Assembly (NCBI GenBank): GCA_947627505.1
Contig: CANQWG010000002.1
Coordinates: forward strand, 17,444 to 81,443
Length of the DNA: 64,000 bases
Direction: 5' to 3'
From: an uncultured Bacilli bacterium
GTDB lineage: Bacteria > Bacillota_I > Bacilli_A > RFN20 > CAG-449
Shown here: piece after piece, positions 1 through 64,000 of the stretch
Layout of the letters: every line of letters begins with the position of its first letter
Position numbering within the stretch: the stretch's first letter is position 1
Position numbers and translations under genes: made by a program
Notes under the pieces: generated by a model
What the model was told of the DNA's origin: nothing
Database searches by the model: none
What the model saw: only the letters and a program-made list of their open reading frames with translations

Positions 1-64
1 CTGGATAAATGAAACCTTGCACTTGCAAATGCGAGACGATTTCTTCAAATTTAAATTCACTCAT
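1..64 (-). CDS. glyQS: N-terminal fragment (first ~21 codons) of an alpha2-type glycyl-tRNA synthetase, running off the window edge
   Basis: Minus-strand ATG at 62-64 with a GAGGG RBS upstream. The translation MSEFKFEEIVSHLQVQGFIYP resembles the N-terminus of class II GlyRS. It lies downstream of recO as in B. subtilis (era-recO-glyQS). Confidence 0.45.
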   Translation of the reverse strand, partial: MSEFKFEEIVSHLQVQGFIYP

Positions 65-155
65 ATTTGTACCCTCAACTAAAAAATGTCATAACTAATA
101 ACATTATGGCATTATATGTAAATGAAAAATGTTTGTCAACCTATTATAAGTGTAT

Positions 156-875
156 TTAGCATACTTCGAGGAATAATTCGATTCCTTTTAACTCATCACA
201 CTCGAATCGTGAAATCAAATAGTGATGAAATTCATGAATAAGACGCAAAGCGATGGTTTTTGTAATCACGTGATAAGTCAATTTCGTGTCATCTACTAAA
301 AAACTATATCGATAACTTTTTAAATATTCGCTAGTTTCTTTTGCTTTTTTGGCACAATGGGCACAAAGATAACCACCTTCATTATAATCAACGGCCACGA
401 TATTCGTCTTACTGCCACATATAACACACTCGTTGTACTCTAATCCATATCCGGAAAATAAAATCACTTTAGCCATCATAATCACCACCAAAGTCAAAGG
501 ATCAAATCCCTCTTCGAGGGCGATTAAAAAGCGACTTAGATATCGATAAATTCTTCCATCATCCTCGTCGATAAAGCGTAAGATCATCTCATTTATCGCT
601 TGGGTGGCTGTCATTTTGACGATATCGTCATACAAGCAAAAATAATTTTTAAGACAGGTTCCTTCTTTAAGCGTCAGTTTTTGATTTTGAATTCCTAAAG
701 TAAAAACACTTTGGTTTAAAAGTAGACAACTTGCGTAATTCTTGGCATTCGGTTTATTAAGACCATAAGCGGTAAAAGTTTTTCTTCCTTCCGCGGTTAA
801 AATATTGATGATTTCAGCTCCATTACGATAAGGAACACGTTTTAAAACTATTCCTTCAAGCTCTGTATAATTCAT
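156..875 (-). CDS. recO: DNA repair protein RecO
   Basis: N-terminal OB-fold-like region and a C4 zinc motif (CVICGS...CAHC). Overlaps the era stop. Conserved era-recO order. Confidence 0.85.
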   Translation of the reverse strand: MNYTELEGIVLKRVPYRNGAEIINILTAEGRKTFTAYGLNKPNAKNYASCLLLNQSVFTLGIQNQKLTLKEGTCLKNYFCLYDDIVKMTATQAINEMILRFIDEDDGRIYRYLSRFLIALEEGFDPLTLVVIMMAKVILFSGYGLEYNECVICGSKTNIVAVDYNEGGYLCAHCAKKAKETSEYLKSYRYSFLVDDTKLTYHVITKTIALRLIHEFHHYLISRFECDELKGIELFLEVC

Positions 876-1756
876 CGTTTATATCCTAATTCTTTTAAGA
901 ATTGTTCGGAATCTCGCCACTTCTTTGCAACTTTTACATAGGTTGTAAGAAGAACTTTCGTTTTAACGATCTTTTCGATGTCTTTTCGCGCCTCTTCACC
1001 GATTTTTTTAATCATTTGTCCGCCTTTTCCAATCAAGATTCCTTTGTGCGTATCGCGTTCTACGATTATTAAAGCTTCGATTCTTAACGTGTCGTTGACC
1101 TTTTTCATCCGTTCGATAAACACCGCGGAGGAATGCGGTACTTCTTCATGGGTGTAAGTCAAAATTTTTTCGCGAATTATTTCGCCGATTAAAAACGAAA
1201 GCGGGTGATCAGACTTGACATTTTGATCATAATAACGAATCCCATCTTTCAAGGTGGATTTAACTTCATTTAATAGACCATCGAGATTAAAGCCGTCCAA
1301 GGCGGAAATTTCAAGCATCTTGGCTTCTGGAAAAATAGAAGCATACTCTTTTTTAAGTTTTTCCATTAAGTTGATGTTAGTGAGGTCGATTTTGTTAAAA
1401 ACGATAAATAACGGCGCCTCGACATTTTTCAAACGATCTTTGATAAGCGGATCTTCGCTAGCGTTGAACCCTTTAGAAGCATCGACTAAAAGAATCACTG
1501 CATCCACCCCTTCAAGAGCCCCACGAATCTGCTGATTCATGTAGCGATCAAGCTGCCGTCGGCTTCGTAAAACTCCCGGGGTATCGATAAAAATTATCTG
1601 CGAGTCTTCGTCGTTATATATTCCTTGAATCGCATCCCGCGTCGTTTGAACTTTAGGGGTCGCGATCGATATTTTTTCATTGACTAAGGCATTGATTAAA
1701 GTTGATTTTCCGGCATTTGTCTTCCCGACAATAGCCACAAATCCCGATTTCATCAA
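872..1756 (-). CDS. era: GTPase Era
   Basis: G1 motif GKTNAGKST, DTPG, and a KH domain at the C-terminus. The ORF overlaps cdd and recO by 4 nt each. Confidence 0.92.
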   Translation of the reverse strand: MMKSGFVAIVGKTNAGKSTLINALVNEKISIATPKVQTTRDAIQGIYNDEDSQIIFIDTPGVLRSRRQLDRYMNQQIRGALEGVDAVILLVDASKGFNASEDPLIKDRLKNVEAPLFIVFNKIDLTNINLMEKLKKEYASIFPEAKMLEISALDGFNLDGLLNEVKSTLKDGIRYYDQNVKSDHPLSFLIGEIIREKILTYTHEEVPHSSAVFIERMKKVNDTLRIEALIIVERDTHKGILIGKGGQMIKKIGEEARKDIEKIVKTKVLLTTYVKVAKKWRDSEQFLKELGYKR

Positions 1757-2151
1757 AGGTTCTCCTCATCAAAAGCGTAAGGTAATAATTCTTTAATCGT
1801 GGTGTTAAGAGAATCTCCATTTGAGGTTTCAATGTAAATCGGAGCGTCCAAAGGAAAAAGTTCTTCTAGCACTTGACGACACGCGCCGCATGGCGTCACT
1901 AATTTATCGCTAGTTGCATATAGCGCTAAAGCGCAGATATCTTCCTTCTTATAACCTTGAAGATAAGTCGCATAAAGCGCATTCCGTTCCGCACACATCG
2001 AAAGACCATAACTGGCATTTTCGATATTGGCACCAAGAATCACTTTGCCGTCTTTTAAGGCAATCGCCGCGCCGACTGCAAAATGCGAATAAGGGCTATA
2101 CGATAATTTTTGTGCTTCTTTGGCTTTTTCGATTAATAACTTTGAATCCAT
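1753..2151 (-). CDS. cdd: cytidine deaminase
   Basis: CAE(R)NA and PCGxCRQ zinc-binding motifs; 132 aa. Confidence 0.9.
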   Translation of the reverse strand: MDSKLLIEKAKEAQKLSYSPYSHFAVGAAIALKDGKVILGANIENASYGLSMCAERNALYATYLQGYKKEDICALALYATSDKLVTPCGACRQVLEELFPLDAPIYIETSNGDSLNTTIKELLPYAFDEENL

Positions 2152-2163
2152 ATTACTACCTCT

Positions 2164-2631
2164 TTATAAATCTAAAGGATCTAAAATTTGATCCTGTAAA
2201 TCAAACATCACTTTTTCATCTGCCGCATTCATGTGATCGTAACCTAAAAGATGGAGGACTCCGTGGACGAAAAGAAAGGACATCTCGCGTCTAAAACTAT
2301 GATGATATTCTTCAGCTTGACTTTGGGCGCGCTTGACGCAGATGAAAATTTCTCCTAAATCGCGCGGCAAAGAAAGATCTTTAACGATTTTTATTTCATC
2401 AGCGACCTCATCTTCAAAAGCAAACGAAATGACGTCAGTCACGCGATCGATTTGGCGATAAGTTCGATTGATTTCTTGAATCGTCGCTTCCGACACTAAA
2501 TTAACCTCAAGAATAAAAGTTCCTTGAAGGTTTAAAAAATCGCATATTCTTTCAAAAAGGAAACGATAATGCGCTTCGTAATTATCGAGCTCTTCCATCA
2601 CATCGTTTACAAAGGTTAATTCTAAATCCAT
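2164..2631 (-). CDS. ybeY: rRNA maturation endoribonuclease YbeY
   Basis: HGxLHLLGYDH metal-binding motif; 155 aa. Confidence 0.9.
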   Translation of the reverse strand: MDLELTFVNDVMEELDNYEAHYRFLFERICDFLNLQGTFILEVNLVSEATIQEINRTYRQIDRVTDVISFAFEDEVADEIKIVKDLSLPRDLGEIFICVKRAQSQAEEYHHSFRREMSFLFVHGVLHLLGYDHMNAADEKVMFDLQDQILDPLDL

Positions 2632-2684
2632 TTTTTACCTCGCGTACTTTGATTATATACCTAAGTACGCTTTTTTGCCACTAC

Positions 2685-2978
2685 TCATTTGACGTAAAAC
2701 ATATAAATTGAATTTTCCAATTTCTCACGAGTTCCTTTTAAAGCAAAAATATAACCGCTTAAAAAATCAATGATCCGATACCGATCTTTGATGACTAATG
2801 AAGAGACGTTGACGATCACCGGATGATGGCGTTCAATGACACTTGTAATTTGGTCTACTTCATCAAAAGACGTCGGAAAAAATACCTGAGGCGGAATCTT
2901 ATGATATGAATAAAAAGGGCTCCCGTTTTTTACGCCCTTTTTATCTGTTTTTAATGCATCTTTGATTTTTTCTAACAT
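2685..2978 (-). CDS. sepF: SepF-like cell division protein (DUF552), short form
   Basis: The C-terminal segment RIIDFLSGYIFALKGTREKLENSIYMF closely matches the SepF core [26 protein letters not shown]. Confidence 0.6.
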   Translation of the reverse strand: MLEKIKDALKTDKKGVKNGSPFYSYHKIPPQVFFPTSFDEVDQITSVIERHHPVIVNVSSLVIKDRYRIIDFLSGYIFALKGTREKLENSIYMFYVK

Positions 2979-2996
2979 AAGTTCCTCCCCGTTTTT

Positions 2997-3773
2997 TCAA
3001 ATCACAAATTTTTTCAAAAATTCCAAGGCACTTTTTTCAAGACGTGACACCTGGGCTTGTGAAATATTAAATTCGCTCGCTATTTCGATTTGCGACCGAC
3101 CTTCAAAATAGCGTTTTTGAATGATTTGTCGTTCCATATCGTTGAGCTTTGTAATTCCATCTTTGAGCGACAAATTGGTAATAAATTTTTTATCGCTATC
3201 CGCTTCTGTCGGGATCACATCGAAAAGTTCGAGCGACTCGTTGAAGTCATTGTATAACGGCTCGCTTAAAGAAATGATCGGATTAGTCGCTTCCAAGGAT
3301 TCGATGATTTTATATGGTTCTACATTGAACTTTGCCGCCAGTTCTTCGATTTCAATGCTTTTCCCGTATTCGTTTAAATATCGTTCTTTTTCTTTGAGAC
3401 TTTTGTAGGCCAAGTCTTTTATTTGTCTTGAAACTCTTAAAAATGAGTTATCCCGTAGATAACGTCTTATCTCTCCTTCAATCATCGGAACCGCGTACGT
3501 TGAAAAGCGCACATCTTGACTAAGATCAAAATTATCGATTGCTTTTAATAAACCTATTGTTCCAATTTGAAATAAATCATCAAGATTTTCATTTCTTTTT
3601 TGAAACTTATTGACTACCGATAATACTAATTTCAAGTTCCCCGTCACCAATGTATCCTTCAGTTCTCGTTCCCCATCCTGATACCTTTTAAGTAGCTGGA
3701 GTGTTTCATTGCCACTTAAGGCTTGTAAGCGTGAAGTGTCAACTCCAGTAATTGTGACTTTGTATTGGGCCAA
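2997..3773 (-). CDS. sigG: sporulation sigma factor SigG (forespore)
   Basis: The N-terminus KVTITGVDTSRLQ...GNLKLVLSVVNKF...FSTYAVPMIEGEIRRYLRD aligns with B. subtilis SigG. It sits directly downstream of sigE, as in the spoIIG-sigG cluster. Confidence 0.85.
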   Translation of the reverse strand: MAQYKVTITGVDTSRLQALSGNETLQLLKRYQDGERELKDTLVTGNLKLVLSVVNKFQKRNENLDDLFQIGTIGLLKAIDNFDLSQDVRFSTYAVPMIEGEIRRYLRDNSFLRVSRQIKDLAYKSLKEKERYLNEYGKSIEIEELAAKFNVEPYKIIESLEATNPIISLSEPLYNDFNESLELFDVIPTEADSDKKFITNLSLKDGITKLNDMERQIIQKRYFEGRSQIEIASEFNISQAQVSRLEKSALEFLKKFVI

Positions 3774-3810
3774 GTAATATTTCTCCTTCGCCCATTAATT
3801 TGTCCGATTT

Positions 3811-4542
3811 TTATTTTTTTAAACTAACTTTTAATTTTTTGAGAATTCGTTTTTCAAGTCGCGAAATATAGGATTGTGAAATTCCTAAAGTTTCGGCCGT
3901 CTCTTTTTGCGTCATCTCTTCGCGACCATTTAAACCAAAGCGCATCTCAAGAATTTCTTGTTCCCGCGGTTTTAAAGTTTTGATCGCCTCTAAAAGTTCA
4001 TTGCGCTTCTCGTCGTTATCGATATCATCGATAATTTTCATTTCATTTTCACTCAGCACATCGCTTAAAAGCAACTCATTACCATCATAATCGCACTTAA
4101 GTGGTTCATCGAGTGACACCTCATTGCGGGTTCTAGCTTTTTTTCTTAAGTGCATTAAAATTTCATTTTCGATGCAACGCGAAGCATATGTTGCTAATTT
4201 GATGTTTTTATCCGTTTTAAAAGTATTGATGGCTTTAATTAATCCTAAAGTTCCGATAGAAACCAGATCTTCAAGATTGGTGATATTAGTCTCATATCGT
4301 TTGGCTACATAAACCACGAGCCGCAAATTGTGCTCGATCAATTTATTGCGAGCTTCTAAATCACCTTTTAAAAACAAATTGATATATCGTTCTTCATCTT
4401 GTGGATCAAGGGGCGGTGGCAAAACCTCTTTTCCATTTACATAATAAACACTTCTACCGCCGAAAAGGCGATTGATAAGACGTTTTAAATGATTAAACAT
4501 AAATCCTCCTAATGTAAAAAGGCGTTGAGCAAACAATCGCAA
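3811..4542 (-). CDS. sigE: sporulation sigma factor SigE precursor (pro-sigma-E)
   Basis: Pro-sequence ending ...YYVNGKEVLPPPLDPQDEE, as in pro-sigma-E. Sigma-70 regions 2 and 4 are present. It overlaps the upstream spoIIGA. Confidence 0.88.
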   Translation of the reverse strand: MRLFAQRLFTLGGFMFNHLKRLINRLFGGRSVYYVNGKEVLPPPLDPQDEERYINLFLKGDLEARNKLIEHNLRLVVYVAKRYETNITNLEDLVSIGTLGLIKAINTFKTDKNIKLATYASRCIENEILMHLRKKARTRNEVSLDEPLKCDYDGNELLLSDVLSENEMKIIDDIDNDEKRNELLEAIKTLKPREQEILEMRFGLNGREEMTQKETAETLGISQSYISRLEKRILKKLKVSLKK

Positions 4543-5258
4543 CCATTAAAATCAGCGACTTGATCCGCTAAAACGACATAGACAAAGTACGATTCGGCAC
4601 CATCATTCAAATCCAAAAGAGCTTTGAATCCATCATATTGATGATGACTGTCGACAGTTTGTACTTCGATCTTTTCCGTCTTGGAGTCAACGCCATAAGG
4701 CCACCGATTTTTTGCGATAAAAATCACTGGTGTATTGAGATATTTTAAAGTATTGCCAGTATCGAAATATGAACTCAAAACTAAATGATGATTTTTATAA
4801 GTGATCATACATTGAGTCTTGTAATTGTTTAAATGGTATAGTTTATCGACAAAAGTCGCCGCCAAAAGCAATGAAAGCGCAAATATCGGAATCAATAACA
4901 TTTTTACCATTGCTGTCGGTTCTAAAATCGTGACAATGCCACGATAAATCGTGATATTTGAGTCGAGCATAAAAAGAAAAAAACCCAGTCCGTAATAGCA
5001 CAATAAATATAACACCGAAGCGTGAAACCACTTTTTCTTGTAGATGATCATCATCATTGTTAAAAGAAAAAATGCCAATATCAAATACCCAATTATTTCA
5101 TTTAAATAATGTGTGTATACACTAATCGTTTGTCCAAATATTAAGATGCATAAAACCCCCTTTTTAGCTCGGTAAGTGGCGACGATTTTCACAAAAAATA
5201 AACTTACCATCGATAACGTTAAATTCGATAACATCGTTAAGTCAAAATAGATGTTCAT
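4509..5258 (-). CDS. spoIIGA: sigma-E processing aspartic peptidase SpoIIGA
   Basis: Polytopic membrane N-terminus plus a C-terminal aspartic protease-like DTGN motif. Its position immediately upstream of and overlapping sigE supports the call. Confidence 0.8.
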   Translation of the reverse strand: MNIYFDLTMLSNLTLSMVSLFFVKIVATYRAKKGVLCILIFGQTISVYTHYLNEIIGYLILAFFLLTMMMIIYKKKWFHASVLYLLCYYGLGFFLFMLDSNITIYRGIVTILEPTAMVKMLLIPIFALSLLLAATFVDKLYHLNNYKTQCMITYKNHHLVLSSYFDTGNTLKYLNTPVIFIAKNRWPYGVDSKTEKIEVQTVDSHHQYDGFKALLDLNDGAESYFVYVVLADQVADFNGCDCLLNAFLH

Positions 5259-5291
5259 CTTTCATCACCACCGTGATTTTAACGCAAAAAA

Positions 5292-5311
5292 AATGCGAAC
5301 TATGTCGCATT
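5292..5311 (-). terminator. rho-independent terminator after ftsZ, ahead of the spoIIGA promoter region
   Basis: Hairpin AATGCGA-ACTATG-TCGCATT flanked by A7 and T4 runs. It lies between the ftsZ stop (5329) and the spoIIGA start (5258). Confidence 0.6.
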
Positions 5312-5328
5312 TTAATGTTTGTCGTTTA

Positions 5329-6432
5329 TTATTTTATTTCGTCGTTGAGGAAGAAAGGAATTATGCTATCTTCGGTGTTGGTTGAGGCATCGTTTTCTTC
5401 ACTTGAAGGAGTCGGTTCCTCTTCCATATCTTTACGTGTTCGTAACGGCGGTTGCTTTACGGCCGCTTCATAATCGTAATCTTCATCAAATTCAGTAGCG
5501 ATAACCGAAATCAGCATTTGGTCGTTGAGTTCCGGATTTTGCTGTACCCCAAAGATAATGTTGACATTAATTCCGGCGGCTTCGGTAATGTAACTCACCG
5601 CATCTTGAGCTTCATCAAGGGTTACACCGTTTCCTCCGGTGATATTGATAATGGCTGAATGTGCTCCTTTAATGGAAGCTTCTAAAAGCGGAGAAGCAAT
5701 CGCATTTGTCGCCGCTTCCATCGCTTTATGCTCTCCAGAACCGATTCCAAATCCGATTAAGGCGACACCTTTATCTTTCAAAGTAGTTCTTACATCAGCA
5801 AAGTCAAGGTTGATTAATCCTGGAAGAATGATAAGATCGGTTATCGTTTTCACCGATTGCGCCAAAACGGCATCGGAAGTTGCAAAGGCTTCAGCGATTG
5901 GTCGGTTTCCATTGATCATCATCAATTTATCATTGGATACGATGATAATCGAATCGACGTTTTTCTTAAGTTCGCCGATACCTTCAACGGCGCGAACTTT
6001 ACGGGAATTGCCTTCAAATCCAAAAGGACGAGTGACAATAGCGACTGTCAAACATCCGGCATCTTTAGCAACTTTAGCGATTACAGGAGCCGCGCCGGTT
6101 CCAGTACCACCACCCATTCCAGCGGCGATAAAAACCATATCGGCATTGTTTACGATTTCCTTAATGTCTTCGATGCTATCTTCAGCCGCGGCGCGACCGA
6201 TAGCAGGATCGCCACCGGCGCCTAAGCCTTTAGTAATATTTTTACCTAAGACTAACTTTTTTTCAGCTTTAGAGGTTGCGAGTGCTTGAGCATCGGTATT
6301 ACAGACCCAAAACTCAACGCTTCTAATCTGTTCTTCTATCATTTGATTGACCGCGTTATTACCGGCACCACCGACACCGATCACAACGATTTTTGCATAT
6401 GATTCAAATGCGTCAAAATTAAAGTTCTCCAT
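5329..6432 (-). CDS. ftsZ: cell division GTPase FtsZ
   Basis: Tubulin signature GGGTGTGAAPVIA; 367 aa. Confidence 0.95.
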   Translation of the reverse strand: MENFNFDAFESYAKIVVIGVGGAGNNAVNQMIEEQIRSVEFWVCNTDAQALATSKAEKKLVLGKNITKGLGAGGDPAIGRAAAEDSIEDIKEIVNNADMVFIAAGMGGGTGTGAAPVIAKVAKDAGCLTVAIVTRPFGFEGNSRKVRAVEGIGELKKNVDSIIIVSNDKLMMINGNRPIAEAFATSDAVLAQSVKTITDLIILPGLINLDFADVRTTLKDKGVALIGFGIGSGEHKAMEAATNAIASPLLEASIKGAHSAIINITGGNGVTLDEAQDAVSYITEAAGINVNIIFGVQQNPELNDQMLISVIATEFDEDYDYEAAVKQPPLRTRKDMEEEPTPSSEENDASTNTEDSIIPFFLNDEIK

Positions 6433-6446
6433 ATTTTTCCTCCATT

Positions 6447-7670
6447 TTATAATTCATCATTAAAATTAAAATCAACACGTGGTAATTCTTTTTCCTCGTC
6501 GACGCGAGAAATCGTGTTTTGCATAATATCTACATCTTCATCGATAAGGTGCACGTCACCATACTTGATAATTCCAAGGCAATTGAGATACGCTTTGTCG
6601 CGAGTTCCAATTGTTGTAATTCGATAATCGATGACCTCGAGTCCCAATTGTTGTTTAATGAAAGATTCTAAACCTTTAAGTTTTGCAAAACCGCCTGAAA
6701 TCACCAAAGGATATCGTTCATTGTTCCACTTTGTGAGAATTCTCTTTATCGGTTCAACAAGCGAACAATTCAACGTATGTTCAAGCACAGTTTTCAGTTC
6801 ATCAACTTGATGATTTTTGACTATTTCCACTTTATATTTAGGTCCAGAGTCAAGTCCATAGCGGTTTAATAATTCGCTAGCGGTACTATAAGGACATGAA
6901 AATGCATTTTGTATCTCTACGATGATATCTTCTCCCCCGAAGCGAAAACAATCGTTTTTAGTAATGATTTCTCGTGAATTAATAAGTGTCAAAGTTGAAA
7001 TTTTAGCGCCGATATTTAAAAGATAGTAAGACGATGGAATCGATTGCATTCCTTCTAAATAGAGCGCTGAAGCATACGGTGCCACCACAAAGTGACGAAT
7101 TTTAACACCTACTCTATCCAACACCTTGCGATATCCGTTGACGACTTGCTTGCTCATCACATAAATCATCGCCTTCACGAGCAATGAAACGGAATATTTT
7201 CCAAGTGGCGGACGAATGGAAATTTCCTTCGTATCAAGAATATATTGGTATGGAACAATATCGACAATTTCAAGGCTTTCGCTAAATTGTGTCTTGCTAA
7301 GTTGATTGAGCGCATTGTTGATATCGATCTGCGCGATTTCTTTTTTCGGTGAAATAATCATTGTTGACACTTCATTTTTGACAAAATTCATATAAATCGG
7401 TGGCAAGCATAAAATCACTTCATCGATTTTGATCCCTAGAGCTTCATTAGCTTCGGAAACCAATTTTTTAATTGCACTGCTCACGCTATTTTCATCTTCG
7501 ATTTGACCATTGGAAACACCATCAATATCGCTTTCAAGCGCATGTAAAATGTGGACTGTGCCATCGAGAACAAATCCGACAACTAATCTAGCAATTTTAG
7601 AAGTGATTTCCAAGGCGACATAACGATTATTGTTATTCATTATCAATTCTCCTCTTTCCATTCGACACAT
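6447..7670 (-). CDS. ftsA: cell division protein FtsA
   Basis: Actin-like ATPase fold motifs. Sits upstream of ftsZ. Confidence 0.9.
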   Translation of the reverse strand: MCRMERGELIMNNNNRYVALEITSKIARLVVGFVLDGTVHILHALESDIDGVSNGQIEDENSVSSAIKKLVSEANEALGIKIDEVILCLPPIYMNFVKNEVSTMIISPKKEIAQIDINNALNQLSKTQFSESLEIVDIVPYQYILDTKEISIRPPLGKYSVSLLVKAMIYVMSKQVVNGYRKVLDRVGVKIRHFVVAPYASALYLEGMQSIPSSYYLLNIGAKISTLTLINSREIITKNDCFRFGGEDIIVEIQNAFSCPYSTASELLNRYGLDSGPKYKVEIVKNHQVDELKTVLEHTLNCSLVEPIKRILTKWNNERYPLVISGGFAKLKGLESFIKQQLGLEVIDYRITTIGTRDKAYLNCLGIIKYGDVHLIDEDVDIMQNTISRVDEEKELPRVDFNFNDEL

Positions 7671-8500
7671 TTTCTTCGTGAATCACTGAAGGTTCCACAA
7701 ACAAAAGAATACACATCTTTTTCTTCGTCATCAATCGTTTCTTTCAACGTTGCTTGTGCTTCACTAGTAGCGTTATTAAATAAAGTTACAATAGTATCAT
7801 ACGCCAAATAAATAGAGATTTCATCATCTGTCGCATCATATGGATCAAAAGTTACTTTGATAAGCGGTTGGTTTCCAAATAGCGAAAAGTAAAAGGAAAA
7901 TAAATTTTTGGAATCTTTGAAAATATTGAGATATTTTAATTTTTCATAACTTGCGGTAGCTCTAGTCAAATACGATTTTTCGATAAGATTGATAATTGTT
8001 TTCTTGTCGTCATCTTGAGGAAAATAAATCAATTTTGGAAGAGAAGAATTCATTATCAAAAAATCTTTAACCAATTCATTGTCATAAAGTTCCTCATGAG
8101 CTTCGCCATCATTGAAATAAACGATATTATTGTAGTACGCTCCAGGCGCCAACTCTTTGACTTCAATAGTTAACGAAAGCGGATTAATCGATACTTTAGT
8201 ATGATTTCCAGGAAAAAGAGGATGATTGTCAATCAAATCTTTAATATTTTTTTCATCGATAAAATATAGTGAATCTTGACGAGATAAATGGGCAATTTCA
8301 AGAATCTTATCACTATCGTAATTGACGTTTCCCCTCAAAGTGTAATTACTGACACGAGCAAATGGTGAGATAAAATAAACGATAATAAGCAAGTAAATGA
8401 AAGTGATAAAACCACACTTGACAAAAAAGCGATTTCTCTTTTTGCGGTTGTAAAGTTTTAATTGCTCTTCAAATGGAATCTTTTCAGTTTCCATCGTCAT
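7643..8500 (-). CDS. divIB: cell division protein DivIB/FtsQ
   Basis: Single N-terminal TM segment then a POTRA-like region (ISPFARVSNYTLRGN). Position between murB and ftsA. Confidence 0.75.
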   Translation of the reverse strand: MTMETEKIPFEEQLKLYNRKKRNRFFVKCGFITFIYLLIIVYFISPFARVSNYTLRGNVNYDSDKILEIAHLSRQDSLYFIDEKNIKDLIDNHPLFPGNHTKVSINPLSLTIEVKELAPGAYYNNIVYFNDGEAHEELYDNELVKDFLIMNSSLPKLIYFPQDDDKKTIINLIEKSYLTRATASYEKLKYLNIFKDSKNLFSFYFSLFGNQPLIKVTFDPYDATDDEISIYLAYDTIVTLFNNATSEAQATLKETIDDEEKDVYSFVCGTFSDSRRKCVEWKEEN

Positions 8501-8504
8501 TCAC

Positions 8505-9365
8505 CTAACTTTCCAAAATGATAATCTCCAATTTAGGAATAATATCTAAATAATTATATAATAATTTAGAACATCTTTCAATTAACACTAAGATATTTCG
8601 GAAAGAATTATGACCATAAACCTCGATAAAATTTGCGTGTTTTAAGGAAATTCGCGCCGTCTCATTTTGAAAGTTTTTGGCACCCAATCGCTCTAATAAT
8701 TGTCCAATCGAGATTCCTTGAGGATTTGTAAAAGTCGAACCTAAGGTTCTAATTCCATGCGGCTGCACTTTCAAACGCTGACGATGGGCGGTTAAATAAC
8801 TTGCTTTAAGTGCATCGGATGACACGATAATTTTTTTAAAATAGACTTTAACAATCAGTAATTGTTTACTCTTAAAAATAGAACTGCGATAAGTAAACAA
8901 GGCCTTATCATGTGAAATAATGACGATTTCTCCCCTACGATTCAAAGCCACCACTTTTTCTACTATATCTCCGATTGACTCAAAAAAACAACCGCAGTTG
9001 TTGACGATAGATCCTCCGATTAAACCTGGAATATCACCAAGTTTTTCGATTCCGCCATATCCCTTTTCAATCATATAACGGACAAGATGTGGCAATGTGA
9101 CACCACTATCGACAATCAACGTATCTTTTTTATCGACGATCTGGCTTCTGGTAAACTTTAAGTAATATTTATCGCTATAATCAAAGGCGAATAACATTTT
9201 CGACGTGTTTCCTAAATAGATAAAATCCTTATCTTGATGCGTCTTAAGATATTGCTTGACTTCTAAAAGATTATCACTTTCAAGATACTTTTTAACGATA
9301 CCGCCGATTTTGATATAACTTTTTTCGGCGATGCAATAATGGTCTTTTTCAATCATATTTTTCAA
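8505..9365 (-). CDS. murB: UDP-N-acetylenolpyruvoylglucosamine reductase MurB
   Basis: FAD-binding MurB fold, 286 aa. Position in the dcw cluster. Confidence 0.85.
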   Translation of the reverse strand: MKNMIEKDHYCIAEKSYIKIGGIVKKYLESDNLLEVKQYLKTHQDKDFIYLGNTSKMLFAFDYSDKYYLKFTRSQIVDKKDTLIVDSGVTLPHLVRYMIEKGYGGIEKLGDIPGLIGGSIVNNCGCFFESIGDIVEKVVALNRRGEIVIISHDKALFTYRSSIFKSKQLLIVKVYFKKIIVSSDALKASYLTAHRQRLKVQPHGIRTLGSTFTNPQGISIGQLLERLGAKNFQNETARISLKHANFIEVYGHNSFRNILVLIERCSKLLYNYLDIIPKLEIIILES

Positions 9366-10383
9366 TTAACTGTACGATATCTTCGCATGATGTAGATTTT
9401 TTTATTTCTCTTTGTACGTTTTTCATCATTTCTTTGATTTTTTCATCTTCAATCACCCGGACGATTTCACTTTTTAAAAGATAAGGATTTAATTGTGTTT
9501 CTTGCATTTCAACGCATCCTCCCTTTAATGCAAGATACGAAGCATTCAAATGCTGATGATTATGCTTTACATACGGCGAAGGAATTAAAATTAACGGACG
9601 TCCAAATTCGATAACTTCAGCGATCGAACTGCCTCCGGCGCGCATTATGATCAATTCATGGGTTGCAAAAAGTTCATCCATTTTACCATAGGAAATGATA
9701 GTTACATTGGCGCTTTTTTTCATTTTTTTGGCTTTTTCATAATATTTAGTGCCACTGATAATCGTAATTTGATATTGAGACAGTAACAAAGCAGTATTGA
9801 TAGCTAATTCCAATAAAGTCGTCGAACCAAGGGAACCACTTACAAAAAGAATCGTTTTCTTTTTGGGGATTTCCGTCGTCCTTTTCATGAGATAACCCGA
9901 TGGATTTCCAAGATAATGAACCTTTAATTTTTTCGGTTTTTTCTCTAACTTTGATTCATCGAAAGAAAATATCAAGTCATCGGCTCGTTTTAAAGAAAAC
10001 TTTAAAGCATCGCCAAGCGGGACATTTTGCTCGTGAAGAATCAATCGTTTCCCTTTTATTTTAGGCATACATGAAGCCACAAAAGTAATAAACCCGCCAC
10101 ATCCAACGATCACATCAAAATTTTCGATTAAGTTATTAAGTTTTCGAAATTCTTTGATTTCTAAAGGATAATGTTTTACGTCCTTAACAAAATTTTTAAA
10201 TGATTTAGCGATTTCAAGGGCAATAAGATCCTCTTTAGCGATTAACTTTTCCTCGATTTCTCCTTTTATTCCCAAATATTTGACCAAATGTCCGTGCCTT
10301 TTTAATTCTGTTCCTAAAGCTATTGCCGGATTGATGTGTCCCCCTGAAGAGGAAGCACATAATAACACTCTACTCTTGTTCAT
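9349..10383 (-). CDS. murG: undecaprenyldiphospho-muramoylpentapeptide beta-N-acetylglucosaminyltransferase MurG
   Basis: N-terminal G-loop SSGGHINPA and a C-terminal UDP-GlcNAc binding region. Confidence 0.9.
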   Translation of the reverse strand: MNKSRVLLCASSSGGHINPAIALGTELKRHGHLVKYLGIKGEIEEKLIAKEDLIALEIAKSFKNFVKDVKHYPLEIKEFRKLNNLIENFDVIVGCGGFITFVASCMPKIKGKRLILHEQNVPLGDALKFSLKRADDLIFSFDESKLEKKPKKLKVHYLGNPSGYLMKRTTEIPKKKTILFVSGSLGSTTLLELAINTALLLSQYQITIISGTKYYEKAKKMKKSANVTIISYGKMDELFATHELIIMRAGGSSIAEVIEFGRPLILIPSPYVKHNHQHLNASYLALKGGCVEMQETQLNPYLLKSEIVRVIEDEKIKEMMKNVQREIKKSTSCEDIVQLIEKYD

Positions 10384-11455
10384 TTTTATTCACCATTAAT
10401 CCTAAAGAAAAAAGCAAAACACACAACGAAGAACCACCATAACTGATAAGCGGTAACGTAATTCCAGTCACCGGAAAAAGTGAAATCACGACCCCCAAAT
10501 TGATGATCACTTGAATCATGAATAAGGCCAAAAGACCTAAACACATGTAGCATTTAAAAATATTTTTGGTGCTGAAAATCAATTTAAAAGCACAGAAAAA
10601 CATCAACCCATACAATCCGATGACGATTAGTCCGCCGAAAAGACCAAACTCTTCCACGATGATAGCAAAAATAAAATCTGTCTGGGGTTCTGGCAAATAA
10701 TAATGCTTTTGATAACTTTCCCCGATTCCTTGACCTAATAATCCTCCAGGTCCTATCGCGTATAAACTTTGAATGATTTGAAATCCCGAACCTAATGGGT
10801 CTTGAAACGGATCGATAAATGACATGATTCGTTCAAAACGATATGATGCCGAAAGTATTAAAATACACACGGCAAAGATGCCGGTAAACATGAAAATGAC
10901 AAACCACTTTAACGGCATTCTTGAAGCGTAAATTTGCGCAAATAACGAAACCGCAAGAACCATGCATGTGCCAAAATCAGGTTGCAGCATAATTAATATA
11001 AATCCGATCGACGCAATCAATAAAGGAGGTAAAATTGTTTTGATTTTATCGCTTTGTTCATAAAATTTTTCAAGATACTTAGCAAAGAAAATAATCAGCG
11101 AAATTTTTAAAAATTCCGATGGTTGAAAAGAAAAACCGCCGAATCCAAGCCACGAAGCAGAACCGCCGCGAATTAATCCGACTCCAGGAATCAAAACTAA
11201 AATTAATAGCAAAAACGAAATGGCTAAAAAGTAATTGGCATATTTTTTTAAAAACGATGCGCTGATTTTACTACCAAGAAAAAAACCACCGATTCCCACA
11301 CACGCGTAAAGTGCTTGCCGTTTTAGAAAATAAAACTGATCGCCATATTTAAACTGAGCCCATACTGAAGAGGCTTCATAAACCATAAAAACTCCAAAAA
11401 TGGTTAAAAGCAATCCGGAAATGGTGAGTGCTTTACGATAAAAATTGCTATTCAT
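10370..11455 (-). CDS. ftsW: SEDS-family lipid II flippase/peptidoglycan polymerase (FtsW/SpoVE)
   Basis: 10-TM SEDS protein between murD and murG, as spoVE is in B. subtilis. Confidence 0.88.
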   Translation of the reverse strand: MNSNFYRKALTISGLLLTIFGVFMVYEASSVWAQFKYGDQFYFLKRQALYACVGIGGFFLGSKISASFLKKYANYFLAISFLLLILVLIPGVGLIRGGSASWLGFGGFSFQPSEFLKISLIIFFAKYLEKFYEQSDKIKTILPPLLIASIGFILIMLQPDFGTCMVLAVSLFAQIYASRMPLKWFVIFMFTGIFAVCILILSASYRFERIMSFIDPFQDPLGSGFQIIQSLYAIGPGGLLGQGIGESYQKHYYLPEPQTDFIFAIIVEEFGLFGGLIVIGLYGLMFFCAFKLIFSTKNIFKCYMCLGLLALFMIQVIINLGVVISLFPVTGITLPLISYGGSSLCVLLFSLGLMVNKNEQE

Positions 11456-12677
11456 AGTAAACTTTAACTAACTGGTTAAAGTGCTCACCCCTTTTCTTGT
11501 AGGAACTATATTGGTCGAAAGAACTACATCCCGGGGAGAATAAAATCGTCCCATGATTAAAACCAAGTTCTTGCAATCGTTCAAACACTTCGTCTAAATC
11601 ATCGAACATCTCACCTTTTAAGTATTGCGAAAGAAGTCTTTGATCGCGGCCGTAGATAAAAATTTTGTCATCATCGTTGAATTTTAAATTTTCGATACCG
11701 CCGGATTTATAAATTCCTCCGACAATAATCGCTCGCGGTCCTTTTGTAAAAGTGTTTATCGCGGCCTTTAAAGCATCGCAAGATGTCGATTTTGAATCAT
11801 TGACAATCGTTAAAGCATCGCTTTGATAAACAATTTCTTCGCGAAACGGAACCGGAATAAATGCTTTTAAACCTTTTTCAATATTTTGATAAGTTATACC
11901 AAGCGCTAACGCACATTTAATGGCTTTTATAATGTGCTTGATATTGTGAGCGCCACGTAAAGCGATCATAGTAGCATCAATCGTATATTTTTCATCAATT
12001 ATAAAATTTGTACCATTAAATATAACCCGTGATTTCTCTTCATTCGGAAGAGTTTCAAAACCCATATCCTCAAGACCGATTATTTGCGATCTTTCAAGAT
12101 TTAACATCGCTCTTTTTTTCGATGCCCGATAATATGCATAACTCACTACACTATCTAGATGATTCGGCGTGAGATTGGTATATATTAAAATTGTCGGTCT
12201 AAATTGATAAATATCTTCTAATTGAAATGATGACACTTCGACGATAAAAATTTCAGTATCCTTATTTTCAATTAGAGCTTCACAAAGTGGTGTGCCGATA
12301 TTGCCGCATACTGTGGTTTGATAAGTGGTTTTTAAAATCGATTCAAGTAGCTTTACGAGAGTCGTTTTCCCATTAGTGCCACTAACGGCAATCAATTTTT
12401 GATTTTTTAAATAACGAAATCCCAATTCTATCTCAGAAATCACTTCACGCGACAAAAGACGGCAGATTTCATAAATCTCATCGGTGGCTTTTATACCCGG
12501 CGAACGAACGCATAGATCAAATAATGGCAATTCATCTTTTAATCGCCGTTTATCATAATATTCAACTCCTGGCAAAGTAATCTTCTCTTCATCGTAAACT
12601 GCGATTTCGTTTCCGTTTTTTAATAATTCGTATGCTGCCTTTCCACTCTTTTTAAATCCCAAAATCAACACTTTCAT
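11448..12677 (-). CDS. murD: UDP-N-acetylmuramoylalanine--D-glutamate ligase MurD
   Basis: Mur ligase motif GTNGKTT. I place the start at the internal ATG (MKVLILGFKKSG) with a GGAG RBS. This makes an ATGA overlap with the mraY stop, instead of the 25-codon longer ORF. Confidence 0.85.
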   Translation of the reverse strand: MKVLILGFKKSGKAAYELLKNGNEIAVYDEEKITLPGVEYYDKRRLKDELPLFDLCVRSPGIKATDEIYEICRLLSREVISEIELGFRYLKNQKLIAVSGTNGKTTLVKLLESILKTTYQTTVCGNIGTPLCEALIENKDTEIFIVEVSSFQLEDIYQFRPTILIYTNLTPNHLDSVVSYAYYRASKKRAMLNLERSQIIGLEDMGFETLPNEEKSRVIFNGTNFIIDEKYTIDATMIALRGAHNIKHIIKAIKCALALGITYQNIEKGLKAFIPVPFREEIVYQSDALTIVNDSKSTSCDALKAAINTFTKGPRAIIVGGIYKSGGIENLKFNDDDKIFIYGRDQRLLSQYLKGEMFDDLDEVFERLQELGFNHGTILFSPGCSSFDQYSSYKKRGEHFNQLVKVYYE

Positions 12678-13663
12678 AGTCCCACTCCAATCATTAAAGC
12701 GACAAACGATAGCACTAATGCCAAAAGCGTGAAAACCATGACAACTTTCCACTCGGCCACTCCCTTCATTTCAAAATGATGATGAAGAGGTGCCATTAAA
12801 AAAACACGCTTATGTGTCATTTTAAAATATGCGACTTGAATGATTACACTCAACGTTTCAATCACAAAAAGCGCTCCAACTACAATAAGACTTCCCTCGG
12901 CTTTTAAAACGATGGCGATTATTGCTAAAACTCCGCCTAGCATCAAAGAACCACAATCGCCCATAAAAATTTTGGCAGGATGCAGATTTAATGGCGCAAA
13001 ACCGACAAGAGCGCCAAATAAAGCGCATAACAGAAAGCTAACATCATATTGTTCACGCACTAAGGCGATAGTCACAAATGGCATAAGAGCGATGATCATC
13101 AGTAAAGTCGCTAAGCCATCAAGACCATCAGAGAGATTTACCGCGTTACCGCTTCCTACAATCATTAATGGAAAAAGAAAAATAAACAACACTCCGATGT
13201 CGATAATAATCTTTGGAAATGCCAAATGAAAATACCAAGTGGTACTATCGCTATATCCTAAAAAAATGAGAATCAAAAAAGCGATAAGTAATTCTAAAAG
13301 GAAACGAATCGAAGCCGGCATTCCTTTTGAATCATGGTAGTGTACCTTACGATAATCGTCAATTAAGCCAATTAAAAAATAAGATGCCATCACCAAAATA
13401 ATTGCTTGAACATCGCGCAACAAAAAACTCGATGGAGATATTAAAACGAGCGATAAAAAAGTAGCGACGATCATTCCGATACCACCCATTGTCGGAGTCT
13501 TATTCTTTAGTTGATGAGTGCTTACAATATCTTCGCGTATCGCTTGATATAGTGATTCTTTTTTGGCTTTTTTTATTATAAATTTATTGATAATATTTGA
13601 AACTACGATGCTTATCAACAATATTAAAGCGCATTTTATAACGACGACTTGCCGGAAATCCAT
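12674..13663 (-). CDS. mraY: phospho-N-acetylmuramoyl-pentapeptide transferase MraY
   Basis: Polytopic membrane protein with the NLxDGLDGLA motif. Confidence 0.92.
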   Translation of the reverse strand: MDFRQVVVIKCALILLISIVVSNIINKFIIKKAKKESLYQAIREDIVSTHQLKNKTPTMGGIGMIVATFLSLVLISPSSFLLRDVQAIILVMASYFLIGLIDDYRKVHYHDSKGMPASIRFLLELLIAFLILIFLGYSDSTTWYFHLAFPKIIIDIGVLFIFLFPLMIVGSGNAVNLSDGLDGLATLLMIIALMPFVTIALVREQYDVSFLLCALFGALVGFAPLNLHPAKIFMGDCGSLMLGGVLAIIAIVLKAEGSLIVVGALFVIETLSVIIQVAYFKMTHKRVFLMAPLHHHFEMKGVAEWKVVMVFTLLALVLSFVALMIGVGL

Positions 13664-14994
13664 GATTCAACCTCCTTATAGTCACTATATGGCACTTTGC
13701 GATTTCCGATGATTGAATAATTTTCATCTCCTTTGCCAAGGATTACCACCAACTCATCGGCGGACGCATGATCTAAGGCGTATTTAATCGCCGTTTTACG
13801 ATTATGGATGATGATGAAAGAATCTTGATGACCAGCGACAATATCGTCGATGATTTTTTGCGGGTCTTCATTACGAGGATTATCATCCGTTACGATTCTT
13901 TTATCGGCATATTCAAGCGCTAAATTTCCATATCGTTTTCGCTTCGTGGTGTCGCGTTCTCCACCCGCGCCAAAGATCACGGTCATTTTTCCTTGATGAA
14001 TCTTCTTTAAGCAACTTAGTATCGTTTTAAAACTACTTTCCGTATGAGCGTAATCGATGATGATGTATGGCTTTTGATAAACGAGATCCATACGTCCTTT
14101 TATCGGTTTTAAGTTACTGACACATTGCCTAATATTTATAAAATTTTCACTTTGTAAAAATGCGATTAATAGCGAGATATTGACTATCGATATCGCTGAT
14201 AGTTTAGTTTTATATCTACAATTTTGAAAATTGAATTCAGTCAGTGAAAGGCTCGATGAAATAACATTCGGTAATGGTACTTTTATACCATTCAATTCCT
14301 TTTTTAATGCTTGAGAATAAAACAATTTGCCATGTGGGTTACTGCTTATAAAATCTAGCTTTGCCTGATGGTACGCTTCGATTGTTTGGTGATAATCAAG
14401 ATGATCGCTTTCTAGATTCGTTAAAAATATTGTATCAAAACGTATGCCGTTTACACGTTCTTCTTTGTACGCGATCGAACTCACTTCCATCACTAAATAT
14501 CGGTCATGACGTTTGACGGCTTCATTGAAAAAATATGCGATTTTTGACGCGCGTGGTGTCGTTAAATCACTCATAAACGTTTTTTCGTCGTATCGTACAG
14601 TAGAAATTAGCGCCACCTTTTTTTTATAAAATTCCAAGGCTTCGACTAGTAAATGAGCCAGACTGGTTTTTCCGTTTGTACCGGTTATCGCAATGAGATG
14701 CAATTCACTTAAATCGAGATGATAAAAATAAGCGCAAATATCAAAGACTCTTTTTTTTAGATCTTTGACATAAATGGTACCTCGTATTTTTTGATCGGCA
14801 AGAATCAAGGGACACCGACTTTTTTTGGCCTCTTTTACCTGCTGTTTAGTCGTGTAATGGTGGCCATTAATGGCTAAAAAGCAAGTGGTTTGATCGACAG
14901 ATGATAAATCTTCTTCGATTTTTTCGATTTCGCGTGAATCGTCGCTTATTACTCCAATGAAAGCTAAAATATCTTTAATTTTCATTTTATTCAC
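13636..14994 (-). CDS. murE: UDP-N-acetylmuramoyl-tripeptide synthetase MurE
   Basis: Mur ligase GTNGKTS P-loop. The C-terminal DNPR motif (DDNPRNEDP) is diagnostic of MurE rather than MurF. Confidence 0.8.
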   Translation of the reverse strand: MNKMKIKDILAFIGVISDDSREIEKIEEDLSSVDQTTCFLAINGHHYTTKQQVKEAKKSRCPLILADQKIRGTIYVKDLKKRVFDICAYFYHLDLSELHLIAITGTNGKTSLAHLLVEALEFYKKKVALISTVRYDEKTFMSDLTTPRASKIAYFFNEAVKRHDRYLVMEVSSIAYKEERVNGIRFDTIFLTNLESDHLDYHQTIEAYHQAKLDFISSNPHGKLFYSQALKKELNGIKVPLPNVISSSLSLTEFNFQNCRYKTKLSAISIVNISLLIAFLQSENFINIRQCVSNLKPIKGRMDLVYQKPYIIIDYAHTESSFKTILSCLKKIHQGKMTVIFGAGGERDTTKRKRYGNLALEYADKRIVTDDNPRNEDPQKIIDDIVAGHQDSFIIIHNRKTAIKYALDHASADELVVILGKGDENYSIIGNRKVPYSDYKEVESWISGKSSL

Positions 14995-16903
14995 CGCCTA
15001 GCATAATCACGACTTTAGAACCAATAGGAATCATTTCGCCGACGCGCGGCAATTGATCGATTACTTTATTTCCCGATCCGACAAAAACAAAAGTGAAGTC
15101 ACGCGATTTAACCTCTTTTTTATCTTTACCGATAAAATTTGGGACTTGCGCCGTCTTAGTATCCATCCATGTGTATTCACGTTCGATGCCCTCATAATTT
15201 TTTTCTACACCGAGTGTCTTTAAACAATCTTCAATAATTCTTCCGATAATCGGACCGACGGTTGTTCCACCGTACTGTACGGCGTTATGCGCATTCTTGA
15301 TTGAAAAATAGCAAACCAAGCGTGGATCGTTCATCGGGGCTCCGGCGATAAAAGAAAGGATGTATTTCCCATCGACATAGGCGCCGTTTTCAGCAATTTG
15401 AGCCGTTCCTGTTTTACCTCCGACACGATAACCTTCAACGTATGCTTTACGTCCTGATCCACGAGAAACCACCGATTCCAAGGCTCGACGCATCGTCTTT
15501 GACGTTTCTTCACTGATCACTTGACGTACAACTGTTGGAGTAACTTCATAGACTCTTTCCATCAATGAAGACGAAAGAAGCGATTTACAAACATGCGGTT
15601 TAAAAAGATAACCACCATTAATTACAGCGCTGAATGCTGTCACTAACTGCATCGCGGTGACTGAAATACCTTGGCCAAAAGCGGTAGTCGCTTGTTCTAA
15701 TTCGTTAAAATTATCATATGAAAACATAATTCCTTTATTTTCCCCTTGGATATCGACCCCGGTCTTTTGATTAAATCCAAAATCTTTGACGTATTGATAT
15801 AATTTATCTTTTCCTAACATTCTTGCAATTTGAACAAATCCAGGGTTAGAAGAATTCTCCAACACCTCAAGATAAGTCTGCAATCCATGTCCGCCTTTTT
15901 TCCATGAATTGATGCGGGTACCCGCCACAATTTCGTATCCCTTATCATAGTAAGTATCATTATCGATATCGATTAAATTTTCATTGATTGCCGAAGCAAA
16001 TGTGATCGCCTTAAAGGTAGAACCTGGTTCAAAAGAATTATAGACCGGCAATAATCGATTGTAGATAGTCTGATCATAATCTTGATAGCGATTGTTATCG
16101 TAAGTCGGTCGATTGCCGATCGCAAGAATTTCACCATTATTGGGATCCATAATAATTCCTACAACTTCATCGGCGTTGTATTGTAAGTATGCATTTTCCA
16201 TTTCCCGTTCGAGAATATTTTGCAACCTTAAATCGATGGTTAGTTCTAAACTCATTCCTTGACTGGGTGCGATGATTTCACTTTGGGTGTTGGGGAAAAG
16301 ACCGCCTTTGGCATCCATATAATAATTTAACGAACCCTTTTTCCCGGTTAAATAGTTATCATAATAACTTTCAAGTCCCGCAAAACCAATATTGTCAATC
16401 CCCACAAATCCAATTAATGAAGCCATATATTCTTTATACGGATAGGTGCGAAGATTGTCCTGAACTAAATAAATACCATCAAGTGAAAGCTTTTCAATCT
16501 GTTCGGATTGTCCATAAGTCAATTTTCTTCCATAAGGATGGAAGGAAACTATCGAAGCCTTTTTATTGAGTTTTTCAAAAATTATCTCTTGATCGACTCC
16601 AAGAATACTTGCAAGATTAGCGCTAGCCTGCACTTTATCTTTAACTTGATAAGGAATCGCATAAAGCGATAATGTCGGTTCGTTAGTGGCCAATAATTCT
16701 CCATTCCGATCGATAATATAACCACGAGGAGCATAAAGCGGAAAAGACCTTTGCCACAATTCAGAAGCTAAAGTTACCAATTCTTGATGCATAAATATCG
16801 TGTTATAAGTCAATTTAAAAACTATCGAAGCCACCAACAAAACCGTGATAACCGCGATAGTTCTGATTCTTTTAATAAGCATTAACGGGAGCATTTTAAT
16901 CAC
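14987..16903 (-). CDS. class B penicillin-binding protein (FtsI/SpoVD/PBP2B-type transpeptidase)
   Basis: N-terminal TM anchor. Transpeptidase motifs STFK, SSN and KTGT are present. Confidence 0.88.
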   Translation of the reverse strand: MIKMLPLMLIKRIRTIAVITVLLVASIVFKLTYNTIFMHQELVTLASELWQRSFPLYAPRGYIIDRNGELLATNEPTLSLYAIPYQVKDKVQASANLASILGVDQEIIFEKLNKKASIVSFHPYGRKLTYGQSEQIEKLSLDGIYLVQDNLRTYPYKEYMASLIGFVGIDNIGFAGLESYYDNYLTGKKGSLNYYMDAKGGLFPNTQSEIIAPSQGMSLELTIDLRLQNILEREMENAYLQYNADEVVGIIMDPNNGEILAIGNRPTYDNNRYQDYDQTIYNRLLPVYNSFEPGSTFKAITFASAINENLIDIDNDTYYDKGYEIVAGTRINSWKKGGHGLQTYLEVLENSSNPGFVQIARMLGKDKLYQYVKDFGFNQKTGVDIQGENKGIMFSYDNFNELEQATTAFGQGISVTAMQLVTAFSAVINGGYLFKPHVCKSLLSSSLMERVYEVTPTVVRQVISEETSKTMRRALESVVSRGSGRKAYVEGYRVGGKTGTAQIAENGAYVDGKYILSFIAGAPMNDPRLVCYFSIKNAHNAVQYGGTTVGPIIGRIIEDCLKTLGVEKNYEGIEREYTWMDTKTAQVPNFIGKDKKEVKSRDFTFVFVGSGNKVIDQLPRVGEMIPIGSKVVIMLGGE

Positions 16904-16921
16904 CGTTAAATGATATTATCT

Positions 16922-18463
16922 TTATTTTTCTATTATGACCTCATCGACTTTAAAATTTAAGCCGTAACGATCTTTTTTCCATTTACCGATCAGCTTAAAC
17001 TGTTCACCTTTAATTTTCGGAAGCAAAGAAAAACCGATAAAACTTGTCATGCTATTGATCTTTCCGCGAATATGATTTTCTTTAAATGGATAGATTTCAT
17101 TTTTAGAAAGGTTAATTGAGAAAAAAGGCTCTTCAAATCCGTTTCCAAATGGATGTAAGCTTTCTAAAATCGCAAAATTCTCATCGTTAAAATCATCTTT
17201 TTCCATCGTAACGATCGCTTTTTTAGGTAAGCTCCACGTTTTATCGCGGATATACTCGTTGACACTGGCGATAAATGAAGGTAGATTTTCGCGCTTTAAC
17301 GTCAATCCTCCCGCGCATGCATGACCACCATAACGTTCTAATAGTGGCGCTGTGGCACTGAAAATATCAATTAACGAGATACCTTCGTATGAACGTGCCG
17401 ATCCGATTAAAAATTCTGGATTTTTACTATCACTAGTTAGTATTATACATGGTTTTTGATATTCATTTTGAATTCTTGAAGCGATGACACCCACTAGTCC
17501 TTCTTGAATTTTATCACACTCATTAATGATTATTCTCACCGTTTCAAAATTATCGCGATTAAGAGTTGAAACAGCATTTTGAGTTAAAGCTTTTCTTAAA
17601 TTATTATTGTTCTCGATAAAAGCGTGAAGACGAACAATTTCAGTGCGATCGGTTTCAACAAAGTATTTGACGACGCGATTGATCGCGATCGTCTCATTGA
17701 CCCGCCCGACAGCATTGATTTTAGGTGCGATTTCAAATCCCAATGTAGTCTCGTCATAATGTTCACTTTTAGAAAGCAAATCAAATTGAAGATAATGCTC
17801 GCTATTCAAATATCTTAATCCTAAGCGCAATAAGGTGCGATTATGATCTTTCAATTCCATGAGATCAGAAACCGTCGCCAAAGAAGCAAGCGCCAAAAGA
17901 TAATGATCTACATCTTGCAAAATGAGTCGTGAAAGCATGAAACTTACATAAGCGCCACACGAAGACGCACTAGTTATTTTTCTTTTAAATGGGTGAACTA
18001 TGGCATAACTTGGTACTTCTTTAAACATCATTTCATGATGGTCGGTAACAATGACGTCGATTCCGCGTTCTTTAGCCAATGTCAAAGCTTCGATTTGATT
18101 AACGCCATTATCGACAGTGACGATAAGCGAGTAGCCTTTATTTGCGATTTCTAAGACCTTTTCAGTTGTGATCCCATATCCGTCGAGATAGCGTGAAGGA
18201 ATGTAATATCCGGGATTTAATCCCCGTTTTTTTAATGCGATCATTAAAATCGATGTCGCCATGATTCCATCGCAATCATAGTCGCCATATATCATTACTT
18301 TTTCGCTGTTTTCAATCGCCTTTTCAAGGCGGTTATAGGCTTTTTCGATATCGACGAAATTATACGGATTTTCTAAATCATTAAGATCGATCTCTTCAAT
18401 CAATTTAGAATATTGCTCATCATCAATATTCAAAGCCTTTAAAAGACGTTCCACAAATATCAT
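16922..18463 (-). CDS. recJ: DHH/DHHA1 phosphoesterase, short RecJ-like single-stranded DNA exonuclease
   Basis: Motifs DHH (IVTDHHEM) and DHHA1 (GGHACAGG). Adjacent to secDF, as is recJ in B. subtilis. Confidence 0.7.
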   Translation of the reverse strand: MIFVERLLKALNIDDEQYSKLIEEIDLNDLENPYNFVDIEKAYNRLEKAIENSEKVMIYGDYDCDGIMATSILMIALKKRGLNPGYYIPSRYLDGYGITTEKVLEIANKGYSLIVTVDNGVNQIEALTLAKERGIDVIVTDHHEMMFKEVPSYAIVHPFKRKITSASSCGAYVSFMLSRLILQDVDHYLLALASLATVSDLMELKDHNRTLLRLGLRYLNSEHYLQFDLLSKSEHYDETTLGFEIAPKINAVGRVNETIAINRVVKYFVETDRTEIVRLHAFIENNNNLRKALTQNAVSTLNRDNFETVRIIINECDKIQEGLVGVIASRIQNEYQKPCIILTSDSKNPEFLIGSARSYEGISLIDIFSATAPLLERYGGHACAGGLTLKRENLPSFIASVNEYIRDKTWSLPKKAIVTMEKDDFNDENFAILESLHPFGNGFEEPFFSINLSKNEIYPFKENHIRGKINSMTSFIGFSLLPKIKGEQFKLIGKWKKDRYGLNFKVDEVIIEK

Positions 18464-18484
18464 ATTGATACTCCTTTAAAAAAA

Positions 18485-18504
18485 AGGTTGCCAAGAGGCA
18501 ACCT
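18485..18504 (-). terminator. rho-independent terminator after secDF
   Basis: Hairpin AGGTTGCC-AAGA-GGCAACCT, with a T-run on the minus strand (A-run at 18473-18484). Confidence 0.7.
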
Positions 18505-18509
18505 CATTA

Positions 18510-21038
18510 TTAATCGTTAATACCCGGAATTATCGCTTCTTGCGGTTCACTACCTGGATTGCGACGGGCTTTTTCTTCTTTCGCTCTCCGTTTCTTTTCA
18601 GCGCGCATCGATAACTTTTTCAAGCGATGATATCTTAAATGTTTACACATAAAGAGATAGAACGGAACCAAGAGATAAAGCACAACGACGATTCCAAGTA
18701 ACAAAGTGATGGTCAATCCGATATACAACGAAGACATCGAACTTGGACATAACGCTAGAAGAATCACGATTAAGAACAACAATGAAATTTCAAACGTATA
18801 TAAAGTCGGCATATATGAATCGTAAGCTTTTAAAGCAATTTCTTCGCGTTGTTCGTAAACGGTAACTTTCACTTTGTATTCACGAGTCAATTGTTTGACT
18901 TTCTCAATGAATGGAATGACAAGCAGTGCCGTAAGGGCCACGCCGCCTAAAATTCCAATTCCCGCATAACTATTGACCGCAACTCTTGTCACTGATAACA
19001 ATCCAAGGGCCACCGTTCCTTCGCTAAGTAAGATGCCAGCTGTAGCAAGTCCAAAGCGAAGACCGAAACGAACAAGGATGTAAGCTGTTGCCATCGCCGC
19101 AGTGACACCGAGAAGAATCAAAGAACTATTGAAGGTATTTTGCGGAACAACCGGAGTTGTTGAAGAGACATAAATTTTAGCGTTTCCATCCTCATCCAAT
19201 ATTTTATTCTTAATGGTCTCGATTTTTGCTTGATCGGTGATTGCAAAATCAAATTGTGCAGTAATATATGCAATTTCAGCATCTTCGTCTTCTTGATTGG
19301 GGTCATTTTGAACAACGATGTTTACCAAGGACGTATCGAGTTTAATGTCATCAGCCTTGAAGAAATCTTCGACGTCGGAATTGTAGACAAACATGTCGGT
19401 TTTATTAGTGACGATATCCACCCGACCACTTACGCTGAAATCATCGGTGTAATTGAAGTGAGTGGTAAATAAACCTAAAACAAGAATTGCTGCGACTGAT
19501 ACGAGCGTCAAACTGCCAGCGATAATCGCATTGCGACCTTTTTTAGCCATAAATGGATATGGATTTTTAACGTCCTCTTTTTTATCTTCTTCAGTTTTAC
19601 TGACTTCTGAAGTTGTTTCTTCATCACTTTTAAGTTTGACACCGAATTGATTTAAATGATTTTGGGCATAGGAACTGCCGCATAACCAATACATCATCCA
19701 TTTGCTCGGTAAAGTCGTAAAAATAAGGTTACTTAAAGATCCGACAATGAGGAAGAGCGAGAAATATTTAAGTTGTTGTCTAGCAACAAAATAAGCGACA
19801 AGACCAACCACAAAAAGTAAGAGTGAAGCATCAAGAGCGACGTATTTAGAACGTTTAAACGCTTCGTTGCTAGCTTTTAATGGATTGCGACCTTTTTTCA
19901 ATTCATCCCTAAATTTTTCAAAGTAACTGATTAAGAAGATCATGGAACAACCAATCACCGCGACGATTCCAATCACGATGGCCGGCGACATCTGGAATCC
20001 TAATCCGTTGAATAAGATGATGTCGATAAAAAGCGAAGCCAAAATCGAAACAACACCTACTACTCCAGCCCATCCGTAAGAATAGACAAAATAGATAGCT
20101 AAAACCAATAACGCAATTCCAATAGCCAATACGATTTTAGAGGAAGCGTCATTACCATAAGAAGGATCAACGTAATGTTGATACAATTTGGTTAAAACAA
20201 AGTCATGCTCGCTTGAAGTCAAAATACGTTGATAAGAGTGGGCTTGTTCCGCCGAAGCAAAGTCGGTTTTATCATAGCCACAATTGGTTATTGTTAAGGT
20301 TTGAGCCTCTTCATCGAAGTTTGTGCCACTTTCGGCGGTCACAATAGCGATGATTTTTTCTTGCATTTTTTTGCCTTCGAAACTATCGCTTTTAGCCTCT
20401 TCGTAGGTATCTGCTTCGGTTTTATTCATCCAAATAACGACGGTATTTTTAGCATTTTCAACATCAGTATTTTCTTCCGAGTGTTCCAATAAACCCTTAA
20501 ATTCGTTGATGTTTTTTAAGCCGATTACTAATGATGGCGTTCCAGAATCATATTTAACCGAAACATTGTTACGATCGATAACCTCTTCTTCGGAGCAACG
20601 ATCGCCATAAGTACAAACACTCAATGGTTTAGTAGCTTCAACGCTTCTTAAAATGTTTTCAAGGTTAGCGCTGGAGTTTGGAGTCAAAACAACGCGAAGT
20701 TGATAATAATTTTCATCTTCGTCGAATTCGGTGTCAACACGGGAATTTTTAACACCGGCGACTTCTAGACGATCAGTCACTAAATCGCTAACTTCAGCTA
20801 AATTTTGATTCTCGGTTCCTTCATCAAATTCAACATGATAAACCACTTCATAGCCTCCAGCAAATTCAAGACCATAATTCATCTTTTCGAGATGAAACTG
20901 CAAATTGAATCCTACAACAAGGACCAGTGAGAATGTCATGATTATAAACGCTATAAAACGACGCATATATTTTCCTCCGTGTTCTAAATAATTTAACAAT
21001 CGATTAAGTTTTATTGAGAAAGATCTCAAGATTTTCAA
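18510..21038 (-). CDS. secDF: fused protein translocase subunit SecDF
   Basis: 842 aa with two 6-TM bundles and periplasmic domains. Gram-positive-type fused SecDF. Confidence 0.9.
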   Translation of the reverse strand: MKILRSFSIKLNRLLNYLEHGGKYMRRFIAFIIMTFSLVLVVGFNLQFHLEKMNYGLEFAGGYEVVYHVEFDEGTENQNLAEVSDLVTDRLEVAGVKNSRVDTEFDEDENYYQLRVVLTPNSSANLENILRSVEATKPLSVCTYGDRCSEEEVIDRNNVSVKYDSGTPSLVIGLKNINEFKGLLEHSEENTDVENAKNTVVIWMNKTEADTYEEAKSDSFEGKKMQEKIIAIVTAESGTNFDEEAQTLTITNCGYDKTDFASAEQAHSYQRILTSSEHDFVLTKLYQHYVDPSYGNDASSKIVLAIGIALLVLAIYFVYSYGWAGVVGVVSILASLFIDIILFNGLGFQMSPAIVIGIVAVIGCSMIFLISYFEKFRDELKKGRNPLKASNEAFKRSKYVALDASLLLFVVGLVAYFVARQQLKYFSLFLIVGSLSNLIFTTLPSKWMMYWLCGSSYAQNHLNQFGVKLKSDEETTSEVSKTEEDKKEDVKNPYPFMAKKGRNAIIAGSLTLVSVAAILVLGLFTTHFNYTDDFSVSGRVDIVTNKTDMFVYNSDVEDFFKADDIKLDTSLVNIVVQNDPNQEDEDAEIAYITAQFDFAITDQAKIETIKNKILDEDGNAKIYVSSTTPVVPQNTFNSSLILLGVTAAMATAYILVRFGLRFGLATAGILLSEGTVALGLLSVTRVAVNSYAGIGILGGVALTALLVIPFIEKVKQLTREYKVKVTVYEQREEIALKAYDSYMPTLYTFEISLLFLIVILLALCPSSMSSLYIGLTITLLLGIVVVLYLLVPFYLFMCKHLRYHRLKKLSMRAEKKRRAKEEKARRNPGSEPQEAIIPGIND

Positions 21039-21127
21039 TTTTTTTAATGTGGTTATACCACATAAAAAATAAATCGCTAATTCAATATATCATTACACGA
21101 GTAATCTTTCAAGAATGAAGGCACAAA

Positions 21128-22456
21128 ATGAACAAAAAAAATACCAGTTTTTATCTATTATCGCTTTTAGTTATCGGTTTCTTTGCAAAGTTCATCTCGC
21201 TCAGTAACCGGATTGTTCTTTCACGGACGATTGGAATCGGAGCGATGTCACTTTTCACTCTTATCAATCCTCTTATTGTTCTCCTTATCACTTTTTCGAG
21301 TCTTTCACTCCCCACGGTCGTCGCCACTCTTATCGCCAAAAAGCCACAAGAAAGTAAAAAAATCTTCATTTCCGCGTTTACATTGATAATGTCTATCGCT
21401 ATTATCTTGATGATTTTAATCTTCTTTTTAAGTGAATTTATCGCTTCGAATATGCTTCACAACAAACAAAGTGTCGAAGCCATCAAAGCATGTTGCCTTT
21501 TAATTCCGTTAGTTTCGTTATCAAGCATCATAAAAGGCTATTTTCTTGGAAATAGCGAAGTTCGTCTCACCTCATTTTCGCAAATTTTCGAAGAAGGCAG
21601 TCGTTTGATTTTCATCGTCGTTTTTTCCGGCTTTTTTATGATGCAAAGTGACGATAAAAAAGCGGCTTTTGCCGTTTATTCGCTCTGCGTCGGAGAGATC
21701 TTTCAAACAACCTATCTTTTGCTTTTTGCGGAAGAAAAATTTATCGGTCGCTACAAAAAACTTTTTATCGATTCCTTTCATCGCGAAAACTTTGCTTATA
21801 AAGAAATTTTTAGTCTTTCACTTCCCCTTACAATGTCTAGAGCCGTCGGTTCTTTAACCTACTTTTTAGAGCCGATAATCCTCATGCAAATGTTACTGAA
21901 AAGCGGACTTAGCAGCGATGAAATCACTTTAAATTACGGAATTCTATCGGGTTATGTAATGCCTTTATTGTTGCTTCCCGGCTTTTTCTCTTTAGCACTA
22001 TCAAATTATCTACTTCCCAATATGGCAAAAGCGATCGGAAATCATAATATCAAAAAAGCCCGCACCATCTTCTTTAAAATCACCGGAAGCTGCCTATTGA
22101 TCGGCACTTTGATTTCCTTAGTATATTTTATTTTTCCACGCGAAATCATGAGTTTAATCTATCATACCGAAGTTGGAAGCGATCTTGTTCGTATTCTCGC
22201 TTTTCCTTTTGTAATCTACTACATCGAAACTCCGATTTCCAATGCTCTTCACGCCTTCAACCTTTCAAAAAAAGCCTTTAAAGCGACGCTGTTTTCTTCG
22301 ATATTGCGAATTACGATTTTAATTTTATTTACGACACACTTTGAAGTTTTTACGATCGCCATCGCGACTCTTGCTTCATGTTATCTCGATGTGTTACTTA
22401 ACTTTATTGATGTTTTGCGAGCTTTCAAACGGTACGATGTAAAAACTATCCTTTAA
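21128..22456 (+). CDS. spoVB: MOP-family polysaccharide/muropeptide flippase, SpoVB-like
   Basis: 442 aa, 12+ TM MATE-like flippase. Neighbours secDF and a yrbG-like DUF421 gene, as B. subtilis spoVB does. Confidence 0.7.
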   Translation: MNKKNTSFYLLSLLVIGFFAKFISLSNRIVLSRTIGIGAMSLFTLINPLIVLLITFSSLSLPTVVATLIAKKPQESKKIFISAFTLIMSIAIILMILIFFLSEFIASNMLHNKQSVEAIKACCLLIPLVSLSSIIKGYFLGNSEVRLTSFSQIFEEGSRLIFIVVFSGFFMMQSDDKKAAFAVYSLCVGEIFQTTYLLLFAEEKFIGRYKKLFIDSFHRENFAYKEIFSLSLPLTMSRAVGSLTYFLEPIILMQMLLKSGLSSDEITLNYGILSGYVMPLLLLPGFFSLALSNYLLPNMAKAIGNHNIKKARTIFFKITGSCLLIGTLISLVYFIFPREIMSLIYHTEVGSDLVRILAFPFVIYYIETPISNALHAFNLSKKAFKATLFSSILRITILILFTTHFEVFTIAIATLASCYLDVLLNFIDVLRAFKRYDVKTIL

Positions 22457-23065
22457 AGCCATCGCAAAAAAGATCTCTTTAGGATCGGTATAACCTTGTT
22501 TTTTTAATTCTTCAAGAAGATATTGCTGATCTTTTTCCATTCTTTTTAAGGCCGTTTCATTAATTCGTCCATCTAAAATCAAAGGGTCCGGATAAAGAAC
22601 TTCGCAATCTTTTTTCAAAATCACGTTGAGACTTCCGTTATCCTCTAAAATTCCATATTCGACTTCTTGAGGCGATTGAACGTCTTTGCTTCGCAACTGA
22701 ATCATCAAATCCTCGATGTTATATCGTTGTTTTTTCATTTCACTTTGAACGATTTTGCCTTTGTAGATAATAAAGTTAGTGGAACCTTCCATCGCGTTAC
22801 GAACTTTTGGAAATTTCAGCGATAAAAAAGCCGTTCCCAATTGTAAAATAACGATCACCGTCACCGGTATCAAAGAATGTAGAATTGAAGTTTCCGCTTC
22901 ATTTAACGACAAGGAAAACAATTCTGATATAACAAAAAATACCACGATATCGAACGTCGAAACTTTTCCGACTTCCCGTTTTCCCATGATTCGTAAAGTG
23001 ATGATTAAAAAGAAATAACAGATGATGGTCTTACCGATTACTAATAACGCTTCTTCAAAAGTCAT
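22394..23065 (-). CDS. DUF421 (YrbG/YetF-type) membrane protein
   Basis: N-terminal 3-TM region plus a C-terminal DUF421-like soluble domain. Convergent overlap with the spoVB 3' end. Confidence 0.6.
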   Translation of the reverse strand: MTFEEALLVIGKTIICYFFLIITLRIMGKREVGKVSTFDIVVFFVISELFSLSLNEAETSILHSLIPVTVIVILQLGTAFLSLKFPKVRNAMEGSTNFIIYKGKIVQSEMKKQRYNIEDLMIQLRSKDVQSPQEVEYGILEDNGSLNVILKKDCEVLYPDPLILDGRINETALKRMEKDQQYLLEELKKQGYTDPKEIFFAMALKDSFYIVPFESSQNINKVK

Positions 23066-23111
23066 AATTTACCTCTTCTAAAATTAAATTTCTTTTCATA
23101 CATTTTTTTAG

Positions 23112-23498
23112 GTGACACATATGAAAAAGAAATTGATCAATTTTAGTATATCCTTATTATCGGCAATTATTTTAGGATTTGTGATGATGGTGATCGTCAC
23201 ATTGCTTTCAAGAAACAACATCATCAATCAGCAAGTAAATGATAATATCGTGCTTGTAATATCCTTTATTCTCTTTTTCGCCTTTGGATTTTTCTTTGCC
23301 TTCAAAGAGAAAAAAAGAGGCTTTTTAAATGGCCTCTTATTAGTTTTGCTCTACTTGATTCTTGCTTACGGATATTTGCGAATCAGCAATCAAGAAGTAA
23401 CCTTCTCCAAAACGATGACGATCGTTGGAAGATCATTGCTCCTTTTAAGCGGTTCGGTACTTGGAGTCAATCTGGCTTCAAGAAATAATCAAGATTAA
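23112..23498 (+). CDS. hypothetical small membrane protein (4 predicted TM helices)
   Basis: ORF with hydrophobic helices; no recognisable family. Confidence 0.4.
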
Positions 23499-24496
23499 TC
23501 GTGATATAATCCAACTCGAAAATGGCGATACGCTTTTTCGGTAGCGACACGACCTCTGGGTGTTTTGTTGATTAACCCCAATTTTAAAAGATACGGTTCA
23601 TACACTTCTTCAAGGTTATTGATTTCTTCGCCGATTGTGCTCGCTAACGTTTCAAGACCGACCGGTCCTCCGGCAAAGCGATTGATAATCGCCTCTAAGT
23701 AGCGATTATCGACATCATCTAAACCTAAGTCATCGATTTTTAGCTTTTTCAAAGCGTCGTCAGTCAAAGCGATGTCGATGTTTTTTTGTTCGGCATACGA
23801 AGCAAAATCACGAACTCTTCGAAAGATTCGATTGGCAATACGTGGCGTTCCTCGAGAACGGATGGCGATGGCATTAGCGGCTTCATCGTCGATTGACATT
23901 TCATAGACGCGCGCCGTTCTTTTGACAATGCGTCTAATTTCATCTTCCGTATAATAATCAAGACGATTGACAATTCCAAAACGATCGCGAAGTGGCGAAG
24001 AAAGATCGCCGGGTTTAGTGGTCGCCCCTACCAAAGTAAATGGCGGTAAATCAATCGAAATATTGCGCGCATCATCGTCATGTCCCACGACGAGCGTCAA
24101 CGAAAAATCTTCCATCGCACTATATAAAATTTCTTCAATTATTCGTGGTAACCGATGAATTTCATCGATAAAGAGAATGTCTCCGGCACTCAAGGAAGAT
24201 AAAATCATCGCAAGATCGCTCGGTTTTTCAATCGATGGTCCGTTTACAAGACGAATATGCCCTCCCATTTCATTGGCGATCACATAGGCCAAAGTGGTTT
24301 TACCTAAACCAGGGGGACCATAAAGCAAAACATGATCCAAAGTTTCATTTCGCTTTTTGGCGGCACCGATAAAAACTTTAAGATTTGCCTTCATATCTTC
24401 TTGACCAATATACTCTTCAAGGCAACTTGGACGTAAAGTTTGATCAAGTTCGACTTCTTCGTTATTTTGTTCGTTAGGATCTAGTAATCGCGCCAT
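23495..24496 (-). CDS. ruvB: Holliday junction branch migration ATPase RuvB
   Basis: Walker [12 protein letters not shown] in an AAA+ fold; 333 aa. Confidence 0.95.
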
Positions 24497-24498
24497 GG

Positions 24499-25059
24499 TT
24501 ATTTCCTCATTTGCTTAAGTGCTTTTGAGATGTACTCTTTAACACTCAAATCTTCTTCCAAATTTTTTAATGCCTCATCCAAATCACGTGGTTTAAATCC
24601 AAGATTAATCAAAGCATCTTTAGCTAATTCCTTGTTAGGATTCAAGGTCATTTTCTTTTCCGGTTGCATCATCAAAGTACCCTTAAGATCGAGGATAATT
24701 TGTGAAGCGGCCTTAGGACCGATGCCAGGAAGCTTCTTTAAAGCGATGAGATCACCGCGCTTGACGATATCCAAAAAGCGTTCAATCGATATCGATTTTA
24801 ACGCATTCAAGGCCATTTTAGGACCGATGCCTTTGACGGTTAGCAATAGATTGTAAACTTCTTTTTCTTGCAGGGTTTCAAAACCGACAAGATATTCTTC
24901 ATCTTCGCGAACGATATGATTTACAAAAATCATCACTTCATCTCCGATTTTGTAGTGCTCTTCATGAAGAACATTGATCGCATATCCAATGCCTCCGACT
25001 TCAAGTATCACTAGTCCATTAATAATCATTGTGACTCTTCCTTTAAGATAGTAATACAT
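24499..25059 (-). CDS. ruvA: Holliday junction DNA helicase subunit RuvA
   Basis: OB domain, HhH pairs (GIGPKMA, GIGPKAA) and a C-terminal domain III. Confidence 0.92.
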
Positions 25060-25067
25060 ATTTCCTC

Positions 25068-25160
25068 CTAGTGAAAGACGATGATTGCATAGACGAGTGA
25101 AAGTAAAGCAGCTATTAGACTACAGATGAGAAGCGCAATCGTATATTGTCTTTTTTTCAT
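25068..25160 (-). CDS. possible 30-aa hydrophobic micropeptide (MKKRQYTIALLICSLIAALLSLVYAIIVFH) ending at the ruvA RBS
   Basis: ATG-initiated ORF. Its TAG stop is immediately followed by the GGAGG RBS of ruvA. Its own RBS is weak. Confidence 0.2.
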   Translation of the reverse strand: MKKRQYTIALLICSLIAALLSLVYAIIVFH

Positions 25161-25199
25161 ACAATATAATTATACCTAATCTCACGACTTTTTCTATGA

Positions 25200-26774
25200 T
25201 TAAATTTTATTTGAAACATTCAATGTCGCATAATCATCATTGATATCGGTAATTACGAAGTCAAAAAGCAATTTTTGACCATCGTTAAAGGTAAAATCTC
25301 TATAGACTGTCTTTCCGAAATTATCGAGTTTGTAGAACAAAGAATCGTCACTTGCGCATCCGTCTCCACGATTTAAAGTATATCTGCCACTGGATTCCAT
25401 AAGCGTCAACAACTTACATCGATCGATGGATTCACTTAGCGTATTGCTATGAGCAATATTGGTATAATACGTCAAATAACGCGAATCCACCTCAATATTT
25501 TCGGTATAGCCGGAGAATAAATAACCATTCAAGGCATAATTGTAACGGAAAAGACCCAATCGTGAATCGACATGAAAGACGCGGATCCCCGGTTTTGAAT
25601 ATCCTTTTATTCCGTTACCTAAATAAGGCGCTTTACTATCTAAAGCATTGAGATTAGTCGGAGTATAATATTCGATGATAAGATATTCACCAAATGGCGA
25701 ACCATTGAATTGGCCACTAGGAATAATCAAAAAATCGCCCTCGTTCTCAAAAGGCGCAAGTTGATATTCTTGTTCCTTTTGAACAATTCGCGGTTCTACC
25801 CACCCAAGTAGAAGTTTTGAAAACGGATTGTGGTCGATAATATTTGCGTCCATCATGTCAATTGCACCACATGGAGCATCGTCTTGATCGTAAGAATAGT
25901 AATCATCTAATCCTAAAAGATGGCCAGTTTCATGAATGTAAGTATGGGCATCCGGAAGTTTGTAGCCTCCATCATACATAAATTCAATTGAAGCCCAGGA
26001 ATAAACATTAGCAGTTGGCGATTTGACGCTTCCGACGTTGCTATTACCTAAGTCCCAATAAGTATAAGCCCATAAAAGATCATCATATTCAGAATTTGAA
26101 ATTTCATAATTTTCAGAATGAACAATCCATAAAGCGTCGATAAAACCATCGTGGTTTTGATCAAATGACGAAACGAGATCTGGATATGTATTTTTAAACC
26201 ATGCCACGGCTTCCCTTATCACTAAATATGTCGGATCGATGATATCATCATTGAGATAAGCGTTTGCAAGCATCGATAAAGAATATGAAGAATCAAACCA
26301 ATCAGTCACTAGGCCTTGAATATTTAAATAGCCATAACTAGATTTATAATAAAACGATGAGACCGATTCATAACCGGTTGCCGCTGTTTCTCCAAAAAAG
26401 CTTCTTTCGATATCACTTTTAAGTCTCGCACATCCTTTGCTGTTGCTTTGGCAAGTGCGACCATTTTTAAAATTGACGGGAATCACGAGAAGATTCTGAT
26501 TGCCTAAAGAATTAAAAGCGATCGTCGGATAGCCGTTTTCGTGGAGCTTTTTTAACGTATTGTGGGTAATCACTTGAGAATCTAATGCCTTTTTCGCGCG
26601 ATTATTCGTATATGAAAAATCATCGCTTGTCGGATGATACCAACTTGGAGTTTCAAAATTTTCGACATCTTGCGATTGGTCAACTTGACTATCGCTACTT
26701 TGAGGGAACCTAAAGTCACACGAACTTAAAAGCAAAGTTCCCAATAAAAACAAAATTCCTAAAAGTTTCTTCAT
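25200..26774 (-). CDS. secreted zinc metalloprotease lipoprotein (HExxHxxGxxD; InhA/M6-like or snapalysin-like), paralog 1
   Basis: Lipobox LLLSSC. Motif YIHETGHLLGLDDYYSYD. The core is shared with the next two ORFs (LLVIPVNF, SVSSFYYKSSYG, LLWAYTYWDL, PCGxIDMMD). Confidence 0.75.
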   Translation of the reverse strand: MKKLLGILFLLGTLLLSSCDFRFPQSSDSQVDQSQDVENFETPSWYHPTSDDFSYTNNRAKKALDSQVITHNTLKKLHENGYPTIAFNSLGNQNLLVIPVNFKNGRTCQSNSKGCARLKSDIERSFFGETAATGYESVSSFYYKSSYGYLNIQGLVTDWFDSSYSLSMLANAYLNDDIIDPTYLVIREAVAWFKNTYPDLVSSFDQNHDGFIDALWIVHSENYEISNSEYDDLLWAYTYWDLGNSNVGSVKSPTANVYSWASIEFMYDGGYKLPDAHTYIHETGHLLGLDDYYSYDQDDAPCGAIDMMDANIIDHNPFSKLLLGWVEPRIVQKEQEYQLAPFENEGDFLIIPSGQFNGSPFGEYLIIEYYTPTNLNALDSKAPYLGNGIKGYSKPGIRVFHVDSRLGLFRYNYALNGYLFSGYTENIEVDSRYLTYYTNIAHSNTLSESIDRCKLLTLMESSGRYTLNRGDGCASDDSLFYKLDNFGKTVYRDFTFNDGQKLLFDFVITDINDDYATLNVSNKI

Positions 26775-28768
26775 AATATTTTCCTAGAAATCGATAACGC
26801 TACGCCCTTGTCATCCATATCTCCGATTTGAATCGTGAATTTCAACGATGATCCATCGTTGAATGAAAAGTTATTATAGATACTACTGCCGAACACTTGC
26901 CCGGTTTTTAATAACGTTTCATTAGTCGCATATCCACTTTCAAAAAGCGTATTGGTTCCCTCAGCATTTAAAAGCGTGATTTTTCGTACATTGTAATCGC
27001 GAGAAGAAGTGGTATTTGAAGCATAATATCCGATATTTCCGGAAACTTGAGTGGTAAAACCACCGCCGCCAGTTAATCCCGCATAGCGATAAAGGCGATT
27101 GTCGACATGGTATATTTTAATGCCGTTTTCAGTGAAGCACTTAAGATAACGTTCGTCATAACCATATGCATCGCTTTCATTTAAGCCGGTCGGAGTATAG
27201 TATTCCACCAACAAAAATTCATTAAATACAGAACCATTCCACGTAGATGCGGGAATCAGTAAAAACTGACCACTAGAACTAAAAGGTCTTAAAACTAATT
27301 TTTGTTCCGTGGCGATGACTGTCGGATTAGCCCACTCTAATAGCATTTTAGAAAATGAGTTATGATCTCCGACATTAAAATCCATCATGTCGATACCACC
27401 ACATGGCATCGAATAATCGATTCCGACACCCGTCGCGTTACTTCCATAGTTATAATTGTAATAATCGTCTAATCCCAACAGATGACCGGTTTCATGAATG
27501 TAAGTATGAGCATCAACTTTACTACGATTTTGGCGCTTTAAAAAATCATAAGAAGCCCAACAATAGCTTCTAGCCATCGGCGAAACTGCAGATGCCCGAC
27601 TATCGAGATCCCAATATGTATAGGCCCACAACAAATCCGAATACTTTCTTAAACTCAAATTAGAGCGCGAAGAATTATAATACGGAGCGGCATAGACTAA
27701 CCACACGCCGTCGATGAAGCCGTCGTGATCATTATCGAAATCTAAAATATCATCGTATTGAGATTTATACCAACGAATCGCTTCACGTAAAACAAAGTAA
27801 GTTGGATCGTTATATAATCCGCGCAATGATTCAATGTCAGAGACATCGTAATTAAGATTGAACCAATCGCTCACTTTTCCTTTTATACTAAGTTGACCAT
27901 AACTTGATTTGTAGTAATAAGAAGACACCGATTCCCAATCAGTGTACTCACTCTTAGCAAAGAACGCTTTTTCGATATCTTGGCGTGCTTTAGAACAACC
28001 CCCATCGATATCATTACAAGTATAATCGTTAAAATTAACCGGAATAACCAATAGATTCGGTTCTCCCCGACTTGGAAATTGATAAGTGCCGCGGTAATTT
28101 TGGTAATCCGAAAGTTTAGTATCATATACCGAAGTCATATTTATCGATGGTGATGGTTGATTATTTTGCAATTCATATTTATCAAACAATGTTCCGTTAA
28201 TTTGAAAATCTCCTTCACGAATAATCACTCTTTTGAGGCCAAAAGACAAGTTGTCGTCTTTTTGCAATAACATGATTTTTATCTGATTGATGGTATTATC
28301 ACCGCATGGTAGTTTTACACTGACCGATGAAGAAGATACGTCCTTTTCATCAAAGTAAGCAGTAGAAATCAAAGTATTATCGTGATATGCCGAAACTTCA
28401 AAAAGTAAGTTTGTTATCGGAAGATGAGTTGTTTCATTGTACGCAAACTCAATTTCCACAATCGCATCGTTAGCGATATTCAATTGTGGCGACAAAATAT
28501 AATCATTGCTATTCTCAAAAAGTATCAAAGAAGTAGGAGATAATTGAAAAACTCTTTTTGAATATGTCCATCCTTGTGGCGCGGTAAATTGGTGCACAAA
28601 AGATTGATCGTTATAAACGACAGTTGATGTTTCCTCACTAAAAGAACTTGAAATGAGATTTTCTTCCAAAGAGGAACTATTTAAACTATAATCAAAAAAA
28701 GTATCTTTTGAGCATGAGCTTAACAACATTATGGTAGCAAATGCCAAAGATTTGAACTTCATTTTCAT
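26771..28768 (-). CDS. secreted zinc metalloprotease lipoprotein, paralog 2, with an extra ~200-aa N-terminal domain
   Basis: Lipobox MLLSSC. Motif YIHETGHLLGLDDYYNYN. 4-nt overlap with paralog 1. Its N-terminal domain is related to that of paralog 3. Confidence 0.75.
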   Translation of the reverse strand: MKMKFKSLAFATIMLLSSCSKDTFFDYSLNSSSLEENLISSSFSEETSTVVYNDQSFVHQFTAPQGWTYSKRVFQLSPTSLILFENSNDYILSPQLNIANDAIVEIEFAYNETTHLPITNLLFEVSAYHDNTLISTAYFDEKDVSSSSVSVKLPCGDNTINQIKIMLLQKDDNLSFGLKRVIIREGDFQINGTLFDKYELQNNQPSPSINMTSVYDTKLSDYQNYRGTYQFPSRGEPNLLVIPVNFNDYTCNDIDGGCSKARQDIEKAFFAKSEYTDWESVSSYYYKSSYGQLSIKGKVSDWFNLNYDVSDIESLRGLYNDPTYFVLREAIRWYKSQYDDILDFDNDHDGFIDGVWLVYAAPYYNSSRSNLSLRKYSDLLWAYTYWDLDSRASAVSPMARSYCWASYDFLKRQNRSKVDAHTYIHETGHLLGLDDYYNYNYGSNATGVGIDYSMPCGGIDMMDFNVGDHNSFSKMLLEWANPTVIATEQKLVLRPFSSSGQFLLIPASTWNGSVFNEFLLVEYYTPTGLNESDAYGYDERYLKCFTENGIKIYHVDNRLYRYAGLTGGGGFTTQVSGNIGYYASNTTSSRDYNVRKITLLNAEGTNTLFESGYATNETLLKTGQVFGSSIYNNFSFNDGSSLKFTIQIGDMDDKGVALSISRKIL

Positions 28769-28957
28769 ACCATCATCTCCTTTTGATTGTTTAATATTTT
28801 AACATCTATTATTTCAATATCAATAAAATTTCAAAATGTAAAACAAATCGACAAAATAATGAAAACATATTTTTCACTTTTTGTTGCGCTTTATTAGTTT
28901 CTTAAATATAAATTATTAATATTTTATTTTTGCGTTACATTAATTTAATTTCATTAT

Positions 28958-28995
28958 AAAAACCAATGTACCTTTAACTCAGCACATTGGTTTTT
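28958..28995 (-). terminator. rho-independent terminator after metalloprotease paralog 3
   Basis: Hairpin AAAAACCAATGT-(14 nt)-ACATTGGTTTTT, immediately downstream of the stop at 28998. Confidence 0.65.
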
Positions 28996-28997
28996 GA

Positions 28998-31097
28998 TTA
29001 CTTTTTAGTAAATGTGATCGTCGTCGATTCGTCACTCATGGCCGTGATTGTAAAAGTCCACTTTAAATCTTTGCCATCATTGAATTTGAAATCCTCAAAT
29101 TTAGTAACTCCGAAATCATCGTTCAACTTGAATAAACTGCTGTTTGTAGCGGGTTGATCGCGGAAGAAACTATTTGATTCATCAGCCTCCAGTAAATGCA
29201 ATTTACGGAATCCGTCATAGTTTTCTCTCGTTGTCGAGTTTTCGTGAGCAAAACCTAAGCCTTGTCCGTCTGCAAGTCCAAAGACGACTTGATCAGTATA
29301 TCTTCCGAGTTCATAGCTGTTTGATTGAGAATTAGCTCTTAAAATCGCCAATCGTGAATCGACATGATAAATTTTAATGCCAATAGTATCCATCGCCTTA
29401 AAATTGTATTTGGCATATGGAACTTCAGAATCAAGTTGATTGAGACCGGTCGGTGTATAAAATTCAATCATCAGATATTCTGCAAACGGGTTATCTTTAA
29501 AGCTTTCATTTGGAACTAAAATGCAATCGCCACTTGATTCAAATGGTCTAATAGTCAATGATGTGGTATTATCTTTGACCACTTGAGGTTCAACCCAATT
29601 CAAGAGGAATTTCGAATAAGCATTATGATCCACGATATTGTTGTCCATCATATCGACTTTTCCAGCCGGACTATACATATCGTTGCGTCCGTCACGATCG
29701 TAGTTGTAATAATCCGGAAGTCCTAAAATATGTCCGGTTTCATGAATGAAAGTGTGCGCATCGGGTTTATCATATCCGCCTTCATACATGAAGTCATATG
29801 AAGCCCAACCATAACAATAAGCATTTGGCGAAGAGAAATTAGGTTGCACCGTGTAGTCACGATGGACAAATGCCCAATATAGATCGCTTGGTAAATGGGT
29901 ATTATCGCTATTATCGGAACATACTCCTGTTTTTGAATAGTTACAGTTATTTTGTGCATAAACCATCCACACAGAATCAATGTAACCATCACCATCAGAA
30001 TCGTAATCGTCGATATCATCGTATGTTTGTTTATACCATTCAATCGATTCGCGAAGAGCAAACCACGAGTTATTTCCATAATTCATATGGAGCAATTCGC
30101 TGGTGGTGCAAGGTAAAGTGAAAGGTTTAGTGACACGACCGGTAATATTCAAATAGCCGTAACTTGACTTATAATAAAATGACGATACCGATTCCCAACC
30201 AACTTCATCTTCAGTTCCGAAGAAACTCGCTTCGATATCGTGACGAGCTTGATCTTCGTCTTCAAATTTAACGTCTTGGAATTGAATCGGAATAACTAGC
30301 AATTTTCTTTCGCCGGTCGATTTTAAACTTAAAGATTTGCTGGCATTTGAATAGTCTTCTAAAGTCGAGCCGGTAGCTACAGTTCTTTCCGGAACCGCTT
30401 TTTCAACATTATTAACCATCGATACATTAGAAACATAGTCATCATCATCTACGATGAGGGATTCACTTCCCGCGCCAGAATAAATCTTAACTTTTCCGAT
30501 TCCGATGTTTAAACCGAAAGTTGAAGCTTTTTTAGCGTAGATAATTTTAACAAATTTTATAGTCTTTCCTTCGTTTGGAAGATCAAAGACAACATTGCCA
30601 CGATCGGTAGAATTAGGGAATTGTTCACTGTGAGTCAACGATTGTTCACTGATAACATTTTTATCGGCATCCAAAGCTTGAACCGTAAATAAAAGTTCTC
30701 CTTGTTTCATCACACGTTCAGTGCCATTTAACGCGAGGAAGATGGCGACATGAATGTTGCAATCAGCGGAAAATTCTTTACTTATAAGATAATCGCCACT
30801 GCGATTCATCTTTAACATTTTAGTTCCGACACTGACATTATCGTTATCGTAAAACGTAAACTTTTTGGAATATTCCCAACCATCAGGAGCATCTACTTGG
30901 TCATAAAATTTTTGCTCGACATATGTTTTATCGGGACCTTCACTTAAGGTTGGTGAAGAACTCGTCACTGAATCCGTTAAGGATGTAGAATCTTGACTAG
31001 AATTATTGTTTTCTTCTCCATTATTACAACTTACCATCGCTGAAGTCGTAAATGAGAGTAAAGCCAATAAAACTAATAATTTGTGTTTTTTCATCAT
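28998..31097 (-). CDS. secreted zinc metalloprotease lipoprotein, paralog 3, with an N-terminal accessory domain
   Basis: Signal peptide and lipobox AMVSC. Motif FIHETGHILGLPDYYNYD. Same conserved core blocks as paralogs 1 and 2. Confidence 0.75.
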   Translation of the reverse strand: MMKKHKLLVLLALLSFTTSAMVSCNNGEENNNSSQDSTSLTDSVTSSSPTLSEGPDKTYVEQKFYDQVDAPDGWEYSKKFTFYDNDNVSVGTKMLKMNRSGDYLISKEFSADCNIHVAIFLALNGTERVMKQGELLFTVQALDADKNVISEQSLTHSEQFPNSTDRGNVVFDLPNEGKTIKFVKIIYAKKASTFGLNIGIGKVKIYSGAGSESLIVDDDDYVSNVSMVNNVEKAVPERTVATGSTLEDYSNASKSLSLKSTGERKLLVIPIQFQDVKFEDEDQARHDIEASFFGTEDEVGWESVSSFYYKSSYGYLNITGRVTKPFTLPCTTSELLHMNYGNNSWFALRESIEWYKQTYDDIDDYDSDGDGYIDSVWMVYAQNNCNYSKTGVCSDNSDNTHLPSDLYWAFVHRDYTVQPNFSSPNAYCYGWASYDFMYEGGYDKPDAHTFIHETGHILGLPDYYNYDRDGRNDMYSPAGKVDMMDNNIVDHNAYSKFLLNWVEPQVVKDNTTSLTIRPFESSGDCILVPNESFKDNPFAEYLMIEFYTPTGLNQLDSEVPYAKYNFKAMDTIGIKIYHVDSRLAILRANSQSNSYELGRYTDQVVFGLADGQGLGFAHENSTTRENYDGFRKLHLLEADESNSFFRDQPATNSSLFKLNDDFGVTKFEDFKFNDGKDLKWTFTITAMSDESTTITFTKK

Positions 31098-31217
31098 TTA
31101 ACACCTCTCTTTTTTAGTTATTATATGGATTAAGTTTTATAAATGCAAATAAATTACTTAATTTTATGATTTTACTATTCATAATACTCAAATTCAAAAA
31201 CAACATTTCAATATCAA

Positions 31218-33008
31218 TTAATTTAATGTCGGCACTCCATTTTCATAATGCCATTCATTACCCCAATAAACTGGTCTATCGCTATAATTCCAATTACTAG
31301 ACCATCCATTTGGCTTTGATGATGCTTCACAATAGATAATTAATGAATTGCACCAATAGAATGCGTTATTTCCTATACTTGTGACACTACTTGGAATAGT
31401 GATACTTGTTAAGAATCTGCAATAAAAGAATGCACCACCTCCGATGCTTGTGACACTATTTGGAATGGTGATATTTGTTAAGGAACTACATCCACTAAAC
31501 GCATAGTCTCCGATACTTTCTAATTTACTATTTGGTTCAAAAGTTACACTCTGTAATTGGTCACAATAATGGAATGCATGTTCTCCGATACTTGTGACAC
31601 TACTTGGAATAGTGATACTTGTTAAGAATCCGCAATAAAAGAATGCACTACCTCCGATGCTTGTGACATCATAGGTTTTTCCTTTAAATTCTATTGTAGT
31701 TGGTATTTCTACATTTGTTGATGTTCCAACATATCTTGTTACTACTGCTTCTTCATCGATTATTACATATTGGATACCATCTTTTTCAGTAAAATTATTT
31801 TCATTAATTCCCCAGTAAACTGGTCTATTGCTATAATTCCAATCACTATCCCATCCACTTGGTTTTGATGATGCTTCACAATAGATGGTTAATGAATGAC
31901 AATAACGGAATGCATCTTCTCCGATACTTGTGACACTACTTGGAATAGTGATACTTGTTAAGAATCTGCAATAAAAGAATGCACTACCTCCGATGCTTGT
32001 GACATCATAGGTTTTTCCATTAAATTCTATTGTAGTTGGTATTTCTACATTTGTTGATGTTCCTACATATCTTGTTATTACTGCTTCTTCATTGATAATT
32101 ACATATTGGATACCATCTTTTTCAATAAAATTAATTTCATTAATTCCCCAGTAAACTGGTATATAGCGAGAATTCCAGTTATCATAATTCCAATAATCAT
32201 CCCATCCACTTGGCCTTACTGATACTTCACAATAGATGGTTAATGAACTACATCCATAGAATGCATAGTTTCCTATATTTGTAACACTACTTGGAATGGT
32301 GATACTTGTTAAAGAATAACACCGATAGAACGCAGCCACACCGATATTTTTTAATTTATTATTTGGTTCAAAAGTTACACTTTGTAATTGAATACAATTT
32401 TCGAATGCATCTTCTCCTATACTTGTGACATTACTTGGAATGGTGATACTTGTTAAGGAACTACAATTCTTGAATGCATATCCCCCTATACTTTCCAATT
32501 TACTATTTGGTTCAAAAGTTACACTTTGTAATTGAGTACAATATCTGAATGCACTTTCTCCTATACTTGTGACACTACTTGGAATCGTGATACTTTCTAA
32601 GGAACTACAACCATCGAATGCACTATATTCTATACTTTTGACACTATCTGGAATAGTGATACTCGTTAATGAATTACAACTAGAGAATGCAGAATCCCCG
32701 ATACGCACTAATACATATATCACATTATCAATAGTTAATTGTCTTGGTAAATCTATTTCTTCTGCTTTTTTATCTTTGACGCCGGTAACAGTATATGTAT
32801 GATTTTCTTCATCTAAAGTATATGTAATATTCAATGCTTCCAAATATGGATCGTTTGATGAACTATCATCCGTCGATGATGATTCCTCTGATGACGTTGT
32901 CGCTGATGATGAAGATGATGAATCATTTGTCCCACCGCCACAGCCACATAAGGTAGTCATCGCCATCAGTAATGCTGATAGAATCCTTATACCATTTGAT
33001 ATTTTCAT
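31218..33008 (-). CDS. BspA-type leucine-rich-repeat (LRR_5-like) surface lipoprotein, paralog 1
   Basis: Lipobox TTLCGC with a Ser/Asp-rich linker. About 20 repeats of the form SLTSITIPSSVTSIGExAFxxC. The C-terminus EWHYENGVPTLN is shared by all three paralogs. It has two internal ~110-aa direct repeats. Confidence 0.8.
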   Translation of the reverse strand: MKISNGIRILSALLMAMTTLCGCGGGTNDSSSSSSATTSSEESSSTDDSSSNDPYLEALNITYTLDEENHTYTVTGVKDKKAEEIDLPRQLTIDNVIYVLVRIGDSAFSSCNSLTSITIPDSVKSIEYSAFDGCSSLESITIPSSVTSIGESAFRYCTQLQSVTFEPNSKLESIGGYAFKNCSSLTSITIPSNVTSIGEDAFENCIQLQSVTFEPNNKLKNIGVAAFYRCYSLTSITIPSSVTNIGNYAFYGCSSLTIYCEVSVRPSGWDDYWNYDNWNSRYIPVYWGINEINFIEKDGIQYVIINEEAVITRYVGTSTNVEIPTTIEFNGKTYDVTSIGGSAFFYCRFLTSITIPSSVTSIGEDAFRYCHSLTIYCEASSKPSGWDSDWNYSNRPVYWGINENNFTEKDGIQYVIIDEEAVVTRYVGTSTNVEIPTTIEFKGKTYDVTSIGGSAFFYCGFLTSITIPSSVTSIGEHAFHYCDQLQSVTFEPNSKLESIGDYAFSGCSSLTNITIPNSVTSIGGGAFFYCRFLTSITIPSSVTSIGNNAFYWCNSLIIYCEASSKPNGWSSNWNYSDRPVYWGNEWHYENGVPTLN

Positions 33009-33366
33009 TTTTTACTCCCCTCCCTGTTTTATAATTCAAAAACAGTAATTTTTTCTTTTTTTAATTATATCATTATTTGCATATCTACAAATAGATTAAC
33101 TATATATTTCCATACTTTTGCTAAGTGACAAAGTTAACGCAACATAAAGGATTTATTGACAAAAAAACGATTTGAAAAATCAATTCGCATCTTATAATAA
33201 ATAACGGATATGCTGTTAGAAAATATATTTCATAGAAAAAATACACTTCTTAATAATCTATGCCATTAAAGAGATTTATGTTGTTATAAAAAATTAAACA
33301 TTATTTAAATCTTTGGAAAGTGAAATCACAGATTACTTTCCCAGTTGTTATATCGAAGTCATTGAT

Positions 33367-33549
33367 ATGAAATGCTTAGATTGTGATTACGAGGAGGAAG
33401 TTGAAGCAGACATACTTTTAGAATGCTTTGAAATGACTAATGATGACTTCCCTTCTTGTATTTGTGTTAATTGTAATGGTGATAATCTTGTCCCTAAAGA
33501 TGTTTATGATCAAATTAAAGGCAATTTTATCTATAAACTTAAAAAATAA
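33367..33549 (+). CDS. possible small Cys-rich zinc-ribbon protein (60 aa from an internal ATG; the track ORF starts at a TTG at 33313)
   Basis: Two Cys pairs (CLDCD and CICVNCNG). No convincing RBS. Sits alone on the + strand between LRR paralogs. Confidence 0.3.
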   Translation: MKCLDCDYEEEVEADILLECFEMTNDDFPSCICVNCNGDNLVPKDVYDQIKGNFIYKLKK

Positions 33550-33616
33550 TTATTTTCTTTTCTTCTTTTTCCCTTATTTTTTTTATTTCGTTATTAAATA
33601 CAATTTCCTATATAAT

Positions 33617-33662
33617 GAAAAAAGATATGGCCTTAAATATAACGCTAAAACCATATCTTTAG
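33617..33662 (-). terminator. hairpin terminator downstream of LRR paralog 2
   Basis: 10-bp stem AAAGATATGG/CCATATCTTT with flanking A and T runs. Confidence 0.5.
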
Positions 33663-33728
33663 ATAAATTTCAAAAATTGTTTTCTTTCTAATTTATACTC
33701 AAATTCAAAATCAACATTAACATATCAA

Positions 33729-35108
33729 TTAATTTAATGTCGGCACTCCGTTTTCATAATGCCATTCATTCCCCCAGTAAACTGGTCTATTACTAAAATT
33801 CCAATAATCATCCCATCCACTTGGTTTTTCTGATACTTCACAATAGATGGTTAAGGAATTGCAACTTTCAAATACCCGCCCGCCAACAGTTGTAACACTA
33901 TTTGGAATGGTGATACTTGCGGTACTACATCCGTAGAAAGCATAGTTTCCTATACTTGTGACACTATCTGGAATGGTGATAATTAAGGCACTACATCTGT
34001 AGAAAGCATTATCTCCTATACTTGTTACATCATATGTATTTCCATTGATTTCTATTGTTGTCGGTATTACTACATTTGTTGATGTTCCGATATATCTTGT
34101 TACTACTGCTTCTTCATCGACAATCACATATTGGATACCATCTTTTTCAATAAAATTATTTTCATTAATGCCCCAATAAACTGGATTATTATACCAAGCA
34201 GCACTATCCCATTTACTTGGTTTTTCTGATACTTCACAATAGATGGTTAGGGAATAACAACTGAAGAATGCATTATATCCTATACTTGTGACACTATTTG
34301 GAATGATGATACTTATTAAAGAAGTACACCGATAGAATGCACCTCCACTTATACTTTCCAACTTACTATTTGGTTCAAAAGTTACATGTTGTAATTGAGT
34401 ACAATTATTGAATGCACTACCTCCGATACTTGTGACACTATTTGGAATGACGATACTTGTTAAAGAACTACATTCATAGAATGCATCTGCAGGTATACTA
34501 GTTCCACCTAATATAATTATGGTTTTTAATGATTCTGGAACATAGGTAGAATTATCTTCATATGTGGTTGCTCCAAAATAATACCCTAAATATGTATCTA
34601 TAAATGGTAAAGTTAAACTTTCTAAGGAATTACAACCTTCGAATGCACTTTCTCCGATACTTGTGACACTATCTGGAATAGTGATATTTGTTAAGGAACT
34701 ACAACTAGAAAATGCAGAATCCCCGATACGCACTAATACATATATCACATTATCAATAGTCAATTCTCTTGGTAAATCGATATCTTCTGCTTGTTTATCT
34801 TTGACGCCGGTAACAATATATGTATGATTTTCTTCATCTAAGGTATATGTAATATTCAATTCCTCTAAATAGGGATCATTCGATGAACTGTTATCCGTCG
34901 ATGAGGATTCCTCTGATGACGTCGTAGCTGACGATAAAGATGATAAATAATTCGATGAAGATGACGTAACATTCGATGAAGACTCCTCTGATGACATCGT
35001 CGCTGACGATGAAGGTGATGAATCATTTGTCCCACCGGCACAGCCACATAAGGTAGTCATCGCCATCAGTAATGCCGATAGAATCCTTATACCATTTGCT
35101 TTTTTCAT
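33729..35108 (-). CDS. BspA-type LRR surface lipoprotein, paralog 2
   Basis: The first ~25 codons and the last ~12 codons are identical to paralogs 1 and 3. LRR_5-like repeats fill the body. Confidence 0.8.
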   Translation of the reverse strand: MKKANGIRILSALLMAMTTLCGCAGGTNDSSPSSSATMSSEESSSNVTSSSSNYLSSLSSATTSSEESSSTDNSSSNDPYLEELNITYTLDEENHTYIVTGVKDKQAEDIDLPRELTIDNVIYVLVRIGDSAFSSCSSLTNITIPDSVTSIGESAFEGCNSLESLTLPFIDTYLGYYFGATTYEDNSTYVPESLKTIIILGGTSIPADAFYECSSLTSIVIPNSVTSIGGSAFNNCTQLQHVTFEPNSKLESISGGAFYRCTSLISIIIPNSVTSIGYNAFFSCYSLTIYCEVSEKPSKWDSAAWYNNPVYWGINENNFIEKDGIQYVIVDEEAVVTRYIGTSTNVVIPTTIEINGNTYDVTSIGDNAFYRCSALIITIPDSVTSIGNYAFYGCSTASITIPNSVTTVGGRVFESCNSLTIYCEVSEKPSGWDDYWNFSNRPVYWGNEWHYENGVPTLN

Positions 35109-35389
35109 GCTTTCCTCCTTAAATATTTACTTACTTAATATGAAAATAAGCTTAATGTTAATTTTATTCTTTAAACCGTTAAAAAAGCGTTTAAAATTTA
35201 TTTGCTTTTTTAACATTAATTAAATTTTTATTTTGACTTCAAATTAAAAAAAATACATTTGAACTTCTTGTTGATTATTTCAAGGTTCTTATGTATTCTT
35301 CGTGGCTTCTTCCATTGCTTTATGATTATTTTATGCTCAACCATTGACCAAACGTATCTAAAAATTTTTTCATATTTCCAATTCTAAAT

Positions 35390-35545
35390 AATTAATCCAA
35401 CCCTTAATAATTTGATTTACTTGCAGTTCCACTTCTTTCACCCATAGCATTACTGCTAACGGCTTGTGGTTCGCTACACTTGGCGATAAATACCCGTGGT
35501 TGCCTTCATTTCCAACTAGATTAATATCATGCCCGACACACTAAA
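35390..35545 (-). pseudogene. C-terminal remnant of an unidentified gene (translation ...GHDINLVGNEGNHGYLSPSVANHKPLAVMLWVKEVELQVNQIIKGWINYLELEI*) with no start codon
   Basis: A protein-like reading frame of ~55 codons bounded upstream by an in-frame TAG directly adjacent to a duplicated terminator copy. It lies between two LRR cassettes. Confidence 0.35.
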
Positions 35546-35548
35546 AAA

Positions 35549-35575
35549 GGTCAACCTATATAAACTTTGTTGACC
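35549..35575 (-). terminator. terminator downstream of LRR paralog 3 (a copy of the obg terminator)
   Basis: Hairpin GGTCAAC-(13 nt)-GTTGACC preceded by A6. Nearly identical to 37603-37641. Confidence 0.6.
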
Positions 35576-35620
35576 TCTTTCATGGTTAATTCTAAAGTTG
35601 CGTTAACATTGTAAAGTCCG

Positions 35621-37471
35621 TTAATTTAACGTCGGCACTCCATTTTCATCGTAATGCCATTCTTCTCCCCAGTAAACTGGTCTATCATTAGAATTCCAAT
35701 GATCATTCCAATCACTTGGTTTTGATGATGCTTCACAATAGATGGTTAAGGAGTCACATACGGAGAAAGCAGAACTTCCTATACTTGTGACACTATCTGG
35801 AATCACAATACTTTCTAAAGAAGTACATCTAACGAATGCATATAGCGCTATACTTGTGACACTATTTGAAATCACAATACTTGTTAAGGAACTACATTTT
35901 TCAAATGCTTCCTCTCCGATACTTGTGACATCATACGCAATTTCATTAATTTCTATAGTAGTCGGTATTTCTACATTTGTTGATGTTCCGACATATCTTG
36001 TTACTACTGCTTTTTCATTGACAATCACATATTGGATACCATCTTTTTCAATAAAATTATTTTCATTAATCCCCCAGTAAACTATTCCGCCATAGTAATT
36101 CCAATTACTAGCCCATCCGCTTGGTTTTTCTGATGCTTCACAATAGATGGCTGAAGAACTACAATCATAAAATGCTCGCTCTCTAATAACTGTAACACTA
36201 TTTGGAATGGTAATACTTAAGGCACTGCATCCGTAGAATGCATAGTCTCCGATATATGTAACACTACTTGGAATGGTGATACTTATTAAAGAACTACTTC
36301 TATCGAAGGCCCATTTTTCGATATTTATGACATCATATGTATTTTCATTAATTTCTATTGTTGTCGGTATTTCTAGATTTGTTGATGTTCCGACATATCT
36401 TGTTACTGATGCTTCTTCATTTCTTATTACATATTGTACACCGTCTTTTTCAATAAAAGTATTTTCATTAATTCCCCAGTAAACCGGTCGACCATGGGAA
36501 TTCCAATCATTCGACTGCTGCTTCCAACCTTCTGGCTCTTCTAATGCTTCACAATAGATGGTTAAGGAAACACAAGCATAAAATGCCCATTCTCCCATAC
36601 TTGTGACACTACTTGGAATGATGATGCTTTCTAAAGCACTACAATTATAGAATGCATATCTCTCTATACTTATGATATCACTTGGAATTGTAACACTCTT
36701 TAAAAAGCTGCAGTCAGAGAATGCATTTACAGGGATACTTGTTCCACCTAATATAATTATGGTTTTTAATGATTCTGGAACATAGTGAGCATTGGAACTA
36801 TACATTGATGCTCCAAAATAATAACTTATATATGTATCTATAAATGGTAAAGTTAAACTTTCTAAGGAATTACAACCTTCGAATGCACTTTCTCCGATAA
36901 TTGTGACACTACTTGGAATGCTGATCATTATTAAGGAACTACAATCCTTGAATGCATATCCCCCTATACTTTCCAATTTACTATTTGGTTCAAAAGTCAC
37001 ACTTTGTAATTGAGTACAATTTTCAAAGGCCAATTCCCCGATACTTGTGACACTACTTGGAATAGTGATACTTGTTAAGGAACTACAATTAGAGAATGCA
37101 GAATCCCCGATACGCACTAATACATATATCACATTATCAATAGTCAATTCTCTTGACAAATCGATATCTTCTGCTTGTTTATCTTTGACGCCGGTAACAG
37201 TATATGTATGATTTTCTTCATCTAAAGTATATGTAATATTCAATGCCTCCAAATATGGATCGCTCGATGAACTATCATCCGCCGATGATGATTCCTCTGA
37301 TGACGTTGTCGCTGACGATGAAGCTGACGTATCATTCGATGAGGATTTCTCTAATGACATCGTCGCTGACGATGAAGATGATGAATCATTTGTCGCACCA
37401 CTACAGCCACATAAGGTAGTCATCGCCACTAGTAATGCCGAAAGAATCTTTATACCATTTGCTTTTTTCAT
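35621..37471 (-). CDS. BspA-type LRR surface lipoprotein, paralog 3
   Basis: Lipobox TTLCGC. LRR_5-like repeats. Conserved C-terminus WHYDENGVPTLN. Confidence 0.8.
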   Translation of the reverse strand: MKKANGIKILSALLVAMTTLCGCSGATNDSSSSSSATMSLEKSSSNDTSASSSATTSSEESSSADDSSSSDPYLEALNITYTLDEENHTYTVTGVKDKQAEDIDLSRELTIDNVIYVLVRIGDSAFSNCSSLTSITIPSSVTSIGELAFENCTQLQSVTFEPNSKLESIGGYAFKDCSSLIMISIPSSVTIIGESAFEGCNSLESLTLPFIDTYISYYFGASMYSSNAHYVPESLKTIIILGGTSIPVNAFSDCSFLKSVTIPSDIISIERYAFYNCSALESIIIPSSVTSMGEWAFYACVSLTIYCEALEEPEGWKQQSNDWNSHGRPVYWGINENTFIEKDGVQYVIRNEEASVTRYVGTSTNLEIPTTIEINENTYDVINIEKWAFDRSSSLISITIPSSVTYIGDYAFYGCSALSITIPNSVTVIRERAFYDCSSSAIYCEASEKPSGWASNWNYYGGIVYWGINENNFIEKDGIQYVIVNEKAVVTRYVGTSTNVEIPTTIEINEIAYDVTSIGEEAFEKCSSLTSIVISNSVTSIALYAFVRCTSLESIVIPDSVTSIGSSAFSVCDSLTIYCEASSKPSDWNDHWNSNDRPVYWGEEWHYDENGVPTLN

Positions 37472-37602
37472 GTTTTCCTCCTTAAATATTTACTTACTTA
37501 ATATGAAAATAAGCTTAATGTTAATTTTATTATTCAAACCGTTAAAAAAGCGTTTAAAATTTATTCGCTTTTTTAACATTAATGAAATTTTTATTTTGAC
37601 TA

Positions 37603-37641
37603 AAAAAGGTCAACCTATATAAAATCTTTTGACCTTTTTTT
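37603..37641 (-). terminator. bidirectional rho-independent terminator after obg
   Basis: 12-bp stem AAAAAAGGTCAA/TTGACCTTTTTT. Confidence 0.7.
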
Positions 37642-37696
37642 AGCTAATTCTAAAGTTGCGTTAACATTGTCACTTGACTTATTTTTAATAATCTTA

Positions 37697-38974
37697 CTAT
37701 TCATAATACTCAAATTCAAAATCACAAAGAATCACAGTATCGCCGTCTTTAGCGCCCATCGCTTTTAATTCTTCATCGACTCCGATATTTCTTAAGATTG
37801 AAATCAGTTTCATGATTCCTTCATCAGTCGAAAGATTGATAAGCGAATACGTGCGTTCGATTCTTTCACCGCTGATTACAAAAGTGTCACTTTTGGTTTT
37901 GGTAATCTTGTACTCTTTTTTCATCTCTTCTTTGGCAGAGTAAACTTTCACTTCTTGATCTTTCGTCTCATAAAGCGGGAAAAGCGGCGTGACATCAAGT
38001 AATTGCTTTGCAGCATATAACATCTCTTCGATGCCTTGATGACGAACGGCAGACAACTTATATACTTGATATTGACCTTCAAGTTTTTCTTTGACCAAAT
38101 TATACTTTTCTTCACTTTGCGGATCTTCGACTTTGTTACAGGCGACAATCATCGGTCTTTTGATAAGATTAAATCCATAACTTTCAAGTTCCTGATTGAT
38201 CATTTTAAAATCCAACAAAGGATCTTCATGCTCCATATCTAGAACATGGATAATCACCCGACATCTTTCAATATGGCGTAAAAAATTCAAACCCAGTCCT
38301 TTTCCTTTATGCGCTCCTTCGATAAGTCCTGGAAGATCGGCGATTACAAACGATGAACCATCGGGTAAGTGCGTGACGCCGAGATTTGGAGTAATCGTCG
38401 TAAAAGGATAAGCGGCAATTTCAGGTTTAGCATTGCTGACGACGCTTAAAATCGTCGATTTACCGACACTTGGTAACCCTACTAACCCGACATCGGCTAA
38501 AAGTTTTAATTCCAATGTCAATGTCTTTTCTTCACCCGGCAAACCATTTTCCGCGACACGCGGTGCTCGATTTTTAGGGGACGCAAAACAAGCATTGCCG
38601 CGCCCACCGCGACCACCTTTAGCGACTAAAAACGTCTGCCCTTCAGTTGATAGATCACAAAGAAATAAATGTGATGGTTCCTCAAAAACGATGGTACCGC
38701 ATGGAACATCAAGATAGATATTATTTGCCGCGCGACCATACATTTTTTTGGCTAAACCTTTGCCACCTTCTTCGGCCTTGATGGTTTTAGCGTGACGATA
38801 ATTAATCAACGTCGATTCATCCGATGTAGCCCGTAAATAAATGCTACCGCCGCGCCCACCATTACCACCGCTTGGACCGCCGCGTTCAATGAATTTTTCG
38901 TGATGAAAGGCGATACATCCGTCTCCCCCTTTTCCGGCTTTGACAGTGAGTTTTGCTTTATCGATAAACATCAA
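37697..38974 (-). CDS. obg: GTPase Obg/CgtA
   Basis: Obg fold N-terminus (KAGKGGDG), G domain GLVGLPSVGKST, and a C-terminal TGS-like domain. Confidence 0.93.
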   Translation of the reverse strand: MMFIDKAKLTVKAGKGGDGCIAFHHEKFIERGGPSGGNGGRGGSIYLRATSDESTLINYRHAKTIKAEEGGKGLAKKMYGRAANNIYLDVPCGTIVFEEPSHLFLCDLSTEGQTFLVAKGGRGGRGNACFASPKNRAPRVAENGLPGEEKTLTLELKLLADVGLVGLPSVGKSTILSVVSNAKPEIAAYPFTTITPNLGVTHLPDGSSFVIADLPGLIEGAHKGKGLGLNFLRHIERCRVIIHVLDMEHEDPLLDFKMINQELESYGFNLIKRPMIVACNKVEDPQSEEKYNLVKEKLEGQYQVYKLSAVRHQGIEEMLYAAKQLLDVTPLFPLYETKDQEVKVYSAKEEMKKEYKITKTKSDTFVISGERIERTYSLINLSTDEGIMKLISILRNIGVDEELKAMGAKDGDTVILCDFEFEYYE

Positions 38975-39043
38975 GTTACCTCCTTCCGTTATGATATGTA
39001 TTTTTTTAATAAAAAAGCCATCCTTAACGGAGGCTTAGTTTTT

Positions 39044-39343
39044 TTATTTGTCTTGAACCGGTTCAACGATTGCCCGAGTTCTGTTTTTGCCCCAGCGCTT
39101 ATATCTTACGACACCATCGCAAGTTGCAAAAATCGTATCGTCGCCACCGCGCATCGTATTAAGACCCGGATAGATCTTGGTGCCACGTTGACGATAGATG
39201 ATTGATCCCGCGGTAGCAAATTGACCATCAGCCTTTTTGGCACCTAATCTTTTCGATTCGGAATCACGACCATTTTTGGTTGAACCAACACCTTTTTTAG
39301 AGGCGAATAATTGAATATTTAATTGGAATCTCATTTCTTGCAC
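39044..39343 (-). CDS. rpmA: 50S ribosomal protein L27
   Basis: N-terminus includes the Prp-cleaved extension motif FASKKG; 99 aa. Confidence 0.93.
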
Positions 39344-39654
39344 CTTCTTTCATTTTCAATTGTAATATTTTGAGGGTAAACTTGCTTTAATGTTTCTAAT
39401 TGAGTGATGATCACCTGAAGTTTTAAAACAGCACTATCGGACTCAACAATTTTGATTTTAGCTAATCCCTCTTTTAATGAAATCTCTTTGATTTCTTTAT
39501 CATCGAAAGCATTAAATCCTCCGGTGATAATTGAAGAGACACTCGCACAGACGACATCTTGACCATAGTGATCGTAATTTGCGTGACCTTTGACTTCTAG
39601 TCCACAAAGTCGATCAGAAGATCTAAACACTTTAGCGCGAATCATCTTAGGCAT
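39331..39654 (-). CDS. prp: ribosomal-processing cysteine protease Prp
   Basis: 107 aa between rplU and rpmA, with conserved His and Cys (GHAN...CASVS). Confidence 0.85.
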
Positions 39655-39958
39655 TGATAGCTTCGATGGTTAAGCAAGTATAGGGTTGACGATGACCCTG
39701 ACGTCTGCGGTAATTCGCTTTACTCTTGTACTTGAAGACCAAGATTTTACGAGCTTTTCCTTGTTTTTCAACTTTTCCAACGACAGTTGCACCTTCTAAT
39801 AATGGTGAACCAACTTTCGCTTCGCCCTCACCGCCGACAAGAAGCACTTTATCAAAGGTAACACTTGAACCAACTTCCGCGTCGATTTTTTCAACGTAGA
39901 TCTTGCTTCCGACTTCGACTTTGATTTGCTTTCCGCCAGTTTCAATAATTGCGTACAT
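39647..39958 (-). CDS. rplU: 50S ribosomal protein L21
   Basis: [11 protein letters not shown]... signature N-terminus; 103 aa. Confidence 0.93.
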
Positions 39959-40100
39959 TCTTTAGGCACCTCCTATTGTGTAGATTTAGACTCGCTCTTA
40001 AGGTCGAGCATTCGCTCAGTTATTTACCTTTTTGAGGCGGTTGAAGCCCTCCACTGAGGCGACAACATTCAAATAATATCATTCACTTTGCTCACTTTCA
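39959..40100 (-). promoter_or_regulatory. putative structured 5' leader of the rplU-prp-rpmA operon (L21-leader-type autoregulatory element)
   Basis: A ~140-nt untranslated region upstream of rplU with a GC-rich helix (GGAGGGC...GCCTC). Firmicutes carry an L21 leader at this position. Confidence 0.45.
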
Positions 40101-40223
40101 AGCATTTGAAAGTCAAATTATATAAAAAATCAGCTTTTGCTCAAAGAAAAAGTTCCTCGTTTTATTACACTCATAAAGTTAAATATTTGATGAATAGCAT
40201 TTAATATCTTTAAGTTATTAAAC

Positions 40224-41000
40224 CTATTTATCAACCGATTGATATTTTTGATCTTTGACTATTTTTTCAATCAATTGATCTTCATTGTAGATTGTATGGT
40301 TTTCCAAATAGTAATTGTTAGAATAGCGATAGATTTCCTTCTTTGTATTCACACGTTCGTGAAGCGGTTTTTTATTTCCAAGACGTCTTAAAATATCTTT
40401 GAAAAAATCTTTTTTCAATCGCATCCATTGGGCTATTAATGAAAAGGCGATAAAGATCATCAAGATAATTTGACGATTAGTGATACAAAGATAACCGATG
40501 TAAAAAAATGTCAAAACGTTGAAGATGAGTCGCACGACACGCAACTTATATTCATCTAAAAAACGGGCGCCGATCACATCGACGATACGACCGCCATCCA
40601 AAGGATAAAAAGGTAATAAATTAAATAGCAATACCGCTTGATTGGAAATCATACCCTGTTCAAAACCATATATTGAAATAAGGTCCATTCGATACATTAA
40701 TGTTAAAATTCCCCAGGAAATAAAATAACTCAAGGGTCCAGAGATAATGACGATGATTTGAGTCAAGAGATTTTTTTGTTCCAATCCTTGAATCTGTGCA
40801 TAAAATCCAAAAGGCAAAAAATGGATTTCAGGAACTGCGACTTTAAATATTTTTGCGCTACAAACGTGCGACATTTCGTGGATAAAAGCGATAAGATAAT
40901 GAATAAATAAATATAAAAAACGATTAAAAACAAAACCCATGACGATGTACACGATCGTCAATGGGTCGACGAAAAAAAGACTATAAGACGGCTTCTTCAT
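40224..41000 (-). CDS. spoIVFB: site-2 (M50) intramembrane zinc metalloprotease, SpoIVFB-like
   Basis: HExxH (HEMSHV) within a TM helix and an LDG motif (NLLPFYPLDGGR). Position after the spoIVFA-like gene. Confidence 0.75.
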   Translation of the reverse strand: MKKPSYSLFFVDPLTIVYIVMGFVFNRFLYLFIHYLIAFIHEMSHVCSAKIFKVAVPEIHFLPFGFYAQIQGLEQKNLLTQIIVIISGPLSYFISWGILTLMYRMDLISIYGFEQGMISNQAVLLFNLLPFYPLDGGRIVDVIGARFLDEYKLRVVRLIFNVLTFFYIGYLCITNRQIILMIFIAFSLIAQWMRLKKDFFKDILRRLGNKKPLHERVNTKKEIYRYSNNYYLENHTIYNEDQLIEKIVKDQKYQSVDK

Positions 41001-41559
41001 ATTTTATAAGATGATTTTCTTTTGAAAACAAAACTTTAAATTTGCCATTATAAGTTCCAAGAGTGTCACCTGCTTTAAGCTGATCGTAAACTTTCACTTC
41101 GATCGTCTGTAGCATGAAGTATGTGGCGACCACTCCGTTATCTAAAGAAGCGATCACAATTTGTCCTTCACTATCGGAACTCGTAAAAAGAATTGTGCCA
41201 GGTTTAAGCATCAAAACTTCGTTAGTTTCATAACTGAAATAATTTTCACCCTCATTGATGTAAGCGACAGAACCATTAACCGTTTGCTCATTACCTAAAG
41301 CGTTTTGATTGTTGAAAATATTAAAATTAAAAACCGAATTTAAGAATGATGAAATATTTTCATTCATGGTTACGAATGAAGTTTCAATGTTAAAATGTTC
41401 TTTAAGAAAAGAGCCATTTTCATCTTTTTTGGCGTAGATTAAAAAACCCATAGCCATCGTAAAGATCATCATCAGTAAAGAAAGAGTTCGCCAAATCGTC
41501 GTTTTTTTCTTTTGATATTGTCGTTCGATACGTCTTTTAATTTTTTCTATCGATTCCAT
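40981..41559 (-). CDS. spoIVFA: SpoIVFA-like membrane protein with a degenerate LytM/M23 domain
   Basis: N-terminal basic region plus a single TM. C-terminal degenerate M23 fold (DNGVVATY...GDTLGT). Sits between minD and spoIVFB as in B. subtilis. Confidence 0.5.
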   Translation of the reverse strand: MESIEKIKRRIERQYQKKKTTIWRTLSLLMMIFTMAMGFLIYAKKDENGSFLKEHFNIETSFVTMNENISSFLNSVFNFNIFNNQNALGNEQTVNGSVAYINEGENYFSYETNEVLMLKPGTILFTSSDSEGQIVIASLDNGVVATYFMLQTIEVKVYDQLKAGDTLGTYNGKFKVLFSKENHLIKYEEAVL

Positions 41560-41591
41560 ATTCTTAGTCCTTTTCTAAAAAATTATATGTT

Positions 41592-42284
41592 TTAAACTGC
41601 GATAACATTCATAATTATATTGAAGAGTTTCTCTTGATCTTTTCGTCGCCCTTTAAAAAGCAATTTGTCGACATCGCATTCTTCAAAAGAAAAAACTCTT
41701 TCTAATCCGAGGCGATATTTAATTTCATCGATTCGTCGTAACAAATTCGCTCTTTTTAAGCGAGTGCGATTCAAGACACCGGTTATTTCAAGATTACCTT
41801 GCGCCTTTAAAAGTTTGATGACTAATTTGCTGTCATGGAGACTGCACTCTTCATCATTTACAATAACTAACGCTTGCGTCGCATTTTTTTTAGCGATATA
41901 AAAACCATCATCAATTCCCGCCGGAGAATCAATCAAGATGTAGTCATAGTCACTTTTCAATTCTTCGATCACTTGATCAAGAAAAATTTCCGGGAAATTT
42001 CTGACGTCGCTTTTTAAGCATAAAGGCAAAACATGAAGCGATGGTTCAAAATCATCGTATTCCAAGGCATCTTGTATCGTACATCGCCCTTTAATAACAT
42101 CGGAGATATCATATCTGGCTTTTTGAGAGATTTTTAAGACCAAATCCACGTTTTTTAAACCAAGATCGGCATCGATAATGAGTACACGATATTTTCGTTT
42201 GGCAAGTGTCTTACCAAGCAAAGAAGTAAAAGTTGTTTTTCCGACGCCACCTTTTCCGGAGGTAATTACGAAAATATCGCGCAT
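41592..42284 (-). CDS. minD: septum site-determining ATPase MinD
   Basis: Deviant Walker A GKGGVGKTT; ParA/MinD family; 230 aa. Confidence 0.85.
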   Translation of the reverse strand: MRDIFVITSGKGGVGKTTFTSLLGKTLAKRKYRVLIIDADLGLKNVDLVLKISQKARYDISDVIKGRCTIQDALEYDDFEPSLHVLPLCLKSDVRNFPEIFLDQVIEELKSDYDYILIDSPAGIDDGFYIAKKNATQALVIVNDEECSLHDSKLVIKLLKAQGNLEITGVLNRTRLKRANLLRRIDEIKYRLGLERVFSFEECDVDKLLFKGRRKDQEKLFNIIMNVIAV

Positions 42285-42775
42285 AAGTCCTCCTTATAAG
42301 ATAGGTTACATTCATTGATTGTACACGGAAAAAACGAACCTGATGGATGCACTAATTTAGCGTTATCCAGTTTTTTGGCGATCAATTTAGCCTCCGTATT
42401 TTCAAAAATGATCGTCCCTTTTACTTCGCTCATAATCACTAGTTCGCTTTGCAAATGAATTACCGTCGTATCTTCTATCGGAAAAAATATAATCGTCGGT
42501 TTTTGAATCGTTATCTCATCAGGGAAAACATCTTCTTTAAGAATTTGAACTTCGTTTTTAATCACTTTATATGAATTGATAAAACCCGATTGATAATAAT
42601 CTAGCCGACCAAGCAAGGGTAAAAAAACATCGTCGAAAATATCTTTATTGACGATAACATCGATACTCAAAATATCGTTCGACTCTTTGCATTCGCTCAA
42701 GGCTTTCTCTAAATCTACAAAACCTTGCGACACATCACTCTCTTTTTCACAAAGCCATGTGTAATTGATTGTCAT
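42266..42775 (-). CDS. minC: septum site-determining protein MinC (short form)
   Basis: 169 aa with a C-terminal beta-helix domain. Overlaps the minD start. Confidence 0.6.
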   Translation of the reverse strand: MTINYTWLCEKESDVSQGFVDLEKALSECKESNDILSIDVIVNKDIFDDVFLPLLGRLDYYQSGFINSYKVIKNEVQILKEDVFPDEITIQKPTIIFFPIEDTTVIHLQSELVIMSEVKGTIIFENTEAKLIAKKLDNAKLVHPSGSFFPCTINECNLSYKEDLCAIFS

Positions 42776-42827
42776 TTAATCACCTCGTAAATAGAGATTA
42801 TAGATTTATAAGGTGTCGAAATGATGG

Positions 42828-43526
42828 CTATTCAGTCGAGTGATCGATATTTATTAACTTTTTTTCTTTTAATGAATAGGCTTTGGTAAGCCCCACGATC
42901 AGATGATCGATCAAAGCGATTCCCAAAGTCAAAGCGACGATCATCAATTGATTGGTCGTTTTGATATCTTCATTTGACGGAGCGACATTATCGCTTGGAT
43001 GATTGTGCAATAAATATACCTTTTTGGCTCCATCTTTAATGGCCAAGCGAAAAATATCGCGGTAATCGCCAAACACGCTAGTTTCAGTACCTTTATAAAC
43101 TAAATGAAAAGCGATAAGCTTATTGGTTCGAGTAAGTGATGCCAAATATAAATTTTCTTGTCGTTCACCTAAAAAGCGCGGCGCAAAAAACGATATCACT
43201 TTGTTTGCATCGTCAAAGATTATGCTCGTTTGATGACTAAGATCAATCATTCTGTGTCGCATTTCTTCCACGGCCTTAATCGTCAAAGCTTTGACTTCAT
43301 TTATGCCACGATACTTGATTATTTCATCAAATGGAGCCTCAAAGACATTCAATAATCCGTTAAATTCGTAAATCAATTCTCGCGAAAGGTCTAAGGCCGA
43401 TTTATTTTTAGTACCGCTTGATAGCACGATAGCTAATAATTCTTCATCGCTTAAACTTTTAAAGCCGTAGAGTTTTGCTTTTTCGCGCGGTCGTAATAAT
43501 GGTGGTATCTCTTTGATTTTAGCCAT
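42828..43526 (-). CDS. radC: RadC-like JAB/MPN-domain protein (UPF0758)
   Basis: HhH N-terminus (SDEELLAIVLSSG) and JAMM motif HNHPSD. I place the start at the ATG (MAKIKEIPPL), not the GTG 3 codons upstream. Confidence 0.8.
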   Translation of the reverse strand: MAKIKEIPPLLRPREKAKLYGFKSLSDEELLAIVLSSGTKNKSALDLSRELIYEFNGLLNVFEAPFDEIIKYRGINEVKALTIKAVEEMRHRMIDLSHQTSIIFDDANKVISFFAPRFLGERQENLYLASLTRTNKLIAFHLVYKGTETSVFGDYRDIFRLAIKDGAKKVYLLHNHPSDNVAPSNEDIKTTNQLMIVALTLGIALIDHLIVGLTKAYSLKEKKLINIDHSTE

Positions 43527-43705
43527 TATTTCCACTCGAAGCGATAGCCACCGGGCAAGGTTGTCGAACCGGTACTAGACATAAAAAGGCGATAACAAAT
43601 CACCGCTAAAAGGGCCGCCGACATCACAGCTAAAACCATCGTTAAAGTGATCGCTTCGCCACCTTTAATAAGAGCCATTTCATCGTTATTTAATTTTCTC
43701 ATCAT
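43526..43705 (-). CDS. unannotated 59-aa peptide with a double-glycine-type leader (MMRKLNNDEMALIKGG | EAITLTMVLAVMSAALLAVICYRLFMSSTGSTTLPGGYRFEWK)
   Basis: ATGATG start preceded by a GGAGG RBS at the correct spacing. Its stop TAA overlaps the radC ATG (TAATG). The leader matches the L(-12) E(-8) hydrophobic(-7) I(-4) G(-2) G(-1) consensus. It is below the 60-aa ORF-track cutoff. Confidence 0.55.
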   Translation of the reverse strand: MMRKLNNDEMALIKGGEAITLTMVLAVMSAALLAVICYRLFMSSTGSTTLPGGYRFEWK

Positions 43706-43745
43706 ATATCCTCCTATCTATCAATAAGAGAATATTTTACAAATT

Positions 43746-43769
43746 AAAAAAAACGGACGAGCCGTTTTT
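43746..43769 (-). terminator. rho-independent terminator immediately after the valS stop
   Basis: Hairpin AAAACGG-CTCGT-CCGTTTT followed by a T-run on the minus strand. Confidence 0.7.
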
Positions 43770-46358
43770 TTATAAATTGTTCTTTTTATCGCGATATTCT
43801 TGAAGTTGTTTTTTGTAATCAGCTAATTTCTTTTGCTCTAAAGCGACCTTTTCTTTTGGAGCTTTGGCTATAAAGTTTTCGTTAGAGAGCATCTTTTCCC
43901 CTCTTGCAACTTCTTGTTCCAAACGTTCGATTTCAGCATTTAAAGTCGCAAGTAATTTTTCTTTGTCGACATTATCTTTGATGACCATCGTTGCCAATTG
44001 ATAAACACGGGGATTTCCATCTTTAAACTCATTTACAAAGTTGATCTTTGAAGCGAAAGTCATTCGCTTTAAGAATGGTAATAAAATTTCAACCAGCGGT
44101 CGTTGATTTGTAATTATTTCTAATTCAATCGGGGCGTTAGGCGCTAATTTACAATCGACTTTGTAGCTACGGACATCTTTGATCATCTTAATTAAATCGA
44201 GAACGATCATCTCGGATTTTTCATCATACCGCTCTTTGGATACTTCTGGATAAGTTTCAAGCATTATCGATTCCAGGTGATGCGGTAATTGTTGATAGAT
44301 TTCTTCCGCAATGAAAGGAACATACGGATAAATTAAAATTACGATATCTTTAAGTACTTTTAATAAAACCGCTTTAGTATTACGTACAGATTCAACGTCT
44401 GCAGTATTTAATTTGACTTTGGCTAATTCCAAATACCACGAAGTGAAATCATCGTAAACAAAATTGTACAAGTGAGTCGAAGCATTGGCAAAATCGTATT
44501 TATCCATATTCAAAGTAACGTTTTCAACGCACTTATTGAGTCTCGACAAAATAAAACGATCGAGGACATCGAGTTTTGAATCATCGATATCGAGTTTTTC
44601 TTCCTTTTCGAGATTAAGCAAAATAAAGCGAGCCGCATTCCATATTTTATTGAGATAATTGCTCGCGGACTGTAATTTGATGTCACTATAACGAGTATCA
44701 AGGCCCGGTGACGTTGAAGTAGTTAAGAAATACCTTAAAGCATCAACTCCATATTTTTCAATGACATCGATAGGATCGATTCCGTTGCCTAAGGACTTGG
44801 ACATCTTTCGTCCTTGCTCATCACGAATAAGGCCGTGAATCAAAACTTTTTTAAAGGGATGCGTATCGGTGAATTCCAAGCCTTGGAAAATCATTCGCGA
44901 CACCCAAAAAAAGATAATATCGTATGCCGTCACTAAAACGTCAAGCGGATAGTAACGTTTTAAATCTTCGGTTTTCTCGGGCCATCCAAGGGTTGAAAAC
45001 GGCCATAACGCACTTGAAAACCACGTATCGAGGACATCTTCATCTTGGATGTAATTTTCAAGATCTTTCGGTGGTTCTTCGCACACGATCATTTCCCCGG
45101 TAGTTTTGTGGTAATACGCCGGGATTCGATGTCCCCACCAAAGTTGGCGAGAAATACACCAATCTTCGCAATCCTTCATCCAATTGGTGAAGATTTTTTC
45201 AAATCTTTCCGGAATAAAATCGACGCGATTTTCACTCTTTTGAGCTTCAAGAGCCTGCATTGCCAAGGGTTTCATTTTTACAAACCACTGTTTTGACAAA
45301 TATGGTTCGACGACGCATTTGCTTCGTTCCGAATGGCCAACCGGATGGACGATATTTTCAATCTTGATTAAATTACCTTCTTTTTCAATTGCTGCGACTA
45401 ATTTATCGCGACATTCGTAACGATCTAATCCGACGTATTTTTCACCACACAAGTCATTCATCGTAGCGTCTTCATTCATACAGATCGGATGGGGAAGATG
45501 ATGACGTTTAGCAATTTCAAAATCATTCGGATCATGTGCCGGGGTACATTTCATGGCGCCCGTTCCAAATTCAATATCTACGTACTCATCGCCAATTATA
45601 GGTAATTCTTCGTGATTTGCCGGATTGATAACTTTTTTTCCGATTAGGTCTTTATAACGCTCATCGCGAGGATTGACGACGACACAAACATCGCCAAACA
45701 TCGTTTCAGGACGGGTAGTAGCGACCTCTAGAAATCGCGAAGTTCCGACAATTTGATATTTGAAATAATAAAATTTTCCTTGATCGTCGCTATGGATAAC
45801 TTCGATATTGCTGAGCGCAGTTTTTAAAACCGGATCCCAATTGATGATTTTCTCGCCACGATAAATCAAGCCTTTTTTGTACAATTCGCAAAAGACATGA
45901 CGAACCGCTTTATTAAGTCCTTCATCCAACGTAAAACGTTCGCGATTATAATCTAGCGATAGACCCATCATTTTCCATTGGTCATGAATTGTTTCACTGT
46001 ATTCTTTCTTCCATTCATAGGCTTTTTCTAAGAACTTCTCACGTCCTAAATCATATCGTGAGATTCCTTCTTTCCGCAATCGTTCTTCGACTTTGGCTTG
46101 GGTCGCAATGCCGGCATGATCCATTCCCGGCACCCATAAAACATCGTATCCTTTCGCCCGTTTATATCTTGCGATAATATCTTGAATCGTCGTATTCCAA
46201 GCGTGACCTAAATGTAATTTACCGGTAACGTTCGGTGGGGGAATAACCATCGAAAATTTAGTTTTCGTTAAATCCTTAGTGCCAAAATATCCGCGTTTTT
46301 TCCACTCGTCATACTTTCCTTTTTCGACTTCATGATGATCATAATGTTTGCTAAGCAT
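43770..46358 (-). CDS. valS: valyl-tRNA synthetase
   Basis: HIGH (PPNVTGKLHLGHA) and KMSKS motifs. 862 aa with a C-terminal coiled coil. Confidence 0.95.
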   Translation of the reverse strand: MLSKHYDHHEVEKGKYDEWKKRGYFGTKDLTKTKFSMVIPPPNVTGKLHLGHAWNTTIQDIIARYKRAKGYDVLWVPGMDHAGIATQAKVEERLRKEGISRYDLGREKFLEKAYEWKKEYSETIHDQWKMMGLSLDYNRERFTLDEGLNKAVRHVFCELYKKGLIYRGEKIINWDPVLKTALSNIEVIHSDDQGKFYYFKYQIVGTSRFLEVATTRPETMFGDVCVVVNPRDERYKDLIGKKVINPANHEELPIIGDEYVDIEFGTGAMKCTPAHDPNDFEIAKRHHLPHPICMNEDATMNDLCGEKYVGLDRYECRDKLVAAIEKEGNLIKIENIVHPVGHSERSKCVVEPYLSKQWFVKMKPLAMQALEAQKSENRVDFIPERFEKIFTNWMKDCEDWCISRQLWWGHRIPAYYHKTTGEMIVCEEPPKDLENYIQDEDVLDTWFSSALWPFSTLGWPEKTEDLKRYYPLDVLVTAYDIIFFWVSRMIFQGLEFTDTHPFKKVLIHGLIRDEQGRKMSKSLGNGIDPIDVIEKYGVDALRYFLTTSTSPGLDTRYSDIKLQSASNYLNKIWNAARFILLNLEKEEKLDIDDSKLDVLDRFILSRLNKCVENVTLNMDKYDFANASTHLYNFVYDDFTSWYLELAKVKLNTADVESVRNTKAVLLKVLKDIVILIYPYVPFIAEEIYQQLPHHLESIMLETYPEVSKERYDEKSEMIVLDLIKMIKDVRSYKVDCKLAPNAPIELEIITNQRPLVEILLPFLKRMTFASKINFVNEFKDGNPRVYQLATMVIKDNVDKEKLLATLNAEIERLEQEVARGEKMLSNENFIAKAPKEKVALEQKKLADYKKQLQEYRDKKNNL

Positions 46359-46379
46359 ATACGTTTTCTCCTTTTAATA

Positions 46380-46616
46380 AAAAAACGTCCGTTTAAGGAC
46401 GCTTATGCGTGGTACCACCTTAATTCAACCATTTTGGTTGCACTCTTTACAGGCGATAACGGTGCCTTCCGGGGAGATTAATCCCATACTCCCGAGCGAC
46501 CATCTTCAAGTTTCTTCAGCTTTTTTCACCGACCAAAGCCTCTCTTAGAATACCTCTTGAAGAACCTCTCGTTCTTCGTACTTTCATATTATTTTATAAA
46601 AAAGCGACGATGTCAA
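46380..46616 (-). promoter_or_regulatory. T-box riboswitch leader of valS (promoter, stem I, T-box antiterminator sequence and terminator)
   Basis: The minus-strand sequence AATTAAGGTGGTACCACG matches the conserved T-box. It is followed by the terminator GCGTCC-TTAAAC-GGACGT+T6 just upstream of the valS start. A TTGACA -35 lies at 46611-46616. Confidence 0.8.
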
Positions 46617-46661
46617 CATTATTTTTTAAAGTATGTCTCCGATTTGTGCGTTTTTTAATAA

Positions 46662-46685
46662 AAAAATCACAATAATGTGATTTTT
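46662..46685 (-). terminator. bidirectional terminator after nadE
   Basis: Hairpin AAAAATCACA-ATAA-TGTGATTTTT. Confidence 0.7.
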
Positions 46686-46721
46686 CTATTTGGTATCATT
46701 TTAATTTTAAATGAATTTAAC

Positions 46722-47459
46722 CTACTTATTTTTTATAAACTGCGGCATCGGCAGCACCTTGTGTAAATTTTTTCGATGCATGGTATCGATTTTTTCTTTA
46801 ATAAGCGGATCGTCGATTTCACCGGTTTCGATATATCGATCAAGAACGGCATAGGTAAATCCTAAATTATCTTCATCAGTTTTACCTGATAATCCGTCTT
46901 CTGGAATTTTTTCGATAAATTTTTCCGGAAGTTTCAATTGTCGTCCTAGCGCTTTTACTTCACTGACTAAAAGATCGCTAATGGGACTAAAATCGCCGGC
47001 GCTATCACCGAATTTTGTCGAATAGCCGATATAATCTTCAGATTTATTGCAGGTGTTAACCACTAATCCATGGTAGATGGCCGAAACTCCGTATAAGACT
47101 GTCATTCTTATTCGTGCCGGAGTATTGGAATAATAGACTTTGTTAGTGCGTAGTTCTTCTTTGGAAATTCCGGCATTGGATAAAGCCGTGACGACTGCTT
47201 CACATGTTTCGCCGATATTAACCTCAAGATGTCGAATTCCTAAATATTCTACTAAATCATATGACATTTGAATATCGTGTTGCGAACCTTGCGGCATTAA
47301 AACTCCGATTACTCTTTCTTTACCCAATGCTTCCACCAGCAAAGCGGCACAAACCGAACTATCTTTGCCGCCGGAAATTCCGATTATCGCATTGAGGTCT
47401 TTCCCATTTTGATTGAAATAATCTTGAATCCACAAAACAATTTGTTCTTTGATGTTCAT
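46722..47459 (-). CDS. nadE: NH3-dependent NAD+ synthetase
   Basis: PP-loop SGGxDS (GISGGKDSS); 245 aa. Confidence 0.85.
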   Translation of the reverse strand: MNIKEQIVLWIQDYFNQNGKDLNAIIGISGGKDSSVCAALLVEALGKERVIGVLMPQGSQHDIQMSYDLVEYLGIRHLEVNIGETCEAVVTALSNAGISKEELRTNKVYYSNTPARIRMTVLYGVSAIYHGLVVNTCNKSEDYIGYSTKFGDSAGDFSPISDLLVSEVKALGRQLKLPEKFIEKIPEDGLSGKTDEDNLGFTYAVLDRYIETGEIDDPLIKEKIDTMHRKNLHKVLPMPQFIKNK

Positions 47460-47503
47460 ATTTTTCCTTTCATTAATTCGTTAGAGGTCATTTGGCGAAT
47501 TAT

Positions 47504-49999
47504 TTATTTCAGATAAGTCAAACTATCGCCGATCTTACTTAAAGTACCGGTAGAAGCGTTTTCTAAAACGTAAATTCTAGCGTTTCCTTTAGAGATTGAA
47601 TCACTAGTTAAAGTTCCACTTGTCACGTTCACTCTTTGCCCGGTGATTAAATCGACGTAAGTGCCGTTTGGAAGGCCGCGGAACGTGGCTCCGCTTGAAA
47701 TCGTAACACATGCCAATGAATCGATATTGCCTTCGGTGTAACGACGAATGAAGGCCATATTTCCGCTAACATTACTAGTGGTATATTGACCGCGTCTTAA
47801 CGCCGGCACCGCTTGTCGAATGCGATTTAATTTTTGTAAATGCTTTGAAAGCGTGGAATTTAAAGTTTGATTGACTTTTCCATCCGCGGTATAAATGCCA
47901 AAATCAGAAGCTTTGACGTTTCCGGTGAGGTTATCACCATAATAAGCTCTTCCCGTTTCGGCTAAAGGTACTTCGGTTCCCTTATCGATAGGTTTATTCT
48001 TTTGGAATTCGATTTCACTTCCATAATAGATGCAAGGAACGCCTCTGAATGTGAACATCAACGACATATTTTCAGCCCAAGCATCGGTACCACCATTGAA
48101 TCTCACAAATTGACAATCATCTGGTGAATAATCGTGAGAATCAACGTAAACGACGTTATAAGTCGCATCTTCATAATATTGATCATTTTCTGTGGCGACA
48201 TTGAACGCATCTTGTGCTTTGTAAAAATTCCAGTGCATCGGGAAATCGATAACTCCACTACCGCTTGCGTTAGTATGATCGGGTTTATGGTAATTTAAAC
48301 CGCTTAACTTTGCGTTAGTCGAAGTTCTTTGACCACTTGAGGTGGAATTGTCGTTATATGCCAATTCAATACTATTTAAATTGGTGACTTTATCGCCCCA
48401 AGGATATTCTTTATTCTCCTTCCAAGTATAGAAAGGCGCGCTTAAAGCCGGAATTCCGTGATTCCAAATTTCACGGACTCTCGCACAAACTTCGCCAAAC
48501 ATAAAGAAATTATTGTTGCCGCAACGTTTAGCGAATTCGTAAAGTCCCGGAATAATATAATTGTTAAGCGTCAATCTTGAGATATGTTTCATCGTATCGA
48601 CACGGAAATAATCGACGCCGAGACGAATGAAATCGCCATAACATTTAACAAGATATTGAGCGACAATCGGGTTTTCGGTATTTAAATCAACACAGTCTCC
48701 GGCGATTTGCGCCACTTGTTCTCCAAATGATTCCCAGGAGAAATTACCATAGTGATGGTAAATATCATTGGGATCGGAACCATCATTTCTGATGTTCTTC
48801 ATATTGTTAATTCTTGCATCGTATTGTTGTCCGCCATCTAATGAGAAATAATTTTCCGGCAAGCCAGAATTTTCAAGCATCGACAAGCAGTTAGAAGTAG
48901 AAAGATCGCCTTTCTTTTCAAACATCGGGAATAAATTCTTTTCACCGAAATTGCCGGTGTGATTGAAGACAACGTCGAGCACTAATTTCATGTCGCGTTT
49001 ATGAACTTCTTCAATCAAAGTTTCAAAGGAAACGTCTTCCGATTCATAACGTTCATCGACTTTTGATAAATCTAAAGCATGGTAGCCATGATAATCATAT
49101 CCGGAGCAATTTTCAACCACCGGGGTAATCCACACAGCCGTGAAACCTAAAGCCTTGATATAATCGAGTTTTTGAATTAAGCCTTTGAAATCTCCGCGCC
49201 ATGCTGGATCTGAAGAAGCATCTTTACCATCCCAACAAGCGACGTTATTTGAAGGATCGCCATCGTAAAAGCGCGTAGTGATTGCAAAATAAATCGATTC
49301 ATCGCGGAAATCGGTTCTTTGTCCTTGATATGGATGTAAAACTTTGAAATAATCGTCGCCTAATTCATTCCACATCGGAAAATCTTTATAACTTTTAGCT
49401 TCAAAGGGGCTAATCGGCTTTTGACTTCCGCCACCGCCGACTTGATTATTAAATTCACCACCGTAAACATCAGAGTGACTCCAATTGCTGTTATTAAACC
49501 AATGGTATCCGACACCGCTTACTTCTAAATCTCTAGTTTGATTACCGGTTTTATTAAAAATAAGATTAACCGAAGTTAAACCTTCATCAAAATCGTAATA
49601 ATCCCAATCGTTATCGTAACTTTTTAACGGCGTTACGGGCCATTGTCCGAAATATTCAACGGTAGCGCCATTGATTTTATTCCAAGCGTAAATGTTGCTC
49701 CACCCTTTTTTGACTAAAACTCTAATATTATTGATCGCCGGCAAAATCTCACCTTTTGGTGTACTTGAAGCACTAGAAGAAGCCGAAGAGGCACTTGAAG
49801 TAGGGGTACCATTGTCATTAGAAGAATTGGCATTACCACTCGATGAATTTTCATCAGTTGCCGAAACTTCGCTAGTAACATCTTGAGTAGAAGCAGAACC
49901 TTCATTAGAAGTTTCATTACTATTATGTTGCGGATTTGCACCACATGATGTCATACTCAATAACATCGTCATTGATAACAATAATAATTTCTTTTTCAT
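47504..49999 (-). CDS. GH13 alpha-amylase-family lipoprotein with an N-terminal Ser/Thr-rich linker
   Basis: Lipobox LSMTSC. GH13 region I DVVFNH and region II DYFRVDTMKH. 831 aa. Confidence 0.8.
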   Translation of the reverse strand: MKKKLLLLSMTMLLSMTSCGANPQHNSNETSNEGSASTQDVTSEVSATDENSSSGNANSSNDNGTPTSSASSASSSASSTPKGEILPAINNIRVLVKKGWSNIYAWNKINGATVEYFGQWPVTPLKSYDNDWDYYDFDEGLTSVNLIFNKTGNQTRDLEVSGVGYHWFNNSNWSHSDVYGGEFNNQVGGGGSQKPISPFEAKSYKDFPMWNELGDDYFKVLHPYQGQRTDFRDESIYFAITTRFYDGDPSNNVACWDGKDASSDPAWRGDFKGLIQKLDYIKALGFTAVWITPVVENCSGYDYHGYHALDLSKVDERYESEDVSFETLIEEVHKRDMKLVLDVVFNHTGNFGEKNLFPMFEKKGDLSTSNCLSMLENSGLPENYFSLDGGQQYDARINNMKNIRNDGSDPNDIYHHYGNFSWESFGEQVAQIAGDCVDLNTENPIVAQYLVKCYGDFIRLGVDYFRVDTMKHISRLTLNNYIIPGLYEFAKRCGNNNFFMFGEVCARVREIWNHGIPALSAPFYTWKENKEYPWGDKVTNLNSIELAYNDNSTSSGQRTSTNAKLSGLNYHKPDHTNASGSGVIDFPMHWNFYKAQDAFNVATENDQYYEDATYNVVYVDSHDYSPDDCQFVRFNGGTDAWAENMSLMFTFRGVPCIYYGSEIEFQKNKPIDKGTEVPLAETGRAYYGDNLTGNVKASDFGIYTADGKVNQTLNSTLSKHLQKLNRIRQAVPALRRGQYTTSNVSGNMAFIRRYTEGNIDSLACVTISSGATFRGLPNGTYVDLITGQRVNVTSGTLTSDSISKGNARIYVLENASTGTLSKIGDSLTYLK

Positions 50000-50133
50000 A
50001 AACGTCCTTTCATCCTTTAACTGAAATTAGTATACAAAAAATTTAAAAATTATGAAAGCGTTTTATAATATATAAAATTTTACTCCATGTCACTCTTTGG
50101 GCCATTTAATCATATACATTTATTGGTGATGAT

Positions 50134-50331
50134 ATGAAAGATTTTTTCGATAAAGTCAAAATGCAATTTCCGATTTGGAAAGACAAATTTTTAAGTTCGA
50201 TTGGTATAATTTTAGTTTATCAAGCATTTTTATTTTTAATTTCCCCTAATTTTACCAATCAGATTTTACTGGTGATCATCATTCTGATTTTTGCTTTTCA
50301 GCAGATGTCAAAGCCAAAAGTTTCGTCGTGA
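50134..50331 (+). CDS. possible small 2-TM membrane protein (65 aa)
   Basis: ATG with GGTGAT 5 nt upstream, and a hydrophobic sequence. Its 3' end overlaps the convergent ysxE-like gene. Confidence 0.25.
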   Translation: MKDFFDKVKMQFPIWKDKFLSSIGIILVYQAFLFLISPNFTNQILLVIIILIFAFQQMSKPKVSS

Positions 50332-51217
50332 GATCTTCGACTAAGCGTAAGTGATTTAAAGCTTGAGTGAGGTTTTCAATATCGTCGATATCTTCGCGCA
50401 TTCGAGTGATTTTAGGAATGAACAAATACGCCAGTAACCATTCCACCTCATAAGGAGCCAAAGAGTATATCGAAAGATATTCTTTTAACAAGAACGATAT
50501 TTCAAATTTCAATTCATAACTGACATCAACCAAATTGATTAAATCGTATATTGCCGGTGCTAATGCCATTTTATCAAGTGAAACAATTTTTTGTTGTTTT
50601 ACTAAAATGTGAGAAAAATCAAAATTTTGATATGTCAAACAAAGGTGGAGACTATCGCTGTTGTTCCATTCGCTTTCCAAATTGACCACGCGACGTTCTG
50701 CCTCCTTGATTGCCTTCATCAAATGATCGTAATTCATCATAAAGAACCAATCCGCGGGCGAATGATAATCCATCCTTTCGACCCGTTCAATACGCGCTAA
50801 AAGCGCATTTTTTACTTCGGCGATTTTATTGTCGAGATAATTTAACGATTCTTCTAAATAACCATCGTTGATTTTAATATTATAAATCGTCTTTTGATGA
50901 AGGTTAGCAATCGCTTTAATATAAAACGAGAGACGGACATCTTTAGCTAAAGTATTTTCATCTTTTAAGTATATCGAAAGTGAAAAATACTTTTCTTCAA
51001 AATATTCAATATACCGATCATTAATTGATTTTAACGGCAATAAAAAAGTATCGATACGCAACATTGAAAGACGCCCAAAGATGTTTTCTAGCGCTTGGTC
51101 ATCGTGAAATTTTAAAATATACGTATCATTTTCACCGACTAATTTTTTGGCTTTATTTGAGATCGTAATGATGGAATTTATTTTTATTTTATATAACTCT
51201 TCAATGCGTGTTTTCAT
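50279..51217 (-). CDS. ysxE: CotS/YsxE-family spore coat protein (aminoglycoside phosphotransferase-like fold)
   Basis: Kinase-like fold signatures. Located immediately downstream of the spoVID-like gene, as ysxE is in B. subtilis. Confidence 0.55.
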   Translation of the reverse strand: MKTRIEELYKIKINSIITISNKAKKLVGENDTYILKFHDDQALENIFGRLSMLRIDTFLLPLKSINDRYIEYFEEKYFSLSIYLKDENTLAKDVRLSFYIKAIANLHQKTIYNIKINDGYLEESLNYLDNKIAEVKNALLARIERVERMDYHSPADWFFMMNYDHLMKAIKEAERRVVNLESEWNNSDSLHLCLTYQNFDFSHILVKQQKIVSLDKMALAPAIYDLINLVDVSYELKFEISFLLKEYLSIYSLAPYEVEWLLAYLFIPKITRMREDIDDIENLTQALNHLRLVEDLTTKLLALTSAEKQKSE

Positions 51218-52203
51218 TTTCGCGGTAACTCTAAAAGTTCATCGGAACGAATTTCTTTATGGGGATTCAAACGTTTTATTTCAAGCGGTTCTAGATTAAA
51301 AGTTTCGGCGATTGATTCTAAAGTATCTCCGTTTTTAACTCGATAAAAAATATAAGAAGATCGATACGTCTCTTTAAAGCTTAACCGATTTCGATCCTTC
51401 TTTTCTGAATCACCATTTTTTTTCGGTTCGATGGGTGCCATTTCTTTTTCTTCGTGACTTGGTTCTTCATTTGCAATGTCACTTTTATCTTCGCTTTCAT
51501 TGATAATCGGAACTTGTTCCATCATCTCATCTAGCGATTCTTTAGTGTCTTCTTCGATCGTGGTTGGAATTTTCATCGAACCATCTTCCTCTTTTTCGGT
51601 ATCATGATATTTAATCATCGATTCTTCCAGTTCGATTATTTCGTCATCTTCATTGAATTCATTAGCAAAATAGCTCTTTAAATCTTCGTCTTCAAGCGAA
51701 GAGAACACCTCTACTTGCTGATTGTCGCCACTTGCAATCATCGTCTCTATCGTGTCTAAAAAGTTTTTATCAAATGTCTTTCGATGACCTTTCCGCGTAA
51801 TTTTGGGAAAATCCAAAATCTGCTCAACTAACAGTTCATTAAACATTTGATCTTGACTCGGTTCAAATTTTTCAAAATCATCTTGGTCTCCGACAAGATG
51901 ACACTTTATCTTAAACACCACTTCATGTTCGTTTGAAGAATAGCTTAAATCGTCAACCATCAAAGAAAGATCTTTCATTTGATCGATTTTATTAAGGGGT
52001 ACAAAAATGTCGACCGGTACTTTCTTATCAAATTCTTTATTTTCTTCATCATAACAAAAAAGACCATTTAAAATTATTTCTCCGGTAATTTTAACTCCGT
52101 CACCTTCTTTTTGATATTTAAACGAATTATCGCACTTTAAATCCTTGATGGCTTTTAAATCCCGCTTCAAATAGATCCGATCTTCCAAGACAAATGGTTG
52201 CAT
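51214..52203 (-). CDS. spoVID: SpoVID-like spore coat morphogenetic protein with a C-terminal LysM
   Basis: N-terminal domain, acidic middle region, and a C-terminal LysM (YRVKNGDTLESIAETFNL). Synteny with engB, lon and tig. Confidence 0.55.
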   Translation of the reverse strand: MQPFVLEDRIYLKRDLKAIKDLKCDNSFKYQKEGDGVKITGEIILNGLFCYDEENKEFDKKVPVDIFVPLNKIDQMKDLSLMVDDLSYSSNEHEVVFKIKCHLVGDQDDFEKFEPSQDQMFNELLVEQILDFPKITRKGHRKTFDKNFLDTIETMIASGDNQQVEVFSSLEDEDLKSYFANEFNEDDEIIELEESMIKYHDTEKEEDGSMKIPTTIEEDTKESLDEMMEQVPIINESEDKSDIANEEPSHEEKEMAPIEPKKNGDSEKKDRNRLSFKETYRSSYIFYRVKNGDTLESIAETFNLEPLEIKRLNPHKEIRSDELLELPRK

Positions 52204-52284
52204 AATGAAACCTCCGTATTCAATAAATCATACGTTTTTTTTTAATTTATTATTACAAAAAAGGTGTGTTTTATATCACACCTT

Positions 52285-52854
52285 TTATAGCATCGCATCA
52301 CTGATACGTTTTTGTAATTCTTCGATTCCTTGTTTTTTTAAAGAAGAGACCATAATATAGTCTGAAGTTTCAAAAAGATTTTCGATGGTCCGTTTAATTT
52401 TAAAACGTTCCGATTGATTGAGTTTATCGCACTTAGTCAAAACGATTAAAGCCGGGACTTTCAGTTCACTTAGATATTCGAAAAAATTGCAATCATCGTC
52501 ACTCGGTTCGTGTCTTGAATCTAATAACCATACCACGAGTTTTAAGCGATGATTATGTTCGAAATACTGGCTCATCATCTCATCAAATTGATCTTTTTTA
52601 CCGAGTTTTCGATAACCATAACCTGGAGCATCTACAAGATAAAATCTTTCATCGATTAAGAAGTGATTTAATAGTTTTGTATGACCTGGCGTTTTTGAGA
52701 CATAAGCTAATCCCTTATTGTCACATAATGCGTTGAGTAAACTCGACTTTCCAACATTAGATTTTCCAACAAAAAGGACATGATCGTAGTCGTAAAGAAC
52801 ATCATCTTTATCATAGGCAGATTTTACAAATTTTGCTTTTCGAAAGTTGATCAT
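52285..52854 (-). CDS. engB: ribosome biogenesis GTPase EngB/YsxC
   Basis: G1 GKSNVGKSS, G3 DAPG and G4 TKCD motifs. I place the start at the internal ATG (MINFRKAKF). Confidence 0.85.
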   Translation of the reverse strand: MINFRKAKFVKSAYDKDDVLYDYDHVLFVGKSNVGKSSLLNALCDNKGLAYVSKTPGHTKLLNHFLIDERFYLVDAPGYGYRKLGKKDQFDEMMSQYFEHNHRLKLVVWLLDSRHEPSDDDCNFFEYLSELKVPALIVLTKCDKLNQSERFKIKRTIENLFETSDYIMVSSLKKQGIEELQKRISDAML

Positions 52855-52855
52855 T

Positions 52856-55195
52856 TTATTTAACAAAGGCTTCTTTAACCGCCATATCGACATTGTCCAT
52901 CAAGACAATTTTAAGATTCTCTTTCACTTCACGTGGCAAGTCTTGAAGGTTACGTTCGTTTTCTCTTGGAATCACGACGGTTTTGATACCGCTTCTTAAG
53001 GCCGCTAAAGTTTTCTCTTTTAAGCCACCGATCGGTAAAGCCGCTCCACGCAAATTCACTTCACCAGTCATCGCGACCACAGAACTAACGGGAGTATTGG
53101 TGATTGAAGAAATGATTGCAACCGTAAGCGCAATACCGGCAGATGGGCCGTCTTTAGGAACAGCGCCTTCAGGAACGTGAATATGAATGTCGTGACTCGT
53201 AAAGAATTCCGGATTGATTTCGTATTTTTTAGCGTTAGCCTTGACATAATCTAACGCGATAGAGGCACTTTCTTTCATCACATTACCTAAATTACCGGTA
53301 ATCACCAAATTGCCTTTTCCTTCGAAATAATTGACCTCAATAGGAAGGATGTCACCGCCGAATTCAGTATAAGCCAATCCCGTGACGACCCCGACTTGAT
53401 TCGATTTTTCTTTTTTCGAATAATCGAAAATTTCGGTACCGAGATATTGAATGACTTTCTTAATCGTCACATGAACGCTTTTAATGGTCGGGTCTTTTTT
53501 TATTTCCACGACGGCTTTGCGGCAACAAGTGGATATCGCTCTTTCAAGATTTCTAACACCGGCTTCGCGGGTATAAAAATCAATGATATAACTCAAAGCC
53601 TTATCATCAAATTTAATCTGCGATTTTGTCAAGCCGTTAGCCTTAATTTGTTTAGCCACTAAATGGCGTTTGGCGATATTGAGTTTTTCAAAATTAGTAT
53701 ATGAATTCAATTCGATAAGTTCAAGACGATCGCGAAGCGGAGCCGGAATATTTTGTAAATAATTCGCGGTTGCGATGAATAAAACATTCGAAAGATCGAA
53801 AGTCTCTTCGATATAATTATCTTGGAACAAGATGTTCTGTTCGGGGTCAAGAACCTCAAGCAAAGCGCTTGCCGGATCGCCTTTATACGAAGAAGCAACT
53901 TTGTCAACTTCATCCAATAAGAACACCGGATTGTTGACATTGGCATTCTTGATACCTTTGATGATTTTTCCAGGCATAGCTCCGACATAAGTACGTCTAT
54001 GTCCGCGAATTTCGGCTTCATCTGAAACGCCACCTAAAGAGCATTTGACAAATTTTCGTTCCAAAGCTCTAGCCACCGATTTAGCTAATGAAGTCTTACC
54101 GACACCCGGGGGACCATAGAGACAAAGAATCGGAGCTTTTAAAGAATTGGTCATCGATTTAACCGCGATATATTCAACGATTCGCTCTTTGACTTTTTCA
54201 AGTCCATAATGATCTTCATCAAGGACCCTTTGGACATTTTCCAAAGAATCATTATCGACTGTCTGTTGATACCATGGTAAGTTGACTAGCCAATCGATAT
54301 ACGTTTTTTCCATCGAAGCTTCAAGCGACGATTGAGGCATCGTCTCATATCGTTTTAATTCGCTTCTAATTTTCTTTTTGACATGTTCCGGATACGGATT
54401 ATTTTCAATTTTATCTAAAATCGAAGTTTCATCATCTTCATCATTGGTACCATTTAATTCATTCAATTCTTCTTGAATGGCCCGCATTTTTTCGCGTAAG
54501 AAATATTCTTGTTGATTTTTTTCTGCTTTATCGCGGACTTTTCGTGTCAGCTTATTTTCAATTTCCAAGCGTTGCACTTCACTATGCACAATCTCGTAAA
54601 TTTTTTCCAAGCGTTCTTTGACACTTCTTTCTTCAAGCAGTTGTTGTTTGGTGGTAGTATCGATATCAAGGGTCATCGCCAATTGATCACAAAGGGTTCC
54701 AGCATTGATTCCGACTTTAAATTGTTGCACAAAATTTTTCGGAAGTTTAATCCATTCCGTAATTCGCATTAATTCATCAACTAATCGCATCATCAATTTT
54801 TCTTCGCTTTTTGGATTGGCGGGAATTTCAACGATTTCACTAGCATCTGCGGTAAAAACATTGTTTTCATCATTTGGATAAAGGTGCAAAACATTCGACA
54901 AGTAAACTCTTTTAATACCCGTAAGGCGGACTTTATAAGCATTTTTGTTCTTTTTCGATGTATCAAAAGAGTCGATGTTGCATAAAGTTCCTACGTGAAA
55001 AAAATCATACGCTTCCGGTTGTTCAATATCGGAATCAATCTGCGTGACGACGGCGATTTTACCTTCATGTTGCTTCAAACTTTCATTGATAGCATTTAAA
55101 GAAAAGTCTCTCCCGACTTCAATATCGATAGTGACACTCGGGAAGAGAACTAACTCTTTAGTGATTAAGATTGTAAAATTTGTAGTTTCGTTCAT
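52856..55195 (-). CDS. lon: ATP-dependent Lon protease
   Basis: LAN domain, AAA+ Walker A GPPGVGKTS, and a proteolytic domain with the catalytic Ser region (PKDGPSAG). Confidence 0.95.
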   Translation of the reverse strand: MNETTNFTILITKELVLFPSVTIDIEVGRDFSLNAINESLKQHEGKIAVVTQIDSDIEQPEAYDFFHVGTLCNIDSFDTSKKNKNAYKVRLTGIKRVYLSNVLHLYPNDENNVFTADASEIVEIPANPKSEEKLMMRLVDELMRITEWIKLPKNFVQQFKVGINAGTLCDQLAMTLDIDTTTKQQLLEERSVKERLEKIYEIVHSEVQRLEIENKLTRKVRDKAEKNQQEYFLREKMRAIQEELNELNGTNDEDDETSILDKIENNPYPEHVKKKIRSELKRYETMPQSSLEASMEKTYIDWLVNLPWYQQTVDNDSLENVQRVLDEDHYGLEKVKERIVEYIAVKSMTNSLKAPILCLYGPPGVGKTSLAKSVARALERKFVKCSLGGVSDEAEIRGHRRTYVGAMPGKIIKGIKNANVNNPVFLLDEVDKVASSYKGDPASALLEVLDPEQNILFQDNYIEETFDLSNVLFIATANYLQNIPAPLRDRLELIELNSYTNFEKLNIAKRHLVAKQIKANGLTKSQIKFDDKALSYIIDFYTREAGVRNLERAISTCCRKAVVEIKKDPTIKSVHVTIKKVIQYLGTEIFDYSKKEKSNQVGVVTGLAYTEFGGDILPIEVNYFEGKGNLVITGNLGNVMKESASIALDYVKANAKKYEINPEFFTSHDIHIHVPEGAVPKDGPSAGIALTVAIISSITNTPVSSVVAMTGEVNLRGAALPIGGLKEKTLAALRSGIKTVVIPRENERNLQDLPREVKENLKIVLMDNVDMAVKEAFVK

Positions 55196-55233
55196 ATATT
55201 ACCTCCTCACTAGACGGGTATATATGGATTCGT

Positions 55234-56508
55234 CTAGTCGTTATTCTTTTCTAAAAATTCGGTAAATAATCTAGTGCGTAATTGTCTTTCGAATTGATCT
55301 TTTTGTGGCTCTAAAGCATCTTTAACCTTTTCGACTTCCATGCCATAAAGAGCACCGAGATTTTCGTATTCTTTTTCTAACAATTCATCAGTAACCGCGA
55401 TATTTTCGCGTTTGCAAATCTCTTCGACAACAAGTAGCACTTTAAGATTTTTTTCCGCTTCTTTTTTGCGTTCCTCTAAAAGTTTCTCTTCGTCAAGATT
55501 GTTAATTCTCAAATAATCGGAGAATTGAAGTCCGTTTTTCTCGACTTGTTTTTTCATATTGTCGATATTGGCCTTAGCTTCTTCTTCGATAATCTGACTA
55601 CCGATTGTCACTTTGGAAGCCTCGACAATAGTATCAAGCAATTTATCAAGATACTTTGATTTTGCTTGTTGTTCGTTCCGTTTTAAAACTTCTTGTTCAG
55701 CATGCTTTTTTAATGAATCTACAGTTTCAACGTCCTTAATTTCGAGTTCTTTGACAAAATCTTCGTTAACTTCAGGAACCACCGCTTCTTTAACATCAGA
55801 GCAAGAAACTTCAAATTTTGCCTCTTTACCAGCAAGATTTTCAACATAGTTATCTGGGAATTTGACATTAATTTCACGTGATTCTCCAGCTTTAATTCCG
55901 ACAAGGGCTTCTTCAAATCCAGGTATGAAAGCATGAGAACCTAGTTTAAGACTGTAGCCTTTGGCTTCGCCACCTTCAAAAGGAGTATCATCGACATAGC
56001 CTTTAAAATCGATTAAAACCGTGTCTCCTTCTTTGGCTTCGCCTTCTTTAACTACAAGTGTAGTATGTTCCTTTTGAAGATTTTCAATGAAAGCTTCGAC
56101 ATCTTTTTCTGTTACTTTAACTTCTTCTTTGGCAATCTTCAAGCCTTTATACTCACCTAATTCCACTTGCGGTGGTAAAGCAAAGCTCACTGTAGCGACC
56201 ATTTCGTCCGCGGAAATCTTTTCGACATTTAAAAGCGGTCTTGAAAATACCGTCAATTTTTCTTCATCGACGACTTTGACAAATTCCTTGTTAACTAATT
56301 GAAACAAGGCTTCGTGCATCACTTCTGCTTGATTGATACGTGACTTAGCAATATTTTCCGGGACATGACCTTGACGGAATCCATCGACTTTTAGTTGATC
56401 CGCTAATTTTTTAAATTCTTTGTCTTGGGCCTTTTTCCATTCTTCGCCTTTAGTTTCAAATCTAATGACGATTTCTTTGTTTTCTTTGTTTTCAACTTTC
56501 TTTTCCAT
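55234..56508 (-). CDS. tig: trigger factor
   Basis: Ribosome-binding signature GFRQGHVP, a PPIase domain, and an acidic C-terminal arm. 424 aa. Confidence 0.92.
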   Translation of the reverse strand: MEKKVENKENKEIVIRFETKGEEWKKAQDKEFKKLADQLKVDGFRQGHVPENIAKSRINQAEVMHEALFQLVNKEFVKVVDEEKLTVFSRPLLNVEKISADEMVATVSFALPPQVELGEYKGLKIAKEEVKVTEKDVEAFIENLQKEHTTLVVKEGEAKEGDTVLIDFKGYVDDTPFEGGEAKGYSLKLGSHAFIPGFEEALVGIKAGESREINVKFPDNYVENLAGKEAKFEVSCSDVKEAVVPEVNEDFVKELEIKDVETVDSLKKHAEQEVLKRNEQQAKSKYLDKLLDTIVEASKVTIGSQIIEEEAKANIDNMKKQVEKNGLQFSDYLRINNLDEEKLLEERKKEAEKNLKVLLVVEEICKRENIAVTDELLEKEYENLGALYGMEVEKVKDALEPQKDQFERQLRTRLFTEFLEKNND

Positions 56509-56892
56509 ATTGATATAATCCTCCTTAAAATATTTTCAGCAATAAAAATTATATAACCTAGTTGCCGGTTCTTCAAGCGAAATATATTTTAATAAAATAT
56601 ATTGGAGCTTTTTAGTAGAGTTTATCAAGTTTAATATCTCTTAGCAAATTATTTTACGATATTAATTTGATCTTTTAATTAATTTTTTTTTGATTCAAAT
56701 AAAAACGCATAATTAAAACAAAAAGAAAAACTTGCTTATTACAAAAAAATATTTTCGATAATTTTACTTATATGCATATAAGCAATCTATCAAAAATATT
56801 TTGTAATTTAAAATTTAGGTATTAAAAACTAAAAATGAGATTTTCTTCCGAATCGGAATTCACAATATTATTATGTTTATTTTCGTCAATGT

Positions 56893-57285
56893 TTATATTC
56901 TGTTTCTCAAACACATGCTAATAATTAATAAAACAAATGGCGCAGAAAATAAAATAAAGTATAATAATGAATTACCTAATAATTCGAAAACCGCTATAAT
57001 TCCTACCATAATGGTCAATGCAATTTGTAGGCCAATTCTATTTTTTAATTTTTGTGGCGGTACACATAGCAAACTACCAAGAATGACGATAGCGATTGAG
57101 CCTATTAAAATAATAATAGTTATAATCTTCAGCATGTCACCTAAAGATTGAATGCTTTGATCTGCTCCACTGAAGCCGACATTGATCCCTCCTAAAATAA
57201 TGATACTGCCCAAAGACAATAATGCTCCCAAAACAATCGAAAAAATTGCCGCAATTAACTCCAATGTGCGTTTTGTTTTATTCAT
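56893..57285 (-). CDS. hypothetical 4-TM membrane protein
   Basis: Hydrophobic 130-aa ORF; no family recognised. Confidence 0.4.
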   Translation of the reverse strand: MNKTKRTLELIAAIFSIVLGALLSLGSIIILGGINVGFSGADQSIQSLGDMLKIITIIILIGSIAIVILGSLLCVPPQKLKNRIGLQIALTIMVGIIAVFELLGNSLLYFILFSAPFVLLIISMCLRNRI

Positions 57286-57374
57286 AAAAATTCACCCCTT
57301 TACACACACTAATAGCATATTTGAGCCGACAATACAATTCAAATGATCTATAAAAAATGTAACTTATATTTTAG

Positions 57375-58259
57375 TTAGTTATCTAACAAACTTTGGAGAT
57401 ATTCTAAATCCATTTTGATTTCTTCGGTTGTTTTATTAAAATCAAGCGCTATTTTTTCAATATCGTGATTTAATCCTAAATAACTCAAATTTAACTCATA
57501 AGCCAAAGCGAAGACATAATCATCTTGATAAACATCGAAAATCGAAAATGGATAATTTTTGATTTCAATCGCGTTTATCATCTCTTTAGCTAAATTTGCC
57601 GCTTGCACACTTTCGTGATATTGATTAACGATTTTTATAAATTCTTTATATGCTTTGCGTTCAAACGGCAATTGGTGTTCTTGGGGTGTAAAATCAAACC
57701 AATCATTTTGTCGTTTAACTTTAAAAGTTTTTGAGCAATGTTGCTCAATCAAAATGAAAAGGATCAACACTTTGAATTTGTATGCAACATCGCTCTTTAA
57801 AAATTTTACGATTTCTTCAAGATGAAGATTGATATTTTGCTTGCTTAAATAATTGATGGCGTAAATCATCTTTTCTTCGTTTCTCGAATGAAGATAAGTG
57901 TAAATTTCCGTTATAGAATCATGATGACTACGATGACGTTTTTCTTCTAGAATTCGAGTTTTCAATTCATTCATGAAATCTTCGACTTCCATTGAAATAT
58001 AGGGCATACTTTTGTATTCTTCAATGACTTCCAATGCTTCGAAAATTCGTTCGTTTTGCAAAAAATAGTCGACGTGAAAACCGATGGTAGTAAGAGGATC
58101 TTCTTTTAATAGACAATCGCGATATGACGATAGAAATTCTTGTAACACTTGATCATCTTGAAGTTCATTGATAAGCGCAAAACGCATAAATAAACTTTCC
58201 GGATCATCCTTACCTTCCAAACTTTTAAGATTTAATCTTAAACGTGCTTTATCATCCAT
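57375..58259 (-). CDS. hypothetical helical (possibly TPR-like, YsoA-position) protein
   Basis: 294-aa soluble alpha-helical ORF next to tig, as the TPR protein ysoA is in B. subtilis. Sequence similarity is not verifiable here. Confidence 0.35.
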   Translation of the reverse strand: MDDKARLRLNLKSLEGKDDPESLFMRFALINELQDDQVLQEFLSSYRDCLLKEDPLTTIGFHVDYFLQNERIFEALEVIEEYKSMPYISMEVEDFMNELKTRILEEKRHRSHHDSITEIYTYLHSRNEEKMIYAINYLSKQNINLHLEEIVKFLKSDVAYKFKVLILFILIEQHCSKTFKVKRQNDWFDFTPQEHQLPFERKAYKEFIKIVNQYHESVQAANLAKEMINAIEIKNYPFSIFDVYQDDYVFALAYELNLSYLGLNHDIEKIALDFNKTTEEIKMDLEYLQSLLDN

Positions 58260-58261
58260 AA

Positions 58262-59521
58262 TTAAAGCCTTTCGATCAACAACTCATAAAGACAATCGAT
58301 CTTGGTAAGACGCGATAAGAAATACGCGATGGCAATAGTCAAAAATGCCGGTAACAAAATATATAATCCGTGAGTGTTGAATCCAACCGTGGAAACGATG
58401 ACCGCCAAGGCCGTTAACGGAGCTTTAGTGACCACTGCAAAACTCGTGAGCATTGAAATCAAGACAATCGGAGCAAAATATTGTTCTTCAAAGCCGAATA
58501 ATTGGTTACAAGACACACAAACGATCATTCCGCTCAAAGCCCCAAAGCAAATTATCGGAACCACCAAACCGCCGGTAGCCGTCGAATTGGCCGAAAAAAT
58601 CGTATAAACAAAACGGAATAAAAGAAGTCCTAATAAGATTAAAATCGATTTTTCTTCTAAAATCATCGCAATAATTCTTCCACCAGAGCCACTTCCTATC
58701 GCGAAGAAAAACGAAACGAGCAAAGCGAGAATGAACATCCAATAAATTCGATATTTGACGAAAAAATTCTTTTTGTGTTTCGCTAAAAAATCTTTCAAAC
58801 GAATGAGCAATAAAACGAACAGTGATCCGACGATGACGTTTAATAAAATCACGAAAATCAACGGATAATATTCTTCAAATCCCAAATCAGTGGTGATATC
58901 CATCGTTAAAAGGTGATGGTGATTAATTAAAGAACTGATAAAGAATGCGACAAAAACGATAATGATCGTCCTAATGATAATCTTGATATTAAAGCGATGA
59001 AGACTTTCTTCAAAAGTATAAAAGATACCCGCTAACGGTGATAAAAAAGCGCAACCGAAACCTGCTCCAGAAGCGATGGCCACTTCATCTTCATCATCGT
59101 CTTTAAACCAATCATTGACCATCAAAGACGCATTTCCACCTAAGACAACCGAAGGTCCTTCACTGCCTAAACCAAGTCCCGCAAAAAAGGAAACAATCGA
59201 ATTTATAAACATCAAAGGCATCGTTTTATACCATTTCATATTGTCGAGTTTTTTGCGGATGTTAACCTCTAGTTGTGGAATTCCACTTCCAGCGATATTC
59301 GTATCGAAAGTAACCAAAAAATGAGCGATAAAGGCTAAAGCCGCCACTACGACTACAACGATAAGTGCAATCATAATGTTTTGAGTTGCAAATAGTTCTT
59401 TAGAAGCGTCGATTACTAAATTTGCGCATAATTGATAAGTTCCAACAATCAATCCTACGAAAAAACCGGTGATGATTGCTTTAATTCCATAGTAGAGAAT
59501 TTTTAAAATCTTTTCTTTCAT
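58262..59521 (-). CDS. ClC-family voltage-gated chloride channel/transporter
   Basis: Selectivity filter motifs GSGIPQ and G(S)EGP. Polytopic, 419 aa. Confidence 0.8.
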   Translation of the reverse strand: MKEKILKILYYGIKAIITGFFVGLIVGTYQLCANLVIDASKELFATQNIMIALIVVVVVAALAFIAHFLVTFDTNIAGSGIPQLEVNIRKKLDNMKWYKTMPLMFINSIVSFFAGLGLGSEGPSVVLGGNASLMVNDWFKDDDEDEVAIASGAGFGCAFLSPLAGIFYTFEESLHRFNIKIIIRTIIIVFVAFFISSLINHHHLLTMDITTDLGFEEYYPLIFVILLNVIVGSLFVLLLIRLKDFLAKHKKNFFVKYRIYWMFILALLVSFFFAIGSGSGGRIIAMILEEKSILILLGLLLFRFVYTIFSANSTATGGLVVPIICFGALSGMIVCVSCNQLFGFEEQYFAPIVLISMLTSFAVVTKAPLTALAVIVSTVGFNTHGLYILLPAFLTIAIAYFLSRLTKIDCLYELLIERL

Positions 59522-59603
59522 ATTCAGACCTCAAAACTTGTTTTTAATCATATCATAAAGTCTTGGTTTTGTTAACGAGAAGCAACGAAATTAAAAAAAG
59601 CAA

Positions 59604-60272
59604 TCATAGCGATTGCTTAAATTCGTTATTGTTTTTCTCTTCATCATATAATTCATTTAACAATTCAAGAAATAAATCACTAGCACTGTAAAGTGGACCG
59701 ATCGTCACTTCTTGGCGTTTTTCAAGATAACGTTTTCGGAAAAGATCCCATTTTTTTAATTTCTTTAAATATGCAATCTTTTCTTCAATATCATTTGAAC
59801 CATCTACCTTCACTAACGTATAGCGATTGGTAAACCGATCGTAAATTAAGCGTGAATAACCTTCGTTGCCTTCATCAAAGATGAGCGAAATTTTAATATC
59901 GGTATATTTGCGACCTTTACGATTCGAAATAGCGGCGCTGAAAATAAATGAGGAATCACTGATTTCGAAAAAGTTTACGCCCTTTACGGCACGATTTAAT
60001 GCTTCACGCAAACTTTCTTTAATCAATTGAGGATTTTCCCACTGGTCTTTCAAGGCTTCGGTAATCAAAATTTGAAATTCGCAATCGACATATCCGCTTT
60101 TTGAATCCTTAATCAACAAGGATGAGCCACCACCATAAAAAAGCAAATATTCAAAAGACAATTGACGGCGCAATATATGTTGCACTTTTTGCATAATTTT
60201 GCCAGTAAAAGCTCGTAAAAAATGAGATTCACTTTTGGATATATATTTAAACACCATATCACTCCTTAACAC
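59604..60272 (-). CDS. hypothetical protein, possibly a minimal nucleotidyltransferase fold
   Basis: The segment GGGSSLLIKDSKSGYVDCE fits hG[GS]-x(9-13)-D-x-[DE]. Otherwise there is no recognisable family. Confidence 0.3.
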   Translation of the reverse strand: MLRSDMVFKYISKSESHFLRAFTGKIMQKVQHILRRQLSFEYLLFYGGGSSLLIKDSKSGYVDCEFQILITEALKDQWENPQLIKESLREALNRAVKGVNFFEISDSSFIFSAAISNRKGRKYTDIKISLIFDEGNEGYSRLIYDRFTNRYTLVKVDGSNDIEEKIAYLKKLKKWDLFRKRYLEKRQEVTIGPLYSASDLFLELLNELYDEEKNNNEFKQSL

Positions 60273-60509
60273 ACTAACACTAACACTTTAATTATAAAAT
60301 GCATCACAAATCGGTGCAACTAAATAACTCTTTTAAAAGCATTTCCTTTCTTAAGCACCACAAAAGGATATTTTTGTCACAGAATAATAAAAAGTGACAA
60401 ACTTTGTCCTTTATTAGCGATGGTTATTTCCAAAAACTTTTATCAGATTTTTCTTAAACATCGTTTTTGTTATTGAATTTATCTTAATTTGTGGTAATAT
60501 TAAGACGCT

Positions 60510-60586
60510 GGCCACATAGCTCAGCTGGATAGAGCAACGGCCTTCTAAGCCGTAGGCCGGGGGTTCGAATCCCTCTGTGGTCACCA
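60510..60586 (+). tRNA. tRNA-Arg (anticodon TCT)
   Basis: Manual cloverleaf. Acceptor GGCCACA/TGTGGTC with discriminator A and CCA. D-arm GCTCAGCTGGATAGAGC. Anticodon stem ACGGC/GCCGT with loop CTTCTAA. T-arm GGTTCGAATCC. Confidence 0.85.
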
Positions 60587-60784
60587 TTACGATAAATAAA
60601 GGACTATACATAATTGTAGCCCTTTTTTTATTTAAAAGCGATTAGTATAATTTTAAATTGATATTTTATATAGTATAGTTACGATAACATCAAAGATGGA
60701 GCGTTGACAGTTATTGTAAATTTTTAATATAATTTAATTAGAAATAATAACCGAGAGATATCGGTTACATAAGGAGAATGGGCG

Positions 60785-61693
60785 ATGATTAAATTCACAA
60801 AGTTACAAGAATCTGAGTTGGAAGAATGGTTACATTTATGTGTTAATTCCTTCAATCATAATATCTTTAGTGAAATGTTGTATAGTTATTTTAAAAATCA
60901 TTTTATCAATGATCCAAACCATAATTTTAATGATATTTATATTGCCAAAGATCACGAACAAATTATCGCTTCTTTAAGAATCTTTAAGCGCGAAATGTAC
61001 ATAGAAGGTATTAAAGTACCCTTTGCCGGAATTGGCGAAGTTTGCACCAAGCGTGAATATCGTCATCAGGGAATCTCTTCAAAACTGATTGAAATGGCTT
61101 TAGAAGATCAAAAGCAAGCCGGATATGTATTTGCTTATTTAGGAAGTGGCATTCCAGATTTTTATCGCCGTTTCGGATTTGAATCAACTACTTATCGTTA
61201 CAATCGCATTTTAATTCACCAACGTGACATTCATGAAAATTATGAAGTGAAAAAAATCAGCGGTAATGAAATTCGGCAAATATACGATACTTTCTCTTCA
61301 AAATTAAATGGTCCTATCGTTAGAGATGATTTTTATCTCAGTCATTGGACAACTACCGAATTACGTAATCCGCATGGCTTATACAAAGATGGTCAATTGG
61401 TCGCTTATTTGGATTATGGTGAAAAAGATGGTGGCTTAATCATCCGAGAATATGGTGAATTAGGCGAATATTTTGATGATTTTATCTCGTTAATCAAATT
61501 GCGAACTAGCCTTATTTTAGTTCCTGATGTGATCAATACCTCGCATCTTATTTTAGAAAAAGTAGAACGTCGCGGTCGCATGGTGATCTTGTTAAATAAA
61601 TTTGAAAAACAAGATCTCAAATTTAATCTAACGAGTGATATTCTAGAAAAATTAAATCATAATTATACTTTTTGGCGCACTGATTATTTTTAA
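60785..61693 (+). CDS. GNAT-family N-acetyltransferase with a C-terminal extension (Eis-like architecture)
   Basis: Acetyl-CoA binding motif (R)HQGISSKLIEMAL. 302 aa. The terminator follows. Confidence 0.7.
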   Translation: MIKFTKLQESELEEWLHLCVNSFNHNIFSEMLYSYFKNHFINDPNHNFNDIYIAKDHEQIIASLRIFKREMYIEGIKVPFAGIGEVCTKREYRHQGISSKLIEMALEDQKQAGYVFAYLGSGIPDFYRRFGFESTTYRYNRILIHQRDIHENYEVKKISGNEIRQIYDTFSSKLNGPIVRDDFYLSHWTTTELRNPHGLYKDGQLVAYLDYGEKDGGLIIREYGELGEYFDDFISLIKLRTSLILVPDVINTSHLILEKVERRGRMVILLNKFEKQDLKFNLTSDILEKLNHNYTFWRTDYF

Positions 61694-61725
61694 TCCTTAG
61701 TTTTTAAAACTAATATAACCATTAC

Positions 61726-61752
61726 AAAAAAGCCTAATATAAAGGCTTTTTT
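61726..61752 (+). terminator. rho-independent terminator after the GNAT gene
   Basis: Hairpin AAAAAAGCCT-AATATAA-AGGCTTTTTT. Confidence 0.75.
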
Positions 61753-62047
61753 AATAATAAATATTGCTTTAAACTCATAAATAATTAATCATATTAAGAA
61801 ATATTTGTATAAACTGAAAATTTTTAATTCTAAAATATTAATTGAAAATATAATAATTTTGATCTTACACTTATTTTTTTGTGTAAATAAGACACGTAGC
61901 AGATGTTAAAAATAAAAGTGACCTCATACATGCAACTAAATATAACACTCATTCCATAATTTTGTTCCAAAAATCCCCAATTAATTTGTTCTAGCCAACT
62001 TGCACCATTTCAAACATATTTTAATTCGTTTGTTTGATATTCGTTTA

Positions 62048-62533
62048 CTATTTTTCAATAATATTTTTTATTTTAGTTTTTATTTTCAAATAATCCTTAT
62101 AAACTACTTTAAATTGAATTTTTTCTCCTGAATCTAATTTGAAAGTAATTAAACCACCTGCTTGTTGTTTATAGATAGGAACTATTGGTAGTGCATACCA
62201 TTTACACACATAATATTCAGCATATCTAATTTGATTTATTGCATACTTATGATTTAAAAATACAAATTCATCATTATTTAAAATAAATTCCTTTTTACTT
62301 TTATGGTTTACTATAAAACAAGTTATTAAAGATAAAATCATTAAAGATAAGCAAATGGCATAAGAAATTAGAATTCCTTTATAAGCAATAATTTCTTGTT
62401 CTTTTACCAAAGAGATAATTAAAATAATAGTTGTTAACAAAAAACCAATATTTGGAAATAGAATTGCTCTAACAATAGATTCAAATAAATTTAATTTAAT
62501 TTTTACCATGCATTGTGCTCCTATATAAAACAA
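62048..62533 (-). CDS. hypothetical membrane protein (two N-terminal TM helices plus a small soluble domain; bacterial PH-like topology)
   Basis: ORF in an extremely AT-rich region. Topology is predicted from hydrophobicity only. Confidence 0.35.
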   Translation of the reverse strand: MFYIGAQCMVKIKLNLFESIVRAILFPNIGFLLTTIILIISLVKEQEIIAYKGILISYAICLSLMILSLITCFIVNHKSKKEFILNNDEFVFLNHKYAINQIRYAEYYVCKWYALPIVPIYKQQAGGLITFKLDSGEKIQFKVVYKDYLKIKTKIKNIIEK

Positions 62534-62604
62534 TAAATATTTTTCCCTATGTTTAAAATAATCTTTTTATTTCCACTACCAAGCGTCAACAAAATTTAAC
62601 ATAG

Positions 62605-62943
62605 CTAAATATTAAGTTGTTTAATTTTATTTTTTATAATTTCAGAAACCAAAATCCAAAAATCCTTATCATAATTATAGACCACTTTCTTTATGCCTTT
62701 ACGCTTTTTATTTATCAGTGACATCTTATAAGGTTCTTCTAAAAATGGGTCAATATGATAATTTTCCATATTATAAATAAGATTAATGTCTACTTCATTA
62801 AATTGTTCCCAAACATAAATTTTTAATTTAAATAAATCATTTTGAAATAAATATTGATTCCCCATCGTATTTTCAAACAATAATTGACAATGATACTCAT
62901 CAATTAAAAATTCAAATGCCTTTATAATATTAGGATTTTTCAT
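62605..62943 (-). CDS. hypothetical small soluble protein (orphan; immunity-protein-like size and composition)
   Basis: 112-aa ORF in the AT-rich island. Confidence 0.35.
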   Translation of the reverse strand: MKNPNIIKAFEFLIDEYHCQLLFENTMGNQYLFQNDLFKLKIYVWEQFNEVDINLIYNMENYHIDPFLEEPYKMSLINKKRKGIKKVVYNYDKDFWILVSEIIKNKIKQLNI

Positions 62944-62977
62944 ATCTCATACTACCTTTCTAAAATAAAATGTTTTG

Positions 62978-63379
62978 TTATTTACTTTTAATTGATTTGT
63001 ATTTCTTATGCTTTGTGTTAATTATGATGAAGTCACCATCATTATCATTAATGAACATCTTTATATCATTACAATAAATTACAACACATAGTTCATAATT
63101 TTCGATAATCTCAAGAATATGTATAACATTATTAAAATCACTAGCAATATCAAAATTGTAGTAATTTTTGTATGTTTCTACATTGATGATATTAATGCCA
63201 CCAAAATTATTCAAACACCTTATTTCATTAATAATTTTAGATTGATTTTTATTTAAGGAAAAATTAAAAATGAATTTATCGTTTAATGAGTCAAAAAACA
63301 ATTCCAAATAGCTAATAATATTTTTTATTTTAAAAATTTTATCACTATATAAGTATTTTATCATAATTTGTTTTTCCAT
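62978..63379 (-). CDS. hypothetical small soluble protein (orphan)
   Basis: 133-aa ORF in the AT-rich island. Confidence 0.35.
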   Translation of the reverse strand: MEKQIMIKYLYSDKIFKIKNIISYLELFFDSLNDKFIFNFSLNKNQSKIINEIRCLNNFGGINIINVETYKNYYNFDIASDFNNVIHILEIIENYELCVVIYCNDIKMFINDNDGDFIIINTKHKKYKSIKSK

Positions 63380-63610
63380 TTATATTTTTCCTAAATCAAG
63401 AATACATTTATTAATTTGTTTTTCTAATTATACCACAGATAATCAATGTAATTTAAGTAATTTTACCTCACCATAATTTTTTACTTTTTGATAGTTTATT
63501 CCTATTCTGTATTTATAAAATGTAGCTAGAATCGCCTTAACATTTATCATACTTGTATCATTAAGATTGTTCCATCATTAAAAATTTTTTCCTTACAATT
63601 TCCCTACATA

Positions 63611-63631
63611 AAAGTTAAAAAGCCCTACTTT
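63611..63631. terminator. bidirectional hairpin terminator downstream of tRNA-Gly
   Basis: AGCCCTA-CTTT-TAGGGCT with T-runs on both strands. Confidence 0.65.
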
Positions 63632-63640
63632 TAGGGCTTT

Positions 63641-63714
63641 TAATAACCAATGGAGCAAGTAGCGGGAATCGAACCCGTGCAACCAGCTTGGGAAGCTAGT
63701 GTTCTACCATTAAA
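63641..63714 (-). tRNA. tRNA-Gly (anticodon CCC by manual folding)
   Basis: The reverse complement folds as a cloverleaf. Acceptor GCAAGTA/TACTTGC, discriminator T, CCA. Anticodon stem CTAGC/GCTGG with loop TTCCCAA. T-arm CGGGTTCGATTCCCG. Confidence 0.75.
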
Positions 63715-63774
63715 CTATACTTGCGTTTTTTTTATTATAACAAGAAGGCTTATAGCTCGCAATCCTTTATTCAG

Positions 63775-63990
63775 TTATTTATGCTTCCAAGAATAATATT
63801 CATGATCTCTTTCTTCATCGATTGAAGTATGATCATCATCGTAAAGATAAAACGAACATCTTTCGTAAAGATCTTTAAAAATTTCGAGATTGAGTTTTGC
63901 TTTCATGCCATTAGAAAAGACCAAAAACTTGCCATGTTCAAGTTTAACATACGAAGGTTTGAAAAAATTATCCGTACCTATTAGAAGCAC
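63775..63990 (-). CDS. hypothetical protein (71-aa ORF at the window edge)
   Basis: ORF only; no family recognised. Confidence 0.25.
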   Translation of the reverse strand: MLLIGTDNFFKPSYVKLEHGKFLVFSNGMKAKLNLEIFKDLYERCSFYLYDDDHTSIDEERDHEYYSWKHK

Positions 63991-64000
63991 AAATCCATCT

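What the first reader, a model, noticed from the sequence alone, without database searches (positions are those of the whole stretch)
25200..31097. Tandem triplet of secreted HExxHxxGxxD zinc-metalloprotease lipoproteins
Three consecutive lipoproteins (525, 665 and 699 aa) share a catalytic core with the motif HETGH(L/I)LGL(D/P)DYY. The His-His-Asp ligand arrangement is that of snapalysin (M7) and InhA (M6) type metzincin-like enzymes rather than classical HExxHxxGxxH. The two larger paralogs add a related ~200-aa N-terminal domain. Paralogs 1 and 2 overlap by 4 nt, indicating operon-coupled expression. A triplicated, lipid-anchored protease module directly upstream of a triplicated LRR-adhesin module suggests a dedicated surface host-interaction or nutrient-acquisition island. 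Anchored InhA-like proteases are associated with degradation of host proteins and antimicrobial peptides.
Basis: partly seen in the sequence, partly recalled or inferred. Interest (0 to 1): 0.6.

Follow-up and report, generated by a model that had tools for sequence, protein, structure and literature searches.

The report
Three tandem M6-like zinc-protease lipoproteins
Three neighbouring genes in an uncultured rabbit-gut bacterium encode membrane-anchored zinc proteases distantly related to Bacillus immune inhibitor A, and they are ordinary members of a very large, unstudied family that most likely digests outside protein for food.

Summary
Three minus-strand ORFs (25200-26774, 26771-28768, 28998-31097; 524, 665 and 699 aa) are 36-42% identical paralogues. 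Each has a lipobox and an intact HETGH(L/I)LGL(D/P)DYY site, and the first two overlap by ATGA.

The zincin reading is supported:
- TIGR03296 (M6 domain) matches nearly full length at E 5e-25 to 5e-27, though below its curated cut-off.
- AlphaFold models (pLDDT 83 and 79) find B. anthracis InhA2 (4yu5/4yu6) as the best PDB fold, followed by other metzincins.
- The extra N-terminal domain of the two larger proteins is a jelly-roll beta-sandwich resembling carbohydrate-binding modules and gingipain adhesin domains. By sequence it was found only in the window's own clusters and one close relative (P0016).

The "dedicated island with the LRR genes" is not supported:
- In two distant relatives a single orthologous gene sits in the same obg-ruvAB gap.
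- No LRR neighbour recurs in 76 other loci.
- Oligopeptide (Opp) importer genes flank family members in 16 of those 76 loci.

The family has about 2000 clusters at 50% identity, 2-8 copies in most related genomes, and is auto-annotated "M6 family metalloprotease-like". This scan has already reported it in at least 24 other genomes. The verdict is real but ordinary. The most likely function is surface proteolysis feeding peptide import.

The parts
25200..26774 (-). M6_1 gene (P0001): 524-aa lipoprotein made of a linker, an M6-like catalytic domain and a C-terminal beta domain
   Evidence: ORF. TIGR03296 E 5e-25, profile positions 13-273 of 286. Model pLDDT 83, pTM 0.82. Best PDB fold InhA2, E 3e-12, TMq 0.53-0.55.
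26771..28768 (-). M6_2 gene (P0002): 665-aa lipoprotein with an N-terminal beta-sandwich domain plus the M6-like module; its stop overlaps the M6_1 start (ATGA at 26771-26774)
   Evidence: RBS AAAGGAG lies upstream of the ATG.
28998..31097 (-). M6_3 gene (P0003): 699-aa lipoprotein with an N-terminal beta-sandwich domain plus the M6-like module
   Evidence: Model pLDDT 79, pTM 0.73. Fold hits are InhA2 plus CBM and cleaved-adhesin domains.
25896..25934 (-). Zinc site of M6_1, HETGHLLGLDDYY (His281, Glu282, His285, Gly288, Asp291)
   Evidence: H281, E282, H285, D291, Y292 and Y293 are invariant in A1, and G288 is nearly so.
27458..27496 (-). Zinc site of M6_2, HETGHLLGLDDYY (residues 425-437)
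29706..29744 (-). Zinc site of M6_3, HETGHILGLPDYY (residues 452-464)
25827..25859 (-). Conserved DMMDxNxxDHN block of M6_1, a candidate Met-turn 15-17 residues after the Asp ligand. Equivalent blocks are at 27359-27391 and 29622-29654.
   Evidence: M307, M308, D309, N311, D314 and H315 are invariant. Coordinates. In the model it lies between the active-site helix and the next helix. Its role as a Met-turn is inferred.
26136..26162 (-). DxDxDG-type loop DQNHDGFID of M6_1, a probable structural Ca2+ site. Equivalent loops are at 27710-27736 and 29976-30002.
   Evidence: D205 and D213 are invariant; D209 and G210 are at least 90% conserved. The A1 profile weakly matches EF-hand proteins at this position. 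The M6 enzyme PrtV is stabilised by calcium (PMC2613228). Calcium binding here is inferred.
30477..30935 (-). N-terminal jelly-roll beta-sandwich domain of M6_3 (residues about 55-207)
   Evidence: All-beta in the model. Foldseek hits to CBM4, CBM16 and CBM6, gingipain K1/K3 cleaved-adhesin and Eph ligand-binding domains at E about 1e-6 to 1e-5; these hits are absent for M6_1, which lacks the domain. By sequence it was found only in its own cluster and in P0016 (65% identity).
28211..28615 (-). Homologous N-terminal domain of M6_2 (residues about 52-186)
   Evidence: 28% identity to the M6_3 domain, E 3e-10
26718..26774 (-). Lipoprotein signal peptide of M6_1, ending LLSS|C19. The others are at 28712-28768 (C19) and 31026-31097 (C24).
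   Evidence: The Cys is invariant in A3. The genome encodes lgt and lspA above their curated cut-offs.
28958..28995 (-). Terminator hairpin plus U tract directly after the M6_3 stop codon
   Evidence: -18.8 kcal/mol, z -6.2, and none of 200 shuffles folded as well. Sequence.
28796..28823 (-). Promoter-like site (TTGATA, 16-nt spacer, TG-TAAAAT) ahead of M6_2
   Evidence: Consensus scan, 10 of 12 matches with an extended -10 TG. This is a consensus match only.
31120..31149 (-). Promoter-like site (TTTGCA, 18-nt spacer, TATAAT) ahead of M6_3
   Evidence: Consensus scan, 10 of 12 matches. This is a consensus match only.

Best explanation
The three genes encode lipid-anchored, outward-facing zinc endopeptidases of a divergent M6-like (immune inhibitor A / thuringilysin-like) metzincin subfamily.

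Proposed mechanism:
- Each precursor is exported, lipidated on the lipobox Cys by Lgt and cleaved by LspA.
- The mature enzyme hangs from the membrane on a Ser-rich, disordered tether.
- The catalytic domain binds zinc through two His and one Asp of HExxHxxGxxD, with the Glu as general base.
- A conserved DMMD block probably forms the Met-turn, and a DxDxDG loop probably holds a stabilising calcium.
- The two larger paralogues carry an N-terminal jelly-roll domain that probably holds a glycan or protein substrate near the active site.

The most likely job is to cut proteins in the gut lumen into peptides that an Opp-type importer takes up, feeding a 1.38-Mb reduced genome.

Shown here: homology, fold, motif conservation, lipoprotein features, gene order and family distribution. 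Inferred: catalytic activity, the Met-turn, calcium binding, the substrate and the nutritional role.

The triplet most likely arose by duplication of a gene that has long resided between obg and ruvAB.
For: Homology and fold:
- TIGR03296 matches at E 5e-25 to 5e-27 over nearly the whole profile.
- PF05547 matches 10 of 34 family members and is precomputed for several close homologues.
- The best PDB fold is InhA2 4yu5/4yu6 (E 3e-12, TMq 0.53-0.55), followed by fragilysin and ADAMTS.
- H, E, H, D, YY, MMD and DH are invariant across 34-40 homologues and the zinc motif is present in 104 of the 108 family ORFs from 76 other loci.
- An Asp third ligand is the stated hallmark of snapalysins and thuringilysins (PMC12237041).

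Lipoprotein features:
- The lipobox Cys is invariant.
- lgt, lspA and an OppA-type binding protein are present in the genome.

Context:
- Opp-type ATPases (oligo_HPY) lie on the same strand within 6 kb of family members in 16 of 76 loci, and permeases in 11. All eight ATPases and five permeases that I scanned were Opp-type.
- An M24 aminopeptidase is a neighbour in 13 loci.
- 36 of 41 related genomes have matches, with 2-8 in most of them.

Origin:
- The order obg, M6 gene, micro-ORF, ruvA, ruvB is kept in L055 and L085, whose genes group with M6_1 and M6_2 (97*).
- One clade for all three paralogues is not rejected (p-AU 0.475).
Against: - No member of this subfamily has been assayed, and no RNA or protein evidence of expression was found.
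- Scores fall below the curated cut-offs of TIGR03296 and PF05547, and sequence search finds no solved relative beyond the motif.
- In this genome the Opp binding-protein gene lies on another contig, not beside the triplet.
- Related genomes are not independent, so the Opp adjacency count overstates the support.
- I had no model coordinates, so the zinc-site geometry and the Met-turn were not inspected.
- Whether there is a latency mechanism (a propeptide) is unknown.
Confidence: 0.62

Rival explanations
1. They are host-interaction or defence proteases. Like InhA of the Bacillus cereus group, they would mainly cleave host or competitor molecules at the cell surface, such as antimicrobial peptides, IgA or mucins, to protect the bacterium or help it colonise, rather than to feed it.
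For: - The closest characterised relatives, InhA and PrtV, degrade antimicrobial peptides and host proteins (PMC2613228).
- Weaker fold hits include the gut glycopeptidases OgpA and Amuc_1438 and the T. ramosa IgA peptidase.
- The N-terminal domain resembles gingipain adhesin domains and carbohydrate-binding modules.
- BspA-type LRR surface proteins are encoded next door.
Against: - The family also occurs in many freshwater-lake and other environmental MAGs, where there is no host.
- Its recurrent neighbours are Opp importers and an M24 aminopeptidase, not adhesins.
- The LRR adjacency was seen only in this genus.
- The fold hits to the glycopeptidases and the IgA peptidase are weak (E about 1e-3, TM about 0.2).
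Confidence: 0.2
2. They are maturases or sheddases for the cell's own surface proteins. They would trim or release other lipoproteins, for instance the neighbouring LRR proteins, and so remodel the surface.
For: They lie next to three LRR lipoprotein genes in this genus, and they are anchored to the membrane alongside their potential substrates.
Against: - No LRR gene neighbours the family in 76 other loci.
- Syntenic single-copy relatives lack LRR genes.
- Having 2-8 divergent copies with varied N-terminal binding domains fits diverse external substrates better than one self substrate.
Confidence: 0.08
3. They are catalytically dead binding proteins (pseudo-proteases) that keep the fold for adhesion only.
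For: None specific. The only grounds are that activity is untested and that the scores fall below the curated family cut-offs.
Against: Every catalytic and structural signature residue is invariant across paralogues that are only 36-42% identical and across 34-40 homologues. That pattern indicates selection on catalysis.
Confidence: 0.03

Closest known systems
Immune inhibitor A (InhA1/InhA2) of the Bacillus cereus group and PrtV of Vibrio cholerae: MEROPS M6, 'thuringilysins'; Pfam PF05547, TIGR03296; PDB 4yu5/4yu6
   Same: - HExxHxxGxxD zinc motif with an Asp third ligand.
- Significant, nearly full-length match to the M6 domain profile.
- Best structural match, including the beta domain after the catalytic domain.
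- Extracellular location.
- Probable calcium stabilisation.
   Different: - Only about 12% identity in the structural alignment.
- Below the curated cut-offs, and not found by sequence search of the PDB.
- Lipid-anchored rather than freely secreted.
- About 470-aa core against about 750-800 aa.
- No recognisable propeptide.
- N-terminal accessory domains vary and sit before the catalytic domain, not after it.
- Present in multiple copies in reduced genomes of uncultured Bacilli.
Snapalysin (Streptomyces small neutral protease; MEROPS M7; PF02031; PDB 1c7k, 1kuh, 4hx3)
   Same: The local motif is almost identical (HETGHVLGLPDHY against HETGHILGLPDYY). It is the only PDB sequence hit.
   Different: Snapalysin is a single domain of about 130 aa. 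The match covers only about 40 residues around the motif and is below the cut-offs (24.1 against 25 bits; NF033628 22.5 against 300).
PrtP/Opp-type 'digest outside, import peptides' systems of lactic acid bacteria (named from my own knowledge)
   Same: The logic is the same: a surface-anchored protease together with an oligopeptide ABC importer. Family members are frequently encoded beside Opp operons.
   Different: PrtP is a subtilisin-type serine protease anchored to the cell wall, with no homology to these proteins. In this genome the triplet is not next to Opp.
Galactose-binding-like jelly-roll modules: CBM4, CBM6, CBM16 and the gingipain K1/K3 'cleaved adhesin' domains (for the N-terminal domain only)
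   Same: Predicted fold match at E about 1e-6 to 1e-5, with TM normalised to the target of 0.5-0.6. Protein-language-model neighbours include Cleaved_Adhesin, MAM, CBM_4_9 and F5_F8_type_C clusters.
   Different: No sequence or Pfam match. The ligand is unknown. The alignment behind the model is shallow for this domain, so confidence is uneven (block pLDDT 44-96).

Membership tests
MEROPS M6 / thuringilysin (PF05547, TIGR03296) | HExxHxxGxxD zinc-binding motif with Asp as the third ligand | tested here: met
   Present in all three proteins and invariant in the alignments. The definition is taken from PMC12237041.
MEROPS M6 / thuringilysin (PF05547, TIGR03296) | Statistically significant, nearly full-length homology to the M6 catalytic-domain profile | tested here: met
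   TIGR03296 E 5e-25, 2.5e-25 and 5.1e-27, covering profile positions about 3-274 of 286.
MEROPS M6 / thuringilysin (PF05547, TIGR03296) | Score above the curated trusted cut-offs of the family models | tested here: not met
   TIGR03296 gives 89-95.5 bits against a cut-off of 110.8. PF05547 gives 15.9 bits against 22, and for one protein only. I therefore file these as a divergent M6-like subfamily, not as canonical InhA orthologues.
MEROPS M6 / thuringilysin (PF05547, TIGR03296) | Fold of the catalytic domain plus the following beta domain as in InhA2 | tested here: met
   Foldseek top four hits are 4yu5 and 4yu6, E 3e-12 to 2e-11, TMq 0.52-0.55. Seen again with P0003.
MEROPS M6 / thuringilysin (PF05547, TIGR03296) | Met-turn beneath the zinc site (the metzincin hallmark) | tested here: inconclusive
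   An invariant DMMD block lies 15-17 residues after the Asp ligand and before the next helix. No model coordinates were available to check the geometry.
MEROPS M6 / thuringilysin (PF05547, TIGR03296) | N-terminal propeptide that keeps the enzyme latent (zymogen) | not testable with these tools
   The region between the lipobox and the catalytic domain is disordered in the model (pLDDT below 50). No propeptide could be identified or excluded.
MEROPS M7 / snapalysin (PF02031, NF033628) | Small single-domain enzyme of about 130 aa that matches the family model above its cut-off | tested here: not met
   The proteins are 524-699 aa. PF02031 gives at best 24.1 bits against 25, and NF033628 gives 22.5 against 300. 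The match is limited to the motif region.
Bacterial lipoproteins (Lgt/LspA pathway) | Signal peptide ending in a lipobox with an invariant Cys, and the processing enzymes present in the genome | tested here: met
   LLSS|C, LLSS|C and AMVS|C. The Cys is invariant in 40 sequences. lgt scores 186.5 bits and lspA 99.6 bits, both above their cut-offs. Lipidation itself was not shown.
Carbohydrate-binding-module or cleaved-adhesin jelly-roll domains (N-terminal domain of M6_2 and M6_3) | Beta-sandwich jelly-roll fold | tested here: met
   The model is all-beta over residues 55-207. Foldseek hits CBM4, CBM16, CBM6 and gingipain K1/K3 at E about 1e-6 to 1e-5; these hits are absent for P0001. The tool does not report query positions, so assigning the hits to this domain rests on that contrast.
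Carbohydrate-binding-module or cleaved-adhesin jelly-roll domains (N-terminal domain of M6_2 and M6_3) | Ligand-binding residues or demonstrated glycan or protein binding | not testable with these tools
   There is no sequence similarity to any CBM family. Binding needs an experiment.

The most novel reading that the evidence does not exclude
The genus-restricted N-terminal jelly-roll domains would turn M6_2 and M6_3 into glycan-guided peptidases that recognise a sugar on host mucin or dietary glycoprotein and cut the attached polypeptide. That would be a substrate-targeting mode not described for the M6 family. The three paralogues would then form a graded set: one general enzyme and two targeted ones.
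Probability: 0.15. Interest if true: 0.5.

Novelty: new member of a known kind. Interest (0 to 1): 0.25.

Why it matters
These enzymes are probably a main route by which a widespread group of small-genome, uncultured gut and freshwater Bacilli obtains amino acids. The family is large, with about 2000 clusters at 50% identity, yet it has no characterised member and no solved structure. One biochemical and structural study would therefore annotate thousands of genes. This particular locus adds little beyond another example. Its only distinctive features are the obg-ruvAB position and a genus-restricted binding domain.

Tried and rejected
- Sequence searches of the PDB with P0001, P0003 and the family profile A1 found only the snapalysin motif. 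Only the fold search recovered the InhA2 relationship.
- The InhA2 structure paper (PMC4706643) is not held, so I could not read the Met-turn position or the domain names from it.
- A sequence search with the N-terminal domain alone found only its own cluster and one close relative.
- No RNA-seq run holding the locus was found. I did not use read laying, because the only non-source run was of unknown type and could not show expression.
- I rejected the idea that the LRR and protease genes form one functional island.
- The free tree hinted that M6_3 has a separate origin. I did not adopt this, because the AU test does not reject a single clade and M6_2 and M6_3 share the N-terminal domain.
- My first count of tandem copies merged adjacent genes, so I replaced it with ORF-based counts.
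- Model coordinates cannot be reached from the Python box, so I measured no active-site distances.
Full report
**Observation**

The region holds three minus-strand ORFs at exactly the stated coordinates: 25200-26774 (M6_1, 524 aa), 26771-28768 (M6_2, 665 aa) and 28998-31097 (M6_3, 699 aa).
- They are clear paralogues, 42%, 36% and 40% identical, with E values from 2e-104 to 3e-109.
- Each starts with a lipoprotein signal peptide (LLSS|C19, LLSS|C19, AMVS|C24).
- Each carries HETGHLLGLDDYY or HETGHILGLPDYY.
- The stop of M6_2 and the start of M6_1 share ATGA at 26771-26774.
- The N-terminal extensions of M6_2 and M6_3 are homologous (28% identity, E 3e-10).

The only corrections are trivial: 524 aa rather than 525, and an extra folded domain of about 150 aa rather than 200.

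**Protein family**

Sequence evidence:
- NCBIfam TIGR03296 (M6 metalloprotease domain) matches all three over nearly the whole profile at E 5e-25 to 5e-27, but at 89-95.5 bits, below the curated cut-off of 110.8.
- Pfam M6 (PF05547) and M7 (PF02031) give only sub-threshold matches.
- PF05547 matches 10 of 34 aligned family members and is precomputed for several close homologues.
- Sequence search of the PDB finds nothing except the snapalysin motif.

Structure evidence:
- An AlphaFold2 model of M6_1, built on a 34-sequence alignment, is confident (pLDDT 83, pTM 0.82).
- Its four best PDB matches are the B. anthracis immune inhibitor A2 zymogen, 4yu5 and 4yu6 (E 3e-12 to 2e-11, TMq 0.52-0.55).
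- The next matches are other metzincins (fragilysin, ADAMTS) and, weakly, gut glycopeptidases and the T. ramosa IgA peptidase.

Conserved residues in alignments of 34 and 40 homologues:
- The two His, the Glu, the Asp and the following two Tyr are invariant; the motif Gly is at least 90% conserved.
- A DMMDxNxxDH block 15-17 residues downstream is invariant. By its position between the active-site helix and the next helix it is the likely Met-turn.
- A DxDxDG loop (DQNHDGFID and its equivalents) is conserved and looks like a structural calcium site.

Two papers agree with this. The literature states that an Asp third ligand is the rare variant found in snapalysins and thuringilysins (PMC12237041). 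The M6 enzyme PrtV needs calcium for stability (PMC2613228).

I conclude that these are intact members of a divergent M6-like subfamily. They are not canonical InhA orthologues and not M7 enzymes.

**The accessory domain**

The M6_3 model (pLDDT 79, pTM 0.73) shows an all-beta domain at residues about 55-207.
- The fold search with this model adds many hits that the M6_1 model did not give, at E about 1e-6 to 1e-5 with TM normalised to the target of 0.5-0.6. They are CBM4, CBM16 and CBM6 modules, gingipain K1/K3 cleaved-adhesin domains, Eph ligand-binding domains and the Fbs1 sugar-binding domain.
- Protein-language-model neighbours point the same way: Cleaved_Adhesin, MAM, CBM_4_9 and F5_F8_type_C.
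- By sequence the domain was found only in its own cluster and in one 65%-identical relative.
- Across the wider family the N-terminal part is highly variable, with total lengths up to about 1250 aa, while the C-terminal module of about 470 aa is constant.

This is the usual pattern of a catalytic core with interchangeable targeting modules.

**Organism and family size**

- The window belongs to a 1.38-Mb, 96.6%-complete genome of an uncultured Bacilli bacterium from rabbit gut.
- The genome has only these three copies.
- Two same-genus genomes keep the same triplet beside ruvAB.
- The profile finds matches in 36 of 41 related genomes, including 24 of 24 in the same family, mostly 2-8 per genome.
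- The profile finds 9290 clusters at 50% identity with E <= 1e-3, and 1973 with E <= 1e-30.
- At least 578 loci occur in species-representative genomes. Nearly all are uncultured Bacilli or Erysipelotrichales-type MAGs from animal guts and from lakes.
- JGI already labels many of them "M6 family metalloprotease-like protein".
- This scan has reported the same family in at least 24 other genomes.

**Context and origin**

The three genes lie between three BspA-type LRR_5 lipoprotein genes plus obg on one side and ruvA-ruvB on the other.

In two distant relatives, L055 and L085, a single M6-like lipoprotein gene sits in the same place, in the order obg, M6 gene, a short hydrophobic ORF, ruvA, ruvB.
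- Their genes group with M6_1 and M6_2 in a supported clade (SH-aLRT 97).
- M6_3 falls elsewhere in the free tree.
- Holding all nine genus copies together costs only 1.6 log-likelihood units (p-AU 0.475), and M6_2 and M6_3 share the N-terminal domain.

Local triplication of an old resident gene is therefore the simplest history. This counters the idea of a freshly inserted protease island.

The LRR adjacency is seen only in this genus. In one same-genus genome a group II intron reverse transcriptase is inserted between the LRR gene and M6_3. No LRR protein appears near the family in the other loci.

**Transcription units**

- A strong hairpin with a U tract follows the M6_3 stop codon (-18.8 kcal/mol, z -6.2).
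- Promoter-like sites and good ribosome-binding sites precede M6_3 and M6_2.
- The likely units are M6_3 alone and M6_2 with M6_1. This is inferred, not measured.

**Function**

I clustered the neighbours of family members in 76 loci outside the genus. The recurrent neighbours were:

| Neighbour | Loci (of 76) |
|---|---|
| Opp-type ABC ATPases with the oligo_HPY domain | 16 |
| Opp-type permeases | 11 |
| M24 aminopeptidase | 13 |
| rpoC, rpsL or rpsG | 11-12 |

- The Opp genes lie on the same strand as the protease genes, mostly just upstream of them.
- Every ATPase and permease I scanned (eight and five) was Opp-type.
- Because these genomes are related, the counts are not independent. They nevertheless span several clades of the tree.
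- The window's genome encodes lgt, lspA and an OppA-type binding protein elsewhere.

Together with the small genome, this favours surface proteolysis that feeds peptide import. An InhA-like role against host defence molecules, and a role in trimming the cell's own surface proteins, remain possible but have less support. A pseudo-enzyme is very unlikely given the invariant catalytic residues. No expression data could be found.

**Verdict**

The finding is real and the zincin interpretation is correct. It is an ordinary, already auto-annotated and repeatedly seen member of a large uncharacterised M6-like lipoprotein family. The only local points of interest are the conserved obg-ruvAB position and the genus-restricted jelly-roll domain.

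Noticed in passing
window 25068-25160 (-); L055 4132-4230 (+); L085 7423-7524 (+): A 30-33-aa hydrophobic micro-ORF sits directly upstream of ruvA in the window and in two distant syntenic relatives. The two relatives share NKI.SVHLG.IS. It may be a conserved small membrane peptide or a leader of the ruvAB operon.
   Followed up: partly
for example L084 7453-7935 (+) and L042 7551-8084 (+); 24 loci in all: An unknown protein of about 160 aa with several hydrophobic stretches and no Pfam match lies within 133 nt downstream, on the same strand, of M6-like genes in 22 of 76 loci. It is absent from the window's locus and could be a partner of that clade of proteases.
   Followed up: partly
L015 2607-3956 (+) (same-genus genome G001): A group II intron reverse transcriptase/maturase (RVT_1 plus GIIM) is inserted between the LRR_5 gene and the M6_3 orthologue in a same-genus genome, but not in the window.
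   Followed up: partly
window 26136-26162, 27710-27736, 29976-30002 (-): A conserved DxDxDG calcium-loop-like motif (D.[DN].DG..D) lies inside the catalytic domain of all three paralogues and of the whole family. It caused weak EF-hand (hippocalcin) hits in the PDB profile search.
   Followed up: partly
M6_1 residues 108 and 115 and M6_2 residues 251 and 258, against M6_3 residues about 275-285: A Cys-x6-Cys pair near the first beta strand, and a further Cys just before the DMMD block (M6_1 C302; M6_2 C455), are present in M6_1, M6_2 and most of the family but lost in M6_3. This suggests a disulfide that M6_3 does without.
   Followed up: no
L029, L034, L084 (record titles): Some genome bins that carry this Bacilli-type gene are titled Staphylococcus epidermidis, Alistipes shahii or Roseburia hominis. 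These are probably mislabelled or contaminated bins rather than gene transfer.
   Followed up: no
L060, L056 and about 10 other loci: In 11-12 of 76 loci the M6-like genes sit near rpoC, rpsL or rpsG. That would be a second conserved housekeeping position for this family.
   Followed up: partly

What the first reader, a model, noticed from the sequence alone, without database searches (positions are those of the whole stretch)
31218..37471. Three tandem paralogous BspA-type LRR lipoproteins with identical termini and duplicated flanks (cassette-like, recombination-prone family)
The ORFs 31218-33008, 33729-35108 and 35621-37471 share a near-identical lipoprotein signal (MKK/ISNGIRILSALLMAMTTLCGC), a Ser/Thr/Asp-rich linker, and an identical C-terminus (GNEWHYENGVPTLN). 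Their internal LRR_5-type repeats (SLTSITIPSSVTSIGExAF) differ in number and order. The 5' UTR/promoter block (~120 nt, from TTTCCTCCTTAAATATTTACTTACTTAATATGAAAATAAGC to TTTTAACATTAAT) is almost identical upstream of paralogs 2 and 3 (35109-35230 versus 37472-37590). The 3' flanks are also shared. Conserved ends around a variable repeat core, with duplicated regulatory flanks, is the architecture expected for surface proteins that diversify by gene conversion or unequal crossing-over. Examples are BspA in Tannerella and Treponema, and internalin-like adhesins.
Basis: seen in the sequence. Interest (0 to 1): 0.65.

Follow-up and report, generated by a model that had tools for sequence, protein, structure and literature searches.

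The report
Recombining tandem LRR surface lipoprotein genes
Three neighbouring genes in an uncultured gut bacterium encode lipid-anchored leucine-rich-repeat surface proteins that swap pieces of their front ends with each other; this is real and well documented here, but it is an ordinary example of a well-known kind of gene family.

Summary
Three minus-strand ORFs (p1 31218-33008, p2 33729-35108, p3 35621-37471) encode LRR_5/TpLRR ("BspA-type") proteins. Each has a PROSITE-type lipobox (Cys23), a disordered Ser/Thr/Asp-rich stalk, and two or three LRR "supermodules". Small corrections apply. Only p1 and p2 have identical C-termini and share a 3' flank. Only p2 and p3 share the promoter block (125/130 nt).

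The array is a lineage-specific insertion between obg and an M6 metallopeptidase gene. It is bracketed by copies of the obg 3' end and grew by tandem duplication.

The recombination reading is supported:
- Informative sites among the three paralogs are mosaic (p=2e-4).
- Between strains, the 5' blocks diverge 5-7%, against 0.25-1.8% in the LRR cores and 1.3% in housekeeping genes (odds ratio 5.5, p=9e-31).
- The p3 signal-peptide segment of one lineage is identical to the p2 type.
- Whole-unit indels occur (69-nt LRR unit, 21-nt linker repeat).

There is no invertase, silent cassette, long simple-sequence tract or DGR signature, so this is not a programmed switch. Gene number was constant in all haplotypes seen. 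All comparison sequences are short-read metagenome assemblies, so some chimerism cannot be excluded.

Verdict: new member of a known kind, with modest interest.

The parts
35621..37471 (-). p3: LRR_5 lipoprotein, 616 aa, with lipobox Cys23, a 47-aa S/T-rich stalk and 3 LRR supermodules
   Evidence: identical to database protein P0122
33729..35108 (-). p2: LRR_5 lipoprotein, 459 aa, with a 54-aa stalk and 2 supermodules. In the AF2 model residues 80-459 have pLDDT >90 (except a short dip at about 179-188) and residues 20-75 are disordered.
31218..33008 (-). p1: LRR_5 lipoprotein, 596 aa, with a 29-aa stalk and 3 supermodules. It contains an internal 336-nt supermodule duplication (31563-32317, 88% matches).
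37472..37601 (-). Shared upstream (promoter/5'UTR) block of p3, with AAGGAGG as the Shine-Dalgarno sequence. It contains a 37-nt palindrome at 37541-37577.
   Evidence: 125/130 identical to the p2 copy; the exact promoter position is not resolved
35109..35238 (-). Shared upstream block of p2 (copy of 37472-37601). The palindrome lies at 35178-35214.
33009..33100 (-). p1's own, different upstream region. It has an extended -10 (TG at 33072-33071, TATAAT at 33069-33064) and GGGAGGGGAG as the Shine-Dalgarno sequence. About 80 nt of it is homologous to the region upstream of the dispersed minimal paralog P0126.
   Evidence: read from the sequence; homology
37599..37675 (-). obg 3' flank: the 21-nt motif (37655-37675) plus a terminator hairpin (GGTCAA..TTGACC followed by a T-run)
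35540..35617 (-). Copy of the obg 3' flank and terminator, now lying 3' of p3. It marks a duplication junction.
   Evidence: 65/73
37680..37727 (-). True 3' end of obg (..CDFEFEYYE, stop); upstream member of the direct repeat that brackets the array
   Evidence: (D10)
31158..31205 (-). Pseudo-copy of the obg 3' end (41/48), about 75 nt before the M6a start codon. This is the ancestral obg-to-M6 junction.
   Evidence: relatives L009 and L015 have obg directly followed by the M6 gene
33695..33712 (-). Partial third copy of the obg tail (GATTTTGAATTTGAGTAT), 3' of p2
33621..33660 (-). Terminator-like hairpin after p2
32578..32646 (-). 69-nt (one LRR unit) indel polymorphism in p1. It is present in the window and in protein P0003, and absent in L087, L088 and L169.
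34936..34956 (-). 21-nt linker-repeat indel in p2 (459 vs 452 aa alleles), inside a 21-nt tandem repeat
34656..35108 (-). p2 5' block, a between-strain divergence hot spot: 6.0% vs lineage B and 6.6% vs the near-clonal L001
37040..37471 (-). p3 5' block hot spot (5.1% vs lineage B). In lineage B the signal segment is identical to the p2 type.
32440..33008 (-). p1 5' block hot spot (7.2% vs lineage B, plus the 69-nt indel)

Best explanation
This is a lineage-specific array of three tandem paralogs in an uncultured, walled, low-GC Bacilli gut bacterium. The paralogs encode surface lipoproteins of the LRR_5/TpLRR ('BspA-like') class.

How each protein is built and works:
- It is exported, and Cys23 is lipidated (inferred from the lipobox).
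- A disordered 29-54 aa Ser/Thr/Asp-rich stalk would carry the folded part away from the membrane and through the wall (inferred).
- Two or three LRR solenoid supermodules, each made of a beta N-cap, 1-6 LRRs of about 23 aa and a 'LTIYCE..PSGW..WN..PVYWG' cap, act as a ligand-binding or adhesive surface (inferred from the family; the ligand is unknown).

How the locus arose (shown from sequence):
- An LRR gene was inserted between obg and an M6 metallopeptidase lipoprotein gene, with duplication of about 45 nt of the obg 3' end.
- The array then grew by tandem duplications. Their junctions still carry pieces of the obg tail, its terminator and the promoter block.

How it evolves now (supported statistically; read-level proof is lacking):
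- The 5' homology blocks (signal peptide, stalk, N-cap and first LRRs) share exact tracts up to 70 nt.
- They undergo RecA-type inter-paralog gene conversion.
- Occasional unequal crossing-over or slippage at the 69-nt LRR and 21/54-nt stalk repeats also occurs.
- The effect is to homogenise paralogs locally while inflating differences between strains.

It is ordinary homology-driven concerted evolution, not a programmed switch.
For: Class and fold: Pfam LRR_5 E down to 3e-92. phmmer vs PDB gives 4fs7 at 2e-43 and TpLRR 6mlx at 1e-31. The AF2 model has pLDDT 82, with >90 for residues 80-459 apart from a short dip at about 179-188, and residues 20-75 disordered. Foldseek top hits are 4gt6, 4fs7, PcpA and TpLRR.

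Lipobox: PS00013 is matched in all three LRR proteins and in the three M6 neighbours.

Walled host: PBP, Mur ligases and MraY lie nearby.

Insertion: relatives L009 and L015 have obg followed directly by the M6 gene. The obg tail repeat is 41/48. The U/terminator repeat is 65/73 and the P block 125/130.

Mosaicism within the window: informative sites cluster, with 39 adjacent-identical pairs against 24.1 +/- 3.9 expected (p=1.8e-4; coding sites only, p=0.004).

Between strains: the 5' blocks diverge 5.1, 6.0 and 7.2%, against cores at 1.8, 1.4 and 0.25% and housekeeping genes at 1.3% (OR 5.5, p=9e-31). L001 has 0 differences in 11,275 nt upstream, but 30 substitutions plus a 21-nt indel in the p2 5' block and 7 substitutions in the p3 5' block.

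Non-orthologous identity: lineage-B p3 signal segment is 0/75 from the p2 type and 7/75 from window p3.

Shared polymorphism: 31 of 81 ortholog differences, against about 12% expected (p=2e-9).

Replication: the lineage-B alleles recur in three independent assemblies, namely L169, L170+L088 and L087.

The expected dual effect of interlocus conversion (homogenising paralogs while raising allelic variation) is described in PMC3966223.
Against: All comparison haplotypes, and probably the window itself, are short-read metagenome assemblies. Contigs L002-L006 break exactly in the repeated promoter block. In L001 and L171 the p2 and p3 5' regions are identical to each other, which could be repeat collapse; the L002 end and the L171 start overlap by 55 nt, which I infer to be the assembler's k-mer size, though the assembly parameters were not available.

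The window's own p2 5' tract has no donor among the sequences seen, so exchange between strains rather than within a genome is possible.

No expression, lipidation or binding data exist. The ligand is unknown. Gene copy number did not vary among the four haplotype sets.
Confidence: 0.75

Rival explanations
1. Programmed phase or antigenic variation system. The three genes would be cassettes of a dedicated high-frequency switching system, as in Mycoplasma vsp/vsa/vlp, Treponema tprK or Neisseria pilE/pilS.
For: The genes are tandem lipoprotein genes with conserved 5' ends and repeat-rich bodies. Near-clonal strains differ only in the 5' blocks. The shared promoter block contains a 37-nt palindrome and nested inverted repeats. 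A conserved 21-nt motif occurs three times, once inverted.
Against: No site-specific recombinase lies within at least 10 kb on either side; only the housekeeping RuvAB and RecJ are present. All three genes have their own Shine-Dalgarno sequence, ATG and intact ORF in every haplotype, so there are no silent cassettes. Homopolymers are at most 8 nt and none lies in the promoter block or in coding sequence. No simple-sequence repeats were found. The LRR cores, which are the likely antigenic part, are stable between strains.
Confidence: 0.06
2. Static old duplicates plus assembly artefact. The paralogs simply diverged, their ends are conserved by purifying selection, and the apparent strain differences are chimeras or collapsed repeats in metagenome assemblies.
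For: Contigs break at the repeat. The p2=p3 5' identity in L001 and L171 fits repeat collapse. Coverage of the contigs is low, at 5-10x.
Against: The non-coding promoter block is 96% identical, while neighbouring coding blocks are 72-88%. Contig L169 resolves distinct p3, p2 and p1 5' sequences in one contig, and its alleles recur in two further samples. L001 carries bases found in neither window p2 nor p3 but present in protein P0003 from another MAG, for example the 'SSMDD' motif. Mosaicism is significant inside the window alone.
Confidence: 0.1
3. Allelic replacement between strains. The hot spots would come from homologous recombination with DNA imported from divergent strains or species, not from exchange among the three paralogs of one genome.
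For: The window's p2 5' tract (34773-35110) differs from all other haplotypes and has no donor among the known paralogs. The L087 p1 first-LRR region carries variants seen in no window paralog.
Against: The lineage-B p3 signal segment is identical to the p2 type of the same genome. 38% of ortholog differences are polymorphisms shared with other paralogs. The hot spots coincide exactly with the blocks of paralog homology rather than with the whole genes. The two processes are not exclusive.
Confidence: 0.2

Closest known systems
LRR_5 / TpLRR ('BspA-type') proteins: Pfam PF13306; solved examples TpLRR (6mlx), B. ovatus BACOVA_04585 (4fs7), F. prausnitzii cell-surface protein (4gt6)
   Same: They share the ~23-residue repeat (69-nt period), the sequence profile and the predicted solenoid fold.
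   Different: Here two or three solenoid supermodules are strung together behind a lipobox and a long disordered Ser/Thr-rich stalk. Tannerella BspA itself has a different anchoring and export architecture (own knowledge), and none of its extra domains is detected here.
Expanded BspA-like families of host-associated microbes: 'Ca. Mycoplasma (Malacoplasma) girerdii' (26 members) and Trichomonas vaginalis (>900)
   Same: They are lineage-specific multigene expansions of TpLRR surface proteins of variable length, thought to mediate host interaction (PMC4206474, PMC2843621). A girerdii protein is among the hits (P0095). BspA-like genes also caused assembly gaps there (PMC4206474).
   Different: The family here is tiny: three tandem genes plus one dispersed minimal member in the sister species. 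The girerdii proteins mostly have a C-terminal transmembrane anchor (PMC4206474), not a lipobox.
Pneumococcal PcpA and streptococcal HupY/LrrG LRR adhesins
   Same: They have the same LRR class: Foldseek finds 4cp6 at E 1e-9 and NCBIfam finds adhesin_HupY at E 3e-29, below the cut-off. They are Gram-positive surface adhesins.
   Different: They are anchored by choline-binding repeats or LPXTG rather than by lipid (own knowledge). They are single genes, not a tandem mosaic family.
Mycoplasma variable lipoprotein loci (vsp, vsa, vlp and similar)
   Same: They are tandem lipoprotein genes with conserved signal-peptide 5' ends and repetitive bodies, and they show strain-to-strain mosaicism.
   Different: Those loci use a site-specific recombinase, a single moving promoter or a poly(A) promoter tract (own knowledge). 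None of these is present here. The host here has a cell wall.
LRR surface-antigen families shaped by recombination, e.g. Leishmania PSA, and interlocus gene conversion in general
   Same: These are LRR families evolving by recombination (PMC2584048). Conversion homogenises paralogs while raising allelic variation (PMC3966223), which is the pattern seen.
   Different: The organisms and LRR subtype differ. Here the exchanged part is mainly the signal/stalk/N-cap block rather than the repeat core.

Membership tests
LRR_5 / TpLRR (BspA-type LRR) domain family | Match to Pfam PF13306 above the gathering score | tested here: met
   306, 178 and 260 bits against a cut-off of 27.7
LRR_5 / TpLRR (BspA-type LRR) domain family | Repeat unit of about 23 residues | tested here: met
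   TRF period of 69 nt in all three genes; AFxxC boundaries spaced 22-25 aa apart
LRR_5 / TpLRR (BspA-type LRR) domain family | LRR solenoid fold resembling solved TpLRR-class structures | tested here: met
   AF2 pLDDT >90 over residues 80-459 apart from a short dip at about 179-188. Foldseek finds 4gt6 at 4e-14, 4fs7 at 5e-11 and 6mlx at 3e-8. TM-scores are low (0.3) because the query has two domains.
BspA of Tannerella forsythia (the protein proper) | BspA-specific non-LRR C-terminal region and export signal | tested here: not met
   No domain other than LRR families was detected. The proteins end in a short GNEWHYENGVPTLN tail. They are 'BspA-like' in repeat type only.
Bacterial lipoproteins (Lgt/Lsp pathway) | PROSITE PS00013 lipobox, with Cys at positions 15-35 and K/R in the first 7 residues | tested here: met
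   LL(M/V)AMTTLCGC with Cys23 in all three proteins
Bacterial lipoproteins (Lgt/Lsp pathway) | Actual lipidation; lgt and lsp present in the genome | not testable with these tools
   Only a 64-kb window is available, and there are no biochemical data.
Interlocus (inter-paralog) gene conversion | Mosaic phylogenetic signal along aligned paralogs | tested here: met
   Permutation test on clustering of informative sites gives p=1.8e-4 (coding sites only, p=0.004)
Interlocus (inter-paralog) gene conversion | Allelic divergence elevated specifically in blocks of paralog homology; non-orthologous copies closer than orthologs; shared polymorphism | tested here: met
   OR 5.5, p=9e-31. B_p3 is 0/75 from the p2 type and 7/75 from W_p3. 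Shared polymorphism is 31/81 against 12% expected, p=2e-9.
Interlocus (inter-paralog) gene conversion | Variants verified in reads or long molecules (not assembly chimeras) | not testable with these tools
   No read data are accessible. Only replication across independent assemblies is available.
Programmed variation by site-specific inversion (vsp/vsa type) | Adjacent tyrosine or serine recombinase and inverted recombination sites at the gene 5' ends | tested here: not met
   No recombinase lies within at least 10 kb. All genes are in the same orientation.
Programmed variation by simple-sequence tracts (vlp type) | Long homopolymer or SSR in the promoter spacer or coding region | tested here: not met
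   The longest tract is 8 nt, outside the promoter block and coding sequence; no SSR was found.
Silent-cassette systems (tprK / pilE-pilS / vlsE type) | One expression site plus promoterless partial cassettes | tested here: not met
   All three genes are full-length with Shine-Dalgarno sequence and ATG in every haplotype.
Diversity-generating retroelement | RT gene, TR/VR pair and adenine-specific substitutions | tested here: not met
   Only a decayed maturase fragment is present. The substitutions are of all types.
Integrated genomic island at a gene 3' end | Flanking direct repeats that duplicate the target gene's 3' end; absence from relatives | tested here: met
   The repeat is 41/48. In L009 and L015 obg abuts the M6 gene.
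Integrated genomic island at a gene 3' end | Integrase or other mobility genes; similarity to known mobile elements | tested here: not met
   No integrase was found. The only mobile-element trace is a group II intron maturase remnant. There is no plasmid or phage similarity.

The most novel reading that the evidence does not exclude
The 5' blocks may be an unusually fast, localised conversion hot spot acting on ecological time scales. Strains with zero differences over 11.3 kb of flanking DNA differ by 6.6% plus an indel in 453 nt of p2. The array itself may be the decayed remnant of an element that integrated into the 3' end of obg. If both hold, this would be a compact natural system for watching concerted evolution and stalk/signal swapping of surface proteins in a gut commensal in real time. 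The conserved 21-nt motif and the 37-nt palindrome might then act as recombination or regulatory sites.
Probability: 0.15. Interest if true: 0.5.

Novelty: new member of a known kind. Interest (0 to 1): 0.3.

Why it matters
The locus is a clean, small example of how a gut commensal builds and reshuffles a surface-protein family: insertion next to a housekeeping gene, tandem duplication, then gene conversion concentrated in the homologous 5' blocks.

Practically, it explains why metagenome assemblies of this species break just after obg. It also warns that MAG sequences of such loci may be chimeric.

It does not change what is known about BspA-like proteins or about bacterial antigenic variation.

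Tried and rejected
- Metagenome scan with the N-terminal 180 aa of p3: only distant LRR matches to residues ~90-180 came back, and no further alleles.
- Protein search with the p2 N-terminus: it returned only P0126 and missed even the known alleles, so it says nothing about allele diversity. It did reveal the dispersed minimal paralog.
- Exact look-ups of p1, p2 and P0003: not on record (the gene caller used other starts), so DNA for P0003 could not be obtained.
- Rfam on the array at a permissive threshold: no hits, so there is no known riboswitch or intron RNA.
- DGR idea, prompted by the reverse-transcriptase-related remnant: rejected, because the substitutions are not adenine-specific and there is no RT or TR.
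- Phase variation by homopolymer or SSR: rejected.
- Invertible promoter: the inverted repeats in the promoter block span only ~130 nt and no recombinase is present. The RNA fold z-scores of -2.4 to -2.6 are unremarkable.
- Plasmid or phage origin: no similarity beyond ~120-nt LRR fragments.
- The consensus promoter scan gave fewer sites than shuffles, so it does not locate the p2/p3 promoter.

Full report
**What is there.** Three minus-strand ORFs lie between obg (37697-38971) and three tandem M6-family metallopeptidase genes (25200-31097). They are p1 (31218-33008, 596 aa), p2 (33729-35108, 459 aa) and p3 (35621-37471, 616 aa). All three hit Pfam LRR_5 (PF13306, 'BspA type') with E from 1e-52 to 3e-92. 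They also hit the PDB chains 4fs7, 4gt6 and TpLRR 6mlx by sequence. An AlphaFold model of p2 has mean pLDDT 82. Residues 80-459 are above 90, apart from a short low-confidence stretch at about 179-188, and residues 20-75 are disordered. Its best Foldseek matches are gut-bacterial LRR cell-surface proteins, pneumococcal PcpA and TpLRR.

Each protein starts with a signal peptide that matches the PROSITE PS00013 lipobox (LL[MV]AMTTLCGC, Cys23). So do the three neighbouring peptidases. A 29-54 aa stalk follows that is 80-86% S/T/D/E/N. After it come two or three 'supermodules', each made of a beta-rich N-cap, 1-6 LRRs and a LTIYCE..PSGW..WN..PVYWG cap. The window holds no other paralog.

**Host and neighbourhood.** The surrounding genes are housekeeping: L21/Prp/L27/obg, a class I aminoacyl-tRNA synthetase gene with a T-box leader, minD, ruvAB, recJ, PBP, mur ligases and mraY. 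The host is therefore a walled Firmicute. Record titles identify it as an uncultured Bacilli MAG from 'Lapin' samples, probably rabbit gut. The window matches an NCBI contig of 101,978 nt.

The shared promoter block of p2 and p3 is real, at 125/130 nt. The N-terminal coding regions are near-identical, differing at 4-9 of 75 nt. Three details need correcting. Only p1 and p2 have the identical C-terminus and a common 3' flank; p3 ends GEEWHYDENGVPTLN. The upstream region of p1 is different and carries its own extended -10, TGATATAAT, at 33072-33064. Block identities between paralogs are 72-93%, with exact tracts up to 50-70 nt.

**Origin of the array.** In two relatives with 64-68% identical Obg (L009, L015), obg is followed after ~80 nt by the M6 peptidase gene, with no LRR gene between them. 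In the window, a 48-nt pseudo-copy of the obg 3' end (31158-31205, 41/48) sits ~75 nt before the M6a start. That is the ancestral junction. The real obg tail lies 6.5 kb away. A partial third copy follows p2 (33695-33712). The 3' flank of p3 is a copy of obg's own 3' flank with its terminator (65/73), followed by the promoter block. The array is therefore a lineage-specific insertion that grew by tandem duplication. Three other sequence features lie between the genes:
- a frame-shifted group II intron maturase remnant (35240-35530; GIIM E 2e-5);
- a conserved 78-aa Cys-rich ORF on the other strand (33313-33549);
- a 21-nt motif present three times, once inverted.

No integrase and no plasmid or phage similarity was found. 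The sister species carries a 179-aa minimal family member at another locus, beside a JetABC system. Its upstream ~80 nt is homologous to the region upstream of p1.

**Evidence for recombination.**
- *Within the window.* The 71 informative sites of the collinear 5' alignment fall in runs. p2=p3 holds upstream, p1=p2 in the signal peptide and p1=p3 in the stalk and N-cap, and the pattern then switches again. Permutation gives p=1.8e-4, or 0.004 for coding sites only.
- *Exact-Obg look-ups.* These gave contigs from other samples. Most end inside the repeated promoter block.
- *Near-clonal haplotype L001.* It is identical to the window over 11,275 nt upstream. It differs by 30 substitutions plus a 21-nt repeat-unit indel in the p2 5' block and by 7 substitutions in the p3 5' block. 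Almost nothing else differs.
- *Second lineage.* L169, L170, L087 and L088 come from three samples and carry mutually consistent alleles. This lineage differs from the window by 1.3% in housekeeping DNA, by 0.25-1.8% in the LRR cores, and by 5.1, 6.0 and 7.2% in the three 5' blocks (OR 5.5, p=9e-31). It also has a 69-nt deletion in p1, exactly one LRR unit.
- *Cassette shuffling.* N-terminal cassette types sit at different gene positions in different strains. The lineage-B p3 signal segment is 0/75 from the p2 type but 7/75 from window p3.
- *Shared polymorphism.* 31 of 81 ortholog differences are polymorphisms shared with other paralogs, against ~12% expected (p=2e-9).

Interlocus gene conversion is expected to give this pattern, homogenising paralogs while inflating allelic variation (PMC3966223).

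**Caveats.** Every comparison sequence is a low-coverage short-read metagenome assembly. In L001 and L171 the p2 and p3 5' regions are identical to each other, and the contig ends overlap by 55 nt. I read that length as the assembler's k-mer size, an inference because the assembly parameters were not available, so repeat collapse may explain this particular allele. It cannot explain the bases found in neither window copy but present in an independent MAG protein, P0003. It also cannot explain the fully resolved contig L169. The window's own p2 5' tract has no donor among the sequences seen, so import from other strains may contribute.

**What it is not.**
- No site-specific recombinase lies within at least 10 kb.
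- No silent cassettes exist: all copies are intact and have a Shine-Dalgarno sequence and ATG in all haplotypes.
- No homopolymer exceeds 8 nt and no SSR is present.
- There is no DGR signature.
- There are no Rfam elements.
- Gene number and order (p3, p2, small ORF, p1) were the same in all haplotypes.
- The LRR cores, the likely binding and antigenic surfaces, are stable between strains.

The exchange therefore looks like a by-product of homology rather than a diversification device.

**Comparison with known systems and verdict.** The proteins are members of the LRR_5/TpLRR class, but they are not BspA proper. Multigene BspA-like expansions in host-associated microbes are well known, for example 26 genes in 'Ca. 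M. girerdii' and more than 900 in Trichomonas (PMC4206474, PMC2843621). Recombining LRR surface families are also known (PMC2584048). The locus resembles Mycoplasma variable-lipoprotein loci in layout but lacks their switching machinery.

This is a real, well-supported, ordinary example: a new member of a known kind. I score interest at 0.3. The most novel reading that remains open is a fast conversion hot spot in a decayed obg-integrated islet. I give it about 15% probability.

Noticed in passing
window 35240-35530 (- strand): Frame-shifted remnant of a group II intron maturase between p3 and p2. A stitched 62-aa translation hits Pfam GIIM at E 2e-5, above the cut-off. Rfam detects no intron RNA. 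The remnant splits the duplicated terminator from the promoter block.
   Followed up: partly
window 33313-33549 (+ strand): A 78-aa acidic, Cys-rich ORF (CxxC...CxCxxC). It is the only plus-strand gene in this stretch. It is conserved and was called as a gene in four other assemblies. It has no Pfam or NCBIfam match, and its function is unknown.
   Followed up: partly
window 25200-31097 (- strand): Three tandem paralogous M6-family metallopeptidase lipoproteins (35-41% aa identity; TIGR03296 E 5e-27, below the cut-off; each with a lipobox). Together with the LRR genes they form a 12-kb run of six lipoprotein genes.
   Followed up: partly
window 37655-37675 (+), 35597-35617 (+), 33123-33143 (inverted): The 21-nt motif GTTGCGTTAACATTGTCACTT occurs three times, against 0 expected by chance. 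It is conserved in all haplotypes and in the sister species, but not in more distant relatives. Its role is unknown; it could be an operator or a duplication relic.
   Followed up: partly
window 37541-37577 and 35178-35214: A 37-nt near-perfect palindrome (GTTAAAAAAGCG...CGCTTTTTTAAC) lies inside the promoter block shared by p2 and p3, nested in a 31-nt outer inverted repeat. Whether it is an operator, a hairpin or a terminator-like element is not resolved.
   Followed up: partly
window 37680-37727, 31158-31205 and 33695-33712: The obg 3' end is duplicated and brackets the whole array. Relatives L009 and L015 have obg directly followed by the M6 peptidase gene, so the array is an insertion.
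   Followed up: yes
L172 10001-10540 (GCA_947588815.1, contig CANQAG010000010.1): The sister species carries a 179-aa minimal family member (P0126) with the same signal peptide and the same WG.EWHYENGVPT tail but a single supermodule. It lies next to a Wadjet JetABC defence system.
   Followed up: partly
window 46392-46585 (- strand): A T-box leader (Rfam RF00230, 102 bits) lies upstream of the class I aminoacyl-tRNA synthetase gene at 43770-46358.
   Followed up: no
L002-L006, ending at window 37477-37502: Independent metagenome and Logan contigs of this species all stop inside the repeated promoter block just after obg. The repeat systematically breaks short-read assemblies.
   Followed up: yes

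Follow-up and report, generated by a model that had tools for sequence, protein, structure and literature searches.

The window analyzed here, a 64,000-nucleotide stretch of an uncultured Bacilli genome, carries on its reverse strand a short gene lodged between valS (43770..46358, (-); identified by Pfam) and radC (42828..43526, (-)). The open reading frame at 43526..43705 (-) begins with two tandem ATGs. The first-pass annotation had read it as a 59-aa ORF from the first ATG (43705), preceded by a GGAGG (43714..43710). However, the second ATG is the likelier start, because an 81% identical homologue (L001) has ATA in place of the first ATG and because the GGAGG is 7 nt away from the second, against a spacing of only 4 nt for the first; counted from this position, the gene (43526..43702, (-)) encodes 58 aa plus a stop. 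The same annotation took this to be a real gene that had been overlooked, and our analysis bears this out. Comparison with the above homologue yields a dN/dS of about 0.07–0.095, pointing to purifying selection (with dS about 1.5 and thus near saturation); other gene callers also predict the ORF; and the family to which it belongs comprises 1332 clusters at the 90% level and 56 representatives at the 50% level, almost all of them 57–62 aa long. On the opposite strand within 43526..43705, no ORF of at least 30 aa was found. The small-protein ORF is a genuine, strongly conserved gene. Every family member originates from a MAG or metagenome, none having been seen in a cultured organism, and the position is syntenic in about 65 species, in which it behaves as a single-copy core gene. 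A scan of viral contigs recovered no member; given this absence and the core-syntenic position, we rejected a phage or mobile origin.

The downstream gene encodes a RadC protein with the UPF0758-type N-terminal HhH domain (PF20582, 75.6 bits) followed by a RadC-type JAB domain (PF04002, 104.6 bits), both above their cutoffs, and also reaches the NCBIfam model (NF000642, 184.7 bits against a cutoff of 180). The last A of the peptide gene's TAA (43528..43526) is also the first letter of the radC ATG (TAATG), an overlap retained in three homologous loci (L001, L006 and L007); an in-frame GTG upstream of this ATG (43535, (-)) is an alternative start, and radC in the window has no independent, well-spaced Shine–Dalgarno (SD) sequence. 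The first-pass annotation had viewed this overlap as translational coupling and suggested searching relatives for its conservation. We find the arrangement to be deeply conserved: radC adjoins the peptide gene in 62 loci, about 55 of which are separate species MAGs of uncultured Bacilli from gut and freshwater, including RFN20, and in all 62 its start lies between -14 and +6 nt from the peptide stop. The peptide and radC are a two-gene module, in which the radC start overlaps or abuts the peptide stop. The two genes stay together where valS does not precede them (L013, L018, L020, L023, L052, L059, L063, L077 and L082), where minCD does not follow (again L082) and at the edge of the family, at 36–41% identity. 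Further, the peptide is better conserved than its partner in all 60 comparisons (median identity 55% versus 34%), with the mature part at a median of 60% and the leader at 40%. The E, HNH and PS..D residues are invariant across the RadC partners (38 and 21 sequences), all of which look catalytically intact. In three species (L021/L022 and L011) the peptide is intact with no adjacent radC; hence, its function may not be strictly dependent on RadC.

Several features surround this pair. The valS gene, which is upstream in most loci, has its own T-box leader (46392..46585; Rfam T-box, 102 bits), and an intrinsic-terminator-like hairpin with a T-run (43747..43771, (-)), conserved in L001 with a compensatory change, stands directly after its stop. 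Folding of the spacer then predicts a 13-bp hairpin (43706..43735, (-); -13 kcal/mol, z = -3.46), the 3' arm of which contains the SD sequence of the peptide gene (AGGAGG, 43715..43710). The SD is fully paired in 32 of 51 homologous spacers against 10 of 78 control strong-SD sites (Fisher p = 6e-9; pairing counted in MFE structures), and the flanking positions show several types of Watson–Crick pairs. The hairpin matches no Rfam family; it appears to be a conserved element sequestering the SD of the peptide gene. On the other side of radC, a 169-aa ORF stands at the position of minC: it has no Pfam MinC match and its BLASTP comparison with the Pfam-positive MinC of L013 is not significant, and hence it is minC by position only.

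The first 15 residues of the small protein (MRKLNNDEMALIKGG; 43658..43702, (-)) form a double-glycine-type leader, recognized both by pattern and by family profile. In the window, M(M)RKLNNDEMALIKGG has L-12, E-8, M-7, I-4, K-3 and GG all in place, just as the first-pass annotation had described. A GG-leader regular expression run in six frames over 955 kb (the window plus 80 related loci) matched this family and two neighboring peptides in a single locus (L012), and nothing else; its sole match in the window is the small-protein gene, and the leader pattern is therefore not a chance occurrence. Across the family, positions -12, -11 (S/T), -8 and -7 are kept at 69–92% (-12 L/M/I 92%, -8 E 82%, -7 M/L 69%). 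The two glycines behave differently. Gly-1, which served as the anchor in the profile counts and is therefore assessed from two independent MAFFT alignments, is at least 90% conserved or invariant, and the following Glu+1 (Glu16) is invariant in both alignments (84–97% in the Gly-1-anchored counts). In contrast, Gly-2 is present in 52% of 106 and in 43% of 160 distinct members, being replaced elsewhere by V, S, T, A, P or K. The 43% with both glycines, including the window peptide, retain I-4/K-3 (-4 kept at 87%), whereas the 57% of the 160 without Gly-2 have also lost the -4 and -3 features. Homologues lacking the GG motif had been named in advance as evidence against a leader: on this point the family divides, keeping Gly-1 and not Gly-2.

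Curated models detect this leader faintly. Family peptides show weak matches to TIGR01847, TIGR03949, PF10439 and PF04369, and no curated double-glycine model gave a score known to reach its cutoff: TIGR01847 scored 13.1 bits on the window peptide against a cutoff of 15.7, and among 55 members at E<=1 it matched two and PF10439 three (best E-values 0.011 and 0.0011; for members other than the window peptide these results are known as E-values only). At L012, three different TM peptides stand in tandem ahead of radC and share only the leader type, which suggests that they share a leader-reading machinery; a metagenome scan found no relatives of the first extra peptide. A type IV pilin/Flp class III signal was also considered and rejected: such signals have Glu at +5 or xxxxEY, whereas this family has Glu at +1 and L/I/M at +5, and no Flp or pilin family is among the Pfam matches at E<=1.

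The largely conserved Glu16 is followed by a predicted TM helix (residues 17–37, AITLTMVLAVMSAALLAVICY; 43592..43654, (-)), supported by hydropathy (Kyte–Doolittle 19-residue mean of 2.53) and by an AF2 model with a helix spanning residues 6–41 (pLDDT up to 96; mean pLDDT 79.5). This stretch of 21 residues is uniformly hydrophobic and flanked by E and Y-R; the PDB sequence matches of the protein are single-pass TM segments only. Beyond it lies a basic C-terminal tail (RLFMSSTGSTTLPGGYRFEWK; 43529..43591, (-)), the last codons of which also contain the radC start region. Its motif, PGGxxFxW, has P50, G51, G52, F55 and W57 invariant in both MAFFT alignments, and AF2 models the tail as a beta-hairpin with strands at 45–49 and 53–57. 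The single hydrophobic helix with an aromatic/basic tail noticed in the first-pass annotation is thus confirmed, and the product is best read, on the strength of these models, as a single-pass (bitopic) membrane protein. The net charge is -2.05 for the N-tail and +1.79 for the C-tail, with the C-terminal value being greater in 52 of 57 members; hence, the protein is predicted to insert N-out/C-in.

Taking these features together, we lean, by a narrow balance of probability, towards the proposal that the gene product is a small bitopic membrane protein with a conserved housekeeping role, synthesized along with RadC, and not a secreted bacteriocin. The lodging of the small-protein gene directly against radC across the Bacilli argues that its product is probably a partner of RadC instead of a bacteriocin. 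Briefly, we advance the following plausible mechanism. The product would have an acidic 15-residue N-tail, one TM helix and a basic tail that is probably a beta-hairpin. Its translation would be throttled by the SD-sequestering hairpin, and, from the overlapping or abutting stop–start geometry, RadC synthesis would depend on translation of the peptide and scale with it. As its charges suggest, the peptide would insert N-out/C-in in the manner of a Pf3-coat-type YidC substrate, and this topology would place the PGGxxFxW tail, its most conserved part, in the cytoplasm, where it could either hold RadC, the HhH-plus-JAB protein, at the membrane or exert control over it. As for the leader, its most likely origin is a double-glycine leader of the class II bacteriocin/pheromone type; the conserved function would not require canonical C39 cleavage, because about half of the family has lost Gly-2 along with the -4 and -3 positions. 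Some observations count against this proposal. The conserved leader positions (L-12, S/T-11, E-8, M/L-7; I-4/K-3/GG) are those which matter for recognition by C39 peptidases, and a mere N-out tail leaves their conservation unexplained. The tandem leader-sharing TM peptides of L012 and the three species whose intact peptide gene has no radC beside it also weigh on this side. A bolder version, which we regard as quite unlikely, is that RadC works at the membrane with a dedicated small protein, the tail of which tethers or activates it, or the leader of which is removed by the JAB domain.

The leader itself invites a different reading, namely an orphan double-glycine peptide whose leader a C39 ABC exporter encoded elsewhere in the genome would recognize in the cytoplasm and cut after Gly15, exporting a hydrophobic 43-mer that would serve as a pheromone or bacteriocin or insert itself into the membrane, with the link to radC being operon economy. 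The consensus fit of the window leader, the retention of its upstream positions across the family and of -4 in the GG subset, the weak model matches, and the sharing of the leader type alone by the L012 peptides all speak for it. Yet we hold it to be unlikely on several counts. Motif scans for the C39 Cys motif and ABC ATPases drew a blank in the window and within about 8 kb in the 80 loci (955 kb), as did Pfam searches of some large window ORFs for a C39/ABC exporter; as this covered the window and about 1% of each related genome, it shows an absence of linkage, not a genome-wide absence. Nor is an immunity-like partner consistently adjacent, with valS and radC being the neighbors; the corresponding remark of the first-pass annotation on nearby exporter and immunity genes therefore stands. 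Bacteriocins are accessory and fast-evolving, whereas the present gene belongs to the syntenic core of about 65 species and has a well-conserved mature part; more than half of the distinct members have lost Gly-2 with the -4 and -3 features; the uniform hydrophobic stretch has the look of a stably anchoring TM segment and lacks that of an amphipathic bacteriocin; and the tight, universal radC overlap is left unexplained. A secreted bacteriocin or pheromone is thus unlikely. Of the three possibilities raised in the first-pass annotation, that of an orphan bacteriocin or signal peptide has the least support (a core gene, a conserved mature part, loss of Gly-2 and models below cutoff), whereas the other two, an unusual leader on a small membrane protein and a functional link between the peptide and the JAB protein, fit the data best.

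The remaining alternatives turn on the partner and on the act of translation. JAMM enzymes cleave ubiquitin-like proteins on the C-terminal side of Gly-Gly, and the peptide might by analogy be a substrate that the JAB metallopeptidase of RadC cuts after Gly-1 (G|E), with co-translation delivering enzyme and substrate together. The near-invariance of Gly-1, the invariant Glu+1 and the obligate pairing with a JAB protein with an invariant catalytic E, HNH and S..D would suit this. However, the leader is modeled by AF2 as a helix instead of the beta-grasp ubiquitin-like fold, Gly-2, which is important for JAMM substrates, is variable, an N-out topology would put the junction across the membrane from RadC, and three species keep the peptide with no radC beside it. 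Moreover, comparative genomics has led to the inference that RadC-type JAB domains target nucleic acids, perhaps with nuclease activity, and are not peptidases (PMC3239186). We therefore find this reading very doubtful. As for a type I toxin-like or stress peptide, whose translation is blocked by the SD hairpin and whose insertion depolarizes or arrests the cell, a small hydrophobic single-TM peptide behind a conserved SD-sequestering hairpin is indeed what one would expect; nevertheless, the fixed core-genome position, the lack of multiple copies, the absence from viral contigs, and the strong conservation with obligatory coupling to a housekeeping gene are atypical of such toxins, and a consensus scan found no opposite-strand (antisense) promoter or terminator within the interval, making it highly improbable. 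Finally, the stop/start overlap in all loci and the want of an independent, well-spaced SD for radC would be compatible with a purely regulatory uORF, in which only the act of translation matters and the peptide is functionless. This is scarcely credible: purifying selection is strong, the peptide is more conserved than RadC, neither alignment shows any variation at the five tail residues or at E16, G15 is invariant in one of them and at least 90% conserved in the other, and the gene stays intact where radC is no longer adjacent. The amino-acid conservation pattern effectively refutes a passive uORF.

A small protein locked to the radC start codon throughout a deep lineage of uncultured Bacilli, and more conserved than RadC itself, offers a testable handle on a protein about which a paper reportedly titled 'RadC, a misleading name?' has been written. 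Most bacterial lineages contain RadC, and no function or substrate has been established for its JAB domain (PMC3239186). Against this backdrop, the tether or JAB-peptidase reading, if true, would be the first to propose a specific physical partner or substrate of RadC, and the JAB option would further represent a new, C39-independent way of processing double-glycine-type leaders. The locus also illustrates that a textbook double-glycine leader can sit on what is probably a housekeeping membrane protein that has no exporter in its vicinity; pipelines that mine genomes for bacteriocins solely by the leader should be wary on this account. The catalogue of small proteins also gains a family, hitherto unannotated, of at least 1332 clusters.

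Comparisons with known systems place the small protein between several of them. It resembles the small single-span proteins of the Pf3-coat type, which we take to be N-out/C-in and YidC-inserted, in its length of about 50–60 aa and in the succession of a short acidic N-tail, a single TM helix and a basic C-tail, and the positive-inside rule predicts the same topology for it; it differs in showing no homology and in conserving an N-tail pattern and a C-tail beta-hairpin motif. With class II bacteriocins and pheromones it shares the leader pattern (L-12, S/T-11, E-8, M/L-7, I-4, G-G) and a small hydrophobic, cationic peptide after a 15-residue leader, with three such peptides in L012. Unlike them, the gene has no linked C39-ABC exporter or immunity gene, is core, syntenic and slowly evolving instead of accessory in distribution, keeps Gly-1/Glu+1 with a variable Gly-2, and is coupled to radC. 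Pairs of JAB/JAMM and ubiquitin-like proteins such as QbsD–QbsE and Mec+–CysO likewise set a small Gly-motif protein beside a JAB protein, here one with intact metal ligands (E / HxH / S..D); in contrast, the small protein of the present pair is modeled as a helical membrane peptide, one long helix with a short hairpin, its Gly motif is N-proximal (residues 14–15 of 58) instead of C-terminal, and DNA is the inferred target of RadC-type JAB domains.

At the level of gene order, the window recalls B. subtilis, in which radC is co-transcribed with cell-envelope and division genes in a radC–mreBCD–minCD operon with a promoter inside maf (PMC6827917). The order valS ... radC ... minD, M23 and M50 peptidases, rplU, prp, rpmA and obg is retained, with the two peptidases standing at the positions of spoIVFA/spoIVFB. 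Two differences, of which the first-pass annotation had caught the outline in calling maf and mreBCD replaced or absent, set the window apart: no mreBCD intervenes between radC and the gene at the minC position, and the small-protein gene takes the place of folC–comC–maf.

The ORF of 59 codons with an ATG start at 43705..43526, on the minus strand of the window, defines a new and unannotated small-protein family that combines a leader of a known type with an undescribed but deeply conserved association with radC. The peptide ORF, which the first-pass annotation had proposed as a hidden gene (43526-43705), is real, and its leader pattern is not due to chance. Relative to the 81% identical homologue of a related locus (L001), the gene shows a dN/dS of 0.095 (leader 0.20, mature part 0.07), with dS at ~1.5 and therefore near saturation; a double-glycine-leader regex applied to all six frames of the window matches this ORF only, and over 955 kb (the window and 80 loci) it recovers 41 family members, two extra peptides from a single locus (L012) and none besides. 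The opposite strand of the interval has no ORF of >=30 aa. Two ATGs adjoin at the start of the ORF, which is preceded (5' to 3') by TAGGAGGATATATGATG. Since the first ATG is ATA in L001, and the distance from GGAGG is 7 nt for the second ATG but just 4 nt for the first, the most likely product is a 58-aa peptide starting at 43702.

A word-indexed protein search with the peptide returned just three near-identical proteins; an exhaustive phmmer search of 1.84 billion representatives yielded 56 at E<=1e-3, nearly all of 57-62 aa, and a profile search 1332 family clusters at 90% identity, those with names being uniformly labelled 'hypothetical protein' and none having a meaningful Pfam domain. The family consensus is M..L(S/T)..E(M/L).....G-EAITLtAVMAilaiAivAVivY(R/K)LF.S..G....PGG..F.W. 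No Pfam or NCBIfam model matches the window's peptide above cutoff, the family's scattered weak matches involve either double-glycine leader families or generic transmembrane (TM) segments, and single-pass TM segments are all that PDB sequence searches recover. One scan of species-representative genomes recovered 65 loci with a family member, all from metagenome-assembled genomes (MAGs) labelled uncultured Bacilli, Bacillota or Erysipelotrichaceae, save some evident mislabels; the window's own MAG comes from rabbit gut ('Lapin'; GCA_947591215.1/GCA_947588815.1). The viral contigs scanned lack the family. Clostridium sp. CAG:288 is among the loci, CAG-288 being a family within the uncultured order RFN20, related to Mycoplasmatales (PMC10868615).

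Among 106 distinct sequences, the leader shows L/M/I at -12 (92%), S/T/N at -11 (75%), E at -8 (82%), M/L at -7 (69%), I/L/V at -4 (65%) and G at -2 (52%), followed by E at +1 (84%). These counts are anchored on the Gly preceding the TM helix, which fixes Gly-1 by construction; in independent MAFFT alignments it is conserved at >=90% (15 sequences) or invariant (62 sequences). As the conserved positions are those of the canonical LSxxELxxIxGG consensus, the resemblance is specific, and the window's peptide has the complete canonical leader originally recognized in it. Only 43% of a larger set of 160 sequences are in the GG state. The remainder carry V, S, T, A, P or K at -2 and retain -12, -11, -8 and -7, whereas a hydrophobic -4 (27% versus 87% in GG members) and a basic -3 (8% versus 47%) are depleted. 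The family thus exists in two states, one with a complete canonical leader, like the window's, and the other with a decayed cleavage-proximal half. Both share the mature domain and the radC coupling, and the conserved function, whatever it may be, is independent of a canonical GG site. At L012, a contig of 1067 nt, the region between the valS 3' end and a radC start contains a tandem array of three small ORFs (58, 55 and 61 aa; 375..1010, plus strand). All three begin with a canonical leader, L..(E/Q)L..(I/V)(K/T)GG, and the hydrophobic segment behind it differs from one to the next; the third alone is a family member, the other two have unrelated hydrophobic 'mature' parts, and a metagenome scan found no relatives of the first.

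The association with radC is close. The TAA of the peptide gene and the ATG of radC share one base (TAATG), with an identical junction in L001, L006 and L007, and this overlap, already noted in the first-pass annotation, represents one form of a conserved junction: in all 62 loci with an adjacent radC, its best start lies -14 to +6 nt from the peptide stop (classes -14, 23 loci; -10; -8; -4; -1, 7 including the window; 0 to +6). This geometry points to translational coupling. In the largest class (e.g., L024, L032, L039), the chosen radC start is a TTG 14 nt inside the peptide gene, formed from the Phe-Glu codons (TTT GAG) of the conserved F-E-W; in the window (43526..43535) an in-frame GTG within GAGTGG (43535) precedes the radC ATG. 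Since radC starts inside the peptide gene, the last codons of the latter may also be constrained at the nucleotide level. The usual upstream gene is valS; the pair is kept without it in L013, L018, L020, L023, L052, L059, L063, L077 and L082, without downstream minCD in L082, and even in the family's most divergent members (36-41% identity), while the L012 array runs on into the RadC N-terminus. The peptide is intact without an adjoining radC in L022 (8001..8787), L021 and L011 (3157..4931): in the first two a clean excision of radC has left the peptide gene next to the minC-position gene (the ORF at the expected place of minC), and in L011 the next gene encodes a 478-aa Sel1-repeat protein. 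In the MAG SUG1798 two contigs (L078, L079) each bear a near-identical pair, so that either the pair is duplicated or the bin mixes strains. In comparisons with the window's pair, the peptide is better conserved than RadC (median identity 55% versus 34%; higher in 60/60 comparisons). RadC itself retains the catalytic E, H-N-H and P-S..D in all partners, and Pfam and NCBIfam both classify the window's copy as an ordinary RadC.

The surrounding gene order in the window (37697..56508, minus strand) runs tig, lon, an engB-like GTPase, a SpoVID-N/LysM protein, and further on T-box-valS, the peptide, radC, the minC-position gene, minD, M23 and M50 peptidases in the spoIVFA/spoIVFB positions, rplU, prp, rpmA and obg, which we take to follow the corresponding B. 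subtilis region. From their usual places folC-comC-maf and mreBCD are absent, and an amylase and nadE are inserted ahead of valS. The minC-position gene (42266..42775, minus strand; 169 aa) overlaps the minD start, has no Pfam or NCBIfam match and shows no significant BLASTP similarity to the Pfam-positive MinC at the same place in L013; it could be a MinC that has diverged strongly or else a gene that has taken its place. Elsewhere, three successive large ORFs (524, 665 and 699 aa; 25200..31097, minus strand) lack a Pfam family at E<=1e-5 and adjoin three BspA-type leucine-rich-repeat proteins, two identified by Pfam (31218..33008, 33729..35108) and one (35621..37471) from the precomputed annotation of its L004 counterpart.

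The valS gene has a T-box leader and, directly after its stop, a terminator-like hairpin. Between the latter and the peptide ATG lies a further 13-bp hairpin (43706..43735, minus strand; -13 kcal/mol, z = -3.46), whose 3' arm is the peptide Shine-Dalgarno (SD) and which matches no Rfam family. Other species have the same arrangement in their valS-peptide spacers (40-80 nt), with an anti-SD arm of CCTCCT, CCTTTT or TTCTCTT pairing with AGGAGG (the window and homologous spacers in L018-L080). All of the SD core is base-paired in 32/51 peptide leaders versus 10/78 other strong-SD sites of the same loci (Fisher p = 6e-9), SD bases have an upstream pairing partner in 51-59 of 63 distinct leaders, and the flanking pairs are of several Watson-Crick types (at +6: GC 7, AU 11, UA 21, CG 6). 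A conserved hairpin is predicted to sequester the peptide SD. As a T-run and then the ATG often follow it, this hairpin may double as the valS terminator in many species. Most spacers appear too short to accommodate a promoter, so the module is probably transcribed by read-through from valS, with its expression throttled at translation.

The Kyte-Doolittle maximum (19 residues) of the peptide is 2.53, at ITLTMVLAVMSAALLAVIC. The N-tail, including Glu+1, has a mean net charge of -2.05 and the C-tail +1.79 (C>N in 52/57 distinct sequences), which by the positive-inside rule predicts an N-out/C-in topology. On charge alone, the peptide would thus resemble the Pf3-coat-type substrates of YidC, which are N-out/C-in. 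AlphaFold2 (62 homologues) models one continuous helix (6-41) and a C-terminal beta-hairpin (45-49/53-57) with the invariant P-G-G at its turn (mean pLDDT 79.5; TM core 96; hairpin about 70).

Taken together, the comparative sequence evidence best supports a housekeeping small membrane protein that is co-produced and acts with RadC, for which the PGGxxFxW hairpin, predicted to be cytoplasmic, would be the obvious candidate contact. The original interpretation is partly supported: the GG-type leader pattern and the radC association stand. Among the possibilities that it raised, secretion as a bacteriocin or pheromone of the classical kind is disfavored by the core synteny of the gene, its slow evolution, a Gly-2 that half the family has lost, the resemblance of the hydrophobic segment to a TM anchor and the lack of a linked exporter or immunity gene in the window and flanks. 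With respect to the exporter, as also remarked at the outset, a motif scan detects neither an ABC ATPase nor a C39-type Cys motif in the window or any flank, and Pfam finds no C39/ABC exporter among the window's large ORFs; each flank being ~1% of a genome, this speaks to linkage and not to the whole genome. Against the non-bacteriocin reading, two more ORFs at L012 share the leader type with unrelated mature parts, which is what machinery reading the leader would lead one to expect. Secretion as a bacteriocin or pheromone may still apply to the GG-state members.

It is attractive to suppose that RadC's own JAB domain cuts the leader, given that JAB peptidases cut after Gly-Gly, but the case is weak: the peptide is not ubiquitin-like in the AlphaFold2 model, the predicted topology places the junction outside the cell, and DNA is the inferred target of RadC-type JAB domains (PMC3239186). 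A type I toxin would fit only the hydrophobicity of the peptide and the SD hairpin. A passive upstream ORF with an irrelevant product is excluded by conservation at the protein level.

The proposed partnership of the peptide with RadC opens a concrete experiment on RadC's function. In B. subtilis a sigma-M promoter inside maf transcribes radC with mreBCD-minCD (PMC6827917); hence, a membrane or envelope context for RadC is not in itself new. In contrast, a dedicated small membrane partner of RadC is not described in the full-text literature searched and, as far as could be found there, is new.
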